Source: Nemertoderma westbladi (lineage: Eukaryota > Animalia > Xenacoelomorpha). Taken from it: a DNA stretch of 64,000 bases. Below, one piece after another: positions 1 to 64,000 of the stretch. The stretch's first letter is position 1; the number at the start of each line of letters is the position of its first letter. The position numbers and the translations under genes were made by a program. The notes below the pieces were generated by a model that ran no database searches, was not told the DNA's origin, and was given only the letters and a program-made list of their open reading frames with translations. The stretch lies in NCBI GenBank assembly GCA_032718475.1, contig JAUCBJ010000564.1, positions 1-64,000 of the forward strand. Direction: 5' to 3'.

Positions 1-1364
1 ATGATAATGAAAAATCACCACAAAACAAATTGATTTTATGACCATATAGGTTCTTTGGGATGGTGATCACGAATATGACACTGAAATATATCGTACATTG
101 TTAATTAGGTCATTTTTGGATATGTGTCAATGTGCGGCACGAAAAATACTAGTAGCACTAATTTGATAATCAAAATCAAAACGCATTACCAAATCAACCT
201 GATATTTAGCCATTAAGGGTGTTCACGTTCAGGGACGCTGATCACGAATATAACACTCAAAAATATCGTATTGTCCAACCACATCCGATTTTTGCCGTTT
301 TAAACTTTAAGCTACTTGTAATTTTCGTCCCTCATGACAAGCACCAAAAATGATTGTTGCGTTACCATGAATCACTTTTAACGAGTTACATCGTGATCAG
401 CGACCTTGAAAACCAATATAGCTTTAGAATTACCAAACCAAAGGCACAATTGAACAGTTTATAATTTTTGTGCTACTTGTAATTTTCATTCTGGGGCACC
501 AGAATGGCACCAAAATTGGGTTTGAATCTACCAGAAATATTTATAACTAGTTTAATCGTGATCAGCGACCTCGAAAACCCGTATGCGTTCCGTTCAGAAT
601 TATTATACCATATACCATATTATACCATATAAATGATTATACCAAACACAAAATGTTTTTAGTTTGAAATTTTTTTACTTGTACTTTACGCCCTGGAGGA
701 ACAAAATAACACCAAAAATGATTGTGGGATTACCAGAAAATAGTATTAACAAGTTTTATCGTGATCAGCGACCTTGAAAACCCTTGGGGCGTTCATAAAG
801 TATGTCACGCAAATTTTCCAGTTTTTTGACCCCCCCCCCCCCCCCCACCCTAGACGAAAAATATTTTCTTACAATAATTTAATAACAGTTAGAAAGCACA
901 ATAGAAAGTGAAACATTTTGACTGAAGTAGTTCTTACTAAAAGCCTATACATACTTTAGCAGCTTCAAACTACAGTACTGTACATGTACAAGGCAGACTA
1001 GACAGGGGTGTCCTGTTAATGTTAGGGATTAAATTCAATGTTATTGAGTTTATTGTTTTTTCCTTAAAGTTTCCCACTCATCTACAAATGTGTTAGTCAA
1101 AGTCAAGCTAACATTAAAGCATACCGTAGAACATCGCCGTGACCGTCACAAAAGTCAACCCCCCCCCCCCCCCCTGTCACAAAATGTCACGCAAGCTCGA
1201 CCCCCCCCCCCCCCCCCCCCCCTAGTGCGTGACATACTTTATGAACGCCCCTAATACAGTAAAAATTGTAATTTTTGAGCCAAGATCTAAAAAATCTCTA
1301 AAATGACCCCCCCCCCCCCCCCGGCCAATCACGTTGTCAAATAGCCCGGGCCAGATAGGGTTAA
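1..1364. mobile_element. Right part of a non-autonomous DNA transposon with a piggyBac-like end
   Basis: Motif TCGTGATCAGCGACCT(T/C)GAAAACC recurs at ~391, ~556 and ~759, with inverted degenerate copies at ~50-75 and ~225-250. The segment ends ...GGCCAGATAGGG|TTAA at 1360-1364, a piggyBac-style terminus plus TTAA target. The left end is outside the window. Confidence 0.45.
786..1251. mobile_element. MITE with 25-bp perfect TIRs, probably PIF/Harbinger-like, nested in the element above
   Basis: GGGGCGTTCATAAAGTATGTCACGC at 786-810 and its exact reverse complement at 1227-1251, followed by TAA. Internal poly-C tracts, no ORF. Confidence 0.8.
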
Positions 1365-2560
1365 ACTACCATTTAAGGATACAAGGTAGAGATGCGCCCT
1401 GGCTGTGGCTAGTATGAAAATTACTCTAGTTAGACCACATTAAGTTAACAGATTGAACCACTGTGCCAAGGTAGGTGGTAAAGTAGTCCTGGAGTTGCGA
1501 ATTGTTATATTGTGGATAAAGTATACAATGTAACTCATGGATAATATATATACTATCACGGCTGGTATTTCGCCTTTGGAGAATTTTAATCCAATAAATA
1601 TTAAAAAAATATATAAATTGCAATTCTTTAATGACATGTATTCATATCGTAGTATCTAACTTTCTGACCCACTTAACCAATAAAACGAACATAAGGACTA
1701 AAGATTTAGCCAATTACGACTTTATGAGAATTCTACATTCATTCTCTTTGAAGTTGAAATAAAGTAGAACCAGAATTATAGCAACAGTTTGTTAGAAACC
1801 ACGAAAGTTCCCCCGTAGAGTAGGAGAAAAGGTATATAAAGTGTATAATGATTAATGATGTGTAACTGGAATACGAATACATTCCACCCGCACTTAGCTA
1901 TGTGCGGCGTAGAAATTATCGTTGAGAGATATCGAAGTGAGTGCGAGCGAGAAAAAGATATTGTGCAAATTGGTTGCTGTTAGAACAGCATATGGGATCC
2001 CCCACTCTCATATTAAATGTTCAATCAGCGATAAATGAATATGAAAATGACAGACAAATGGAAATTCGTAGAATAATCCAAGAAATCGGACAGAAAAACA
2101 ATAAGAAGTTAAGCAACATGAACGAGTGGCAATGAAAAGGGGAGAGTTATACAATAATAAGAACAAAAGTGAACAATAATAACGAAGGAAAGAGATGCGA
2201 TAAAAGGATGGGCAAGTGAGAATAGGGGGAAGCGAACGGCAGTAAAGGAGCACCTAAATGGGGTTTGGGAGATGCACACCTTAGATTTGTGCGGAGAAAT
2301 CTCGCCTATTTGCGACTCGGACTCATATATATCGCCGTAAAGAGGATGGATTTCTTTCTTCCGGTTTTTATCTTCCTCGCGTTTAATTCGCTTCGCCTCC
2401 ATCTCCTCTTCCCTCTGAAATTCCTATTAATTAATCATTTCACACGTAACGTTGAGAACAGGGACATTTCGCTGGGAGAAATATATATTAATAATAGAAT
2501 AAAACTGAAATGAGCTAATTATATTTAAGTAAATTCCGCAACATTCCACGTTACTCTTAC

Positions 2561-2653
2561 CTTTTTCTTTTTTCTTAATGTCACTTTGACGCCATCAGAA
2601 GATATGGTGATGTTAACATTTTTTTTCTTGACCCCTTTCGCCTTGAATTCATA
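2561..2653 (-). CDS. NOS1AP: NOS1AP/CAPON coding exon 3 (PTB domain): YEFKAKGVKKKNVNITISSDGVKVTLRKKKK
   Basis: Minus strand tctttcag|TATGAATTC...AAGAAAAAG|gtaagag; 93 bp, phase 0/0. Matches the NOS1AP segment YEFKAKNIKKKKV...DGVKVILKKKKK. Later exons were not recognised in the window. Confidence 0.93.
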
Positions 2654-2871
2654 CTGAAAGAGTAGAAAAGATAGAATTAGCACGAGCGAAATCAAACACA
2701 GTACTAAAGTTCATGTGACACTGGGGATACTGGCAATGAAATGTTCGACCTTGAATTACTAGACCGACTTGACTGGGTTACCGGTAGCGGTAATGTTAAT
2801 GTAAATTGTTGATTGCAAGTTTAAGACATGATAAAATGTGTTTCGTTGTTAAATGTTAAATAATAGGGTCT

Positions 2872-3835
2872 AATAGGGCTGGTGCGCGAAAAAAATGTTG
2901 GGCTAGATAGAAACAATCGAATACGGGGTAACATGGTGTCCTAAATCGAGTGGCGGGGTGTGTTTATTGTAAAACACGTGGAAACGGTCGAAATTGCGGG
3001 TTTTTAAGTAAACCCGGGCAGTCAATTTAGAAAATCGGCTGTGATTGGCTGCAACATATTTGATGTCACTACGCAGTGCTCTGATAATTTCTTATCTTGG
3101 TTTCTATGGAGGGTGATTTTAGATTAATTCAAATACACATTTAATCTCAATCATTTCACACGTGGTTTATATCAATAGAATGCGGAGAGTCTTGCGCGTC
3201 TTTTAAAACTACAATTACTTAAATTCATGATCATGAACATTGATATAATACTAGTTGCAATTTTACAAACTTGGTAGATTGCCTGACCCCGCATGCAAGC
3301 ACTCACCAACTCAGCCTTAGCCACCGATTACATTGCAGTATCGTAGAAGGCCTATTGCAGTATTGTTGCTTAATTTCATTTTACGCTATCTTAATGACTC
3401 AAGCTGTAATAACTACTGTAATACTACTTGCATACCGGTCAGGCAATCTGCGAGTTTATAATTGTGAATTGATTCATTTTATAAAAGTTCATCACCATGA
3501 ATTTAATTAATTGTAGTGTCAAACTCTCCGCTTTCAATTGATATAAGCCATGTGTGAAAATATTGAGAATAAATGTGTATTTGAATTTATCTAACATCAC
3601 TCTCCATAGAAACCAAGATAAGGACTTATCAGAGCACTGCGTAGTGACATCAAATATGTAGCAGCCAATCACAGACGATTTTCAAAATTGGGTTCCCGGG
3701 CTTACTTAAACCCGCCACTTCGAGTGTTTCCACGTGTTTTTACAAAAAACACACCCGCCATTCGATTCAGGGTACCTTGTTACCCCTTATTCGATTGTTT
3801 ATAGCCCAACATTTTTTTCGCGCACCAACCCTATT
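2872..3835. mobile_element. Foldback MITE with ~400-bp imperfect terminal inverted repeats
   Basis: Starts AATAGGGCTGGTGCGCGAAAAAAATGTTGGGCTA (2872) and ends TAGCCCAACATTTTTTTCGCGCACCAACCCTATT (3835). Arms stay alignable inward to about 3270/3455, e.g. GATGTCACTACGCAGTGCTCTGATAA and its complement. Lies in NOS1AP intron 2. Confidence 0.85.
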
Positions 3836-5823
3836 GAACCACAATCGCTATGCACATATGAATGGATACAATGAGGCCAGCCCTATGCATGCACTCATAG
3901 TGTCATAACATACAATAAGTTGGAAGTGAGGACGCCAAAACAAGGCAGTAATTTGGAATATTTAAATCAAAGTATAAAGAAAACATTATGGAAAAAGTCT
4001 ACCAAAAACGGCCATGCGCATGTGGGTCACAAATAACAAACAATAAATATAACCATGCAATGCATTACAGTATCATTCCCAGCATTAGGTTGGTGTGCTC
4101 GTGCGTGCTATATTAAGGTTAAGGATATATATATAATATATATAAACAAGCAACCATAATAAACTGTACTGCTAGAATCCAAGAATCACAAACCACAAAG
4201 AAATATTATATATTATATGTATGTATAGTACAGGTATATACTGTATAGTACAACATGTACATAGTACCGGTAAATAATTAATTATATATTTTTTTGATAA
4301 ATCATGGCAGTAGACCACATATAAATAGCAAGATGCGAATGGATATCTGATCTATAATTGATAGATTATTGTTTAGTTTCCGATGCCAAATATTAATTAA
4401 TATACACATAATTAACTACAGTTTTTTAACATAAACGAATGCTTCATTCCTACGTCAGATACAACTTTGGAACGGAAACTATTGCAGTGAGGATACTTGC
4501 CGTATATAGTGCAAGTGCAGCACACTTGCTAGTATTTTACAGTATTGTGATCTTTATGATATAGGCCTAAAGTATTTCACACTAAGGTAAAATTAAAATA
4601 TTAATTACAATCAAAGCAAAGCGAAGCATATACCGGTACCGGTATGTCCTTTTGCATCTCAAGCGTAAACCAATGGGTGATAGACGCAGAAACTGAAGAG
4701 TTATAAATCGCTTACCCTAATACTACGCATAGTCGCGACTATTTCCACTCTGGTTTTGGGCCGCGGACAGTCCCTCGACCCAATCCACTGTGCAGCGGTA
4801 CATCACAAAAAAACTTTATATAAATCTTATACAACAACGATACCCCCCCCCCCCCCCCCCCCCACGTCACGATTCTAAATAAAACAAATATATTAAAATG
4901 TTAATTTACATATTAAAACGGTACGTACATGGTTGTTTAAGTATAAATGAATTGATTGTTCAATGTTTTTCAGTTTTGTATCGATACGAAATATTATTAT
5001 TTATTTTCAAATATATTAATTATCATACCGGTAATTAATTGTATCTACCAGACCAAGACATAGCCACACTTCGCATTTTAACGATTGTTCATCCGAATGG
5101 TATATTACTTAATTTAATTCAATTTTTCAACTGAAATAGACTGGTATTCTTCACATAGGCACTGTATGTACTAATCTTAATATGTAAATTTTAAATACTT
5201 TTAATATATATATCACTGAAGACGTGTAATACCGTACACGAAATGGTCATATGCTAAAAGAAATAATGTTCTATTTAGAATCGTGGCTTAGACCCTTAGG
5301 CCTATAACACCAACATACCTCGATTTTAATAAATACTATTGGCTAATATGTGCATTAATAAGTTTACAACCTCGCAAATAAAATGATTTAACACAAACAC
5401 ACAAGACATAACATACCGAAAAAAGCATTCACCTATAACACTGTTTAAATACTGGAAATCAAAATAAAGAAATCTTGAAAACCTATTTATTTACTTATTA
5501 ATAACGGATTTTTAAGATTGAAATTAAAAAATGGTTCGAATAGGATCTTTTCGAATGAGGAGATCATGGAGATAGACTCTAGAGAGTGTCTCAAAGTGTG
5601 TGCGAATCTAATAATTTGTGACTATATAATGGGTTCTAAGACTAATTCATGCACTAAATTTACGTGGTTTGGGGCTATTTTAAACATTTATGTAGGATAG
5701 ACAAGACATACATTAGGTTAAACATGTTAATTACGTGCTGATTCTCTATTATTAACAAAATTAGGCCGAAACGCCCAACACGGGGGAAATCTAAACTTCT
5801 ATGTATGATTCGTGACTCCTTAC

Positions 5824-5895
5824 CCGTACACGTCTCATGGCAGCCACTATTTCTGATCTGTTCGAGGGGCGAGCAATGTCCAACGTGCCTATGTA
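5824..5895 (-). CDS. NOS1AP: NOS1AP/CAPON coding exon 2: [24 protein letters not shown]
   Basis: Minus strand tttcttag|TACATAGGC...GTACGG|gtaagg; 72 bp, phase 0/0. Matches NOS1AP [24 protein letters not shown]. Confidence 0.95.
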
Positions 5896-6083
5896 CTAAG
5901 AAATTAAGAATCGTTATATAATTACTGTATACAGACAGATAATGAGATATACACACATTTTTGCACATTCTGACATAGGATTTGCATAGGGCCCAACAAA
6001 TACTGAAATAGGACCAACATATGTAATATGTAGGCACAACAACAACAATACTCGAGTTGGACTAGAGCAGAGGTGGTACAAAT

Positions 6084-6200
6084 TAGGGATGCAAAAGAGC
6101 TCCGGCTCCGGAAATCCAATTTTCTGGCGCCGGCTCCGGTTCAATTTTCTGGATCCGGCTCCGGCAAATTAACCCGGAGCCAATACGGAGCTGATGTAGT
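6084..6200 (+). mobile_element. Probable hAT-like transposon left end with GGCTCC subterminal repeats
   Basis: Begins TAGGGATG, followed by clustered CCGGCTCCGG/GGAGCC motifs. No matching right end found. Confidence 0.3.
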
Positions 6201-7039
6201 TGAAATTCGAATTAAAATAATAAGTTTTTCTGATGTATGAATAATGTAAATATCATAGTAATTACTGAATTAACCCTAGTAATTAACCTTAATTAGGTAA
6301 TTAATCCTGATAACCCCCACCCCCCCCCCCCCCCCCAGGTGAAATTGTATAAATATTTGTACAAAAACATTGAAATGATTCAGTTAATTTAATTAATATT
6401 CTTCCCTAATTAAAAAATCTTAAAAGTACTATCTTTTCGTTCGTCAGTCTCGGACCCCCAACCCATTGCCCCTTTAAATACCGTTTAATCAGGCAAAGGG
6501 ACACTTAGAATTACATGGAAACAATATATAGTATGAAAACTATATATAAGTTAAAATTTTAAAAATTTAAGTTCTGAAAATTACATCTGTTACAACCAAA
6601 GGTATCCGGATAACTATGCTTTGTATTTTTACTTGACCATTGTTATACTGCTTTGATATTTACATGGTGGAAACCTTTAATTACCAAATAAAATCTATTA
6701 AAACGTATGTTTTCTAAAATAAGGTCAAGTGAAACAGAAAAAGGGGTAAAGTGGAACATTACATCATTGTCAATTATCATTCGGTGTGTTTACTATATTT
6801 ATTCCTAGGCCTTATGTACTGGCTGACCGGTAGCATGAATGCCTTGGTATGCCTACCCTACACGCTACACATATATATATGCTTTGGTTCTATAATATAG
6901 TAGGCCTACTGTAGTAGGCTTCTAATTTTCCTTTATTTGATAATTTAGCTTAATGTATAAACAACAAGACTAATAAACTGCAGGTATCTGGTATGAGTGG
7001 TATATATCTTTGAACTGAAGCCTATTCCATCCAACAAAC

Positions 7040-7200
7040 ATGGTCAGATTTTACAAGCACATACCTGGTGCTGGTATCAAGATTTAGCGTGATCACCGTG
7101 GTAATTATCGTGATCAAGATGTTGAGAGGGCTGTTCGAGCCATGTTCAGATGTTGGCTGGCTGGGAAAACATATCGGGAGATAGAGCCAGGAGTTCCATA
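7040..7200 (+). pseudogene. Possible relic of a pogo/Tigger-like transposase N-terminus (HTH_psq)
   Basis: Conceptual translation across frameshifts gives MVRFYKHIPG...GNYRDQDVERAVRA...GKTYREIE.EF, resembling pogo N-termini. Cut by the RTE insertion. Confidence 0.3.
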
Positions 7201-10200
7201 CTACTACTACTAGGTCGAGCATACTCGGACAGTGGAAATGAGATCCTTCCAGGCTTCCCGATTCTCCATAGTTGTCGCAATTTCGTTTCTCCCAAGTTCA
7301 GTATCCCTTTCAAGTTGATCTATATATGTTATGGCCGGCCGTCCACGACTACGCTTTCCATGAGTTGGTTGCCAGAGAAGTAGATATGCTATGACCTCGT
7401 CTTTACTTCGCCAGCAGTGCCCACTGAATCTTAATCTGCGTTCACGGAGGGTGGTTGATACAGGTGGAATTGTACCATAAAGCTCGGCGTTTGTCATGTG
7501 TTGTCTCCAGCTGATGTTTAGGGCTGCCCTTAGCAGTCTTGTGTAGCAACCATCAATTCGTTGTTCAAGTGATTTAGTCAGTGTCCAGGTCAATAAAAAT
7601 ACACTTTCCACTGTGGCTCAAAAGAACTTAGTCTTCAGGTGCCTGGAGAGATCTGATTTCCAGATGGTATCCATTTTTGATAGAACTAACCAAGCCTTTG
7701 CTTGCCTAGCTTCTATGTCCTTTTTGCTACTCTCTATCCATGATCCAAGGTACTGGAAGTCATCGACCTTCCTTAGTTGATTATTATCAATGGTTGTCAA
7801 GTTTCCATCAACATTAAAGGTCATGAATTCGGTCTTGGTAGCATTTATATGCAATCCAACCTCATTAGCAGCCCTCTCCACTTTATTTAGTAGAAGCTGT
7901 GCATCTGCTAGAGTATTAGAGAGCAGGGCAAAGTCATACGCAAAGTCGATGTCTGTGACTTTAGTTGCCGGATATCTACTACTTCTGTGTTCTTGAAGTG
8001 TGAATCCCATCTTCACCCTTTGAGGCCATCCTCATTGCGTAATCCAGCACAATTACAAATAGTAATGGTGCTAATGTGTCACTTTGCAGTACGCCAGCCA
8101 GGATTGAGAAAAACTCAGTTTCACCATCTGGTGAGAGTACCTGCGCTTCTGTGTCACAATATGACAATCCAATGCCAGCAACAATTACTTCTGGTATTCC
8201 ATAAGCTCTTAGGATTTCAAGCATTTTACCTCTAAGGATGGAGTCGAATGCCTTATTGAAGTCCACAAAAGTAATGACTGCGGGGAGATTCTTTGACTTA
8301 ATTCCTTCAATCAGTCTCCATAGTGCAAGTATCTGAGCTATTGTTGATCTACTTGGTCGAAATCCATTTTCGCTCATACGCAGTAGTTTCTATATGTGAG
8401 CATGAGGCCTAATCCTATATAGAATCATTTTATTGTATATTTTGGCAGCTACCACAAGCAGACAGATCCCACGATAGTTTGTTGGTATGCCGAGGTCTCC
8501 TTTCTTGGGGAGAGGCTTTAGTTGACCTTTAGTCCAAATTGGTGGTGGCTATTCTCCTTTAAACATCCGGTTGCAAACATTCAATAATGGTCTGTTTAGC
8601 ACTCCGGTTTTCCATACCTCGGCTAGGATTTCATCTAATCCACTCGCTTTATTATTGGACATGCTTTTAATGCTTCTTTGGAGTTCGGCAGGTGTGAAGT
8701 CCCCTGTTTCTATAGGTAGTGTCTTGTCATATATTTTCCTTGTAGGGCTGACCTCGATGTTTGGTGGCTGCCCAAGCAAGTTGCTGAAGTGATTTTCCCA
8801 CTTCCCAACACGTTCTTCAGGACTATCGGCTTTGAGGCGCCCCTTTGCACAACTTTTCCGACCAGATACTTCATTTACAGTTTGCCAGGTAAGTCTTGAT
8901 TGTTGCAGTATGTGAGCAGCTGTAATTGCTTCAGTTTTATCCTGTATGTACTTTTCCTGGCTGATGTTGTAGGCCAATTTAAGATCGTCCTTAGCTTTCT
9001 CAACCTTGTTAATGTTTTTGGTAGTTGGTTGTTCGGTTTTAACTTTGTAGCCTATCTTAAGATTTTCTCTCGTACAAGCAACCTCAGAGTTTTGCCATGG
9101 CACTTCAATTCATTTGCCAGGTGCTTCAAATCGGTTTTGAACTTCTACTGTATAAGCATCCTTTACAGCATTGTCAGTTCTGAGTTTCTCCCAGTCATAG
9201 TTGATTTGCTTGCTTGTCCTGAGTTTGCTGGCTCTCAAACTGAGTCTGATCTCTGCAGTCACAATTCTGTGGTCCGAACCAATTAGGTTGAACGAGCTGT
9301 ATGCCTCGCAGTTTATCATGCTGTTTCTCCACTTTTTGTTTATAAGGATGTAATCCAGTTGTGCTTTGGTTCCATTAGGGTATTGAAAGGTCCATAGCTT
9401 CCCCTTACTCTTTTCGAATGTGTTGTTTGTTGGTATCAATTCACATTCTTTCATTAGGTCTAAAAGTAAGTACCCATTTCTGTTAGAACTGGTGTTATAG
9501 GTCAGTAGGTGTAACCCTTGATGTCTTCTGGGCCAATTTGCGCATTCAGGTCACCAACAATGACTTTAACATTGTGTTTCGGAATGTCCTTAATAAGTCC
9601 AGTCAGTTCTTCATAAAACTTGACTGCTTGTTCTAGCTCTGAGGCATTAGTTGGACTGTAGCAACACATGACTGTTGTCTTGGGATTCCCATCAAATGTT
9701 GCGATCATAACCCTGGAATTTATAGATTCGATGTTGTTTAGGGTCTTAAGAGCAAATGGGCTTAGCAGAATTCCTACTCCACCAATTGATGCATTGGCCG
9801 AGTTTCTTACTGCTGAGCTTGTTACTAATGTCCATCCATTTACAATATCATTGTACTTCATGGCAGTGTCTTCATGACAAATCCGATGTTCTTGGATGCA
9901 GATGATGTCGATGTTATATTCCATTACCAGAGCGACCATGTCACGCTGTTTGGTAAGTGCTTTCAGCGTGCGTGCGCGTGCGTTCATTGTAGCAATCTTT
10001 AGTGTCTTTTTACCATTTCAACAGGTTGGTTCTTCTTTCTTCTCTGTCTTCTGTTCCAGTAGCCAATTTATCGACCCCAGCCTGGTGTACCACTGAGGGA
10101 CTGGTGACCGAGCCGGTATTTCTCCTGGAGGGTTCTCATACTCATATCTTTCAGTTGCGGGAGTAAACCGCTTGTGGTCGCAACTCCTACAAGCGTCTCC

Positions 10201-10652
10201 GCAGCAGGTCGCCGTTGGCTGATTACCTTCCGCCGACCTTGTCAGCATGTCTAGCCGTTGGTTGATTGATTGCCTTCCACCTATCAATGGCCTACCGGTA
10301 CAGCCCTGCTGCCGACTGTAGGGCATGTAGGGGTCCTTTTGTTACACCCTGAACCAAGTGTGCCTCCTGGGTTACTGGTAGAGGAGCATCCGGTATAGAC
10401 AGGGCGGGGCTTGCATCATCTATAATGCAGATGCGTATCAAGCCTTTGCCTTCAATGGTGCCCTAGGCGTTATAGCCCTCAATGACTTATTTAGTTGACG
10501 GGGCTAAACCAACCCACTCTTGATCAACTGATCAACTAAATAATGAATAGGCTATGCTTATCGGGCCTGCCCTACTGGGCTGACAGCTATAGTGGTAGCA
10601 GGATCTGGGGACCTGACCTGACCTCTCTTGAGTCCTGACCTGTTCTAACCTG
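7201..10652 (-). mobile_element. Full-length but frameshifted RTE-clade non-LTR retrotransposon (APE endonuclease + RT)
   Basis: ORF pieces 9502-9987 (IICIQEHR, CYSPT, GDLN), 9110-9454 (LDYIL, SDH), 7979-8377 (DFNKAFDS, GVLQSDTLAP), 7618-8016 (FAYD for YADD, YLGS), 7210-7611 (RLRFSGHCWR, GRP). (TAG)n tail at 7201-7212. 12-bp TSD with one mismatch: AGGAGTTCCATA 7189-7200 / AGGAGTTCTATA 10653-10664. Lies in NOS1AP intron 1. Confidence 0.92.
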
Positions 10653-11345
10653 AGGAGTTCTATATACAGATATATATTTATTAATGCTAATTATAAGCTT
10701 TTATTTTTGTTACTTCTGTACTTTCAGACTTTTACTAATTTTAGTAAATTTTGCAATGTTTTTTCAGTCTTTACTCCAGTCTGCCAGTCAGCCAGTACTC
10801 TACAGCTCTATGTCTACATGTTTACAACAGTAGGCCCGGTCTGCCAGTACGCCTCGCCTATGGTTATCATTTTAACAGTGTCAATAGGCCCTAGTCTGCT
10901 AGTTCTGTACTTAGTGTTTACTATACTGCTATACACTATAGACAGATAGACAGGGCCTGCTGCTGACCAGCAATATGAAATATTAAATTAAAATTGTCCA
11001 AATTTCTTTTTTTTGTTATTTTTTTTTTAATTTTGAGTTTTAAAAAAAATATATTATTGTTCTACTCCACCCCATACCCGCTACCATAACCTGTAGTGCT
11101 GTAGTAAGTAGAAAATAAGTATAATTCCTGAATTCCATTATTATATCCACCCACACATATGTAATTCTGTAATTATATAATACCGGTATAATATACAGAC
11201 AGACAGACAGACAGATATATAGGCCTACAATAGTATAATTATTATACATACCAGCATACACCAGTACGAGTACACACACACACACACCATACAGATACAG
11301 CCATATAAAATAGGCCTAGGCCTACAGAAATACGATTCTACAAAC

Positions 11346-11456
11346 CTTTGCTTTAAAATGAATGCCGTGCACAAAAGCTTCATCAGTGTGTAGAGGAATT
11401 CTGGAATCCTGCGCATCTTCAACTAGATCGTACTGATTGCTCTTTGGTCCTGCCAT
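11346..11456 (-). CDS. NOS1AP: NOS1AP/CAPON first coding exon: [37 protein letters not shown]
   Basis: ATG at 11456, donor AAG|gtttg at 11346. Matches the NOS1AP N-terminus ([29 protein letters not shown]) and splices in frame to 5895 and 2653. Confidence 0.93.
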
Positions 11457-12409
11457 AGCATTATCAGCGATTGGAAGGTATTAACATTCATTTAGTCTGT
11501 TAGTTAAATTTATTACCGGTTGCGGTAACTGTTAAGTTTAATCTGTTAATAGAGAATCCATCTCCACCTACTGCCTACAGACAGACAGACGTTTCTAAGT
11601 ACTGAAGTACAGAAGTACTGGAGTAGGTACAACTACAGACAGACAGCGCTGTGGTACAGCGTACAGGCAGATAGGTACGGCACAGCTGTACAGGATTATA
11701 AACAATACCTGTCTGATTCCAGGATTCAGTTCAGCATGCAGTACACTGGTACAGCAGTGTATGTAGTACTGTAGTATAGTCCTACTGCAGTACAGCAGTC
11801 AGGCAGTACAGCAGTACTGGCAGATTGCTATAGTGTATACTGGTATAGCTGTATAGGCCTATCCCAGTACTGCAGTAGGCCTATCCAGCTATCAGTAGGC
11901 CTTTTATATACTGATATAGGCATACAAAACCAACTGTATACTGCATACTGCATTGAACCAAATGAACCTGAAACGTGGGATCGCCAGGGTTACCACATAA
12001 ATAATAATTGGTATTTATTATTAATTGCCTGACAGGTAGGTCACCCTTCCATCAGTGTTTACATGTCTAACATTCTAGGTTCACCTACTAACCTGTATTA
12101 CAATATATTATACGCAGTATCTACTGTAGCTATCCCAACACCTACACAAACTCTACTACTACACATCTGTTTATAGCTACTGTATGATGGTGACGGACTG
12201 TATTGCATATGATATGGATTAGACTTCCACATCGGCCTTGACACCACTGACTGCTGACACAGCCAGTTAATTTTGAGAGATCCATTTCGCTGCTGGTATA
12301 GGGTCATTAATAGTAGCTAATATGGAGCTAGATGGGGCGTGCTGATACCGCACCAGAGCTTCCAGAAGAAAGCTCTGGTACAGTAGACGTGGTTCAATTG
12401 TGCTATTTC

Positions 12410-12760
12410 GTCGGCCGTCATGTTTTGCAGCCATAGCTGACAGCTGGCAAAATTACACACTGCCATAGACGTTTTGCCGACTCCATCGACACTAAAGTTA
12501 GATTTATTCTAGTCGCTAGCCCGATAGAGCATGCGAGGCCTTTGTGATGTAAATATTTGAAATGGCCCCCAGGACCGTTCTTTGTTGATAGCGTGACCCC
12601 AAGGTAGTTAAACGAACTAACAAAGTCAATTTGTTACCATCGTAGTGTAATACATCATTACGTGAAAGTCGGCCGCCTCGTCGAAATTTAACTGCCCATC
12701 ATTGCCCAAATTCACAAGTCGTCTTCGCTGTGCCCTATACTTCGAGAACATCACCCGAGC
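12410..12760 (-). pseudogene. Degenerate non-LTR RT C-terminal fragment (RTE-X/CR1-group-like)
   Basis: Minus-strand translation across a frameshift: AVKFRRGGRLSRNDVLHYDGNK/DFVSSFNYLGVTLS...SAKRLWQCVILPAVSYGCKT, the K..F.KGG...YLG...LP...YG pattern. Confidence 0.6.
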
Positions 12761-13190
12761 CCAACCTGACACAAACTAGTTAATTACATTTTATTTATTT
12801 ATTTATATAATACTCAATTTTAGTGTAATTTTTAATAGTTAGTGCACATTTTAATTCCATATGTTTGGACTAATAAACCATTATTATTATTATTATTATA
12901 ACAATGTAATCACAGAAGGTCCGAACAAATGCATATTACTGTATTAATATTTAATAACGATGATAAATAAATAAATTGAAACTGCATTACCTACCGGAGC
13001 TATTAATAACCAGTAGCAATAAACTATTAACATGGCTCCAAACGCCACCATAAATATAAGCTAACTTTTTTTAATAACACAATTTATGTTATTTTTTCAT
13101 TTATTTATACAGCAACTAATTTAATTTGTGCAGTTCCTATCACTTATAATATACAGTATATACAATCATTTCGTAATGTTACAATTTTTT

Positions 13191-13354
13191 AATAAAACTA
13201 CATACATACATACTTGTTGCTAAGTACTTTACAGTGTTCTGATCCTCGTGGCTTTATTTTCACTCACTCACTAACGTTCGTTCGTGTAACAAAGCCACTC
13301 GGATCATCACACTGTAAAGTGCTACTTTTACACACAAGTATGTAAATAGTTATT
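13191..13354. mobile_element. Short palindromic MITE-like element
   Basis: Left arm TACATACTTG...CTTTACAGTG...TGATCC.CGTGGCTTT pairs with right arm AAAGCCACTCGGATCA...CACTGTAAAG...CAAGTATGTA around a CTCACTCACTAACGTTCGTTCGT centre. Confidence 0.65.
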
Positions 13355-13859
13355 TCTAATTATACTTTAGTCAGTAGTACCTTTGTGCCTGAATACAATT
13401 ATCCGTATTTTTATTATAATAGTACATACGCTTATTAGTGTACTTTTCCAGATATGTGTTCATTTTATTTTAATCTACTGTATATTTGCAAAAATTAATA
13501 TTTTATTGTTATTCTCTGATTCAGGCGATATTAATAACAATAATAATACCGAAAATGGATTCGACAATGTAATTACCGTAGCAGAAACAAACAAGATACT
13601 TTCTGATTGGGTGTGTAAAAAAAAAAGGGAATGTTGAGTGTTGGTACTGAATGTTTTACTATCGCAGCGCTCTCTCTCTCTCTCTCACTCACTCATGATT
13701 CGTTAAAATAGAATTGCGATAAAATAAATATCGCCTTGGTCGCTGGTCGCAAAACTCGCCTTGGCGAATTAATATCCCGCCTTCAATGTTAAATTCTCTA
13801 TTTAGGGAAAGGAGCAGGTTACAGTGGCACATAGAACAGGTTACAGTTTTATTTTTGAG

Positions 13860-14430
13860 AGTAAACAGCAGTCATTTACGTCCAATTTGTAGCAATATAG
13901 GGCTATCTCTTAATGAGTCAAAATGTGAGCTAACCATCATTGGGGAGAAGTCAGGTGAGGAAAACCCAATCTTCACTTCATTCCAGAAGATCTGTCCAGG
14001 TTTCAAGTTGACTAGATAAGAGGACTTAGAGCTACTTGGTTCCCCCATTGGCCCTGAAGCCCTCTCTAATGTTATCTGTAAGAAGTTGGACAACCTCAGT
14101 CTGTTTCACAGTCGTATCCGTCTCCTTGACAACCATGACGCCTTTTTCCTACTCAAAAACTGTCTAGCCATACCCAAACTTACATATATGCTCCATTCAT
14201 CACCAACTTTCAACGAATCCCATCTACTTAGCAAGATCGATAACAGTATAAGGGAGTCTCTAGAAGAGATAACGAACGTTAAACTGGAAACTGAAACCTT
14301 GGAGCAAGCAATCCTTCCTTGTCGACACGGTGGCCTCGGAATCCCTTCTGTGACAGAAATTGCGCCTTGTGCTGTGCATACCTCTCATCATTACATAAGT
14401 ATGAATCGTTAATTAAAGAGATTTATCACT
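13860..14430 (+). pseudogene. CRE-like non-LTR RT fragment, same clade as 19202-22196 but a different copy
   Basis: IGLSLNESKCEL...LELLGSPIG...HDAFFLLKNCLAIPKLTYML...LPCRHGGLGI parallels LGLMVKASKCEL...LLGSPLG...HDALYLLRHCFAIPKLMYVL in the 933-aa ORF; contains stops and frameshifts. Confidence 0.8.
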
Positions 14431-17400
14431 CTCCGAGAGAAAGCCGCCCCAATATTAGATTATAACAACAACATTTCCATTGGGTAAGAAAGTGGAGAAG
14501 AGCCAGGCCCGACTCTTAATTTTTTACTTTATATTACGCGATCAATTTTCATTCATCTCGTCATGAACACAACATGTATGTAAACTTTTGATAAATTTGT
14601 TGGCTATGCGTTTGCGGCTGTTTGGGCGGGGTGTGGTAGGCCTACACTTTTCACACTGAAACATTTTGGTTGTGAAATGTTCAGGGCACAGCGATCAGAG
14701 ATATTTCATATATATTTTATTATGAGAGGAAGAAGAACATACAACGTTATTTACTATATATGTAACAAAATAATTGTTTTCGGGTTTAACTTGGAAGCCT
14801 CCCCAAATAGTTGATATACAATTATATTGAAAATTATTTCCATGGTCATGGTCATTCACCCGTCTTTAGTTAGAAATTTGTTTGCATGAAAGACAGTTTA
14901 GTTTGGTTTTTCCTGATTATTATCTCTTATCTGACTGGGGTAATAATAAAGGATAGGATAAATGGAAGCAAAGTGTGACAGTAACAAATATTTCCCCGTC
15001 ACCCTAGCATGTCTTAAGTATACGATATCTAAAAGGGGGAAGTTTGGATCCACTGCATAAATGCAGTTCACCAAACTTCCCCCGAATGCACACTGTAACT
15101 TCCCCCTTCCCCCAAATATCCACTGTTAAATTAATTTGAAGCGATATAATAAGTACAAAATTGTGCGAGTTTTTAATTGTGTAGTCCATTTGTTATTTGA
15201 TCTCTATTTATTGTTTAAAGTGCATTTAATATCACACTGGTTTTTTAGAATATTACAACCTTATGTTTTATTTATTAACCCAATCGAAGCCTTAATAAGG
15301 GCCGGTTATTTGTACGCATATCCCTAATGCGCTCAGTATGAGCCAAACAACATATTAATATGAAAATAAAGTATCTGCAAAGAAAAGAACCCAATGCTAT
15401 ATAATTTGACCTTATTAAAAAATTTGCACTTTTGCACACTTATTTGTACAAGTGCACTTCAGCAGATCGTAATGGTGGTTCTTATTTAACAAACTTATGT
15501 TTATCCTCTACCGATCTACGATGGTGTATGATCAAGTGTCAGTCACTAAAAGTGTAAAAAATCTAATTTAATAAATCGCGACATTTGCGATTTTGGACCA
15601 TATTCATGAGCATTTTAAGTCACTTTATATACATAAAAAGTTAAACAAATGTTACGATTATAGTTAGAAATCACTCCAAACTACATTTTAATCCAAAAAA
15701 TAACATTCTACGATGAATGGAACTGGAAATAATAGTGTTTGAAATATCGAAAAAATGTGTACTTTTTAAGTGCATTATGCACTAAGTGCACTTGCGTCTT
15801 TTCCCAAGTTGTATCCTATTTCACACACTACAATCTATCCTCTATCCAATGAAAAAAGTTTCAGATCAAACGGCCCAGTAGAACAGAAGTTATTGATGTT
15901 TAAAAATAATCACTCGAAAATTTCAAATTCTCTTGGTCACGTAGTCTAGTGGTAATCAATCACGTTAACGATACTTAAGTTCGTGGGTTCGAAACCCAAT
16001 ATGACCATTCTTAATTTTTTGCAAAAAAAAATATTTTAAATTTTTGACTAAATTTCGGTTCTGGTGCTCCAAATTCAATAAAATTGGTATATTCTTTGCC
16101 GTAATTTTTTTTTCTATCTTTTGAGAGGGGGTATTTTTGGCCCCAAAAAAAATGAAAAAAAGGGCCAAAATTACGCGATATTTTTCGACCCTTAAAACTC
16201 GTTATTTTAATTATAAATGTTAAGAAAAAAGATAGTGGAGTTAATTTGCTACATTTTACAGGAACTTTTGGCGCAAAAAGTTAAATTATAATGTAATGGC
16301 GATTTATTAAAAAAAAAATTTTTCGTCCCTTTTTTATAAGTAGTATATTTCACACGATCGTCTGCCGCTTCAGTTATATAATAGCTATGGCACTGTAACT
16401 ACAGTTGAAAGATAGATAATTTGACGCTCTATAAGACTGTTTAAATAAGTCTCCCAGACCTTATGTATTTTTCGAGCTAGACGAGTTCCCGCGAAGCGAG
16501 TTTGAAGCGTGAAATTATAATTTGGGCCCTAATTTTTTTAATATCGTTTGCGCGGCAAAACCAATCGAATATTTGGATTCCCCGTATCGATATTAACCGT
16601 ATAAAATGTACTTTATTTAACCTTCAAGAGTCAAAAATAAAAAAGTTGTTAGTTATAAACTTTTAATTATTTTCTGGCCCTTTTGGACCCCTTTGCCTAC
16701 ATATTTTTTGTACCCCCATTCGATAGGAATGTAGCCCCTGTGGTCTTCTACGCTTTCCGAAAAAGAATTGGCAGATTCCTACTAGCGTTGTCGAATTAAA
16801 AATTTTGGAAATAATAATTATGTAAAAAAGATGGAAAAAACGGACAAAGTTACGGCCCCTTTTTCCACCCGAAATATTAATAAATATCTTACCCCCATTC
16901 GATACGAAGGTAGTACCACTCTTCCCCTTTCCAACCGCGTTAATTTCGTCCCCGTACGATTAATATTAGCCGAGTCAGAGCGGATCCCGCAAAGCCATTT
17001 TGTCCGTTTTTTCAACTTTGACGGACAATTTCGGGAAAAAGGCGTGGTAATCTTTTTTGAAAAAAAAAACGAATTCACTAATTAATCCCTTCTATCGTAT
17101 CCCGGCGTCGGTTAAGCAATAACCTAGGGTTTTTTCGAGCCACTGTAGAGCGCCTTTCAAAAAATTTTTAAAATTGTCAAAAAAATGACGGTTTTTTGTC
17201 CGCCGTGTCCGTCGAGGGGATAGATTTGCTAATGTTAGAGTGGCTAATATCTTAGAATTCCGAGTCGCTCCCCTGGTGCGAAAATAAAAAAAATTGGTCT
17301 GTTCCTTCATCGAAAAGTCTCCCAGAATCCCAAGTTAACCTATATAGTTAGCGATGGCCTGCGGCTTTAGGAGCGGCCGCGGTATTCACCTCCCTCATAG

Positions 17401-19035
17401 CGGCCGCGGCGGTGTTGCGTCAAATGGAGAAATATTTATCCCACCGAGAGAAAGCCGCCCCAATATTAGATTATTACAACAACATATCCATTGGGTAAGA
17501 AAGTGGAGGAGAGCCAGCCCGTCTCTTAATTTTTTACTTTATATTACGCGATCAATTTTCACTCATCTCGTCATGAACCCAACATGTATGTAACCTTTTG
17601 TTAAATTTGTTGGCTATGCGTTTGCGGTTGTTTGGGCGGAGTGTGGTAGGCCTACACTTTTCACACTTAAATATTTTGGTTGTGAAATGTTACAGGGCAT
17701 AGCGATCTGAGATATTTCATTTATATTTTATTATGAGAGGAAGAAGAACATACAACGTTATTTACTATGTAACAAAATAATTGTTTTCGGGTTTAACTTG
17801 GAAGCCTCCCCAAATAGTTGATATACAATTATATTTAAAATTATTTCCATGGTCATGGTCATTCACCCGTCTTTAGTTAGAAATTTGTTTGCATGAAAGA
17901 CAGTTTAGTTTAGTTTTTACTGATTTATTATCTCTTATCTGACTGGGGTAATAATAAAGGATAGGATAAATGGAAGCAAAGTGTGACAGTAACAAATATT
18001 TCCCCGTCACCCTAGCATGTCTTAAGTATATGATATATCAAAGGGGGAAGTTTGGATTCACTGCATAAATGCAGTTCACCAAACTTCCCCCGAATGCACA
18101 CTGTAACTTCCCCCTTCCCCCAAATATCCACTGTTGAATTAATTTGAAGCGATATAATAAGTACAAAATTGTGCGAGTTTTTAATTGTGTGGTCCAATTG
18201 TTATTTGATTTCTATTTATTATTTAAAGTGCATTTAATATCACACTGGTTTTTAGAATATTATACTATACAACCTTATGTTTTATTAATTTACCCAATCG
18301 AAGCCTCATAAGGGCCGGTTATTTGTACGCATATCCCCTAATGCGCTCAGTAAGGTTCAAACAACATATTAATATGAAAATAAAGTATCTGCAAAGAAAA
18401 TAACCCAATACTATATAATTTGACCTTATTAAAAAATTTGCACTTTTGCACACTTATTTGTACAAATGCACTTTAGCAGATCGTAATGGTGGCTCTTATT
18501 TAACAAACTTATGTTTATCCTCTACCGATCTACGATGGTGTATGATCAAGTGTCAGTCGCTAAAAGTGTCAAAAATCCAATTTAATAAATCTGGATTTGC
18601 GATTTTGGACCATATTCATGGACATTTTAAGTCATTTTATAGACATAAAAAGTTAAACAAATGTTACGATTATAGTTAGAAATCATTCCAAACTACATTT
18701 TAATCCAAAAAATAACATTCTACGATGAATAGAACTGGAAATAATAGTGTTTGAAATATCGAAAAAAATGTTCACTATTTAAGTGCATTTTGCACTAAGT
18801 GCACATAAGTCTTTTCCCAAGTTTTATCCTATTTCACACACTACAATCTATCCTCTATCCAATGAAAAAAGTTTCAGATTAAACGGCCCTGTAGAACCGA
18901 AGTTATTTATGTTTAAAAATAGTCACTCGAAAATTTCAAATTCTCTTGGTCACATAGTCTAGTGGTTATCAATCACGTTAATGAAACCTAAGTTCGCGGG
19001 TTCGAAATCCAATATTGACCTGACCATTCTTAATT
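14431..19035 (+). repeat. Direct repeat A: ~14431-16012 duplicated at ~17443-19035
   Basis: Both copies start CCGAGAGAAAGCCGCCCCAATATTAGATTAT and stay colinear, with scattered SNPs/indels, to GACCATTCTTAATT. Confidence 0.9.
15935..16007 (+). pseudogene. tRNA-derived relic (SINE-head-like); second copy at 18948-19020
   Basis: 73 nt with GGTCA...TGACCA acceptor-like ends, A box TAGTCTAGTGG and B box GGTTCGAAACC. The anticodon arm does not fold, so it is not a functional tRNA. Confidence 0.5.
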
Positions 19036-22000
19036 GGAATAAAAAAATAACTAGCTAAACTGTTGTTTGAGTTAGATTGTATATAAAAACAGAACCATGT
19101 CCATTTATTGTCGATGGTAGGCGGTGATGGTGCGTCTGCACGTCCAAATGAATGCGACTAGCTAAACAAACTAAAGGCCTCCTTCCTTCAAACGATCAAT
19201 CATGGAAATACCCTGCATTAGTCTCACTGATAGTGAGCTTCTAACAGACCCACCTCCCGAATCTGAAGACATGTACGAATTTGGAGGTCTGCCTCTCTCG
19301 AGGCACGATATAGAATCGTTAAATGGGCAAAACTGGTTGACAGATAACATTGTTGAAGCAGTTATATCCAGCTTGTGTTTAGGATACAACGGCCATGCGA
19401 GTTTTTAACTCTCATTTCGTTGACATCTTTCAAGAAGGCGGCTTTAAGAACATGCAGAGTCTGAGCAAGGGCGCTTCAGTGCCAGTTTTTGATAACGATT
19501 TCATATTTTTCCCTATAAATGTAAACAATTGCCACTGGACCCTTGCTGTTTACTCCCCTTTAAAGTCAGCAATTTGGTTTTTCGACTCACTGGGGGGCTC
19601 TAACCAAACAGTTGTTGATTCTATCAAAGAATGGGTGCATCTTGTTGCCATTCATTACAATGTGGACCTCCCCCCAATTACCGTTTATCCCTCCATTCAA
19701 AAGGTGCAATACAACACCTATCAATGTGGGGTATATATCTGTAGGTATGCAAAGTGGTGTATTGAAGGTTACTCGCGATCGGATTTTGAGGATATCAATG
19801 ATATTACCATTTCCAAGCATCGTAGTGATCTGTATTCTGATATTTCCAGAAATGCCCCTCTAGTTTGGTCAGCCAATCAACAGAAGGCATCGACACCTAC
19901 ACCACCTCCAATTGGAGATCCCACCCCGTTTCCGAATTCTCACCCACCCGTGCTTAACCATACACAATCAATCTCACCGCTAGAGCCGAAACAACCTCCA
20001 ATCCAATCAGCCGAATCCTCCCAGGATAACAATCAAATTGGAGACCCCACTCTGGTCCCGAACTCTCATCCACCCCTATTTACCCATACTCCATCAATTG
20101 CACCGCTAGAGCCGGGACAACCTCCCACCGTTACCAGTGGAGGACTGTCCCTCAAGTTCCCATGCACCACCTGCTCTAAATTATGCTGTGTCAACTCCAA
20201 GGGAGGGCTGCGCAAACACAGATCCACTGAAGGCACCTCTTGTCCTGGGTCAGGTTCCATCATTACATTTCCAGCCACCGGTTCCTCCGCTCCTGCTGAT
20301 GCTGCAATTCCACCCGACTTACACTCTAATCAGCCAGCCATGTCTCAAGGGTCACCCGGACTACTGTCCCAACCGTTTACCAATGACACTCCATCCCCTG
20401 CTCCTGTGGTAGCCAGCCAGAGCGCCATATCAGATTCACTTAGCAGTGCATTCGAAACCCTCACTAGGATCAGAACCCTGACTCGTATCCCCAGGGGTGC
20501 AAGACTAAAAGCAGCCACACTTTACAGTAGTCTCTGTGATGCCATCGTCCTCAACAACAGTCAGTCAAACTGGTTAAACCTGCTGGCCTTTCCATTCTCT
20601 CTCAGAGTACCCTCCCAGGGATCAAAGTCCAGACGTGGCCGGAGGGCTATCGGTCCAGCCTGCAAATCACTCACAGCCAAGGTAAAGGACCAACTGTTGG
20701 AATTTGAAGAGATGGTCAAGAACACCAAAGAATTACTAGTACTGCCTACGACTAGCCTTCCATCCCATCTGAAGCCCAAGACTCAACAATCCTCGGATGA
20801 CATGCTAGGGAAATTGATAGACTCTAAGATAGAAGAAGGAAATGTGAAAGCAGCTGCACGACTAGCATCCTCATCAGCCACTATAGCCCCAGCCACCTCA
20901 GAGACCCTTGAAGCCCTCCGACTCCTTCATCCTACACGCCCATCAGATGACTTCCACGGAGTACCGTCATTAGAGGAAGCAGATGTCCCGACCCTCGAGC
21001 TATCTTACCCAGAGGTTCTAAAATCAATCAAGCTATTCCCCAATGGCTCGGCACCAGGTCCCGACAACTGCCGTCCTCAGTTCCTCAAGGACATGATCTC
21101 ATCATCAGCGGGGGATGCTGCCCTGGCTTCCCTCAAGGCTATGACATCGGTAGCTAATATCATGCTAAAGGGAGGAGTGCCCCAGGAAGTTCTCCCTTAC
21201 CTCTATGGCGCCAGGCTTTGTGCTTTCACTAAACCAGCAGGTGGAGTTCGCCCCATAGCCGTGGGGTGCACTCTGCGTCGACTTACCGCCAAAACAGGCT
21301 GCCATTCAGCGGCAAAGCATTCCGGTTTAAAGCTAGGACCCCATCAGCTAGGGTTCGGGACCCCCCGGGGTGCAGAAGCAGCAGTACATGCAGCCAGGCG
21401 TTTCCTCAGTGAGTCAATAGAGAGAGAGACAGTCATGATCAAAATTGATTTCTCAAATGCCTTCAACAGTATTCACCGTGGACCAGCCTTGAGGGCAGTG
21501 CTAAAGAACCTCCCACCACTATACAACCTGGCATATCAGTCATATTCGCAACCCTCTCTCCTATTCTACAATGGGACAACAATTGCCTCTGACGATGGTA
21601 TGCAACAGGGAGACCCACTAGCCTCTCTATTCTTCAGCAACGACACAATTGAACTTGTCGATAGCATGGAATCTCCTCTCAACGTGTGGTTCCTGGATGA
21701 CGGTTCCTTGGGTGGAACACCATCTGTTGTTGCTTCTGACCTGAAGAGGGTCATAGCCGAGGCAGCAAAGCTAGGGCTTATGGTCAAGGCATCCAAGTGT
21801 GAGTTAATCTTTGGCAAGCACTTTCCCTTAGAACTGAAAGAAGAGACAACAGCTCTGTTTGATGCCATCACACCAAGCATTAAACCAATCGATTTTTCTG
21901 ATGCGCTGTTGCTTGGATCACCCCTAGGAGATTCAGCCATGGAGAAGATCCTTGAAGAGAAGGAATCAGACCTCTCTAGGTTCGCCGACCGCCTCCACCT

Positions 22001-23031
22001 TCTATCGGCGCATGACGCCCTATACCTACTCAGACATTGCTTTGCCATTCCGAAGTTGATGTATGTGCTGCGGTGTTCACCCGCCTTTGGATCGCCTCGA
22101 TTGAAGTCTCTAGATGATAAGATTCGGCAGTGCTGCCAAATTGTGCTCAACACTAGGATTGGGGGCGATGCTTGGGCCCAGGCTTTGACTGTATAGAATG
22201 TACCTTAACCAACTAAAGTTAAAAATAAAAAATTATTCGATAAAAACTACTTTACAAATTCTGGCCCTTTTTGGCCCCTATTGCCGACATATTTTTTGTA
22301 CCCCCATTCGATAGGAACGTAACTCCAATGGTCTTCTACGAGTTTCATAAAAGAATTAGTGGATTCCTACCCGCGTTGTCGAATGAAACATTTCGGAAAT
22401 AAGTTTTCCAAAAAAGACGGACAAAAACGTACAAATTTACAGCCCCTTTTTCCACCCGAAATTTTAATAAATATCTTACCCCCATTCGATACGAAGGTAG
22501 TACCACTCTTCCCCTTTCCAACCGCGTTACTTTCGTCCCCGTACGATTAATATTAGCCGAGTTATAGCGGATCCCGCAAAGTCATTTTGTCCGTTTTTTC
22601 AACTTTGACGGACATTTTCGGAAAAAAGGCGTGGTAATCTTTTTTGAAAAAAAAACGAATTCACTAATTAATCCCTTCTATCGTATCCCGGCGTCGGCTA
22701 AGCAATAACCTAGGGTTTTTTCGAGCCACTGTAGAGCGCCTTTTAAACAAATTTTAAAATTGTCGAAAAAATGACGGATTTTTGTCCGCCGTGTCCGTCG
22801 AAGGGTTAGATTTAATAATGTTAGAGTTGCTAATATCTTAGAATTCCGAGCCGCTCCCCTGGTGAGAAAATAAAAAAATTTGGTCAGTTCCTTGATCGAA
22901 AAGTCCCCCAGAATCCCAAGTTAACCTATATAGTTAGCGATGGCCTGCGGCTTTAGGAGCGGCCGCGGTATTCACCTCCCTCATAGCGGCCGCGGCGGTG
23001 TTGCGTCAAATGGATAAATATTTATCCCACC
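16599..23031 (+). repeat. Direct repeat B: ~16599-17444 duplicated at ~22191-23031 (DNA-transposon-like sequence)
   Basis: Shared internal ACCCCCATTCGATA repeats and the end GCGGCCGCGGTATTCACCTCCCTCATAGCGGCCGCGG...ATTTATCCCACC. The first ~230 bp are more diverged. Confidence 0.9.
19202..22196 (+). mobile_element. CRE-like non-LTR retrotransposon ORF: Ulp1/C48 protease, Pro-rich linker, Zn finger, RT; one frameshift, 3'-truncated
   Basis: 19202-19408 (WLTDNIV) continues in 19395-22196: FFPINVNNCHWTL, FFDSL, QYNTYQCG (C48 His-Asp-Cys); CTTC...H...C; RT motifs RPIAVG, QLGFGTPRGAEAAVH, DFSNAFN, QQGDPL, FLDD. Ends at WAQA, where repeat B starts, so no endonuclease domain. Confidence 0.88.
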
Positions 23032-23170
23032 AAGAGGGTCCACTTATATTCTTATATTATTTGATTAAAAATACAAAATTATTAAAACGCACTAAACTAC
23101 CCTAAAACAAAATTACGGAATAAATAAAAACTACAAAAAAACGCTTCTAAAAAAACATAAAAGAACATAC

Positions 23171-23270
23171 CTTGTAATCGCCAGTCCGTCATTGGAGATA
23201 TGGCTACCGAACAATTAACTCTATCTGGCCTTAGAAGTGTAACTCTCGTTGCCAAGTAACCTCCATAGGC
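23171..23270 (-). CDS. Nucleophile exon of a DPP4/DPP6/DPP10-family (S9B) protein with Ser replaced by Ala: AYGGYLATRVTLLRPDRVNCSVAISPMTDWRLQ
   Basis: Minus strand tttattatag|GCCTATGGAGGTTAC...TTACAAG|gtatg; 100 bp, phase 0/1. Aligns without gaps to DPP4 [33 protein letters not shown], whose exon also starts at the Ser codon. Confidence 0.8.
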
Positions 23271-23329
23271 CTATAATAAATAAACACAACATCAGTGAAT
23301 TGGAATGAAAGGAATGAATTATGACTCAA

Positions 23330-26300
23330 GACACGAGTTGTACAGACACGAGTTGTACAGACACGAGTTGTACAGACACGACTTGTACAGACACGAGTTG
23401 TACAGACACGAGTTGTACAGACACGAGTTGTACAGACACGAGTTGTACAGATACGAGTTGTACAGACACGAGTTGTACAGACACGAGTTGTACAGACACG
23501 AGTTGTACAGACACAAGTTGTACAGACACGAGTTGTACAGATACGAGTTGTACAGACACGAGTTGTACAAACACGAGTTGTACAGACACGAGTTGTACAG
23601 ACACAAGTTGTACAGGCACGAGTTGTACAGACACGAGTTGTACAGACACGAGTTGTACAAACACGAGTTGTACAGACACGAGTTGTACAGACGAGTTGTA
23701 CAGACACGAGTTGTACAGACACAAGTTGTACAGACACGAGTTGTACAGACACGAGTTGTACAGACACGAGTTGTACAGACACGAGTTGTACAGACACGAG
23801 TTGTACAGACGAGTTGTACAGACACGAATTGTACAGACACAAGTTGTACAGACACGAGTTGTACAGACACGAGTTGTACAGACACGAGTTGTACAAACAC
23901 GAGTTGTACAGACACGAATTGTACAGACACAAGTTGTACAGACACGAGTTGTACAGATACGAGTTGTACAGACACGAGTTGTACAAACACGAGTTGTACA
24001 GACACGAGTTGTATAGACGAGTTGTACAGACACGAGTTGTACAGACACAAGTTGTACAGACACGAGTTGTACAGACACGAGTTGTACAGACACGAGTTGT
24101 ACAGATACAAGTTGTACAGACACAAGTTGTACAGACACAAGTTGTACAGACACGAGTTGTACAGACACAAGTTGTACAGACACGAGTTGTACAGACACGA
24201 GTTGTACAGATACGAGTTGTACAGACACGAGTTGTACAGACACGAGTTGTACAGACACAAGTTGTACAGACACGAGTTGTACAGACACGAGTTGTACAGA
24301 CACGAGTTGTACAGATACGAGTTGTACAGACACGAGTTGTACAGATACGAGTTGTACAGATACGAGAACAAACACGAGTTGTACAGACACGAGTTGTACA
24401 GATACGAGAACAAACACGAGTTGTACAGACACGAGTTGTACAGACACGAGTTGTACAGACACGAGTTGTACAGACACGAGTTGTACAGATTCGAGTTGTA
24501 CAGACACGAGTTGTACAGACACGAGTTGTACAGACACGAGTTGTACAGATACGAGTTGTACAGACACGAGTTGTACAGACACGAGTTGTACAGACACAAG
24601 TTGTACAGACACGAGTTGTACAGACACGAGTTGTACAGACACGAGTTGTACAGATACGAGTTGCACAGACACGAGTTGTACAGATACGAGGTTGTACAGA
24701 TACGAGAACAAACACACGAGTTGTACAGACACGAGTTGTACAGATACGAGAACAAACACGAGTTGTACAGACACGAGTTGTACAGACACGAGTTGTACAG
24801 ACACGAGTTGTACAGACACGAGTTGTACAGATTCGAGTTGTACAGACACGAGTTGTACAGACACGAGTTGTACAGACACGAGTTGTACAGATTCGAGTTG
24901 TACAGACACGAGTTGTACAGACACGAGTTGTACAGACACGAGTTGTACAGATGCGAGTTGTACAGACACGAGTTGTACAGACACGAGTTGTACAGACACG
25001 AGTTGTACAGACACAAGTTGTACAGACACGAGTTGTACAACAGACACAAGTTGTACAGACACGAGTTGTACAGACACGAGTTGTACAGGCACGAGTTGTA
25101 CAGACACGAGTTGTACAGATTCGAGTTGTACAGACACGAGTTGTACAGACACGAGTTGTACAGACACGAGTTGTACAGACACGAGTTGTACAGACACGAG
25201 TTGTACAGACACGAGTTGTACAGACACGAGTTGTACAGACACGAGTTGTACAGACACGAGTTGTACAGACATAAGTTGTACAGACACGAGTTGTACAACA
25301 GACACAAGTTGTACAGACACGAGTTGTACAGACACGAGTTGTACAGACACGAGTTGTACAGACAGGAGTTGTACAGATTCGAGTTGTACAGACACGAGTT
25401 GTACAGACACGAGTTGTACAGACACGAGTTGTACAGACACGAGTTGTACAGATTCGAGTTGTACAGACACGAGTTGTACAGAGACGAGTTGTACAGACAC
25501 GAGTTGTACAGACACAAGTTGTACAGACACGAGTTGTACAACAGACACAAGTTGTACAGACACGAGTTGTACAGACACAAGTTGTACAGACACAAGTTGT
25601 ACAGACACGAGTTGTACAGACACGAGTTGTACAGACACGAGTTGTAGAGACACGAGTTGTACAGACACGAGTTGTACAGACACGAGTTGTACAGACACGA
25701 GTTGTACAGACACGAGTTGTACAGACACAAGTTGTACAGACACGAGTTGTACAGACACAAGTCGTACAGACACGAGTTGTACAGATACGAGAACAAACAC
25801 GAGTTGTACAGACACGAGTTGTACAGATACGAGAACAAACACGAGTTGAACAGGCACGAGTTGTACAGACACGAGTTGTACAGATACAAGTTGTACAGAC
25901 AATGAGTTGTACAGACACGAGTTGTACAGACACGAATTGTACAGACACAAGATGTAGAGGCACAAGTTGTACAGATACGAGTACAAACACGAGTTGAACA
26001 GACACGAGTTGCACAGACACGAGTTGTACAGATACGAGTTGTACAGACAATGAGTTGTACAGACACGAGTTGTACAGACACGAATTGTACAGACACAAGA
26101 AGTACAGGCACAAGTTGTACAGACACGAGTAGTGCAGACACGAGTTGTACAGATACGAGTTGTACAGACAACAAGTTGTACAGACACGAGTTGTACAGAC
26201 ACGAATTGTACAGACACAAGTTGTACAGGCACAAGTTGTACAGACACGAGTTGTACAGACACGAGTTGTACAGTTACGAGAACAAACACGAGTTGTACAG

Positions 26301-27808
26301 ACACGAGTTGTCCGGACACAAGTTGTACAGACACAAGTTGTACAGATACGAGTACAAACACGAGTTGAACAGACACGAGTTGTACAGACACGAGTTGTAC
26401 AGATACGAGTTGTACAGACAATGAGTTGTACAGACACGAGTTGTACAGACACGGATTGTACAGACACGAGATGTACAGGCACAAGTTGTACAGACACGAG
26501 TAGTGCAGACACGAGTTGTACAGATACGAGTTGTACAGACAACGAGTTGTACAGATACGAGTTGTACAGACACGAATTGTACAGACACAAGTTGTACAGG
26601 CACAAGTTGTACAGACACGAGTTGTACAGACACGAGCTGTACAGATACGAGAACAAACACGAGTTGTACAGACACGAGTTGTACAGACACGAGTTGTACA
26701 GACACGAGTTGTACAGATACGAGAACAAACACGAGTTGTACAGACACTAGTTGTACAGATACGAGAACAAACACGAGTTGTACAGACACGAGTTGTCCGG
26801 ACACAAGTTGTACAGACACAAGTTGAACAGATACGAGTACAAACACAAGTTGAACAGACACGAGTTGTACAGACACGAGTTGTACAGATACGAGAACAAA
26901 CACAAGTTGTACAGACACGAGTTGTACAGACACGAGTTGTACAGACACGAGTTGTACAGACACGAGTTGTACAGACACGAGTTGTACAGACACGAGTTGT
27001 ACAGACACGAGTTGTACAGACACGAGTTGTACAGATACGAGAACAAACACGAGTTGTACAGACACGAGTTGTACAGATACGAGAACAAACACAAGTTGTA
27101 CAGACACGAGTGGTCCGGACACAAGTTGTACAGACACAAGTTGTACAGATACGAGTACAAACACGAGTTGAACAGACACGAGTTGTACAGACACGAGTTG
27201 TACAGATACGAGTTGTACAGACAATGAGTTGTACAGACACGAGTTGTACAGACACGAATTGTACAGACACAAGATGTACAGGCACAAGTTGTACAGACAC
27301 GAGTAGTGCAGACACGAGTTGTACAGATACGAGTTGTACAGACAACGAGTTGTACAGACACGAGTTGTACAGACACGAATTGTACAGACACAAGTTGTAC
27401 AGGCACAAGTTGTACAGACACGAGTTGTACAGACACGAGTTGTACAGATACGAGAACAAACACGAGTTGTACAGACACGAGTTGTACAGATACGAGAACA
27501 AACACGAGTTGTACAGATACGAGAACAAACACGAGTTGTACAGACACGAGTTGTCCGGACACAAGTTGTACAGACACAAGTTGTACAGACACGAGTTGTA
27601 CAGATACGAGAACAAACACGAGTTGTACAGACACGAGTTGTACAGATACGAGAACAAACACGAGTTGTACAGATACGAGAACAAACACGAGTTGTACAGA
27701 CACGAGTTGTCCGGACACAAGTTGTACAGACACAAGTTGTACAGATACGAGTACAAACACGAGTTGAACAGACACGAGTTGTACAGACACGAGTTGTACA
27801 GATACGAG
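23330..27808. repeat. 15-bp satellite (GACACGAGTTGTACA)n, left array, about 300 units
   Basis: Direct reading. Variants include GATACGAG, GACACAAG, GATTCGAG, 12-bp GATACGAGAACA, GTCCGG and TAGTGCA. The consensus has no stop codon in any frame, which explains the long ORF calls. Confidence 0.98.
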
Positions 27809-27914
27809 TGATGAATTATTTCACTATAGAATAGCATTTGTAGTATAACTTAAAAACTTTCGAAAATCCGGCGCATTTTGATTAAGTTACTTTTAAAACC
27901 CCTAGTTACTTTCG

Positions 27915-27996
27915 TGGCGTAGTGGTCAGATGGTTAAGGCGTTGGTTGCATTACGTAGGTTACGAGTTCGAATCTTGGTCGGGAAATTTGTATTTT
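27915..27996 (+). promoter_or_regulatory. tRNA-derived Pol III type-2 promoter-like module in U3; also at ~53418-53500 and ~62647-62728
   Basis: A box TGGCGTAGTGG 27915-27925, B box GTTCGAATC 27966-27974, T-run at 27993-27996. Confidence 0.6.
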
Positions 27997-28023
27997 GGGG
28001 CAATTTATTTTCATTTGGTACAA

Positions 28024-28200
28024 ATTGGTAAGCCAATGAGGTGCGTACAACGCATCGAACGATGAGTTAGGCCAATCATAGGGCAAGGAATATCTTATTG
28101 CTCCAATGTGAGGCCATGGAATACTCCAGAAGGTTCTAGTGAATTCTATGTCCCAGATTTAGTATATAAAGGGCTGGTTTGCCTTCGGTTATCACTTGTA
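28024..28200 (+). promoter_or_regulatory. LTR Pol II promoter: CCAAT cluster, TATA box, Inr-like site
   Basis: CCAAT at 28033, 28072 and 28103; TATATAAA 28163-28170; TCACTT at ~28192. Same layout in the other two LTR copies. Confidence 0.6.
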
Positions 28201-30609
28201 AAACACAATTGTATTTATCAGTTATCACTTCTTGTTGTCATTTCTTAACTAGTTTCTTGTTGAAACTATGTTAAATCTGTTTGATTATTCTTTCGCTAAA
28301 CTGTAAATACACTGTAAACTTCTGAACATGTTTTTCTTTGGTCCAACTTTGGGACAGCCAAACATCGGGAAGATGGCCGCCTAGACCGTTAGGCCGTCAG
28401 CAACGCAGGGAAAGGATGTCCACAACACGCTAGCGCCCACATTAACTTAGACCGCGCACCCCCTTCGCCCTTCAAAATACTCCACATGCCATGCAGCGCC
28501 CGCTTTATGAGGAAGGTAAGACTTTGTTTGACGCCCTTGCCCGCCGTAAGACCTATAGATTAGGGTAAGCGTGACGCCGTCCTGGGACGCCGCAAAATTT
28601 AGGATCAAATAACTATATTTTAGGCAGAAACCCCCTTTGTCAGTCCTGCAAACCCCTGGGTTACCTGTATACCTCACAGGTATTGCGAGCTATTGCCGTT
28701 CGTCAGTACGCAAGTACATATTAGGTACGGACAGCATACGTTCCATAATTTAGTGATTTGTAGTACTGACTGTTTGGTACCGGTTCGCTCTGTAGAGCAT
28801 ACATTAGTACCCCCCCCCCCCCCCCTGCCTGAAGTTGGTTGTTTGATCAGGCAAGGAGTATTTCTGCTACCGGCACACCGCTTGGCCTAGGGAGGTTTTA
28901 TTAATATCCTACCGCGCCTTGCCATGTACTGATAGGTATTGCTGCTAACTACCGCGGCAACAAAGTTCTAGAATCAAATTTGTATACCAGATCAGCTAAC
29001 GTACGGTAGCGATTAACCCCTATTTCTTATCTTACAACCAGAATCTGGTATTTGTGCCGATCACGGGTGTAGTTACTAACACCGTGGTTGCCCAGTTGAG
29101 TTGTGGATAGGAAGGAGAGAGCTTTGACGTCATTTGTAAGTATAAAGTTCTACAAAACGCGACTAGCTTATTTTAGTAGCTAGCGCACGGTATTATTTCG
29201 GTCAGAAAATCACTAAAACCTAGTGAAAAGATATACACCAAAATTGTTTTATTGTAACACACCCACACACACACGCCCTAAAACATATTTACCCTTAGAG
29301 TTCCTACTAGTTATAGCTTACTTTATATTACTTTAGGCAGAATTTATCTGTATTTGTAAATTAGGATCTGATATTTAGTTATGGCAAAAGGGAGTATTTC
29401 ATTTTGTTATTAAACTGTTGTTTTCTGCTCAGCAGTATTGTTACATTAGGCACGACCCTCTTTAGACTGATTAAGGACAGAGATCAGTATTGTTACGCTA
29501 GTCTGTTAATCCACTAGCTCGTATATAAACCATATAAATCACACCGCGGCAAGTTACTGTATTTAGGACTGTCAGCGATAGTTAGGATTCGCTGCGTGGG
29601 GATTGTTTTCCCGTGAGTTTGGTCTGTTACTGTAACTGTACATCTGCCATACCGGTTAGAGGACAGGTATCCTTTTGTCTAGTTCGTAGGCATTAGACCC
29701 GCCCACGTACATAGAATAGACACCAGGCTCTGCTCCTCGCCAGTAGTAGTTTGTGTATTGTATCTGTTTGTTTAGATATCCTGGACTGGGATTTGTTGTC
29801 AGATACTGTACGAGCCCGTTTCATTACTAGAGTCTTACAGTAAGATACATCGTTACTAGGATCTGGTAAGCGGTATACTACTGGACTTTACGGATAGAGA
29901 TATTCTATAGCTTCGTATTAGTTTTTCCAGTACTCCTCTATGGGAGTCCATGCTGGGCTCTAACTGCTGAGGACACCAAATCTCTGGATGGCACATTCAC
30001 AAGAATGCTACGCCGGGTTCATTGTTAGCTTATCCAATTCCGCTAACACGAACCCACAGAGTGAGCCATAAAGCAATATTGGGAGCCTATTGTCAGCCCA
30101 GTAAACGGGGACAATAGGCCCCAAAGGAGACACACACAATAAGGGTCAGGGGTTACTCCCCTGATAAGAGAGAGAACAGCAAGGGCGAAGGGAAGCACTT
30201 CAGAGGGGGGCAAAGGGTGCCAACAGGGGTATTAACCAATCAGAGGGGGGAAAGGCATCGATTGAGTAGCAATAAGGCCACCGTGCAATATAACCAGTTA
30301 CCAGTAATCATACCGGTCAGTTATTCAGTTTACTCAGTCAGATCAGTAGGGTGGAACGGGGACTTCTGTCACCGTCCGCTACCGCCATTATATATTACCT
30401 ATTGTGTCATACTATATTATATCAACTGTCAGACTATTATACCTTTATACATATTACCCAACATCAGAACTCTTTTACCTTTCACACACGGCGGGGACGC
30501 GTGGATAGAAAACCCAAACGGATAAACCGGGATCCGTAGATCCCGTCACAGTGACAGAACTAGATCCGCCCAGCTGCCCTGACAGTGATAGACTGACACC
30601 AAAGGCGAG

Positions 30610-31842
30610 ATGAGCCGAGAGAAAGGAACGACACCGCCGCGGACCCCGGACGACGATCTAACGATCCGCGAGGCCACGGCGAGACGATACGAACCCACGA
30701 CGCCGGTCGATGCTACGCCGACCACGTCGACGCACGTTGACGCCACGTCGACAACGAGCAACCCGGCGAACCAAGATGTGGGGGGTCGTCTACAACCGGA
30801 GAGCGAGTCGAGGGAAGGAGACGAGAAGGGAGGAGAAGAGAAAGACGAGTCGACGCGGAGCGAGGGTCGACATACCGATGTCACCGGCCAGCCACAGGCC
30901 GAGGACGACGAACGGTCCACCGGAACGGCGACGGTGGGGCCGTCGGTACGACGTCGGACCCGGAGAGACGGAAGAGAGGTCGGCGACGAGGACGTCGGGG
31001 TTTCTGATCGACTTCGACGGGCCTACCTCGCGACCCGGGAGCAACTGAGAGAGGCCAAGGAGGGGGCGAAGATAGACGAGGTGAGACTGAGGAGATGACT
31101 AGGTGAGTCGAACAGATACTTTGATCACCTAGTGCGTTCTGGGCAGGGAGAACTGGCCAGGGAGAGAGCGAGAGGGGTTGCCTTCGAACTGTTTTGGCTA
31201 TGGCAACGTAGGGGTATGGGGCTTGGTGTAGTGTACATAGGGCCATACTTAGTCGATGCCAGGGAATTTAGGTTAGTGGGTTGGAAGAGACCTGGGGAGG
31301 GCGAATCCGAGGTTAATTCCGAGGATTCGGTCTCGTCAGTCGGAGGAAGTTCCGGGAAGCGGGGGAAAGTTAGTAGGACGGAGGGGCGACGGGAGTCTGT
31401 CGCAACCGATAAGTCTGCTACATCCTCCGCAAAAGAAAGAGGGGTGTGGAAGGTAAAACTGATGTTTAAAATAGATGAGGCGGCGTGGGAGCAGAGACAG
31501 TTAGAGTGGCGACTGAGGGATAAAATCGCATCTTTAGAGCGGGCAAGGGAGGATAGAAAGGGAGCCGAGGAGCGTAGAGATTGGGCGGCGAGTCGATCTG
31601 AGATGCTTGCGAGAGAGACGGCCGAGCGAAACATACGAGAGTGCAGAGAGAGAGAAATAGAGGGTGAGCGTGAGCGGGATGATTTGTGTGCCCGGATAGG
31701 GAAGTTTGTGCAATATCGGGCCAAACTAAAACAGCGCCGACTAGAACTGTCGCGGTTGAAAATATCAGAGAGGGAGCCCCCACTTACAAGCACCGAGCGA
31801 GAAAACCAGAACTGGTGTAGCCGTACGGGCGGGGGGGGGTAG
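30610..31842 (+). pseudogene. Element 2 gag-like N-terminal region (charged/coiled-coil), in-frame stop at 31096-31098
   Basis: ORFs 30610-31098 and 31132-31842 share one frame, start 60 nt after the LTR and are R/E-rich. No diagnostic motif. Confidence 0.5.
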
Positions 31843-32156
31843 TAGTAGTACGTCAGAAGTAGTTAATATTAATAGTACCGTAGTAAATAACCCTAATCCC
31901 TTTATTACAGGAAATAATATTTTACCGGGTAGTAGTAATTTAAATTTAAATACAAATACTCTAAATAATAATTTCGATTCAAACCCGCAAAATAATTCGA
32001 ATAATAATTTAAGTTTAGAGAATAGTAGTGACCTAAGTAATTTAAATAATTTAAATAATAATCCCGTTTCAAATTCTAATAATTTAATTGATTTAACAAA
32101 TAATATTGGGAATGGTGCTATTAATATGAGCGTGTCGGACGTACATAACCCGGCAG

Positions 32157-32722
32157 ACAGTGGCCTGGTAGGCCACGTAGTTAGTAGGCAGGAGGTGGCA
32201 GGGTTGAGCCAACCCGACGGCGGCCTGGTAGGCCACGTAGTTGGTAGGCAGGGGGTAGCGGGGTTGAGCCAACCCGAAGTAGGACTGATGGGCCACGCAG
32301 TAGTAGAGAGAGAGGCGGGGGTGAATAGACCCAGCCGTAGTAGAGACAGTGCGTCGACTAGATAGGGGTGTAGAGACGAAGAGAGAGATAGTGAAGTTAG
32401 ATGTGGCGGGTGGGGGGGGGCTACGGGCGCCCCACCACATAAGATTAGTGGCGAGAGAGGGGGGGCAGAGAATGCCCCACAAGAGGGGTGTAGGAGTGTA
32501 ATAAGAGGTAGTGAAGTTAGAAGTGGCGGGTGGGGGGGGGCTACGGGCGCCCCACCACATAAGATTAGTGGCGAGAGAGGGGGGGCAGAGAATGCCCCAC
32601 AAGAGGGGTATAGAAGTGTAGTAAGAAATAGTGAAGTTAGAAGCGGCGGTTGGGGGGGGGGGCTACGGGCACCCCACCGCGAGAGATTAGTAGAGAGAGA
32701 GGGGGGGCAGAGAGTGTCCCAC
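32157..32722 (+). repeat. Tandem repeats in element 2: 60-bp unit x~2.4 and 120-bp unit x~3
   Basis: GGCCTGGTAGGCCACGTAGTT at 32162 and 32222; AGTGAAGTTAGA...GGCTACGGGC at 32390, 32510 and 32630. Confidence 0.85.
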
Positions 32723-34095
32723 AGCCGTCAGCGGATAATGCGCGGGCCGAATTAGGTAAACCGCAACACCCGGCGACGGAGAGTAATAGGGGGATTGCGA
32801 GTATCCCCAGCGGCGTGCGATCGAGCAGAGAGAGGCAGGTTGACGTCGCGAGAGGGCAGGCGAAGCGTCGAGCCCGACCAGAAGAGAGAAGAAGAACAGT
32901 GGAGTTTAACCGGGAGGTCGACGAGAGATCTCACGAGCCGGAATACTACACAGAAAAGAGAAGAAGAGAAGATAGTAGAAGAAGTGTCGCCACGAACGAT
33001 AGCAGTGCGAGGACGGATAACGGACCGTCGATAGTAGAGATGGAGTCAGGGAGCCAGTGGGGTCGAACTTCGGGAGATTGCCGTCGCCCCGGAGAAACGC
33101 ACCGCACGCCAGGAGGGGGGTACAGGACGTACCAGTACGAAGAAGAGAACAGGAGAGGGGATCGAGGGGAAACTTCCCGACGGGATATAGCTGCCGATCG
33201 AGAGTACGGTAGTCGCGGGGAGATTCGAGATTCGCGAAGAATAAACTTCGGTTCGGAAGGGCACATGCAGACTGCAGGACATACTGTAGGCCTTACTGCA
33301 CATACTATTATAGGCCATGCTGGGAGAGATAGAGTAGGCGATGGGGTAGCGCGAACGACGGGATTAAACCCGGAAGTCGCGGAGTACATACCGGTAGGTA
33401 GGCGAGAGGTAGGTAGGCCTATATCGGTACAGCAGCATGACTATAATACACAGGGACATAACATATATCCAGGGGAGGGGGGAGTTATTGGAGATAGACG
33501 TATGGGCCCCAATGTATTAACATCAACCCCAGTACCAAACATACCGGCTGGGGGGGGACAGGGTGACATTCCCCCATCACAATATCGACAATATACCCCA
33601 ATAGGAGCGAGAACATCGAACCCCTTGGACGAGAACAGGTCGTGCGGACAGTCACCACCACACGCGGCCGTACAGGGGACTGCTAGTCCACAGTTAGGTG
33701 GTAGCAGGGCCACACCGTGGCAGGGACAGAAAGAAAATAACACCAAAAATAAACACAATCCCAATATACCCAGTAGGCCGAGTCTAGACAACCAAAACAT
33801 TAAATCGGTACATATAAACCTAAGCGCGATACGTGAAGGACTATACAGGAAACGCTATAATCCAGGATTCCAATGTCAATTACATCGGGACGGAACCCAT
33901 AAGACCAGGAGTTGCAAGTACTGGCAAGCGTTGCCCAAACGAGATCGTGTAGCCTACACAGACGCAAACGGACTATGTCATCGATGTGTGGTAAAAGGAC
34001 ACAGATCCGGAGAGTGTTGGAAAGGGAGAGGATGTGAAAGGACTAAACCAGGGGCAGAGAAGCCCATTGCAAACATAAGGGAGTCGGGAAAGTAG
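32650..34095 (+). CDS. Gag C-terminal ORF with BEL/Pao-type zinc knuckles
   Basis: CQLHRDGTHKTRSC-x-R-x-LCHRCVVKGHRSGEC-x-C, the tandem Cys/His array typical of BEL/Pao gag. Confidence 0.7.
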   Translation: MGGGATGTPPREISRERGGAESVPQPSADNARAELGKPQHPATESNRGIASIPSGVRSSRERQVDVARGQAKRRARPEERRRTVEFNREVDERSHEPEYYTEKRRREDSRRSVATNDSSARTDNGPSIVEMESGSQWGRTSGDCRRPGETHRTPGGGYRTYQYEEENRRGDRGETSRRDIAADREYGSRGEIRDSRRINFGSEGHMQTAGHTVGLTAHTIIGHAGRDRVGDGVARTTGLNPEVAEYIPVGRREVGRPISVQQHDYNTQGHNIYPGEGGVIGDRRMGPNVLTSTPVPNIPAGGGQGDIPPSQYRQYTPIGARTSNPLDENRSCGQSPPHAAVQGTASPQLGGSRATPWQGQKENNTKNKHNPNIPSRPSLDNQNIKSVHINLSAIREGLYRKRYNPGFQCQLHRDGTHKTRSCKYWQALPKRDRVAYTDANGLCHRCVVKGHRSGECWKGRGCERTKPGAEKPIANIRESGK

Positions 34096-34439
34096 AAGGA
34101 GGCGTGTTGCATACACACGCAGGACGGACACAGTGCGAGGGGGCATTGCACGGGCAGACACCGCGTATACCGAGGGACGAGCGGGGGTCGTCGAGGGCCC
34201 TAATGCCAGCGCACATACGAAGGGGGAGGCCAGCAAAGGTGGCACCGAAGAGAGTGTGGCGAAGAGTTAGAGGACGTATAGGAGGGCAGCAGGAGAGTGC
34301 CTACCGGAAGAAGGGGCACGTGAGAGTTTTTAGTCGTCCAAAGTTTTGGACTGAGGGGGGTGGGAATGAGGGCGAGACGCCCTTCCCACGCACAAAATAT
34401 AAAATAATTATTTAATTAAATAAAATAATTAAATAATAG

Positions 34440-36200
34440 AGTAGGTAGAAGTTAGGTAGTTAGGAGTTATTTAGGAGGTACGTAGTACCTAGAGTCAGAG
34501 TTAGTTAGTTAGTCAGTTAGCACTGATAGTTAGTGTTAGAGTAAGAGTTAGAGAGTCTCTCTACCGTTAGAGAGTAGGAGTTAAGGGGTACGTAGTACCG
34601 TTAGAGTTAGTAAGAGTTAGTAGGTACGTAGTACCTAGTTAGAGAGTTAGTAGGTACGTAGTACCTAGTTAGAGTTAGAGTTAGTAGGTACGTAGTACCG
34701 TTAGAGAGTTAGTAGAGTTAGTAGGTACGTAGTACCTAGTTAGAGTTAGAGTTAGTAGGTACGTAGTACCTAGTTAGAGTTAGAGTTAGTAGGTACGTAG
34801 TACCTAGAGTTAGAGAGTTAGTAGGTACGTAGTACCTAGAGTTAGTTAGAGAGTCAGTAGGTACGTAGTACCTAGTTAGAGTTAGAGTTAGAGGGTACGT
34901 AGTACCTAGTTAGAGAGTTAGTAGGTACGTAGTACCTAGTTAGAGTTAGAGTTAGAGGGTACGTAGTACCGTAGTTAGAGTTAGAGTTAGAGGGTACGTA
35001 AGTACCGCTAGTTAGAGTTAGAGTTAGAGGGTACGTAAGTACCGGTTAGAGAGTAAGAGTTAGAGGGTACGTAGTACCGTCAGTTAGTGGAGCTGGAGTA
35101 GTGAGAGGGTACGTAGTACCGCTAGTTAGAGTAAGAGTTAGAGGGTACGTAGTACCGTTAGTAGAGAGTTAGCAGAGTAGAGTTAGTAGTAGAATGGTTG
35201 TGGGCACCGTAAGCGCCACATAGAAAGTAGTAGCAGTAGAGGGTTGTGGGCACCGTAAGCGCCACGTAGTTAGAGTTAGTAGGGAATGCGCTGAACTTAG
35301 TGGGGCACGGGCGTGATGATGTGTGTGATGTAAGAGCAGGGTATGTTAATTAGAGTTAGTGGGAGTTAGAGGTTAGTAAGAGGGTACGTAGTAGTACCGG
35401 TTGTGGTTGTGGGCACCGTTAGCGCCACGTAGATAGAGGTAGAGTTAGTAAGAGGGTACGTAGTACCGGTTGTGGTTGTGGGCACCGTTAGCGCCACGTA
35501 GAGAGTTAGTAGAGTTAGAAGGTGCCGTGCACAAGAGGTGCCGGGCACAAAAAGAGTTAGTAGAGTTAGAAGAGAGTTAGTAGAGTCAGTAGTAGTTCAC
35601 ATAATTAACGTACCCACTCTGCCGGCACTCAGAGCGTCACGTGTAGGCGATGAGACGTAAAGGGGATGTAGAGGAGTAGAGACGGGCACATAGGGTGCCA
35701 GAGAGTAGAAGAGTAGAGACGGGCACATAGGGTGCCAGGTAGTAAGTTAGAGAGGTAGTAGTGTAGTAGAGAGGGCACATAGGGTGCCAGGTAGTAGAGT
35801 AGAGCAGAGGGGGCACATAGGGTGCCAGGTAGTAGAGCTAGAGAGGTAGTTGAGTAGTAGAAGGGCACATAGGGTGCCAGATAGTAGAGTGGTTGTGGGC
35901 ACCGCAAGCGCCACGTAGTTAGAAGAGTGGAGTAGAGTTAGTAGAGCTAGTTAGTAGAGTTAGAGAGCTAGTGGAGTAGAGTTAGCAGAGCTAGTGGAGT
36001 AGAGTTAGTAGAGCTAGTTAGCAGAGTTGGTAGACTCAGAGGAGTCAAGTAGAGTTAGTAGAAGTAGAAAGTTAGTAGGAGTTAGTTAGACTTAGTAGAG
36101 AGTTAGAGTCAGTAGAAAGTTAGAGGCTCTCAGTTAGAGCTAGAAGTAGTAAGAGTTAGTAGTTAGCAGAGTTAGTTAGATAGTTAGAGTTAGTAAGCAG
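34440..36200 (+). repeat. Purine-rich GTTAGA backbone with arrays of short hairpins in the 3' region of element 2
   Basis: About 20 GGTACGTAGTACC, 5 GTGGGCACCG(T/C)(A/T)AGCGCCAC and 5 GGGCACATAGGGTGCC units separated by C-poor spacers. Confidence 0.85.
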
Positions 36201-37438
36201 TAGGTAGATAGTATGATAGCACAGGGGTAGCATTAGAGATTAAAGCCTTAGGGAGTGACAAGAGAGTGGAGAGGTAATAGTGCGGAGTGCGAAGAGAGCG
36301 TGGGCGCAATTCAAGTGTGGGGGAGGAGAAGTGAGAGGAAGAGTGTGGGACGAGGAGGTCCGGGGGTATGCGAGAGTTGGAGTAGAGTGGTGAGAGTGTT
36401 GGGGAAACAAAAATTGTGTGAGAGAAGCGCACGATCGGCCCGACACGAGACGCCAGAGGGTAGTGACATCATACCCATAGGGAGCGGCCTGGAAAGCCGA
36501 CTCCGAAAAAATATACCCACCCCACACCCGATGCTAGATCGGGATCCAGCGGAATTGTAGCGCACTTGAGTTGGATGCTATCTTCTTACCGGGAAGATAG
36601 CATGGGGGGGAGTGTTAGCTTATCCAATTCCGCTAACACAAACCCATAGAGTGAGCCATAAAGCAATATTGGGAGCCTATTGTCAGCCCAGTAAACGGGG
36701 ACAATAGGCCCCAAAGGAGACACACACAATAAGGGTCAGGGGTTACTCCCCTGACAAGAGAGAGAACAGCAAGGGCGAAGGGAAGCACTTCAGAGGGGGG
36801 CAAAGGGTGCCAACAGGGGTATCAACCAATCAGAGGGGGGAAAGGCATCGATTGAGTAGCAATAAGGCCACCGTGCAATATAACCAGTTACCAGTAATCA
36901 TACCGGTCAGTTATTCAGTTTACTCAGTCAGATCAGTAGGGTGGAACGGGGACTTCTGTCACCGTCCGCTACCGCCATTATATATTACCTATTGTGTCAT
37001 ACTATATTATATCAACTGTCAGACTATTATACCTTTATACATATTACCCAACATCAGAACTCTTTTACCTTTCACACACGGCGGGGACGCGTGGGCAGAA
37101 AACCCAAACGGATAAACCGGGATCCGTAGATCCCGGTTTATCCATTGTGTCAAGTACAATGCACACATCTCCAACCAGACACTATATAACATTGGAGGTG
37201 TCTCATTGGTTCCCCCAAGCTTGACACTAGAACAAAATCGCCTCCGCTTTGCAGGACATTGCTTTCGCCGTGAGGACCAGCCAGTGCATAATCTTGTACT
37301 TTGGCAGCCTCATGGAGTGAATAAGCATGGTGGACAGCCCATGACTTTCTTGAGACGCATCTTAAAGGACACTGGCCTTGAAGATGCGGATGATCTAGCA
37401 AATGTCATGGGTGATAGGGAGTTGTGGCGGTGCAATTT

Positions 37439-38932
37439 ATAATAATAATAATAATAATAATTTCTTTATTGATCCTTAAAACCAGAGAATTTATGATAAA
37501 AAATTGCACTGGGCATTCAATGTATACACACTAAATGATTATTTGGAACAATAGCGTCAGTGTACAGGAGCAACTATGTTACTCCTATGTATGTAATACC
37601 GGAAATAAGACATGTGTAAGTACAGTAGATATAATAAATAAATAAAAAAAAATTTAGTTGAGCACAAATATTACTACCCCCCCCCCCCACCCCCGCTGAA
37701 CCATGCAGAAACCTTGGTTTCGTTATGGAGCAGTTACCCCCCCCCCCCCCCCCCCCCCCCCCTTCTGGCAGACAATAAAGAGCCTCCAGCTAAGTTACTT
37801 CTTCTCGACTGTGTTTACTTAGAAATATATTTTTCAAATGTCGTTTAAAAGTTGCAAGGTTTGGTGACTTGATTACATCGATATGGAGCGAATTCCATAA
37901 TTTTACCGATTTCACAATTATACTATCGTGACCAAACCTATTTTTAGATTTTGGAATAACGATATTCCCAGTTCGTGGATTTAACCTAATATTGTTTTTT
38001 GCTAAAAACGGCAGATCCAAAGTTTTAAAAGCTTCTGTAAGCTTATGCATATATTTGTAAAAGTATATAAGCGCATAATATTCTCGAACTGCAGAGAGTA
38101 ACGGAATTTCGCCTTTCTGCCTCAACTCCGTTCCACTGCTGTCGGTAATTTTCTTCCCGAAAATAGTGCGTAATGCGTAATTTTGTACCTTTTCAAATTT
38201 ATAAAGCAGTTCCTTTGAACCATGTTTGTCATGGAGAGACACAAGCAGCTGACAACAATAATTATGATAGGGCATAGTAAGCGTTTTATATAATTGCAAT
38301 TTAGTTTTATTGGGCAATTGACCCTTTATTATTCGTAAACAAGAAATGGTAAGAGTCATTTTTTGGATCATTTTCCCTATGTAATCTTTCCAATTTAGCT
38401 CGTTATCAATGTTCACTCCCAGATATTTTACTGATGGAGATTGTGGAATAGGTTCAGGGCAGCCTACATTTAATTTTATGGATGAGAAGTCAGCTCTATT
38501 TTCTGGGCTGATTTGCTTCGGAGATAAAAGGAGAAATTCCGTTTTGTCTGGGTTCAGTTTCAAATGAGAATCATTAAATATTTTTTGAATTTTCTGAACA
38601 TTCGACTCTAACAATTTTGTAGCTTGTTCTGGATCTGAGTCAGCCACATAAATAACTGTATCATCAGCATACTGTATAATTGAAACATTTGTCAGTTGTT
38701 CTGGAATGTTATTGGTATATAGCATGAATAATAGAGGCCCTAAAATGGTACCTTGGGGAACGCCCCTTGTTTCAGTTAGCCAATCAGAAAAAGTATTTTC
38801 TACTTTAACACGTTGCTTCCTTTTCAATAGGTAATTTTGTATGAGGTTCAGTGCAGTCGAGTGGAAACCTAAATGTTTGAGTCTGTGATTCAAAATGTCA
38901 TGATTTATAGAGTTGAAAGCTTTGCTTAGGTC
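37439..38932 (-). mobile_element. 5'-truncated L2/CR1-group non-LTR element (RT C-terminal half, 3' UTR, (ATT)n tail)
   Basis: DLSKAFNSINH, GVPQGTILGPLLF, YADD, LNPDKT, KYLGV (ORF 37790-38893). Minus strand ends AATAAAGAA(ATT)n at 37470-37439. Confidence 0.9.
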
Positions 38933-40941
38933 TTTTGTCGATAAGCCGGCACAGCATTCTTAAAAATGCAGCTGCAATGCAGCATGCCGATCCTAGATTC
39001 GTATTAGTAGATTTGTAGGCTGTAGGGTAGTCCCTACCGTAGAGGGCACATCAGTGAGGTATATATTATACAAATTAGTGTATAGTATTGATCCCAACCG
39101 TGAGGTCTCTCACATACTGTTAGCTATTGTAAGTAGGAGATATTTAAAAATTTAAGGTTAGTAAAATTTAGTAATTTGTAGAACATCCCCTGCTTCAGTA
39201 GGCCTTTAGGGTAGCTAGTAGTTTCGTATTTAATATTTGACTAGCTAATAGTTAGTTTGTAGCATTTGTTTTACGCCGTGTGTGTGCGGTGTTACTTTCG
39301 GTACTTGAAAAGGTACATAGGGTTTAAAGACCAAGTTGTATCGGTACCTAGGAAGATTTTTCGTAGCGTAGAAGTAAAACTCTCACCTTCAACTTTTCAG
39401 GACTCAAGGACTCATTTCTGGACCGCTTCGAGGATTAGACCGCTTTTCGCAATGTTTGGGAGACAAAAAATTCGTCCGTGCTGCCAAAAACGGAACGACC
39501 CACGTCCGGTTTGTATTTGGGAATTTGCACGACTGGAAGATCAAAGGAGCGTAAGTTTTACGACTCGCGTCATTCAAACTTAAGAAAGCACAGTAGTACT
39601 CAAAATTTGTGGGTTTCACTGTCTATTAGTAGTGTTGTTGGTACTTATTTTCCCGTTAGACGTTGCTGTTTTGCCTATTATTTGTACTTGTTGATCTACA
39701 TTTTGGAAACGTATACCGTTATCTCATTTATTCATACAAATTTAGCCGGTAGGCTAGATTATTACTTATTTTATTATATACTTTGTTAGTTTATTTGTAC
39801 CGGTTAGGGTATATATATGATATATATATATATCAAGGTAAGTTTGACATTTGGACATTTCGACATTTTGACATTTCGACATTCTGACTTTGTTGATTTA
39901 TTTGTACCGGTTAGGGTATATATATACTATATACCAAGGTAAGTTTGACATTTCAACATTCAGATACTTTGACATTTTATTACCCGTACTTGACGTATAT
40001 AATAAGACATGAGTGACACACCACATTCGACTCGATACCCCCCTACCGACTATGACTCGTGCGACCCGGACAGATCGACAGTAGACGAACCAAGAAGGAG
40101 AACCCGAGATTCTACCGATGTCACACCACGTGCATCGCCGGTACGTCGCAACATACGCCGCAACGTGTGGCGACGGCAGAATCGAAGATTTTCTTACCGT
40201 CCCGCAGACTAGATCGCGGGAACTGGACATGGTAAGTTCGACTGGAAGCCAGGAGAACGTTATTAGGAGTATAGGAGGACACATGGCCCAGATTACTCGA
40301 AACTTCGGAGAAGGTTTTCGCCTTTTACGCGAGTTAACCGCCCCGATGTTGAGATACGAGTTCTACGCCTTACAGGTAAGGATAGAAAGTAGGGTACATG
40401 CTTCCATAGATAAACTTAAAGGTTTACACGAACTTGCAGAGTTGCGTGGCAACAACTTTTCTCAGGTAAAGATAATCGATAAGTTGGTAAGTGCGAGGGA
40501 AAGCCTCATTCAGTTTAAGTCGGTTGTAGGATCGACTCAGCAAGAAAAACTCTACCAACTGTTAGGTGAGTCAGTTTCAGACGCGTTGTTACAACCCGAA
40601 GAGGAAGAAGAACTATACTGCCTGGATGGGAGGTTAGGGACGCTCACCAATTTTCTTCGTAGATGCAGAGTACCGATCGAAGAACCGAAAGTTGTACCGA
40701 GAGGGACGACGGAAGTTCTATCTACGGAAGGCTCGCGAGCCTACCAAATTCCACCACTGGATAGATCGTTCGTTAGTGTACAGAGCGACGTTGGCGACGT
40801 TGGCGACGTTAGTAGAACAGCGTCTGGAATTACTCGACAACAACAGGAGGTCGCACGCCGACAACAAGTCGTCGAGGAAGAAGCGCAACGGCAGATGGCG
40901 CAGATCGCCATCGAAGGAGAAGGACAGCGCAGAGATATTGT

Positions 40942-43900
40942 TGTGAATACAACAATAAGCACTCTTATACTTATATCATAGTATTATAATAGACTATATT
41001 ATCATGTAGTAATACACAGATACACTGACTGAGCAGACATCCTGTCAGTCGTAGTAACACTCACAGTACTGCAGTACCGGTAAGCTTCCTTCCCTACTCC
41101 TAGGCCTAAGTCAGTACACTGGTATATATTTAGTTAATCAGAGTCAGTCATATACAGTAGTAACAATCTCCCCCTAACTAGAACAATAGTAAACATATAT
41201 TAGACAAATATGATAATGAGAGTAAAGAGTTTATTATCAAATAATGATTAAATATATACAACAGTATGAATGATAATGATCTCCAATCTCCCCCCTTCAA
41301 GTTTCAATAGTGTTAATAGTTAGATGTTGAAAAGTTCTAGATTAAGATCATCCTAGCCATGAAGACTGAGGAAGCATACCCGAACGCAAAACATCTCTCA
41401 ATAGATATTTTGATGCTCCCTTTTTTGTGAGCGAGTCAGCTAGTTGCGCCTTTCCATCCGTCCAATTGATGTAGAGTTCTTTACGTTCCACTTTCTGACG
41501 TAGGAATGCTATATCGATTCGCAATCCTCTCTCCTGTATAGCATTGGTTGTTCGAACGGTCGAATAGAGACTTTTGTTGTCGATTATACAACATAATGGA
41601 AGTCGAATTCCATGGATATCTTGGATAATCGCTCGAATTTCTTCCCCTGCATCGATCCCTTCAACCAAAGCGAGTGTCTCCGCAGTTCTGCAGCAAGTGT
41701 ACTTCTCACTACTCTACGGAGCTTTCTACTTTGCCACGTCAGTGGAACACATGTCCCTTTATCATTGACAAGGAAGAGTATAAATGCTCCTTGCGATGAA
41801 CCATCTGATAAGTTTGCATGTGAGGCATCAGTGAATAGTTGAAGATGACATTGTTCAACATTCCCCATGTCTGGAAAAATAAGATCCAGTTTTTCGTATT
41901 TCAACTCCTTGATAATCTTATTCGCATAACGAATGTCACCAACAGTAGCATTTTTTATGCAGACACTAATCATACATGTATCATATGATACATCAGGTCT
42001 CGTATGTGTTGCTAGCCACAATAATTTCCCTAAAATCCCCTTCAATTCTCTCTTCTCAGATTCGGATATTGTTTCTTCTGCATAACCTTTGGGTACTGGC
42101 ATTTCTTTCAGTAATTCTACAAAGTTTCTTTGTCCCACTTTAACACAATCAGCTGTTTGCTCTATATCAAGTCCAAGATATCTGAACTTTACCTCTTCTT
42201 GATGACTTAGCTTGAATATACTGTGAATCCCATTAATAACCTTTCGCTCAAACTCCAAAGTTCCTCCATACATTACATCATCTACATGCACCACAACTAT
42301 CCCTGTGATCGTATTATTCTCCCTATATAAGAAAAATGCCGGATCAAATTGTGATACAGTCATGCCATGACAACCTAATTCACCCTTCAGACGTTCATAC
42401 CACATCCTTGGAGCATCACCCAACCCATATACACATTTGTTTAATTTCCATAGTTTGCCTTTATCAAATTCTTTTGGTGGAACAATGTATACCTCTCGTG
42501 ATATGGGATCCCCTTGAAGGAATGCTGCGCTGACATCAAAAGACTTCAATTTCCATCTATTACTCATTACAGTCACTAATGCCAACCTCAAACTTTCCTT
42601 GCTGCATGTAGGAGAATCACACCGAATATCTGCTGTTTCTTCAAAACCTCTGGCACACAACCTTGCCTTAATTGATTTCTTTCCTTTTATGTCCTTCTCT
42701 GTAATAACCCATTTCACCGAAATGCATTCCTGTCCAATATCTTCTACCTCTGAAAACACTCCATTTATTTTCCAATTATCAATTTCTTTTTCTTTGGCTC
42801 TTATCAACTCTAATTCAGTATAACAGTGACTAAATTCACCAGATAGAGTTTCTCTTGTACCACATTTTCGCTTCACTCCTTCAAGATACATGACATCATT
42901 CTCACCAACACATCCTTCGTCATTATCTGCTATATCAGTACTTCCTCCTTGATTGTCATCTACTTTGACTACTTCTTTTGTTTTCCAACTGCTTGCATAT
43001 TCGGTCCAATCCACGCACTTAGCAGACTGTTCACCATTCACTTTTATGTTGACATAATTTTTGTATTTCCCTGTCTGTTTTTGTTTACTTATAATATCAG
43101 CTTCCTTCCACTCATCATCTTTACGAGTCTTAACAAGTACCATTGTTCTATTTTTTGGCAATTCTGTGCTGTCTTTTAATGATCCTGTACCTTCTCGCTC
43201 TACCTCGGTACTCAAGTTCATATTACTCATATCATTTGTCACCCCATTGTCAATTGTCATTGTTTCAGAAATACTAAGATCATTTTGAACCACATTGTCG
43301 TTTGTTGTTGTCCTTATCACATTGTCGTTTTCCATTGTCACAGGGTCACTTGCACTTGTAACTTGTCTCAAATGACATGGATGCACCCTATAGTACTGAG
43401 ATTGGTTTTTTACTAATACTGTCTGGCCCTCTTGCCCCAAGACTTTTCCTGGCCCATGCCACCTGTTCTCCTTGCTGGTTTTATAAAATACTTTGTCTCC
43501 ATTTTCATAACGAACATCGTTACTTGTCCTCACCTGGTGTCTCAAAGCTTTACGTATCTTAGTGCTAGATTCAGCTTTAACATAGTTTTCACGTGCTTTA
43601 TGCATTGCATTGATGTTCTCTGCTATCAATTTGCTATATGACTTCCCTTCAAGTGCAGGTAGTTCATCCACTAATATGTTTGGGAACGTTGGATTTCTAC
43701 CAAATGCCAATTGGTTTGGGCTATACCCATGCACCATCTGCAGACAATTTTTTGCACTCAGCGCCCAATACAGCGCTGTTTCGAGGTCACACCCTGAATC
43801 CTCATATGTTTTCTCCAGTGTTTCTGCCAACACTGCATTGTGCCGCTCTACCACCCCATTTGAAAATGGCGATTCAGCAGATGACACTTGGATTTCAATA

Positions 43901-46125
43901 TTAAAGTTTTCACACATGTCTCTATAATGACTGTTGGCGAACTCACCCCCGTTATCCGACATGAATTTTCCTGGTGAACCAAAGCACCACAGCCACGTCT
44001 TATATAATCCTTTGATAACCTGTTCCTTGTGTTTTGACTGAATCAGACACGCCCCTGAAAATTTTGTCGCCAAATCTATCAAATGCAAAATATATACATT
44101 TGGTCGCAGCACCTTTAAATCCATTGCAACTACCTCATTGAAATCCTGAGCCCTTCTTAACCCAACAACTGGCCTCGGTTTTGGTTTTTTATAACGTTGA
44201 CACACTTCACATGTCGAACATACATTTTCAACACAATCTGAAATCCTTTTTTCCAATATACCTGCATCACTCAACAAGCTTTTAATTTTCACTGCATCTG
44301 CATGGGCAAACTGGCGATGCAGCTTGACAATATCCTTTCCTAGTTCTGACTCACTTTTCTCACTTAGGGCGGTTGCTTTAAAAATCAGATTTGGTTTACT
44401 GTGTGGAACATCTGATATGGCCCGTCTATAGTTATTTAATGGCAAACAATAATGCCCAGCGGGTGAGATATCCAACTGTAATTTTATGCCAAAAACTTCA
44501 ATAGTATTCTCCAAAAATTTAATAATAGCTCCTGTTTTCCTAAGCGATGTATTACTCAACAACAAAGGAATATCTGCATCAACAACATGGCAGTTAATAT
44601 ACACCTTTGTGTGTTTTAGAAATGCTGGAAACCGCACGCACAATAAAGCCGTTATGGGTTTGCCCACCCCAAACTTGAATGGTGTATAGCTCGGCTTAGA
44701 TTCCATTTCATTAATCAAGTCATTGTTAAGTGTCTCTTTATACCTGTCCAGCCAATTTCTGCCACAAACATTTTTTGTACACCCACTGTCAATCACTGCA
44801 CAGGAAAACGTTTCCTTTGTCAGATAACATTCTGATACATCCATATCACCATCTTGATTATCCGAACATCCAAAAAATGAGTAAAAAACATTATCACCAC
44901 TCTCTGTACCTAACCCTCTGTCAGCATCAGCACTACTGGTAAGCCCATCAGCAACATTGGCACAATAAGCCGTACTTCTCTCTGTACAATCAGCTGCATA
45001 ATGCGTTGTACTGTTACAGACAAAACACTGAGTAACATTGCCCCTAAAGTCCATCCGATTTCGCGGATACCTTTGATTACCAGTAGATCCGCCACTGGCT
45101 GCACCCCTATTACTGGCTCCAATCATACTCCTACCTTGACTTTGACCTCTGTATCCACTGTAATATCCCCGTTGAGACCTTCCTCTGTCCCCCGAGTAAC
45201 CCCTATTGTTACCCCTACTATATGGGTACCTGCCTCTACCATAGCTTTGGTAATTAAAGAGTGCCTCTTCACTCCCATCCTCTGTTTTTACTCTTACAGC
45301 TTGTTCATTCTCCACTCGTTCTATCACGCTAAGCCTATCACTATCATTTTTTTGCATCAATGTAACATCAAATATTCTCAGCAATGTATCAGACATACCT
45401 TCATAATTAATCTCTGCGGTAGTAGCCAGTGCCAAATCCCGCTTTTCTGACGTCACATTTGCACTTTTTAGCAAACGGTAGGCTAATACTGGCTCCGGAA
45501 GTACAATCTTGTACTTTTTCATTTTTTCCACTAACCTGTCAAAGTCCACAACAAAATCCTTCATAGATATCTCCCGTTTTCTCACCAAATCTTCAAACTC
45601 CGCATATGTCTGGTAGGCCGCCTGAGAATCCTTTTTTAAATATATCTTATCCAGTTTATCAATGATATTCTGTAATCCCTCTGGCTGCTTCAGTACATCG
45701 ACACCAAGTTTACCTGCCACATCTCTGGGTTTCCCCTGAAGCTCTAAATAAACAGCCATGCCATGCTTCTGTTTCACCAGGTTCGTTAGTTCAGCCCAGA
45801 CCTGAATATCCAACTTCCATCTCTCATAATCATCATTCTCCTTGAACGCTGGTGGCGATTTCCATGACGTTACCGGTGGTGCTGCCATCGCTCTGCTACC
45901 ATGTGAATACAACAATAAGCACTCTTATACTTATATCATAGTATTATAATAGACTATATTATCATGTAGTAATACACAGATACACTGACTGAGCAGACAT
46001 CCTGTCAGTCGTAGTAACACTCACAGTACTGCAGTACCAGTAAGCTTCCTTCCCTACTCCTAGGCCTAAGTCAGTACACTGGTATATATTTAGTTAATCA
46101 GAGTCAGTCATATACAGTAGTAACA
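40942..46125 (-). mobile_element. Ty1/Copia element, GalEa-like, recent
   Basis: 224-bp LTRs 40942-41165 and 45902-46125, one mismatch seen. PBS TGGTAGCAGAG (initiator tRNA-Met) at 45901-45891. PPT AGGGGGAGAT at 41175-41166. Confidence 0.95.
41348..45888 (-). CDS. Copia gag-pol polyprotein (Zn knuckle, protease, integrase, RT, RNase H) with one frameshift in RNase H
   Basis: ATG at 45888 just after the PBS; CFVCNSTTHYAADC, IDSGC, H..H..C..C, VAMDL, SDNGGEF, NGVVER, KARLCARGFEE, YGLGDAPRMW, HVDD, FTDAS. Frame changes at STLAAE (~41690) into ORF 41348-41668. Confidence 0.93.
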
Positions 46126-47269
46126 AGTTCGACTGGAAGCCAGGAGAACGTTATTAGGAGTATAGGAGGACACATGGCCCAGATTACTCGAAACTTCGGA
46201 GAAGGTTTTCGCCTTTTACGCGAGTTAACCGCCCCGATGTCGAGATACGAGTTCTACGCCTTACAGGTAAGGATAGAAAGTAGGGTACATGCTTCCATAG
46301 ATAAACTTAAAGGTTTACACGAACTTGCAGAGTTGCGTGGCAACAACTTTTCTCAGGTAAAGATAATCGATAAGTTGGTAAGTGCGAGGGAAAGCCTCAT
46401 TCAGTTTAAGTCGGTTGTAGGATCGACTCAGCAAGAAAAACTCGACCAACTGTTAGGTGAGTCAGTTTCGGACGCGTTGTTACAACCCGAAGAGGAAGAA
46501 GAACTATACTGCCTGGACGGGAGGTTAGGGACGCTCACCAATTTTCTTCGTAGATGCAGAGTACCGATCGAAGAACCGAAAGTTGTACCGAGAGGGACGA
46601 CGGAAGTTCTATCTACGGAAGGCTCGCGAGCCTACCAAATTCCACCACTGGATAGATCGTTCGTTAGTGTACAGAGCGACGTTGGCGACGTTAGTAGAAC
46701 AGCGTCTGGAATTACTCGACAACAACAGGAGGTCGCACGCCGACAACAAGTCGTCGAGGAAGAAGCGCAACGGCAGATGGCGCAGATCGCCATCTGGAGA
46801 AAGGAGAAAGACAGCGCAGAGAGGATGTAGCGAAACTTGCGAAACTTCAAGCGCAGGCTGAGTTCGAAGCATCAGAGATGCGGAGACTGGAGGAGGACTT
46901 AGCGCGAGAAGCGGCCGTGGCGGCAGCAGCCGACGAGTTAGCACGACAGGCGGCAGCTGACGAGCTAGCACGACAGGCAGCGGCGGCAGCAGCCAACGAG
47001 CTAGCATGACAGGCAGCGGCTGACGAGCTAGCACGAGTTGCGGCGGTAAACGCAGCTGAGTTAGCACGGAAGAAAGCAGCATCCGACGCTCGTGCCAAGT
47101 TCGAGGTGCGACAAATAAACGCTCGTTTAGCTATACAGGAAGCGGAGTTAGCGGTACAACAAAAGGAAGCAGATCAACGCGAAATGGAGATGCAGCTCCA
47201 GTTCGAACTAAATCGCAGATCGCGCGAGGCGGCGAACGCGCAAGAGGACTGTACGCGCTTTTGAAGACC

Positions 47270-48400
47270 TTTAGCAGTTTAACCTGCCAAAATTTATATG
47301 TCTTTTGGTTTATAAATAGACTTTTAGTAAATGACAAGTATTTAATACCAATAAACACAACATTAGCCGAAGCCAGCCTAGTGCGCGTCCATTCACCCGC
47401 TGGATATACCCGGGAGACTGGATTCGGAGGGCTTAGATTTTATTATTGCAGTGAAGCCTACTGTATTATTCGATTGATCGTTAATAAATAATTTCTGACT
47501 AATATTATTCACTTTCGGGAAATATTAACAGTTCCTTTAGGACGTGGCGCTCTATCTAGGTAAACAGAGATATGACTTATACTAAACACAACGGTAAGGC
47601 TTATGTTTCACGTATAAGGCGCATTCTATAGGAAATGCTTTGTTATCAGCCACAATCATACACACTACTGGTACCGCACAATACTGCACACTTATCTGCC
47701 AACCGTCAATGAATTTGATCACACATAAAGAGAACAGCAATTGACTCATGTAGTGCCTATCAAATAGCATTAGGTTCACTACAAACCACGATAACATAAG
47801 TCGCAATTGTTATATGTATCCTGTCTCTCTAACCTGTAGTGTATCAAGAAAATTGGGAAATTTGGGTTCTTTATAGATGTTCTCCAAATAATAATATTCA
47901 ACCAACTGATACAAATAATAACAACAGTAAACAGCATTAAGACGGTAGATTAAGATATGATATGATTGTTTGGTTAGTTGATAATTATGGCGATAACAGT
48001 TATACGTTCTATAATCTACGCCTACTAATGTTTTACTAAAAGTCTGAAACGAATTGACTCTAGAGCCGGTGTTCTTGGCCTAGATAGAAACAACACAACA
48101 GTGACAAGAAAACAGTAAGACTGAACACTCCTAGCACGATCTGTAGAATATCTCCACATCGACAGTAAAAATCGCCCTGATTGGCTGTTAAGCTAAACAA
48201 AGAACCATGTGTCCAATGGCCGTTTCCATGCCAGCAACCAGCTGTTAGATGTCGTAATCTAAATCATCAAGGCTACACTGTGCTAGAGTATTTGACGCAT
48301 TGCGGGTTTTGTGCCTTGCCATGTCCGCCAAAGCACACATATAGAAGAATGACTTTTATGTCCGTTAAAACACCTACAACGGTACTTTGCAGGCAAGGGG
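47270..48400. other. AT-rich foreign segment interrupting element 1 gag; boundaries approximate
   Basis: Abrupt compositional change with no ORF; gag-like reading resumes TDYTRKSFYKDLELDARDR. Right edge GCAGGCAAGGGG looks like a DNA-transposon end but no partner TIR was found. Confidence 0.45.
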
Positions 48401-49343
48401 ACTGATTATACCCGCAAAAGCTTTTACAAGGACCTCGAACTCGACGCGAGAGATAGATCTATAAGGTCTCGAGCTGGACACGACTTGTCTGCCCTGGATC
48501 GCATGGAGACTCGATATCGCGGAATTCAGAAGCGAATCGAGGAAGGAAGTGTGGGAGCGATAGACCGAGGAGAAGAGTTCGTCGAGGATTACTGTAAACG
48601 TTTTCCCCAAGTTATTCCTATGCTCAAACCCACGACTCTAGTAAAACCGGTTATGGTTGCAAAACCGAAGGAAATATCACCCGTGCAAGGTAATAGGTTT
48701 GTTATGTTGGAATCAATTCCGCAGCCACGAGCGACTTCATCGCCGATTCTCGCAGGTAAGATAAGTAGTCCACCTACTGTAAGCCGTAGTTTACTTGTAG
48801 AGAGAGACGAACCTGCGTTTATGACAGTAAAACAGGTGAGTAAACCATTACAAGTTAAACCTGTGATGTGCTGCGCGAACCCAGTCATTTATAAACCTAC
48901 AGTAGAACTTAACTCCGATGTTTTTACTAGACCTCTCACCCAATGTTTATCGAGAGCTACGACTTCGTGGAAGGCTTGCGAGCCTGCCGAACAACGGAGA
49001 GCCGTAGATCCCAGACCACAACGAACTCGACCAAGAATAATACCATACCTAGACAACCAACACCATACCAGAAGGTGCCGAGATAAAAATCGACAAGGTT
49101 GTCAAGTCCAAAGCGAAAGCCAACGCCAAGGTCAAGAGGAAACAAGGACGGACGAAATCTGATGACCTGGACGCCAGACCTGACATTACGCCAGACGTCT
49201 CACCAGACACTCGACCAGATGCTTGTACGAATCTTTCACCGGATGTTCCGCGGGAGATTTCACCAGACGTTTCGCCGGATTGTTCACCAGATTACTCGCC
49301 AGACTATTCACTAGAAGCGACACCAGATTGTTCTCCGGATTGT

Positions 49344-51473
49344 TTGCCAGATTGTTTGATGGAACTCTCGACAGAATGTCTACCGGACGTCTCACCAGAC
49401 TTTCCACCAGACATCTCGACAGATTGTCCACCAGACTTTGGACCAGACTTTAGACCAGACTTTGGACCAGACTTTCTGACAGAAGTTACGCCAGACAGAC
49501 ATTGGGACCGACGACAAGACATTTCGCTGGATGTTCCGCGCTATGTCTCACCAGACGTCTCTCCAGACTGTTCACCAGACGCTTCACCAGACTGTCTACT
49601 AGACACTCCACTAGAAGACCCATTGGAGCGGACTATTAGAAACTTACCGAATTTGACTTCTTTGAACGACAAAGGTGTGGCCACAGCGATCACACTCCGC
49701 TCGAAGAAGGTACTTGACTTACCACCTACAGGTAAACGTGTGACTAAGGTTAGGAAGCTTACAGGCTCACAGGAACACACTGGTACTGTAGAGTTGAAAC
49801 CGTTACTGCCAGTCGACACACTAGGAGCAGACGGTAAAGGTAAGACCATAGAGATTGACATACTTGGGGACTCAGACAAACCTACCGGAAGGCCCGTGGG
49901 CCTACCAAGTCTAGACAAGTATCCACAATACGACTATACCTTACCTGATGACGTCACTAACACTTACGTTGACCGGATAGTTAACCTAACTAGATCATGG
50001 AGTGACGCGTGCCGCAAGTTAGCATGGCTCAAACGTTTGAGACAATATGCCAGAGGCAAACGCGACTTTCCTAGAAGACTTACCTTAAAGGAAGTTGGTC
50101 ATTGTGAAGTTGATATCATTCGCCATTATCAATTGCGATATTTCGCACAAAAGTTCACAGCGATCAACCAAGGTAAACAGATTAAGTCTTCACCGATTTT
50201 GAGTTGGAGTCCGATTATTTACCGGGGCTTACTTTGTCACAAGTCCAGACTCCAAAACATCGACTTTGCACTAGACTTTAGGTATCCTATCATCATACCG
50301 CAACACCATGAATTACAGCGCACTATGATACTGGACGCACATGTACAACTCAAACACGTGGGTAGACACCACTGTCTATCACACTTACGCTCGAGGTTTG
50401 TACTGATTAGACCTAGTAAGGCACTGAGTTCGGTAACACGGAACTGTATGATTTGTAAGAAGGTGCACGCGAGGATAGGACACCAAGAAATGAGTAAACT
50501 ACCACTAGCGAGATTACAGGCATTTAGACCCCCTTTCACTGAGACAGGGATAGACTGCTTTGGACCCATAATCGCGAAACGCGGAAGGGTACAGGTAAAA
50601 CGTTGGGGATTGATCTTCACTTGCATGGCCAGCAGAGCTGTCCATATAGAGCGTGTGACAGATTTGACTACCAATGCCTTTATCCTAGCCTTACGGCGAT
50701 TTATCGCTAGACGTGGATTGGTCAAATCCATTTACTGCGACCAAGGGACAAACTTTGTGGGTGCACGGAACGAAATAACCAGAGCTTTGAGAAAGTTGGA
50801 CCAAAACCAGATTTCCGAGGAACTACGTCCTCACCGTATTGTTTGGTATTTTAATACTCCAGACAGTCCGTGGAGAGGCGGCGTTTGGGAAAGGCTGATT
50901 GGCTCAATTAAAACAGCTATGGCTAAAGTAGTACCGACGCAACACATTTTGACAGACGACCAACTGACGACGTTACTAATAGAAATCGAAGCGATTTTGA
51001 ACACTAGACCGATCGCTTTGATCCCAGACAATAACGACGCACAGTTTGCCTTGACACCAGTGCACCTGCTTATGCAGGCGCCGACGACATTGTTGCCCGT
51101 TTCGGTACCCGTTGATAGCGATGGATACGGCAACAAAGCTTGGAAAATCACTCAATTGCTTGCAAATAAATTCTGGGAAATATGGCAGAAATATTATTTG
51201 CCCTCTATTTCAACCAGAACCTCTTGGTATCTTAATACCCGATGTTTGAGACGCGGTGACCACGTTTTATTGGCTGAAGCCAATCTGAAAAGACGGTTTT
51301 GGCTGACTGGAGTCATTTTGACCACGCACCCTACATCTGGTGTAGTGAGAACAGTTACCGTAAGGACTATCAACGGTCGTACCGTAGACAGATCTGTACA
51401 ACGTCTCGTGCTCCTTGAGGAGACTAGAAATGAGACAGGAGACTACAAATCTCCACCCAATATTAGTAAATAG
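49344..51473 (+). CDS. BEL/Pao integrase ORF (HHCC, DDE core, C-terminal domain) preceded by Pro-Asp repeats
   Basis: AHVQLKHVG...CMICKK; PPFTETGIDCFGP; FTCMASRAVHIE; CDQGTNF; PWRGGVWERLIGSIK; EAILNTRP; FWEIWQKYYL. The N-terminal PDCSPD repeat comes from CCAGAC tandems at ~49170-49610. Confidence 0.92.
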   Translation: MPDCLMELSTECLPDVSPDFPPDISTDCPPDFGPDFRPDFGPDFLTEVTPDRHWDRRQDISLDVPRYVSPDVSPDCSPDASPDCLLDTPLEDPLERTIRNLPNLTSLNDKGVATAITLRSKKVLDLPPTGKRVTKVRKLTGSQEHTGTVELKPLLPVDTLGADGKGKTIEIDILGDSDKPTGRPVGLPSLDKYPQYDYTLPDDVTNTYVDRIVNLTRSWSDACRKLAWLKRLRQYARGKRDFPRRLTLKEVGHCEVDIIRHYQLRYFAQKFTAINQGKQIKSSPILSWSPIIYRGLLCHKSRLQNIDFALDFRYPIIIPQHHELQRTMILDAHVQLKHVGRHHCLSHLRSRFVLIRPSKALSSVTRNCMICKKVHARIGHQEMSKLPLARLQAFRPPFTETGIDCFGPIIAKRGRVQVKRWGLIFTCMASRAVHIERVTDLTTNAFILALRRFIARRGLVKSIYCDQGTNFVGARNEITRALRKLDQNQISEELRPHRIVWYFNTPDSPWRGGVWERLIGSIKTAMAKVVPTQHILTDDQLTTLLIEIEAILNTRPIALIPDNNDAQFALTPVHLLMQAPTTLLPVSVPVDSDGYGNKAWKITQLLANKFWEIWQKYYLPSISTRTSWYLNTRCLRRGDHVLLAEANLKRRFWLTGVILTTHPTSGVVRTVTVRTINGRTVDRSVQRLVLLEETRNETGDYKSPPNISK

Positions 51474-53281
51474 AGATGTGGGACCTTTGTTGGCCGCCAC
51501 ATAGACTTACCGTATTTTAGTAATTTAGTATTTGTATTAATGTATGTGCATTTGTAATCCTCTTCACTGTAGATAGAGACAGCGGTGGAATTCCATTGTC
51601 TTTATATGTGAACATGGAGGGTAGTACCCTTATGTATCACGTAGGAGCGGGATTGTGTGTACAGTAGGAATGGAATTCCACTTGGAACCCACAAGTGAGA
51701 CAATTTTTCAAAAATTATTAGACAAATCCATTTAGTTGGATTTAAATTTAAGAAAAATGATTCTCCAGTGAATGCGAATTCTAGAATACAACTAGATAAA
51801 AAATTAAAATTGGGGAGGACAAGAGCGGATGGAAGGCTTGCGAGCCTACCGATAAATTTTTTTGGAAAAGAACACCGGCCTTGTTCTACGTAGTCGTGTC
51901 TACTATTATTTAGACCGAATTAATTCTCGACTGCATTATTTCTTTGGGATAGTAGTTTGGGAAATTAAAAGGTGAGTATTTTAGACTCGCGGCTAGTTTA
52001 CCCGGAATTCGTTTTATCGGCACATTTTTTGGATTAGGAGCCAGTGCGAAATCACGCGAACCCGAAGTCATTAGGCAAATGGGTAGGGGTTTTAGAGCAA
52101 AGTTGAGCTAAAAGCCGACAAAACTCTAAGTCTCCTCACATCTAACCTCTGTTTGTGCTTCCTCTAGTAGAAACACTACATATACAGGGATTCACGCAGG
52201 AACAGGAGCACCAGGCACCGTTTAATCATTATGGAGCCAAAACTTTAACGCGTTTGAAGTGGAGAGTATGGCTAGGAGTACAGCCAAGCTCGCTAAGTCC
52301 AAGGCGGATCCAAACATCACGCGACAGCGATTGGACACTTATAACAAAAGAGCGGAGGAGTTACGCGCGGAGTTCAAAGCGTTGTACCCCTACGATGCGT
52401 TATGCGACGCCAGCGACGTTTGCGAGAACCCCGAGCTGATATTAGCGCGTTGCCCAAACCACCAAAGTCTGCGTTACCAAGAAGGCGGTCGTTTCATTTC
52501 CCGGTATTCTAGAACCGCAGGCAACTCGACGTAGGAACCACCGACAGCTCGACACCGAAGTCCGAGCGCCAGTTCGATCCCGACCACCACCCAATCGTAT
52601 TAGAGGACGTGGACGAGCCGTTCGACCAAGGATTAGGAGAGCGAGATGAAGGAAGGAAGGCTTGCGAGCCTACCGATTGGATATTATATTTGGATATTAT
52701 ATTTGGGTATTTATATTTGAATATTATATTTGGTATTGTATTGGACGTTACGTTTGGATGTTGGTTTTGGAGGAGCGAGATAGAGAAGGAAGGCTTGTGA
52801 GCCTACCGTTAGCAATTAGTGCTCAGGAAAAGACATCCAGACCAGCAGGACGAACTATTCAGATCGTCAGGAGGACATTTTAAGACTTATTTGAAAGATT
52901 TTAACGCCTTATGTTTATTTTATATTTAGACTGATTTAATTTGGTGGAAGTTTATTATGTATATTTACAATATAAAGATTTATTGAAAGATTGAAATTAT
53001 TTGTTTGATTCGTTTGATTTATTTTGTTCTAATTTGTTTAATTTGTTTATCCCGATAACCAAAAGCCTTTTTTTTATTTTATGCTCTAAAGTTGATTGGT
53101 AAATTTGTATTTTATATGTATGATGGATTGTATTTACGCTGTACCTGCAATATTAAGTATGCAATAATTAGATAGTGATCGTTTTATATTTTAGGCCCCA
53201 CCAGTAGATTTAGAAGTATTTGTAAATAGTTTTGTATTTCGATTGGTGAAAACAGTCTTACTTACTGTTTTCATGGAGCGG

Positions 53282-55472
53282 TGATGAATTATTTCACTAT
53301 AGAATAGCATTTGTAGTATAACGTAAAAACTTTCGAAAATCCGGCGCATTTTGATTAAGTTACAGTAATGTAATATGCCTATTCATATTTGTATACATAA
53401 AACCCCTAATTACTCTCGTGGTGTAGTGGTCAGATGGTTAAGGCGTTGGTTGCATTACGTAGGTTACGAGTTCGAATCTTGGTCGGGAAATTTGTATTTT
53501 GGGGCAATTTATTTTCATTTGGTACAAATTGGTAAGCCAATGAGGTGCGTACAACGTATCGAACGATGAGTTAGGCCAATCATAGGGCATGGAATATCTT
53601 ATTGCTCCAATGTGAGGCCATGGAATACTCCAGAAGGTTCTAGTGAATTCTGTCCCAGATTTAGTATATAAAGGGCTGGTTTGCCTTCGGTTATCACTTG
53701 TAAAACACAATTGTATTTATCAGTTATCACTTCTTGTTGTCATTTCTTAACTAGTTTCTTGTTGAAACTGTGTTAAATCTGTTTGATTATTCTTTCGCTA
53801 AACTGTAAATACACTGTAAACTTCTGAACATGTTTTTCTTTGGTCCAACTTTGGGACAGCCAAACACCGGGAAGATGGCCGCCTAGACCGTTAGGCCGTC
53901 AGCAACGCAGGGAAAGGATGTCCACAACACGCTAGCGCCCACATTAACTTAGACCGCGCACCCCCTTCGCCCTTCGAAATACTCCACATGCCATGCAGCG
54001 CCCGCTTTATGAGGAAGGTAAGACTTTGTTTGACGCCCTTGCCCGCCGTAAGACCTATAGATCAGGGTAAGCGTGACGCCGTCCTGGGACGCCGCAAAAT
54101 TTAGGATCAAATAACTATATTTAGGCAGAACCCCTTTGTCAGTCCTGCAAACCCCTGGGTTACCTGTATACCTCACAGGTATTGCGAGCTATTGCCGTTC
54201 GTCAGTACGCAAGTACATATTAGGTACGGACAGCATACGTTCCATAATTTAGTGATTTGTAGTACTGACTGTTTGGTACCGGTTCGCTCTGTAGAGCATA
54301 CATTAGTACCCCCCCCCCCCCCCTGCCTGAAGTTGGTTATTTGATCAGGCAAGGAGTATTTCTGCTACTGGCACACCGCTTGGCCTAGGGAGGTTTTATT
54401 AATATCCTACCGCGCCTTGCCACGTACTGATAGGTATTGCTGCTAACTACCGCGGCAACAAAGTTCTAGAATCAAATTTGTATACCAGATCAGCTAACGT
54501 ACGGTAGCAATTAATCCCTATTTCTTATCTTACAACCAGAATCTGGTATTTGTGCCGATCACGGGTGTAGTTACTAACACCGTGGTTGCCCAGTTGAGTT
54601 GTGGATAGGAAGGAGAGAGCTTTGACATCATTTGTAAGTATAAAGTTCTACAAAACGCGACTAGCTTATTTTAGTAGCTAGCGCACGGTATTATTTCGGT
54701 CAGAAAATCACTAAAACCTAGTGAAAAGGTATACACCAAAATTGTTTTATTGTAACACACCCACACACACACGCCCTAAAACATATTTACCCTTAGAGTT
54801 CCTACTAGTTATAGCGTACTTTAGATCATTTTAGGCAAGTATATTTATCGTACTTTCGGTATTTGTAAAATTAGGATCAGATATTTAGTTACGGCATGAG
54901 AAGGAGTATTTCATTTTCGTTATTAAACTGTTGTTTTCTGCTCAGCAGTATTGTTACATTAGGCACGACCCCCTTTAGACTGATTAAGGACTGAGATCAG
55001 TATTGTAACGCTAGGTCTGTAACCCACTTAGCTCGTATATAAACCATATAAATCACACCGCGGCAAGTTACTGTATTTAGGACTGTCAGTGATAGTTAGG
55101 ATTCGCTGCGCGGGGATTGTTTTCCCGTGAGTTTGGTCTGTTACTGTAACTGTACATCTGCCATACCGGTTAGAGGACAGGTATCCTTTTGTCTAGTTCG
55201 TAGGCATTAGACCCGCCCACGTACATAGAATAGACACCAGGCTCTGCTCCTCGCCAGTAGTAGTTTGTCTGTTTGTTTAGATATCCTGGACTGGGATTTG
55301 TTGTCAGATACTGTACGAGCCCGTTTCATTACTAGAGTCTTACAGTAAGATACATCGTTACTAGGATCTGGTAAGCGGTATACTACTGGACTTTACGGAT
55401 AGAGATATTCTATAGCTTCGTATTAGTAGATTTGTAGGCTGTAGGGTAGTCCCTACCGTAGAGGGCACATCA
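53282..55472 (+). repeat. Intact 3' LTR of element 1 (2191 bp)
   Basis: TGATGAATTATTTCAC...GAGGGCACATCA, followed by the TSD ACGAG and satellite. Confidence 0.95.
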
Positions 55473-58400
55473 ACGAGTTGTACAGACAACGAGTTGTACA
55501 GACACGAGTTGTACAGACACGAATTGTAAGGAAACAAGTTGTACAGGCACAAGTTGTACAGACACGACTAGTGCAGACACGAGTTTTACAGATACGAGAA
55601 CAAACACGAGTTGTACAGACACGAGTTGTACAGACACGAGTTGTACAGATACGAGTTGTACAGACACGAATTGTACAGATACAAGTTGTACAGACACGAG
55701 TTGTACAGATACGAGTTGTACAGACATGAGTTGTGCAGAGACGAGTTGTACAGACACGAATTGTACAAACACAAGTTGTACAGGCACAAGTTGTACAGAC
55801 ACGAGTAGTGCAGACACTAGTTGTACAGACACGAGTATTGCAGACACTAGTTGTAGAGACACGAGTTGTACAGACACGAGTTGTTCAGACACGCGTTGCA
55901 CAGACACGAGTTATACAGACACGAGTTGTACAGACACGAGAAGTGCAGACACGAGTTGTACAGATACGAGAACAAACACGAGTTGTACAGACACGAGTTG
56001 TACAGACACGAGTTGTACAGATACGAGTTGTACAGACAACGAGTTGTACAGACAACGAGTTATACAAACACGAGTTGTACAGACACGAATTGTACAACAC
56101 GAGTTGTACAGACACGAATTGTACAGACACAAGTTGTACAGACACGAGTTGTACAAATACGAGTTGTACAGACACGAGTTGTGCAGACACGAGTTGTACA
56201 GACACGAATTGTACAGACACAAGTTGTACAGGCACAAGTTGTACAGACACGAGTAGTGCAGACACTAGTTGTACAGACACGAGTATTGCAGACACTAGTT
56301 GTAGAGACACGAGTTGTACAGACACGAGTTGTTCAGACACGCGTTGTATAGACACGCGTTGTATAGACACGAGTTATACAGACACGAGTTGTACAGACAC
56401 GAGTTGTACAGACACGAGTTGTATAGACACGAGTTGTACAGACACGAGTAGTGCTGACAATAGTTGTAAAGACACGAGTTGTACAAACACGAGTAGTGCA
56501 GACAATAGTTGTACAGACATGAGTAGTGCTGACAATAGTTGTAAAGACACGAGTTGTACAGACACGAGTTGTACAGACACGAGTTGTACAGACACGAGTT
56601 GTACAGACACGAGTAGTGCAGATAAAAGTTGTAAAGACACGAGTTGTACAGACACGAGTTGTGCAGACACGAGTTGTATAGACAAGAGTTGTAGAGACAC
56701 GAGTTGAAAAGAAACGAGTAGTGCTGACAATAGTTGTAAAGACACGAGTTGTACAGACACGAGTAGTGCAGACAATAGTTGTACAGACACGAGTTGTACA
56801 GACACGAGTAGTGCAGATAAAAGTTGTAAAGACACGAGTTGTACAGACACGAGTTGTGCAGACACGAGTGTACAGAAACGACTAGTGCAGACACAAGTTG
56901 TAGAGACACGAGTTGTATAGGCACGAGTTGTACAGACACGAGTTGTCCGGACACAAGTTGTACAGACACAAGTTGTACAAACACGAGTTGTACAGACACG
57001 AGTTGTACAGACACGAGTTGAGCAGACACGAGTTGTACAGCAACGAGTTGTACAGACACGAGTTGTAGAGACACGAGTTGTACAGACACGAGTTGTACAG
57101 ACACGAGTTGTACAGACACGAGTTGTACAGACACGAATTGTACAGACACAAGTTGTACAGGCACAAGTTGTACAGACACGAGTTGTACAGACACGAGTTG
57201 TACAGATACGAAAACAAACACGAGTTGTACAGACACGAGTTGTACAGACACGAGTGGTACAGATACGAGAACAAACACGAGTTGTACAGACACGAGTTGT
57301 ACAGATACGAGAACAAACACGAGTTGTACAGATACGAGAACAAACACGAGTTGTACAGACACGAGTTGTCCGGACACAAGTTGTACAGACACAAGTTGTA
57401 CAGATACGAGTACAAACACGAGTTGAACAGACACGAGTTGTACAGACACGAGTTGTACAGATACGAGTTGTACAGACAACGAGTTGTACAGACACGAGTT
57501 GTACAGACACGAATTGTACAAACACGAGTTGTACAGACACGAGTTGTACAGACACGAGTTGTACAGACACGAGTTGTACAGATACGAGTACAAACACGAG
57601 TTGTACAGACACAAGTTGTACAGACACGAGTTGTACAGATACGAGTTGTACAAACACGAGTTGTACAGACACAAGTTGTAGAGACACCAGTTGTACAGAC
57701 ACGAGTTGTACAGACACGAGTTGTACAGACACGAGTTGTACAAACACGAGTTGTACAGATACGAGAACAAACACGAGTTGTACAGACACGAGTTGTACAG
57801 ATACGAGAACAAACACGAGTTGTACAGACACGAGTTGTACAGATACGAGAACAAACACGAGTTGTACAGACACGAGTTGTACAGATACGAGAACAAACAC
57901 GAGTTGTACAGACACGAGTGGTCCGGACACAAGTTGTACAGACACAAGTTGTACAGATACGAGTACAAACACGCGTTGAACAGACACGAGTTGTACAGAC
58001 ACGAGTTGTATAGATACGAGTTGTACAGACATGAGTTGTGCAGACACGAGTTGTACAGACACGAATTGTACAGACACAAGATGTACAGGCACAAGTTGTA
58101 CAGACACGAGTAGTGCAGACACGAGTTGTACAGATACGAGTTGTACAGACAACGAGTTGTACAGACACGAGTTGTACAGACACGAATTGTACAGACACAA
58201 GTTGTACAGGCACAAGTTGTACAGACACGAGTTGTACAGACACGAGTTGTACAGATACGAGAACAAACACGAGTTGTACAGACACGAGTTGTACAGACAC
58301 GAGTTGTACAGATACGAGAACAAACACGAGTTGTACAGACACGAGTTGTCCGGACACAAGTTGTACAGACACAAGTTGTACAGACACGAGTTGTACAGAT

Positions 58401-61400
58401 ACGAGAACAAACACGAGTTGTACAGACACAAGTTGTACAGATACGAGTACAAACACGAGTTGAACAGACACGAGTTGTACAGACACGAGTTGTACAGATA
58501 CGAGTTGTACAGACAACGAGTTGTACAGACACGAATTGTACAGACACAAGTTGTACAGAGACGAGTTGTACAGATACGAGTTGTACAGACACGAGTAGTG
58601 CAGACACTAGTTGTAGAGACATGAGTTGTACAGACACGAGTTGAGCAGACACGAGTTGTACAGACACGAGTTGTTCAGACACGCGTTGCACAGACACGAG
58701 TTATACAGACACGAGTTGTACAGACACGAGTAGTGCAGACACGAGTTGTACAGATACGAGAACAAACACGAGTTGTACAGAAAACGAGTTGTACAGACAC
58801 AAGTTGTACGGGCACACTAGTTGTACAGACGCGAGTTGTACAGACAAGAGTTTTACAGACGAGTTGTGCAGACACGAGTTGTACAAACACGAGTTGTACA
58901 GACACGAGTTGTACAAACACGAGTTGTACAGACACGAATTTTACAGAAACAAGTTATACAGACACGAGTTGTACAGACGAGTTGTGCAGACACGAGTTGT
59001 AGAGACACGAGTTGCACAGACACGAGTTGTACAGACACGAGTAGTGCAGACAATAGTTGTAGAGACACGAGTTGTAGAGACACGAGTTGCACAGACACGA
59101 GTAGTGCAGACAATAGTTGTACAGACACGAGTTGTACAGACACGAGTAGTGCAGACAATAGTTGTAAAGACACGAGTTGTACAGACACGAGTTGAGCAGA
59201 CACGAGTTGTACAGACACGAGTTGTACAAACACGAGTTGTAGAAACACGAGTTGTACAGACTAGTTGTACAAACACGAGTTGTACAGACGAGTTGTGCAG
59301 ACACGAGTTGTGCAGACACGAGTTGTACAGACACGAGTTGTACAGACACGAGTTGTAGAGACACGAGTTGTACAGACACGAGTTGTACAGACACGAGTTG
59401 TACAAACACGAGTTGTACAAACACGAGTTGAAAAGACACGAGTTGTACAGACACGAGTTGAGCAGACACGAGTTGTACAGCAACGAGTTGTACAGACACG
59501 AGTTGTAGAGACACGAGTTGTACAGACACGAGTTGTACAGACACGAGTTGTACAGACACGAGTTGTACAGACACAAATTGTACAGACACAAGTTGTACAG
59601 GCACAAGTTGTACAGACACGAGTTGTACAGACACGAGTTGTACAGATACGAAAACAAACACGAGTTGTACAGACACGAGTTGTACAGATATGAGTTGTAC
59701 AAACACGAGTTGTACAGACACAAGTTGTAGAGACACCAGTTGTACAGACACGAGTTGTACAGACACGAGTTGTACAGACACGAGTTGTACAGATACGAGA
59801 ACAAACACGAGTTGTACAGACACGAGTTGTACAGATACGAGAACAAACACGAGTTGTACAGACACGAGTTGTACAGATACGAGAACAAACACGAATTGTA
59901 CAGACACGAGTTGTACAGATACGAGAACAAACACGAGTTGTACAGACACGAGTGGTCTGGACACAAGTTGTACAGACACAAGTTGTACAGATACGAGTAC
60001 AAACACGAGTTGAACAGACACGAGTTGTACAGACACGAGTTGTATAGATACGAGTTGTACAGACATGAGTTGTGCAGACACGAGTTGTACAGACACGAAT
60101 TGTACAGACACAAGATGTACAGGCACAAGTTGTACAGACACGAGTAGTGCAGACACGAGTTGTACAGATACGAGTTGTACAGACAACGAGTTGTACAGAC
60201 ACGAGTTGTACAGACACGAATTGTACAGACACAAGTTGTACAGGCACAAGTTGTACAGACACGAGTTGTACAGACACGAGTTGTACAGATACGAGAACAA
60301 ACACGAGTTGTACAGACACGAGTTGTACAGACACCAGTTGTACAGATACGAGAACAAACACGAGTTGTACAGACACGAGTTGTCCGGACACAAGTTGTAC
60401 AGACACAAGTTGTACAGACACGAGTTGTACAGATACGAGAACAAACACGAGTTGTACAGACACGAGTTGTCCGGACACAAGTTGTACAGACACAAGTTGT
60501 ACAGATACGAGTACAAACACGAGTTGAACAGACACGAGTTGTACAGACACGAGTTGTACAGATACGAGTTGTACAGACAACGAGTTGTACAGACACGAAT
60601 TGTACAGACACAAGTTGTACAGAGACGAGTTGTACAGATACGAGTTGTACAGACACGAGTAGTGCAGACACTAGTTGTAGAGACATGAGTTGTACAGACA
60701 CGAGTTGAGCAGACACGAGTTGTACAGACACGAGTTGTTCAGACACGCGTTGCACAGACACGAGTTATACAGACACGAGTTGTATAGACACGAGTAGTGC
60801 AGACACGAGTTGTACAGATACGAGAACAAACACGAGTTGTACAGAAAACGAGTTGTACAGACACAAGTTGTACAGGCACAAGTTGTACAGACACGAGTAG
60901 TGCAGACACTAGTTGTACAGACACGAGTATTGCAGACACTAGTTGTAGAGACACGAGTTGTACAGACACGAGTAGTGCAGACACTAGTTGTACAGACACG
61001 AGTATTGCAGACACTAGTTGTAGAGACACGAGTTGTACAGACACGAGTTGTTCAGACACGCGTTGCACAGATACGAGTTATACAGACACGAGTTGTACAG
61101 ACACGAGTAGTGCAGACACGAGTTGTACAGATACGAGAACAAACACGAGTTGTACAGACACGAGTTGTACAGATACGAGTTGTACAGACAACGAGTTGTA
61201 CAGACACGAGTTGTACAGACACGAGTTGTACAGACACGAATTGTACAGACACAAGTTGTACAGGCACAAGTTGTACAGACACGAGTAGTGCAGACACGAG
61301 TTGTACAGATACGAGTTATACAAACACGAGTTGTACAGACACGAATTGTACAAACACGAGTTGTACAGACACGAATTGTACAGACACAAGTTGTACAGAC

Positions 61401-62503
61401 ACGAGTTGTACAGATACGTGTTGTACAGACACGAGTTGTGCAGACACGAGTTGTACAGACACGAATTGTACAGACACAAGTTGTACAGGCACAAGTTGTA
61501 CAGACACGAGTAGTGCAGACACTAGTTGTACAGACACGAGTATTGCAGACACTAGTTGTAGAGACACGAGTTGTACAGACACGAGTTGTTCAGACACGCG
61601 TTGTACAGACACGAGTTATACAGACACGAGTTGTACAGACACGAGTTGTACAGACACGAGTTGTAGAGACAAGAGTTGTACAGACACGAGTAGTGCTGAC
61701 AATAGTTGTAAAGACACGAGTTGTACAAACACGAGTAGTGCAGACAATAGTTGTACAGACACGAGTTGTACAGACACGAGTAGTGCAGACAATAGTTGTA
61801 AAGACACGAGTTGTACAGACACGAGTTGTACAGACACGAGTTGAGCAGACACGAGTTGTACAGACACGAGTTGTACAGACACGAGTTGTACAGACACGAG
61901 TTATACAAACACGAGTTGTACAGACACGAATTGTACAAACACGAGTTGTACAGACACGAATTGTACAGACACAAGTTGTACAGACACGAATTGTACAGAC
62001 ACGCGTTGAACAGACACGAGTTATACTGACACGAGTTGTACAGACGAGAGTTGTAGAGACAAGAGTTGTACAGATACGAGTAGTGCTGACAATAGTTGTA
62101 AAGACACGAGTTGTACAGACACGAGTAGTGCAGACAATAGTTGTACAGACACGAGTTGTACAGACACGAGTAGTGCAGATAAAAGTTGTAAAGACACGAG
62201 TTGTACAGACACGAGTTGTGCAGACACGAGTTGTACAGAAACGAGTAGTGCAGACACGAGTTGTAGAGACACGAGTTGTACAGAGACGAGTTGTACAGAC
62301 ACGAGTTGTGCAGACACGAGTTGTACAGTCACGATTTGTACAAACACGAGTAGTGCAGACATGAGTTGTACAGACACGAGTTATACAAACACGAGTTGTA
62401 CAGACACAAGTTATACAGACACGAGTTGTAGAGACACGAGTTGTACAGACACGAGGAGTGCTTACAATAGTTGTAAAGACACGAGTTGTACAGACACGAG
62501 TTG
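55473..62503. repeat. 15-bp satellite, right array, about 470 units with higher-order blocks
   Basis: Same monomer and orientation as 23330-27808. A variant pattern around 57000-58800 recurs around 59450-60860. Confidence 0.98.
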
Positions 62504-64000
62504 TGATGAATTATTTCACTATAAGGTAGCATTTGTAGTTTAACTTTAACGTAAAAACTTTTGAAAATCCGACGTATTTTGATTAAATTACAGTAATGTA
62601 ATATGCCTATTCATATTTGTACACATAAAACCCTTAGGTACTCTCGTGGCGTAGTGGTCAGATGGTTAAGGCGTTGGTTACATTACGTAGGTTACGAGTT
62701 CGAATCCCAGTCGGGAAATTTGTATTTTGGGGCCATTTATTTTCGTGTGGTGCTAATTGGTAGGCCAATGAGAAGCGTACAGCGTAGCGAATAATGAGCC
62801 AGGCCAATCATAGGGCATAAATTATCTTATTGCTCAAATGTGAGGCAGTGGAAAATTCTGTTAGGATTCCATGTCCCAGATTAGTGTAAGGGCTGGACTG
62901 CGTTGAACGATGAGCTGGGCCAATCATAGGGCACGACGCACTTCATTGCTCAATGGTGAAGCTGTGGAAAATTCTGTTTAGTTTCCATGTGCAATTTCTA
63001 GTATAAAAAGGGCCGTTTTGCCTTCGGTTATCACCTTCCGTTATAATTTCTTATAACGTTACTCTATCACTTTATTCTTGTAAAATTAGTTAATTCGGTT
63101 TCTTGTTGAAACTTACTTTGATAAATCCTTTGTTAAAACTGTAAATATACTGCAATTTCCTGACATGTTTTCTTTTGGTCCGACTTCGGGACAGCCGAAC
63201 ACCAGGGAGATGTCAGCCTAGACCGTTAGGCCGTAAGCAACGCAGGGAAGGGATGTCCACAACACGCTAGCGCCCACATTTGGATTGACCGCGCACCCCC
63301 TTTGCCCTTCGAAATGCTCAACTTGCCATGCAGCGCCCGCTTTGTGAGAAAGGTAAGACTTTGTTCGACGCCCTTGCCCGCCGTAAGACCTATAGATCAG
63401 GGTAAGCGTGACACCGTACTGGACGCCGCAAATTTAGGATCAAATAATTATATCCAGACACCCCCCCTTTGTCAAGTCCTACGAATCCCTGGGTTAACCT
63501 GTACTTCCTGCAGGTGCGAACTATTGCCATTCGTCAGTACGCGAGTACACATTAGGTACGGACAGCATACGTTCCATAATTTAGTGATTCATAGCACTGA
63601 CTGTTTGGTACCGGTTCGCTTTGTAGAACGTACATTAGTACCCCCCCCCCCCTCCTGTCTGGAGTTAGCTATTTGATCAGGCAAGGAGTATTTCTGCTAC
63701 CGGCACACTGCTTGGCCTAGGGAGGTTTTATTAATATCCTACCGCGCCTTGCCACGTACTGATAGGTATTGCTGCTAACTACCGCAGCAACAAAGTTCTA
63801 GAATTAAATTAGTATACCAGATCAGCTAACGTACGGTAGCGATTAACCCCTATTCTTATCTTACAACCAGAATCTGGTATTAGTGCCGATCACGGGTGTA
63901 GTTACTAACACTGTGGTTGCCCATTGGGTTGTGGATAGGAAGGAGAGAGCTTTGACGTCATTCGTGAGTATAAAGTTCTACAAACGCGACTAGTTTATTT
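62504..64000 (+). mobile_element. LTR of a diverged sister subfamily of element 1, running off the window
   Basis: Starts TGATGAATTATTTCACTATA after satellite GAGTTG; colinear with 53282-54670 but with more substitutions and an extra CCAAT module at ~62895-62990. Confidence 0.92.

What the first reader, a model, noticed from the sequence alone, without database searches (positions are those of the whole stretch)
28661..39065. Candidate tRNA-independent self-priming in BEL/Pao elements: the PBS position pairs with a hairpin in the element's own LTR
Seen: element 1 has no TGG-type PBS. Its LTR (ends 39053) is followed directly by GTGAGGTATA, the exact reverse complement of TATACCTCAC at 28668-28677 (also 54167-54176), extendable to 12 bp with one G-U. 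That sequence occupies the loop of hairpin TACCTGT-ATACCTC-ACAGGTA. Independently, element 2's LTR (ends 30550) is followed by GTGACAGAA, the exact complement of TTCTGTCAC at 30364-30372 (also 36954-36962), again in an LTR hairpin downstream of the TATA-like box. In both, pairing stops exactly at the LTR edge, where a primer 3' end must sit. Naive chance is about 2190/4^10 and 528/4^9, roughly 0.002 each. Both also repeat the PBS-like word 35-46 nt downstream (39100, 30585). Established: Tf1/sushi Gypsy elements self-prime with the first ~11 nt of their mRNA. Inference: these BEL elements may prime from an internal LTR segment. I know of no such report for BEL/Pao, but the literature needs checking.
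Basis: partly seen in the sequence, partly recalled or inferred. Interest (0 to 1): 0.88.

Follow-up and report, generated by a model that had tools for sequence, protein, structure and literature searches.

The report
Self-priming BEL/Pao retrotransposons, often splice-built
Two defective BEL/Pao jumping genes lack the usual tRNA landing site and carry there 9-12 bases that match their own terminal repeat, and most readable relatives show the same match, usually split by an intron-like stretch, so this branch likely starts copying itself with its own (often spliced) RNA.

Summary
Both elements are non-autonomous BEL/Pao-type elements. Taken alone the matches are modest: chance 0.003 for element 1 and 0.0007 for element 2 at the LTR edge.

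The family test is strong. In 11 of 13 outside elements without a TGG site, 11-15 bases at or just after the 5' LTR are complementary to their own LTR. None of 14 TGG-type controls exceeds 7 (p=4e-6). In 8 of the 11 the match exists only across a predicted GT-AG intron in the LTR. A second set of 35 loci agrees (p=2e-12), and sister families show compensatory changes.

In the window's two elements the match is unsplit. Element 1 is the weakest case: the segment lies 1,296 nt from the LTR end, looks like a splice acceptor, and is changed in a sister LTR. Priming, cleavage and splicing are inferred, not shown.

I found no paper on this in 10 searches. The scan noted it before on other genomes.

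The parts
27809..29921 (+). Element 1 5' LTR, first part (starts TGATG; left target duplication ACGAG inside a 15-bp satellite)
28662..28682 (+). Hairpin (7-bp stem, 7-nt loop) holding element 1's candidate primer; also reads as a pyrimidine tract plus CAG (acceptor-like)
28666..28677 (+). Element 1 candidate self-primer (10 Watson-Crick bp at 28668-28677, 12 with one G-U)
29922..38997 (.). Insertion that interrupts element 1's 5' LTR: plus-strand LINE fragment, element 2, and a minus-strand LINE with an RT ORF (37790-38959); 10-bp duplication at 29912-29921 / 38998-39007
30023..30550 (+). Element 2 5' LTR (528 bp, TG...CA)
30364..30372 (+). Element 2 candidate self-primer (9 bp), in hairpin 30350-30380, 178 nt from the LTR end and about 20-45 nt after TCAGT initiator-like repeats
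30551..30559 (+). Element 2 primer-site position (no TGG); a further helix 30565-30571 can pair with 30349-30355
32641..34095 (+). Element 2 gag-like ORF with a BEL-type triple Cys-His region; no pol found in element 2
36613..37140 (+). Element 2 3' LTR (second primer copy 36954-36962; terminal bases altered into a perfect fold-back)
38998..39053 (+). Element 1 5' LTR, last part (ends CATCA)
39054..39065 (+). Element 1 primer-site position (no TGG)
40942..46126 (-). Nested Copia element (225-bp LTRs, 1,446-aa ORF) inside element 1
49053..51473 (+). Element 1 ORF with BEL/Pao integrase (DUF5641, H2C2); no RT, RNase H or protease found in element 1
53282..55472 (+). Element 1 3' LTR, intact (second primer copy 54167-54176; right target duplication ACGAG)
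62505..64000 (+). LTR of a sister subfamily (about 85% identical) in the same satellite; hairpin stem kept, loop changed; its primer site lies outside the window

Best explanation
Elements 1 and 2 are defective BEL/Pao-type retrotransposons whose primer-site position matches their own LTR instead of a tRNA, and they likely belong to a branch that primes reverse transcription with its own RNA. Shown: no TGG site; a 9-12 bp match that starts at the LTR edge; the same match, typically 11 bp and nearly always opening with GT, in most readable relatives; an intron-like GT-AG stretch splitting it in most of those. Inferred steps: (1) The transcript starts in the 5' LTR, upstream of the segment. (2) In intron-bearing families host splicing joins the two halves; intron-less LTRs, as here, carry the segment ready-made. 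(3) The segment anneals to the primer site, probably with help from the nucleocapsid, because local hairpins compete. (4) The RNA is cut 3' of the terminal AC, probably by the RNase H of an autonomous partner as in Tf1. (5) RT extends the new 3' end across U5-R. (6) The intron in the 3' LTR copy usually stays unspliced and is inherited; occasional splicing gives intron-less LTRs. My odds: about 0.8 for the family, 0.7 for element 2's segment, 0.55 for element 1's.
For: Two-LTR set: 11 of 13 outside non-TGG elements have 11-15 bp, 12 of 13 have 9 or more; 0 of 14 TGG-type reach 8; Mann-Whitney p=4e-6. Nulls: 11 or more in 0.12% of 1,650 leader windows and 0.12% of 868 swapped pairs. With stricter splice-site rules the count was 9 of 13. 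8 of the 11 matches cross a GT[AG]AG...YAG intron of 76-697 nt. Second set of 35 loci: a match of 10 or more at 13 of 142 GT positions within 0-5 nt after ACA, against 1 of 1,190 other GT positions (Fisher p=1.8e-12); 10 of the 13 are split. Compensatory changes: L068/L070 (exon end CAC/TAA, primer site GTG/TTA), L008 and L006 against L031, L033 against L025. L041 has an acceptor before the segment in one LTR and the joined form in the other. An AATAAA/ATTAAA lies 0-93 nt after the segment in 10 of 13 outside LTRs listed, as strand transfer would need. TGG and self-matching elements fall on two sides of one branch (SH-aLRT 93), element 1 on the self side. The ICTV profile knows only tRNA priming for this family (PMC8742986).
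Against: No RNA evidence of splicing, cleavage or priming. Element 1: the segment is 1,296 nt from the LTR end, against 44-216 in the other 14 listed. It ends 2 nt before a CAG in an acceptor-like context, with GTAAG donors 110-160 nt upstream, so it could be spliced out. In the sister LTR the loop is changed: 7 of 10 aligned matches, as low as in 20% of windows. Three other 10-bp matches to this long LTR occur in the next 446 nt. Element 1's integrase is a long branch (at most 42% identity to anything) and FastTree left it unresolved near the TGG side. Element 2: only 9 bp, and in folds of 30318/30335/30345-30640 the primer pairing has probability 0.02 or less; its BEL assignment rests on a zinc-finger match at E about 1e-5 among 120 BEL proteins. 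L092 misses and L163 has one mismatch. The splice rules were relaxed once after seeing the first result. Outside loci are related and some share a source.
Confidence: 0.74

Rival explanations
1. The pairing is a real RNA structure but not a primer: a leader switch that controls packaging, translation or a splice donor at the LTR edge, while some other RNA primes.
For: Element 1's post-LTR sequence reads like a splice donor (CA|GTGAG). Competing hairpins suggest a switch. Covariation proves pairing, not priming.
Against: Most relatives start GTT, GTC or GTGG, which are poor donors. The pairing always begins 0-5 nt from the LTR end, where a primer 3' end must lie. No TGG-type site is seen there.
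Confidence: 0.13
2. The family mechanism is real, but element 1's 10-mer is chance or a decayed relic (part of a 3' splice site), and its primer is another sequence.
For: Outlier distance, acceptor-like context, changed in the sister LTR, chance 0.03 with free offset.
Against: Chance 0.003 at offset 0. It ends in AC against GT like the relatives. No better contiguous or spliced candidate at the edge. The hairpin stem is kept in the sister, so the loop may co-vary with a primer site I could not see.
Confidence: 0.35
3. A host tRNA half or other small RNA primes, and the LTR match is incidental.
For: Half-tRNA priming exists in Copia lineages (PMC6317226, passages). The host tRNA set was not available to test.
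Against: The post-LTR sequences differ between families and match only their own LTR (swap test), whereas 8 of 14 TGG controls share one motif, TGGTCCTTCGAGCCGGAT. Compensatory changes are not expected with a host primer.
Confidence: 0.05

Closest known systems
Tf1/Tf2/Tj1 and the Tf1/sushi group (Ty3/gypsy), self-primed reverse transcription
   Same: No tRNA site; the primer site is complementary to a segment of the element's own 5' LTR, which RT is reported to cut free (PMC4600332, PMC5341516, passages). The length of about 11 nt is recalled for Tf1, not from a call.
   Different: Different superfamily. In Tf1 the primer is the 5' end of the mRNA. Here TATA-like boxes lie far upstream in most LTRs, so the segment looks internal, and in most relatives it is split by a predicted intron.
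Predicted self-priming plant lineages Tcn1 (gypsy) and TAR/Houba/Osr-1 (copia)
   Same: Predicted by the same rule: 10 or more bp complementary to the LTR, starting 0-5 nt after it (PMC6317226, passages).
   Different: Plants, other superfamilies; no split primer is described in the passages read.
tRNA-primed Belpaoviridae (ICTV profile; TGG-type controls here)
   Same: Integrase, Cys-His region, TG...CA LTRs, 5-bp target duplication.
   Different: The ICTV profile describes an 18-nt site for tRNA-Arg or tRNA-Gly (PMC8742986, whole text). These elements have none.
Fungal GalEa Copia conserved hairpin site
   Same: A tRNA-less primer-site position (PMC5445492, passages).
   Different: There a conserved palindrome with no LTR complement found; here family-specific sequences that match the LTR.
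Cer7 of C. elegans (recalled; papers not held)
   Same: As I recall, a BEL-type element proposed to encode its own primer RNA.
   Different: As I recall, a tRNA-like RNA in the internal region, not an LTR segment. Unverified: searches gave no text on it.

Membership tests
BEL/Pao (Belpaoviridae) | LTRs with TG...CA ends and short target duplication | tested here: met
   Element 1: TGATG...CATCA and a 5-bp duplication. Element 2: TG...CA on the 5' LTR; 3' end altered.
BEL/Pao (Belpaoviridae) | BEL-type integrase | tested here: met
   Element 1: DUF5641 E=1e-17; of 1,316 hits the 120 listed carry DUF5641 and most also PF05380. Element 2 has no integrase.
BEL/Pao (Belpaoviridae) | Triple Cys-His region in Gag | tested here: inconclusive
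   Element 2 matches the region at E about 1e-5; not found in element 1's ORFs.
BEL/Pao (Belpaoviridae) | pol order PR-RT-RH-IN | tested here: inconclusive
   PR, RT and RH not found in either copy; both are non-autonomous.
BEL/Pao (Belpaoviridae) | 18-nt primer site for a host tRNA 3' end (ICTV) | tested here: not met
   No TGG after either 5' LTR.
Tf1-type self-priming | 10 or more nt complementary to own LTR, starting 0-5 nt after it | tested here: met
   Element 1: 10 (12 with G-U); 11 of 13 relatives. Element 2 has 9 and falls one short.
Tf1-type self-priming | Primer is the 5' end of the mRNA | tested here: inconclusive
   No start-site data. TATA-like boxes lie 84-697 nt upstream in 8 of 15 LTRs listed, including intron length, which suggests an internal segment.
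Tf1-type self-priming | RT/RNase H cuts the RNA duplex to free the 3' end | not testable with these tools
   Needs biochemistry.
Tf1/sushi group (Ty3/gypsy) | Ty3/gypsy-type pol | tested here: not met
   Integrase is BEL/Pao.
Sinbad/Suzu lineages | Groups with the named reference elements | not tested
   Reference sequences not available. Schistosome and fish proteins fall on the same side of the tree; the label is inferred from hosts (PMC554778, passages).

The most novel reading that the evidence does not exclude
A whole branch of animal BEL/Pao retrotransposons has replaced the tRNA primer with a primer assembled by the host spliceosome at an exon-exon junction inside the LTR, so splicing of the 5' copy and retention of the 3' copy license replication. 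Elements 1 and 2 are an intron-less offshoot in which a hairpin takes over the job of masking the primer.
Probability: 0.6. Interest if true: 0.92.

Novelty: new variant of a known kind. Interest (0 to 1): 0.8.

Why it matters
Belpaoviridae replication is described as poorly understood and tRNA-primed (PMC8742986). A self-made primer would be a further independent origin of self-priming, after the gypsy and copia cases. A primer that exists only after splicing would tie reverse transcription to host RNA processing in a way I found described for no LTR element. It would explain why these elements have no recognisable primer site and why many have long LTRs with introns, and it gives exact positions for RNA ends and splice junctions that can be checked in existing RNA data.

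Tried and rejected
No whole genome is held, so other copies and host tRNAs could not be searched. Two scans of viral contigs found no relative. No RNA holder was listed; X6 is only a guess at RNA and covers little. Laying contigs showed no GT..AG joint in either LTR among the joints listed (15 of 24) and no variant in the primer or primer-site bases among the rows listed (40 of 120); both tables were cut, so this is no evidence. ARAGORN on the window and Rfam on 27800-56000 found nothing. Finding LTR ends by terminal inverted repeat alone was too noisy. L077's apparent junction lay inside an ORF and was dropped. The 11 loci nearest element 1 or the branch point in the tree gave no readable LTR pair. 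No closer integrase than 42% was found. No spliced primer better than the contiguous one exists at the edge of elements 1 or 2. Literature: 10 searches found no report of self-priming or a split primer in BEL/Pao. The original Tf1 and Cer papers were not held. Subscription journals, Repbase reports and supplements were not seen.
Full report
Anatomy. The window holds nested animal retroelements in a 15-bp satellite. Element 1 spans 27809-55472, with 2,191-bp LTRs (TGATG...CATCA) and a 5-bp target duplication. Its 5' LTR is interrupted at 29922-38997 by a LINE fragment, which holds element 2 (30023-37140) and a second LINE. A Copia element sits at 40942-46126. Element 1 keeps a BEL/Pao integrase but no RT, RNase H or protease was found. 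Element 2 has only gag-like ORFs with a BEL-type Cys-His region. Both need an autonomous partner.

The observation. Pairing starts at the first base after each 5' LTR: 10 bp in element 1 (12 with one G-U) and 9 bp in element 2. Chance is 0.0033 and 0.0007 at offset 0, and 0.029 and 0.0023 with offsets 0-5. Both hairpins fold. The repeated word downstream is exact at 39100 (7 nt) but only 7 of 9 at 30585.

Relatives. No host genome is held. I aligned 66 BEL proteins and fetched 63 metagenome loci and 35 loci from prokaryote genome records that carry animal DNA, then 40 more regions. I kept elements whose LTR 3' edge is fixed by aligning their two LTRs: 14 outside elements without TGG and 14 TGG-type. 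Rows dropped before the count: L070 as a sister of L068 (leaving 13); near-copies of TGG families collapsed to one each; L077 as false; L029 and L191 moved to the second set; all loci without two readable LTR ends. L093 (degenerate site) and L164 (short integrase match) were kept as controls.

The split primer. L041 showed an 11-bp contiguous match. In L076, L083 and L085 the short match began right after a pyrimidine tract and AG. Allowing a GT-AG intron restored 11-15 bp. With strict splice rules 9 of 13 reached 11 or more. After I relaxed the rules, 11 of 13 did, against a maximum of 7 in 14 controls (p=4e-6). The same rules gave 11 or more in 0.12% of 1,650 leader windows and 0.12% of 868 swapped pairs. 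Eight of the 11 are split and three contiguous. L163 has the junction with one mismatch and L092 misses.

Second set. In 35 loci with incomplete LTR pairs I scanned every GT. A match of 10 or more occurred at 13 of 142 positions within 0-5 nt after ACA and at 1 of 1,190 others (p=1.8e-12). Ten of the 13 are split. Three repeat known families (L026, L078, L191), and 21 loci gave no hit; many are truncated but I did not check each. Sister families change both sides together: L068/L070, L008 and L006 against L031, L033 against L025.

Tree. On the integrase tree TGG and self-matching elements differ by one change (SH-aLRT 93), with schistosome and fish proteins and element 1 on the self side (42 rows). 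Element 1 is a long branch, and FastTree on 109 rows left it unresolved near the TGG side. L070, L092, L163 and L164 had no usable integrase and are not in the trees.

Mechanism. The match begins 0-5 nt from the LTR end, is about 11 bp, nearly always ends in AC against GT, and usually has a poly(A) signal just downstream. This is the geometry of a primer. I infer annealing, a cut after the AC by RT-RNase H in trans, and extension across U5-R, as reported for Tf1/Tf2 (PMC5341516, PMC4600332). In intron-bearing families the primer would exist only after splicing of the 5' copy. L041, with an acceptor in one LTR and the joined form in the other, fits occasional intron loss. None of these steps is shown.

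Weak points in this window. Element 1's segment is 1,296 nt from the LTR end (others 44-216), sits in an acceptor-like context, and is changed in the 85%-identical sister LTR, which keeps the stem. Element 2's match is 9 bp and has probability 0.02 or less in predicted folds, although an outer helix next to it forms in two of three folds. The family-level reading is therefore firmer than the reading for either element.

Literature. Whole text read: PMC8742986 (tRNA priming; replication poorly understood). Passages read: PMC6317226, PMC4600332, PMC5341516, PMC5445492, PMC554778 (no mention of PBS, tRNA or priming), PMC3118150 (none of primer, PBS, tRNA or priming), PMC3601003, PMC4558846, PMC8220671, PMC5443660. 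Ten searches found no report for BEL/Pao. Cer7's element-encoded primer is recalled only. Subscription papers, Repbase notes and supplements were not seen and could hold a prior mention.

Earlier scan notes. I reached the splice reading. The look-up returned six notes from other genomes with the same idea; they are unchecked and not counted as support. The one note from this genome did not bear on the question.

Verdict. Self-priming is the best explanation (0.74). It is a new variant of a known kind; the splice-built primer is the surprising part. Interest 0.8.

Noticed in passing
window 53405-53490 (and the 5' LTR copy near 27930-28000): tRNA-like stretch with A-box and B-box-like words near the start of element 1's LTR (box labels recalled). 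ARAGORN and Rfam give no hit.
   Followed up: partly
window 23329-27809, 55473-62504; insertions at 27809 and 62505: Element 1 and the sister LTR both sit in the same 15-bp satellite, at different phases of the unit; possible target preference.
   Followed up: no
window 53246-53274 and 36575-36603; L177, L068: A hairpin of 11-12 bp followed by ATGG lies just before the polypurine tract in both elements; similar hairpins are visible in relatives.
   Followed up: partly
window 37110-37143: The end of element 2's 3' LTR is a perfect fold-back that differs from the 5' LTR end, as a template-switch mutation would give.
   Followed up: partly
window 19383-22193: 937-aa ORF joining a Ulp1-type protease (PF02902) and an RT (PF00078), between repeats 14421-19049 and 16593-23036.
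   Followed up: no
window 40234-40935 and 46125-46822: About 700 bp of element 1's gag-like region is duplicated (97%) on both sides of the nested Copia element.
   Followed up: no
L064-L098, G001-G020: Prokaryote genome records, including one Wolbachia chromosome (L082, L098), contain whole BEL/Pao elements with LTRs; most likely animal host DNA in the assemblies.
   Followed up: no
L083, L036, L086: LTRs with non-canonical ends (TA...AA, TG...TA) that still have 5-bp target duplications.
   Followed up: no

What the first reader, a model, noticed from the sequence alone, without database searches (positions are those of the whole stretch)
63490..63520. Sister LTR keeps the stem but swaps the loop, predicting its PBS sequence
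Seen: element 1 LTRs read ACCTGTA-TACCTCA-CAGGT; the homologous site in the 62504 LTR reads ACCTGTA-CTTCCTG-CAGGT. Six of seven central bases differ while the stem is kept and the rest of the LTR is far more similar. Inference: the loop co-varies with the PBS as a subfamily-specific pairing code. This LTR should end near window position 64,800 and, if it is a 5' LTR, be followed by G(C/T)AGGAAGTA instead of GTGAGGTATA.
Basis: partly seen in the sequence, partly recalled or inferred. Interest (0 to 1): 0.8.

Follow-up and report, generated by a model that had tools for sequence, protein, structure and literature searches.

The report
Shifted self-primer in BEL/Pao retrotransposon
An animal jumping gene has ten letters inside its terminal repeat that exactly match the spot where its DNA copying likely starts, so it likely primes with its own RNA instead of a host tRNA; the sister repeat's altered version is predicted to pair with the same spot in a shifted position, so the proposed matching swap of that spot remains unshown.

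Summary
The LTR starting at 62504 has ACCTGTACTTCCTGCAGGT where both LTRs of BEL/Pao element 1 have ACCTGTATACCTCACAGGT. Element 1's TATACCTCAC is the exact complement of the ten bases after its 5' LTR (22 of 5000 shuffles), and no TGG-type tRNA site is present. A second element in the window, and 4 of 13 outside BEL/Pao elements with defined LTR ends, also pair their post-LTR bases with their own LTR, using different letters. Self-priming is therefore likely, which departs from the ICTV description of the family.

The predicted swap to G(C/T)AGGAAGTA was neither found nor excluded. No genome was held. The 45 contigs laid on the LTR end showed no substituted primer site, but that test cannot see divergent junctions. 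The '6 of 7' difference shrinks to four events in a gapped alignment. The sister loop can still pair with the unchanged site in a 2-base-shifted register (11 bp, one bulge); 87 of 7290 equally divergent loops do as well. Odds: same site, shifted register 0.45; co-swapped site 0.3; splice acceptor or other primer 0.25.

The parts
62504..64000 (+). Sister LTR (LTR3), first 1497 bases. It begins TGATG directly after satellite with no polypurine tract, so it is a 5' or solo LTR.
63497..63515 (+). Hairpin ACCTGTA-CTTCC-TGCAGGT, the site of the finding
63500..63510 (+). TGTACTTCCTG, predicted to pair with the unchanged LTR end plus primer site (39052-39063) as 11 bp with one bulge, -10.7 to -11.4 kcal/mol
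63353..63513 (+). Candidate intron: consensus donors at 63353 (AAG|GTAAGA) and 63402 (AGG|GTAAGC), acceptor CTTCCTGCAG|GT ending at 63513. The same sites are present in element 1.
   Evidence: splicing not shown
27809..29922 (+). Element 1 5' LTR, first part (left target duplication ACGAG at 27804-27808)
38998..39053 (+). Element 1 5' LTR, last part, after a ~9-kb nested insertion flanked by an 11-base duplication
28668..28677 (+). TATACCTCAC, candidate self-primer in the 5' LTR
39054..39063 (+). GTGAGGTATA, primer-binding site position directly after the 5' LTR; no TGG start
49053..51473 (+). ORF with BEL/Pao-type integrase region (DUF5641, Integrase_H2C2). Seven long ORFs of related elements matched only 49935-51470 or nothing, so protease and RT were not found.
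53282..55472 (+). Element 1 3' LTR, 2191 bases, TGATG...CATCA, right target duplication ACGAG; TATA at 53665, primer copy 54167-54176, ATTAAA at 54922
30364..30372 (+). TTCTGTCAC in the 5' LTR of the nested element (30023-37135), complement of its post-LTR bases
30551..30559 (+). GTGACAGAA after the nested element's presumed LTR end (TCACA); the end is inferred because the 3' copy is altered there
55473..62503 (.). 15-bp satellite into which element 1 and LTR3 are inserted (also 23198-27808)

Best explanation
Element 1 is a defective BEL/Pao retrotransposon whose LTR holds the exact ten-base complement of the bases after its 5' LTR, so it likely primes reverse transcription with its own RNA, and the sister LTR's altered site is predicted to pair with the same, likely unchanged, primer site in a register shifted by two bases. 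Shown: the complement, the absence of a TGG site, and the same design in other families. Inferred steps: (1) transcription starts about 30 bases after the TATA box; (2) the hairpin at LTR position ~886 opens and pairs with GUGAGGUAUA; (3) a cut after ...CAC, probably by a helper element's RNase H as in Tf1, frees the 3'-OH; (4) about 1.3 kb of minus-strand DNA is copied. In the sister subfamily UGUACUUC would pair with GAGGUAUA (8 bp, two G-U) and CUG would clamp onto the LTR-end CAG. That duplex is weaker but needs no new primer site.
For: Exact 10-mer complement at offset 0: 22 of 5000 dinucleotide shuffles. The duplex is -18.8 kcal/mol against -11.4 for the next-best site in the same LTR. 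The nested element has a 9-mer complement with other letters, 3 of 2000 shuffles. Of 13 outside BEL/Pao loci with both LTR ends defined, 4 pair 11-14 post-LTR bases with a canonical splice junction of their own LTR (0, 0, 1 and 6 of 300 shuffles). Eight have a TGG tRNA-type site (3 of the 8 were run in the junction test, with no junction found) and 1 has neither. The sister loop against the unchanged site gives 11 bp and -11.4 kcal/mol. It is the best LTR3 site in 2 of 3 target windows, and 87 of 7290 loops with 6 or more differences pair as well. In one search the only substitution listed at 2% or more is at 39046, with none at 39054-39063. The junction contigs have depth 750 (X1) and 664 (X2) against 1386 for the X1 LTR-end contig. 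By my sum over the shown X1 records about 54% of such LTR ends run into GTGAGGTATA, which leaves little room for a second site on the same end. One X1 contig with a different LTR end is also followed by GTGAGGTATA. A pair of related elements at about 70% identity keeps the same junction letters (L129 and L131).
Against: No full-length copy with the CTTCCTG loop was read. The shifted duplex is barely above other LTR3 sites (-11.4 against -11.2 and -11.1) and ranks third in the longest target window. Its 8-bp core is only -6.4 kcal/mol. In element 1, the nested element and the six outside candidates, the pairing runs through ...AC against GT; the shifted register would not. cannot see contigs that share only the last 30 LTR bases: element 1 has a private base at 39046, and only 1 of the 24 X1 contigs laid is shown running from the exact LTR end into unrelated sequence. 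A subfamily with its own LTR end or leader would therefore be missed. The primer lies about 500 bases downstream of the TATA box, not at the presumed RNA 5' end. Element 1's integrase sits on a long unresolved branch and does not group with the splice-junction families.
Confidence: 0.45

Rival explanations
1. One reading: the loop and the primer site changed together, and CTTCCTG copies carry G(C/T)AGGAAGTA. A route exists. Plus-strand synthesis copies the primer still attached to the minus strand, so a primer change can be written into the primer site (retroviral principle, recalled; not tested here).
For: Pairing letters differ between families and each family matches itself. The densest ungapped divergence falls exactly on the primer. 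The LTR3 type is present in an independent sample: X4 record 27 has LTR3's length (243) and gap count (9) and 23 against 22 mismatches, at depth 39 of about 146. It is therefore probably a replicated subfamily that needs a working primer. A perfect 10-bp match would be -15.2 kcal/mol. One X1 loose end (before 39091) contains ten letters agreeing with the prediction at 9 places.
Against: No contig shows the predicted site after an LTR end: 45 were laid, 18 listed, and 14 of 18 loose ends shown. The 9-of-10 stretch is not preceded by LTR-end letters. It sits where element 1 has the 3' arm of its leader hairpin and can itself close a hairpin (by eye). The change is 4 events with gaps, and the shifted register keeps pairing with the old site.
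Confidence: 0.3
2. The site is mainly a 3' splice acceptor (pyrimidine tract plus CAG|GT) of a leader intron. The sister's change only alters the pyrimidine tract, and the sister lineage is primed in trans by another subfamily's RNA or from a site in the unseen last 800 bases.
For: Both versions end in a pyrimidine run plus CAG|GT, 110-160 bases below two consensus donors that are conserved in all three LTRs. Related BEL/Pao LTRs carry canonical intron signals.
Against: The acceptor scores no better than many others (10 of 15 pyrimidines; 16 such sites in the 3' LTR). Splicing alone does not explain the exact 10-mer complement. No splice junction inside these LTRs produces a primer: best 7 bases, reached by 210-239 of 300 shuffles.
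Confidence: 0.15
3. A host RNA such as a half-tRNA cut in the anticodon loop primes at GTGAGG..., and the internal complement only forms a regulatory fold.
For: Half-tRNA priming is described for some Ty1/copia lineages (PMC6317226, passages). ICTV describes belpaovirids as tRNA-primed (PMC8742986, whole text).
Against: There is no TGG start. The post-LTR letters differ between families and match each element's own LTR, which one host primer would not produce. The host's tRNA set could not be tested.
Confidence: 0.1

Closest known systems
Tf1/Tf2, Tj1 and the Tf1/sushi group (Ty3/gypsy chromoviruses); passages of PMC4600332, PMC5341516 and bioRxiv 10.1101/2022.12.06.519325 read
   Same: A short LTR-derived sequence is complementary to the bases right after the 5' LTR and replaces a tRNA primer; flanking helices add to the duplex.
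   Different: BEL/Pao superfamily, no chromodomain found. The primer lies about 500 bases below the TATA box and 1.3 kb above the LTR end, not at the presumed RNA 5' end. It sits in a hairpin and abuts an AG|GT splice-like site.
Belpaoviridae (BEL/Pao); ICTV profile PMC8742986, whole text read
   Same: TG...CA LTRs, 5-base target duplication, DUF5641-bearing integrase 33-42% identical to animal BEL/Pao proteins.
   Different: The profile gives an 18-nt site for tRNA-Arg or tRNA-Gly and LTRs of 0.2-1.2 kb. Here there is no TGG site and the LTR is 2.19 kb; protease and RT were not found.
Plant Tcn1 and TAR (Houba, Osr-1) lineages with predicted self-primers; PMC6317226, passages read
   Same: Element 1 meets that paper's working rule: at least 10 complementary bases in the 5' LTR for a site starting 0-5 bases after it.
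   Different: Those are plant gypsy and copia lineages. LTR3 with the unchanged site would not meet the rule, and the nested element reaches only 9.
Splice-junction self-primer BEL/Pao elements (loci L130, L136, L137, L141, probably L123 and L129; also unreviewed scan notes e1-7811049 and e1-7882409)
   Same: Same superfamily; post-LTR site begins GT (after a 2-base spacer in L130) and pairs with the element's own LTR RNA.
   Different: There the primer exists only after an intron is removed. Here it is contiguous, and the candidate intron would remove it rather than build it.

Membership tests
BEL/Pao (Belpaoviridae) | Integrase and C-terminal domain of BEL/Pao type | tested here: met
   DUF5641 E 1e-17; best hits carry PF05380 or PF18701
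BEL/Pao (Belpaoviridae) | Paired TG...CA LTRs with short target duplication | tested here: met
   TGATG...CATCA, ACGAG on both sides, though within a satellite that makes the match easy; LTR pair differs at 34 of 2097 columns
BEL/Pao (Belpaoviridae) | Gag-PR-RT-RH-IN order | tested here: inconclusive
   Only the RH-end/integrase part matched; PR and RT were not found, so this is a non-autonomous copy
BEL/Pao (Belpaoviridae) | 18-nt site complementary to a tRNA 3' end (ICTV profile) | tested here: not met
   Post-LTR bases are GTGAGGTATA with no TGG. By protein it is a BEL/Pao derivative that departs from the profile on priming, as do 5 of 13 outside loci.
Tf1/sushi self-primers | LTR sequence complementary to the primer site | tested here: met
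   10 of 10 in element 1; in LTR3 only a shifted, bulged match to element 1's site
Tf1/sushi self-primers | Primer at the very 5' end of the RNA | tested here: inconclusive
   The primer is 502 bases below the best TATA box; no start-site data
Tf1/sushi self-primers | Ty3/gypsy chromovirus pol with chromodomain | tested here: not met
   BEL/Pao integrase, no chromodomain hit. It works like Tf1 at most and is not a member.
Tf1/sushi self-primers | RNase H-dependent cleavage that frees the primer | not testable with these tools
   Needs RNA end mapping
Splice-junction self-primer BEL/Pao | Primer spans a canonical splice junction in the LTR | tested here: not met
   Best junction 7 bases in element 1 and in LTR3, reached by 239 and 210 of 300 shuffles

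The most novel reading that the evidence does not exclude
Sister subfamilies of one BEL/Pao family, about 91% identical, carry different RNA self-primers and matching primer sites as a private pairing code, switched as a block because the primer templates its own binding site. The primer is released far inside the leader by the spliceosome, as the tail of the excised intron ending ...CAG, rather than by a cut near the RNA 5' end.
Probability: 0.12. Interest if true: 0.85.

Novelty: new variant of a known kind. Interest (0 to 1): 0.5.

Why it matters
The ICTV profile describes BEL/Pao elements as tRNA-primed. My seven searches of the open library listed no paper whose title or abstract start reports self-priming in them; subscription papers and supplements were not searched. 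Two elements in this window and at least four from other sources show the self-priming signature, in two forms (contiguous and splice-built). If the sister subfamily keeps the old primer site with a shifted duplex, it shows how much slack such a primer tolerates. If it swapped the site, it gives a natural compensatory pair that proves the pairing without any experiment. About 1 kb more of the assembly may decide which, unless this copy is a solo LTR.

Tried and rejected
No whole genome is held, so the bases after 64,000 could not be read. No RNA holder was listed; run X6 laid 0 contigs on 39010-39120, which is not evidence either way. The metagenome scan used too short a pattern: 120 loci, none similar to the LTR by blastn. 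Longer LTR patterns found nothing in viral contigs or genome contigs, and integrase queries found no relative in viral contigs. One search cut its tables (319 letter rows and 685 loose ends not shown), so loop variants were not listed directly. A splice-junction primer in element 1, LTR3 or the nested element was rejected. No ribozyme or tRNA family was found in the LTR by Rfam or ARAGORN. The integrase tree did not place element 1 (33 rows, 4 of 36 loci without a long enough match left out). The blind junction scan is noisy: shuffled targets hit in up to 12 of 40, and there were stray hits in L131, L138 and L156. L123 and L129 are therefore counted only as probable. In one search, 31 of 36 loci were examined (five short ones left out) and 18 lacked two defined LTR ends. 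Two X4 contigs (depth 95 and 26) run from an LTR-like end into sequence matching neither site; I could not assign them to a subfamily. Levin 1995 (PMC230564) was not held and is known to me only through citing papers.

Full report
Observation. The motif occurs at 28663, 54162 and 63497, at homologous positions of three LTR copies. Element 1 has a 5' LTR at 27809-29922 plus 38998-39053, split by a 9-kb nested insertion, and a 3' LTR at 53282-55472. Its ends are TGATG...CATCA and the target duplication is ACGAG. The two LTRs differ at 34 of 2097 columns. The third LTR starts at 62504 directly after satellite and runs off the window; a co-linear end would be near 64,804. Over 63140-63995 it differs from element 1 at 75 of 854 columns, and the loop is the densest ungapped 7-base window (6 of 7), with a 5-of-7 patch elsewhere. 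With gaps the loop difference is four events.

What the element is. The ORF at 49053-51473 carries DUF5641 and an integrase zinc finger and is 33-42% identical to animal BEL/Pao proteins. Seven long ORFs from related elements matched only its RH-end/integrase part or nothing, so element 1 is non-autonomous. The ICTV profile (PMC8742986, whole text) gives an 18-nt tRNA site for this family. Element 1 has GTGAGGTATA with no TGG, whereas a Copia element in the same window has the normal tRNA-Met site.

The self-priming signature. TATACCTCAC at LTR position 886-895 is the exact complement of the ten bases after the LTR, reached by 22 of 5000 shuffles. The duplex is -18.8 kcal/mol against -11.4 for the next site. 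A nested element in the window has TTCTGTCAC in its LTR and GTGACAGAA after it (3 of 2000 shuffles); its LTR end is inferred. A scan of genome contigs returned 36 BEL/Pao loci. Of 31 examined, 13 had both LTR ends defined: eight begin with a TGG tRNA-type site, one (L149) has neither signature, and four (L130, L136, L137, L141) pair 11-14 bases with a canonical splice junction of their own LTR (0-6 of 300 shuffles). Two more (L123, L129) are probable. I looked for this after reading unreviewed notes of the scan; the test on these loci is my own. Self-priming by an LTR-derived RNA is known from Tf1/sushi and predicted for plant Tcn1 and TAR (passages). Seven library searches listed nothing on BEL/Pao self-priming by title or abstract start. 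Between families, then, primer and primer site do vary together.

Testing the prediction for the sister LTR. No genome was held. Contigs of public runs were laid on the 3' LTR and on the LTR end plus primer site. At six listed sites where both element 1 LTRs agree and LTR3 differs, most depth carries LTR3's letter; at two others the majority letter is neither LTR3's nor element 1's, and at one it differs from all three copies. X4 record 27 spans the loop with LTR3's length and gap count (243 bases, 9 gaps, 23 against 22 mismatches) at depth 39 of about 146. So the LTR3 type exists in an independent sample and is probably multi-copy. At the LTR end, 45 contigs were laid. The only substitution listed at 2% or more is at 39046, with none in 39054-39063. 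The GTGAGGTATA junction has depth 750 in X1 and 664 in X2, against 1386 for the X1 LTR-end contig. My sum over the shown X1 records (8 of 24) gives about 54%, near the ceiling for elements with two LTRs. One X1 contig with a different LTR end also continues with GTGAGGTATA. Against this, the test is blind to contigs that share only the last 30 LTR bases, so a subfamily with its own end or leader would be missed. One loose end agrees with the predicted site at 9 of 10 letters, but it is not preceded by an LTR end and occupies the place of the leader hairpin's 3' arm. Two X4 contigs continue into sequence that matches neither site. The prediction is therefore neither confirmed nor refuted.

An alternative that needs no swap. 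Folding LTR3's site against element 1's unchanged LTR end and primer site gives UGUACUUC with GAGGUAUA and CUG with CAG: 11 pairs, one bulge, -11.4 kcal/mol. In this register the core TACCTC/TACTTC differs by one change that keeps a G-U pair. Of 7290 seven-base loops with six or more differences from element 1, 87 pair as well; of all 16384, 413 do. The site is the best in LTR3 for two of three target windows, but by only 0.2-0.7 kcal/mol, and third in the longest. The conserved 'stem' bases also pair with the LTR end and leader, which explains their conservation under either reading. Weak points are the low energy and the departure from the ...AC/GT pairing seen in the other eight elements.

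Splicing. The site also reads as a 3' acceptor below two consensus donors conserved in all three LTRs. Splicing there would remove the primer rather than build it. It may separate translated from packaged RNA, or the intron tail may itself supply the primer after two bases are trimmed. Both are untested.

Verdict. Self-priming of the family is likely (about 0.75). For copies with the CTTCCTG loop I put the unchanged site with a shifted register at 0.45 and the co-swapped site at 0.3; the splice-acceptor and host-primer readings share the rest. It works like Tf1 but is not a member of that group. It is a new variant of a known mechanism, already noted without review elsewhere in this scan. Interest 0.5. 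Supplements of the cited papers were not read and may list BEL/Pao primer sites that bear on the novelty claim.

Noticed in passing
window 30023-37135: A second non-autonomous LTR element (about 527-base LTRs, 6 mismatches) is nested in a LINE fragment inside element 1's 5' LTR. It has a gag-like ORF with Cys/His knuckles resembling BEL/Pao (pattern recalled; no Pfam hit). Its post-LTR GTGACAGAA pairs with its own LTR. The end of the 3' LTR is replaced by a perfect fold-back palindrome.
   Followed up: partly
L130, L136, L137, L141, L123, L129: BEL/Pao elements on contigs filed under bacterial MAGs (probably host contamination) have 11-14 post-LTR bases complementary to a canonical splice junction in their own LTR; introns are 76-1022 bases.
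   Followed up: yes
window 62642-62716 (also 27906-27985, 53414-53490): A tRNA-like stretch with box A-like and box B-like motifs (by eye) in the upstream part of the LTR; not called by ARAGORN or Rfam. It recalls Helenus TRIMs (PMC10886601, abstract and outline read).
   Followed up: partly
window 63175-63200 vs 53839-53865: A paired change in a small hairpin: CCG-ACTT-CGG in LTR3 against CCA-ACTT-TGG in element 1, suggesting conserved RNA structure in the leader.
   Followed up: no
window 40942-46126 (minus strand): A GalEa-like Copia element nested in element 1's gag region, with the ordinary TGGTAGCAGAGC tRNA-Met site (same site in PMC3587641, passages read). About 700 bases of element 1 are duplicated on both sides of it (40234-40935 and 46125-46822).
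   Followed up: partly
window 23198-27808 and 55473-62503: Both copies of the LTR family are inserted in the same 15-bp satellite at different phases, a possible targeting preference.
   Followed up: no
window 39063-39113: The leader after the primer site has a hairpin (39063-39088) and a second GTGAGGT at 39100. Contig depth falls from about 1590 to 310 over 50 bases in X1, so the leader is variable among copies.
   Followed up: partly
window 19383-22196: A non-LTR retrotransposon ORF with an Ulp1-type protease domain upstream of the RT.
   Followed up: no
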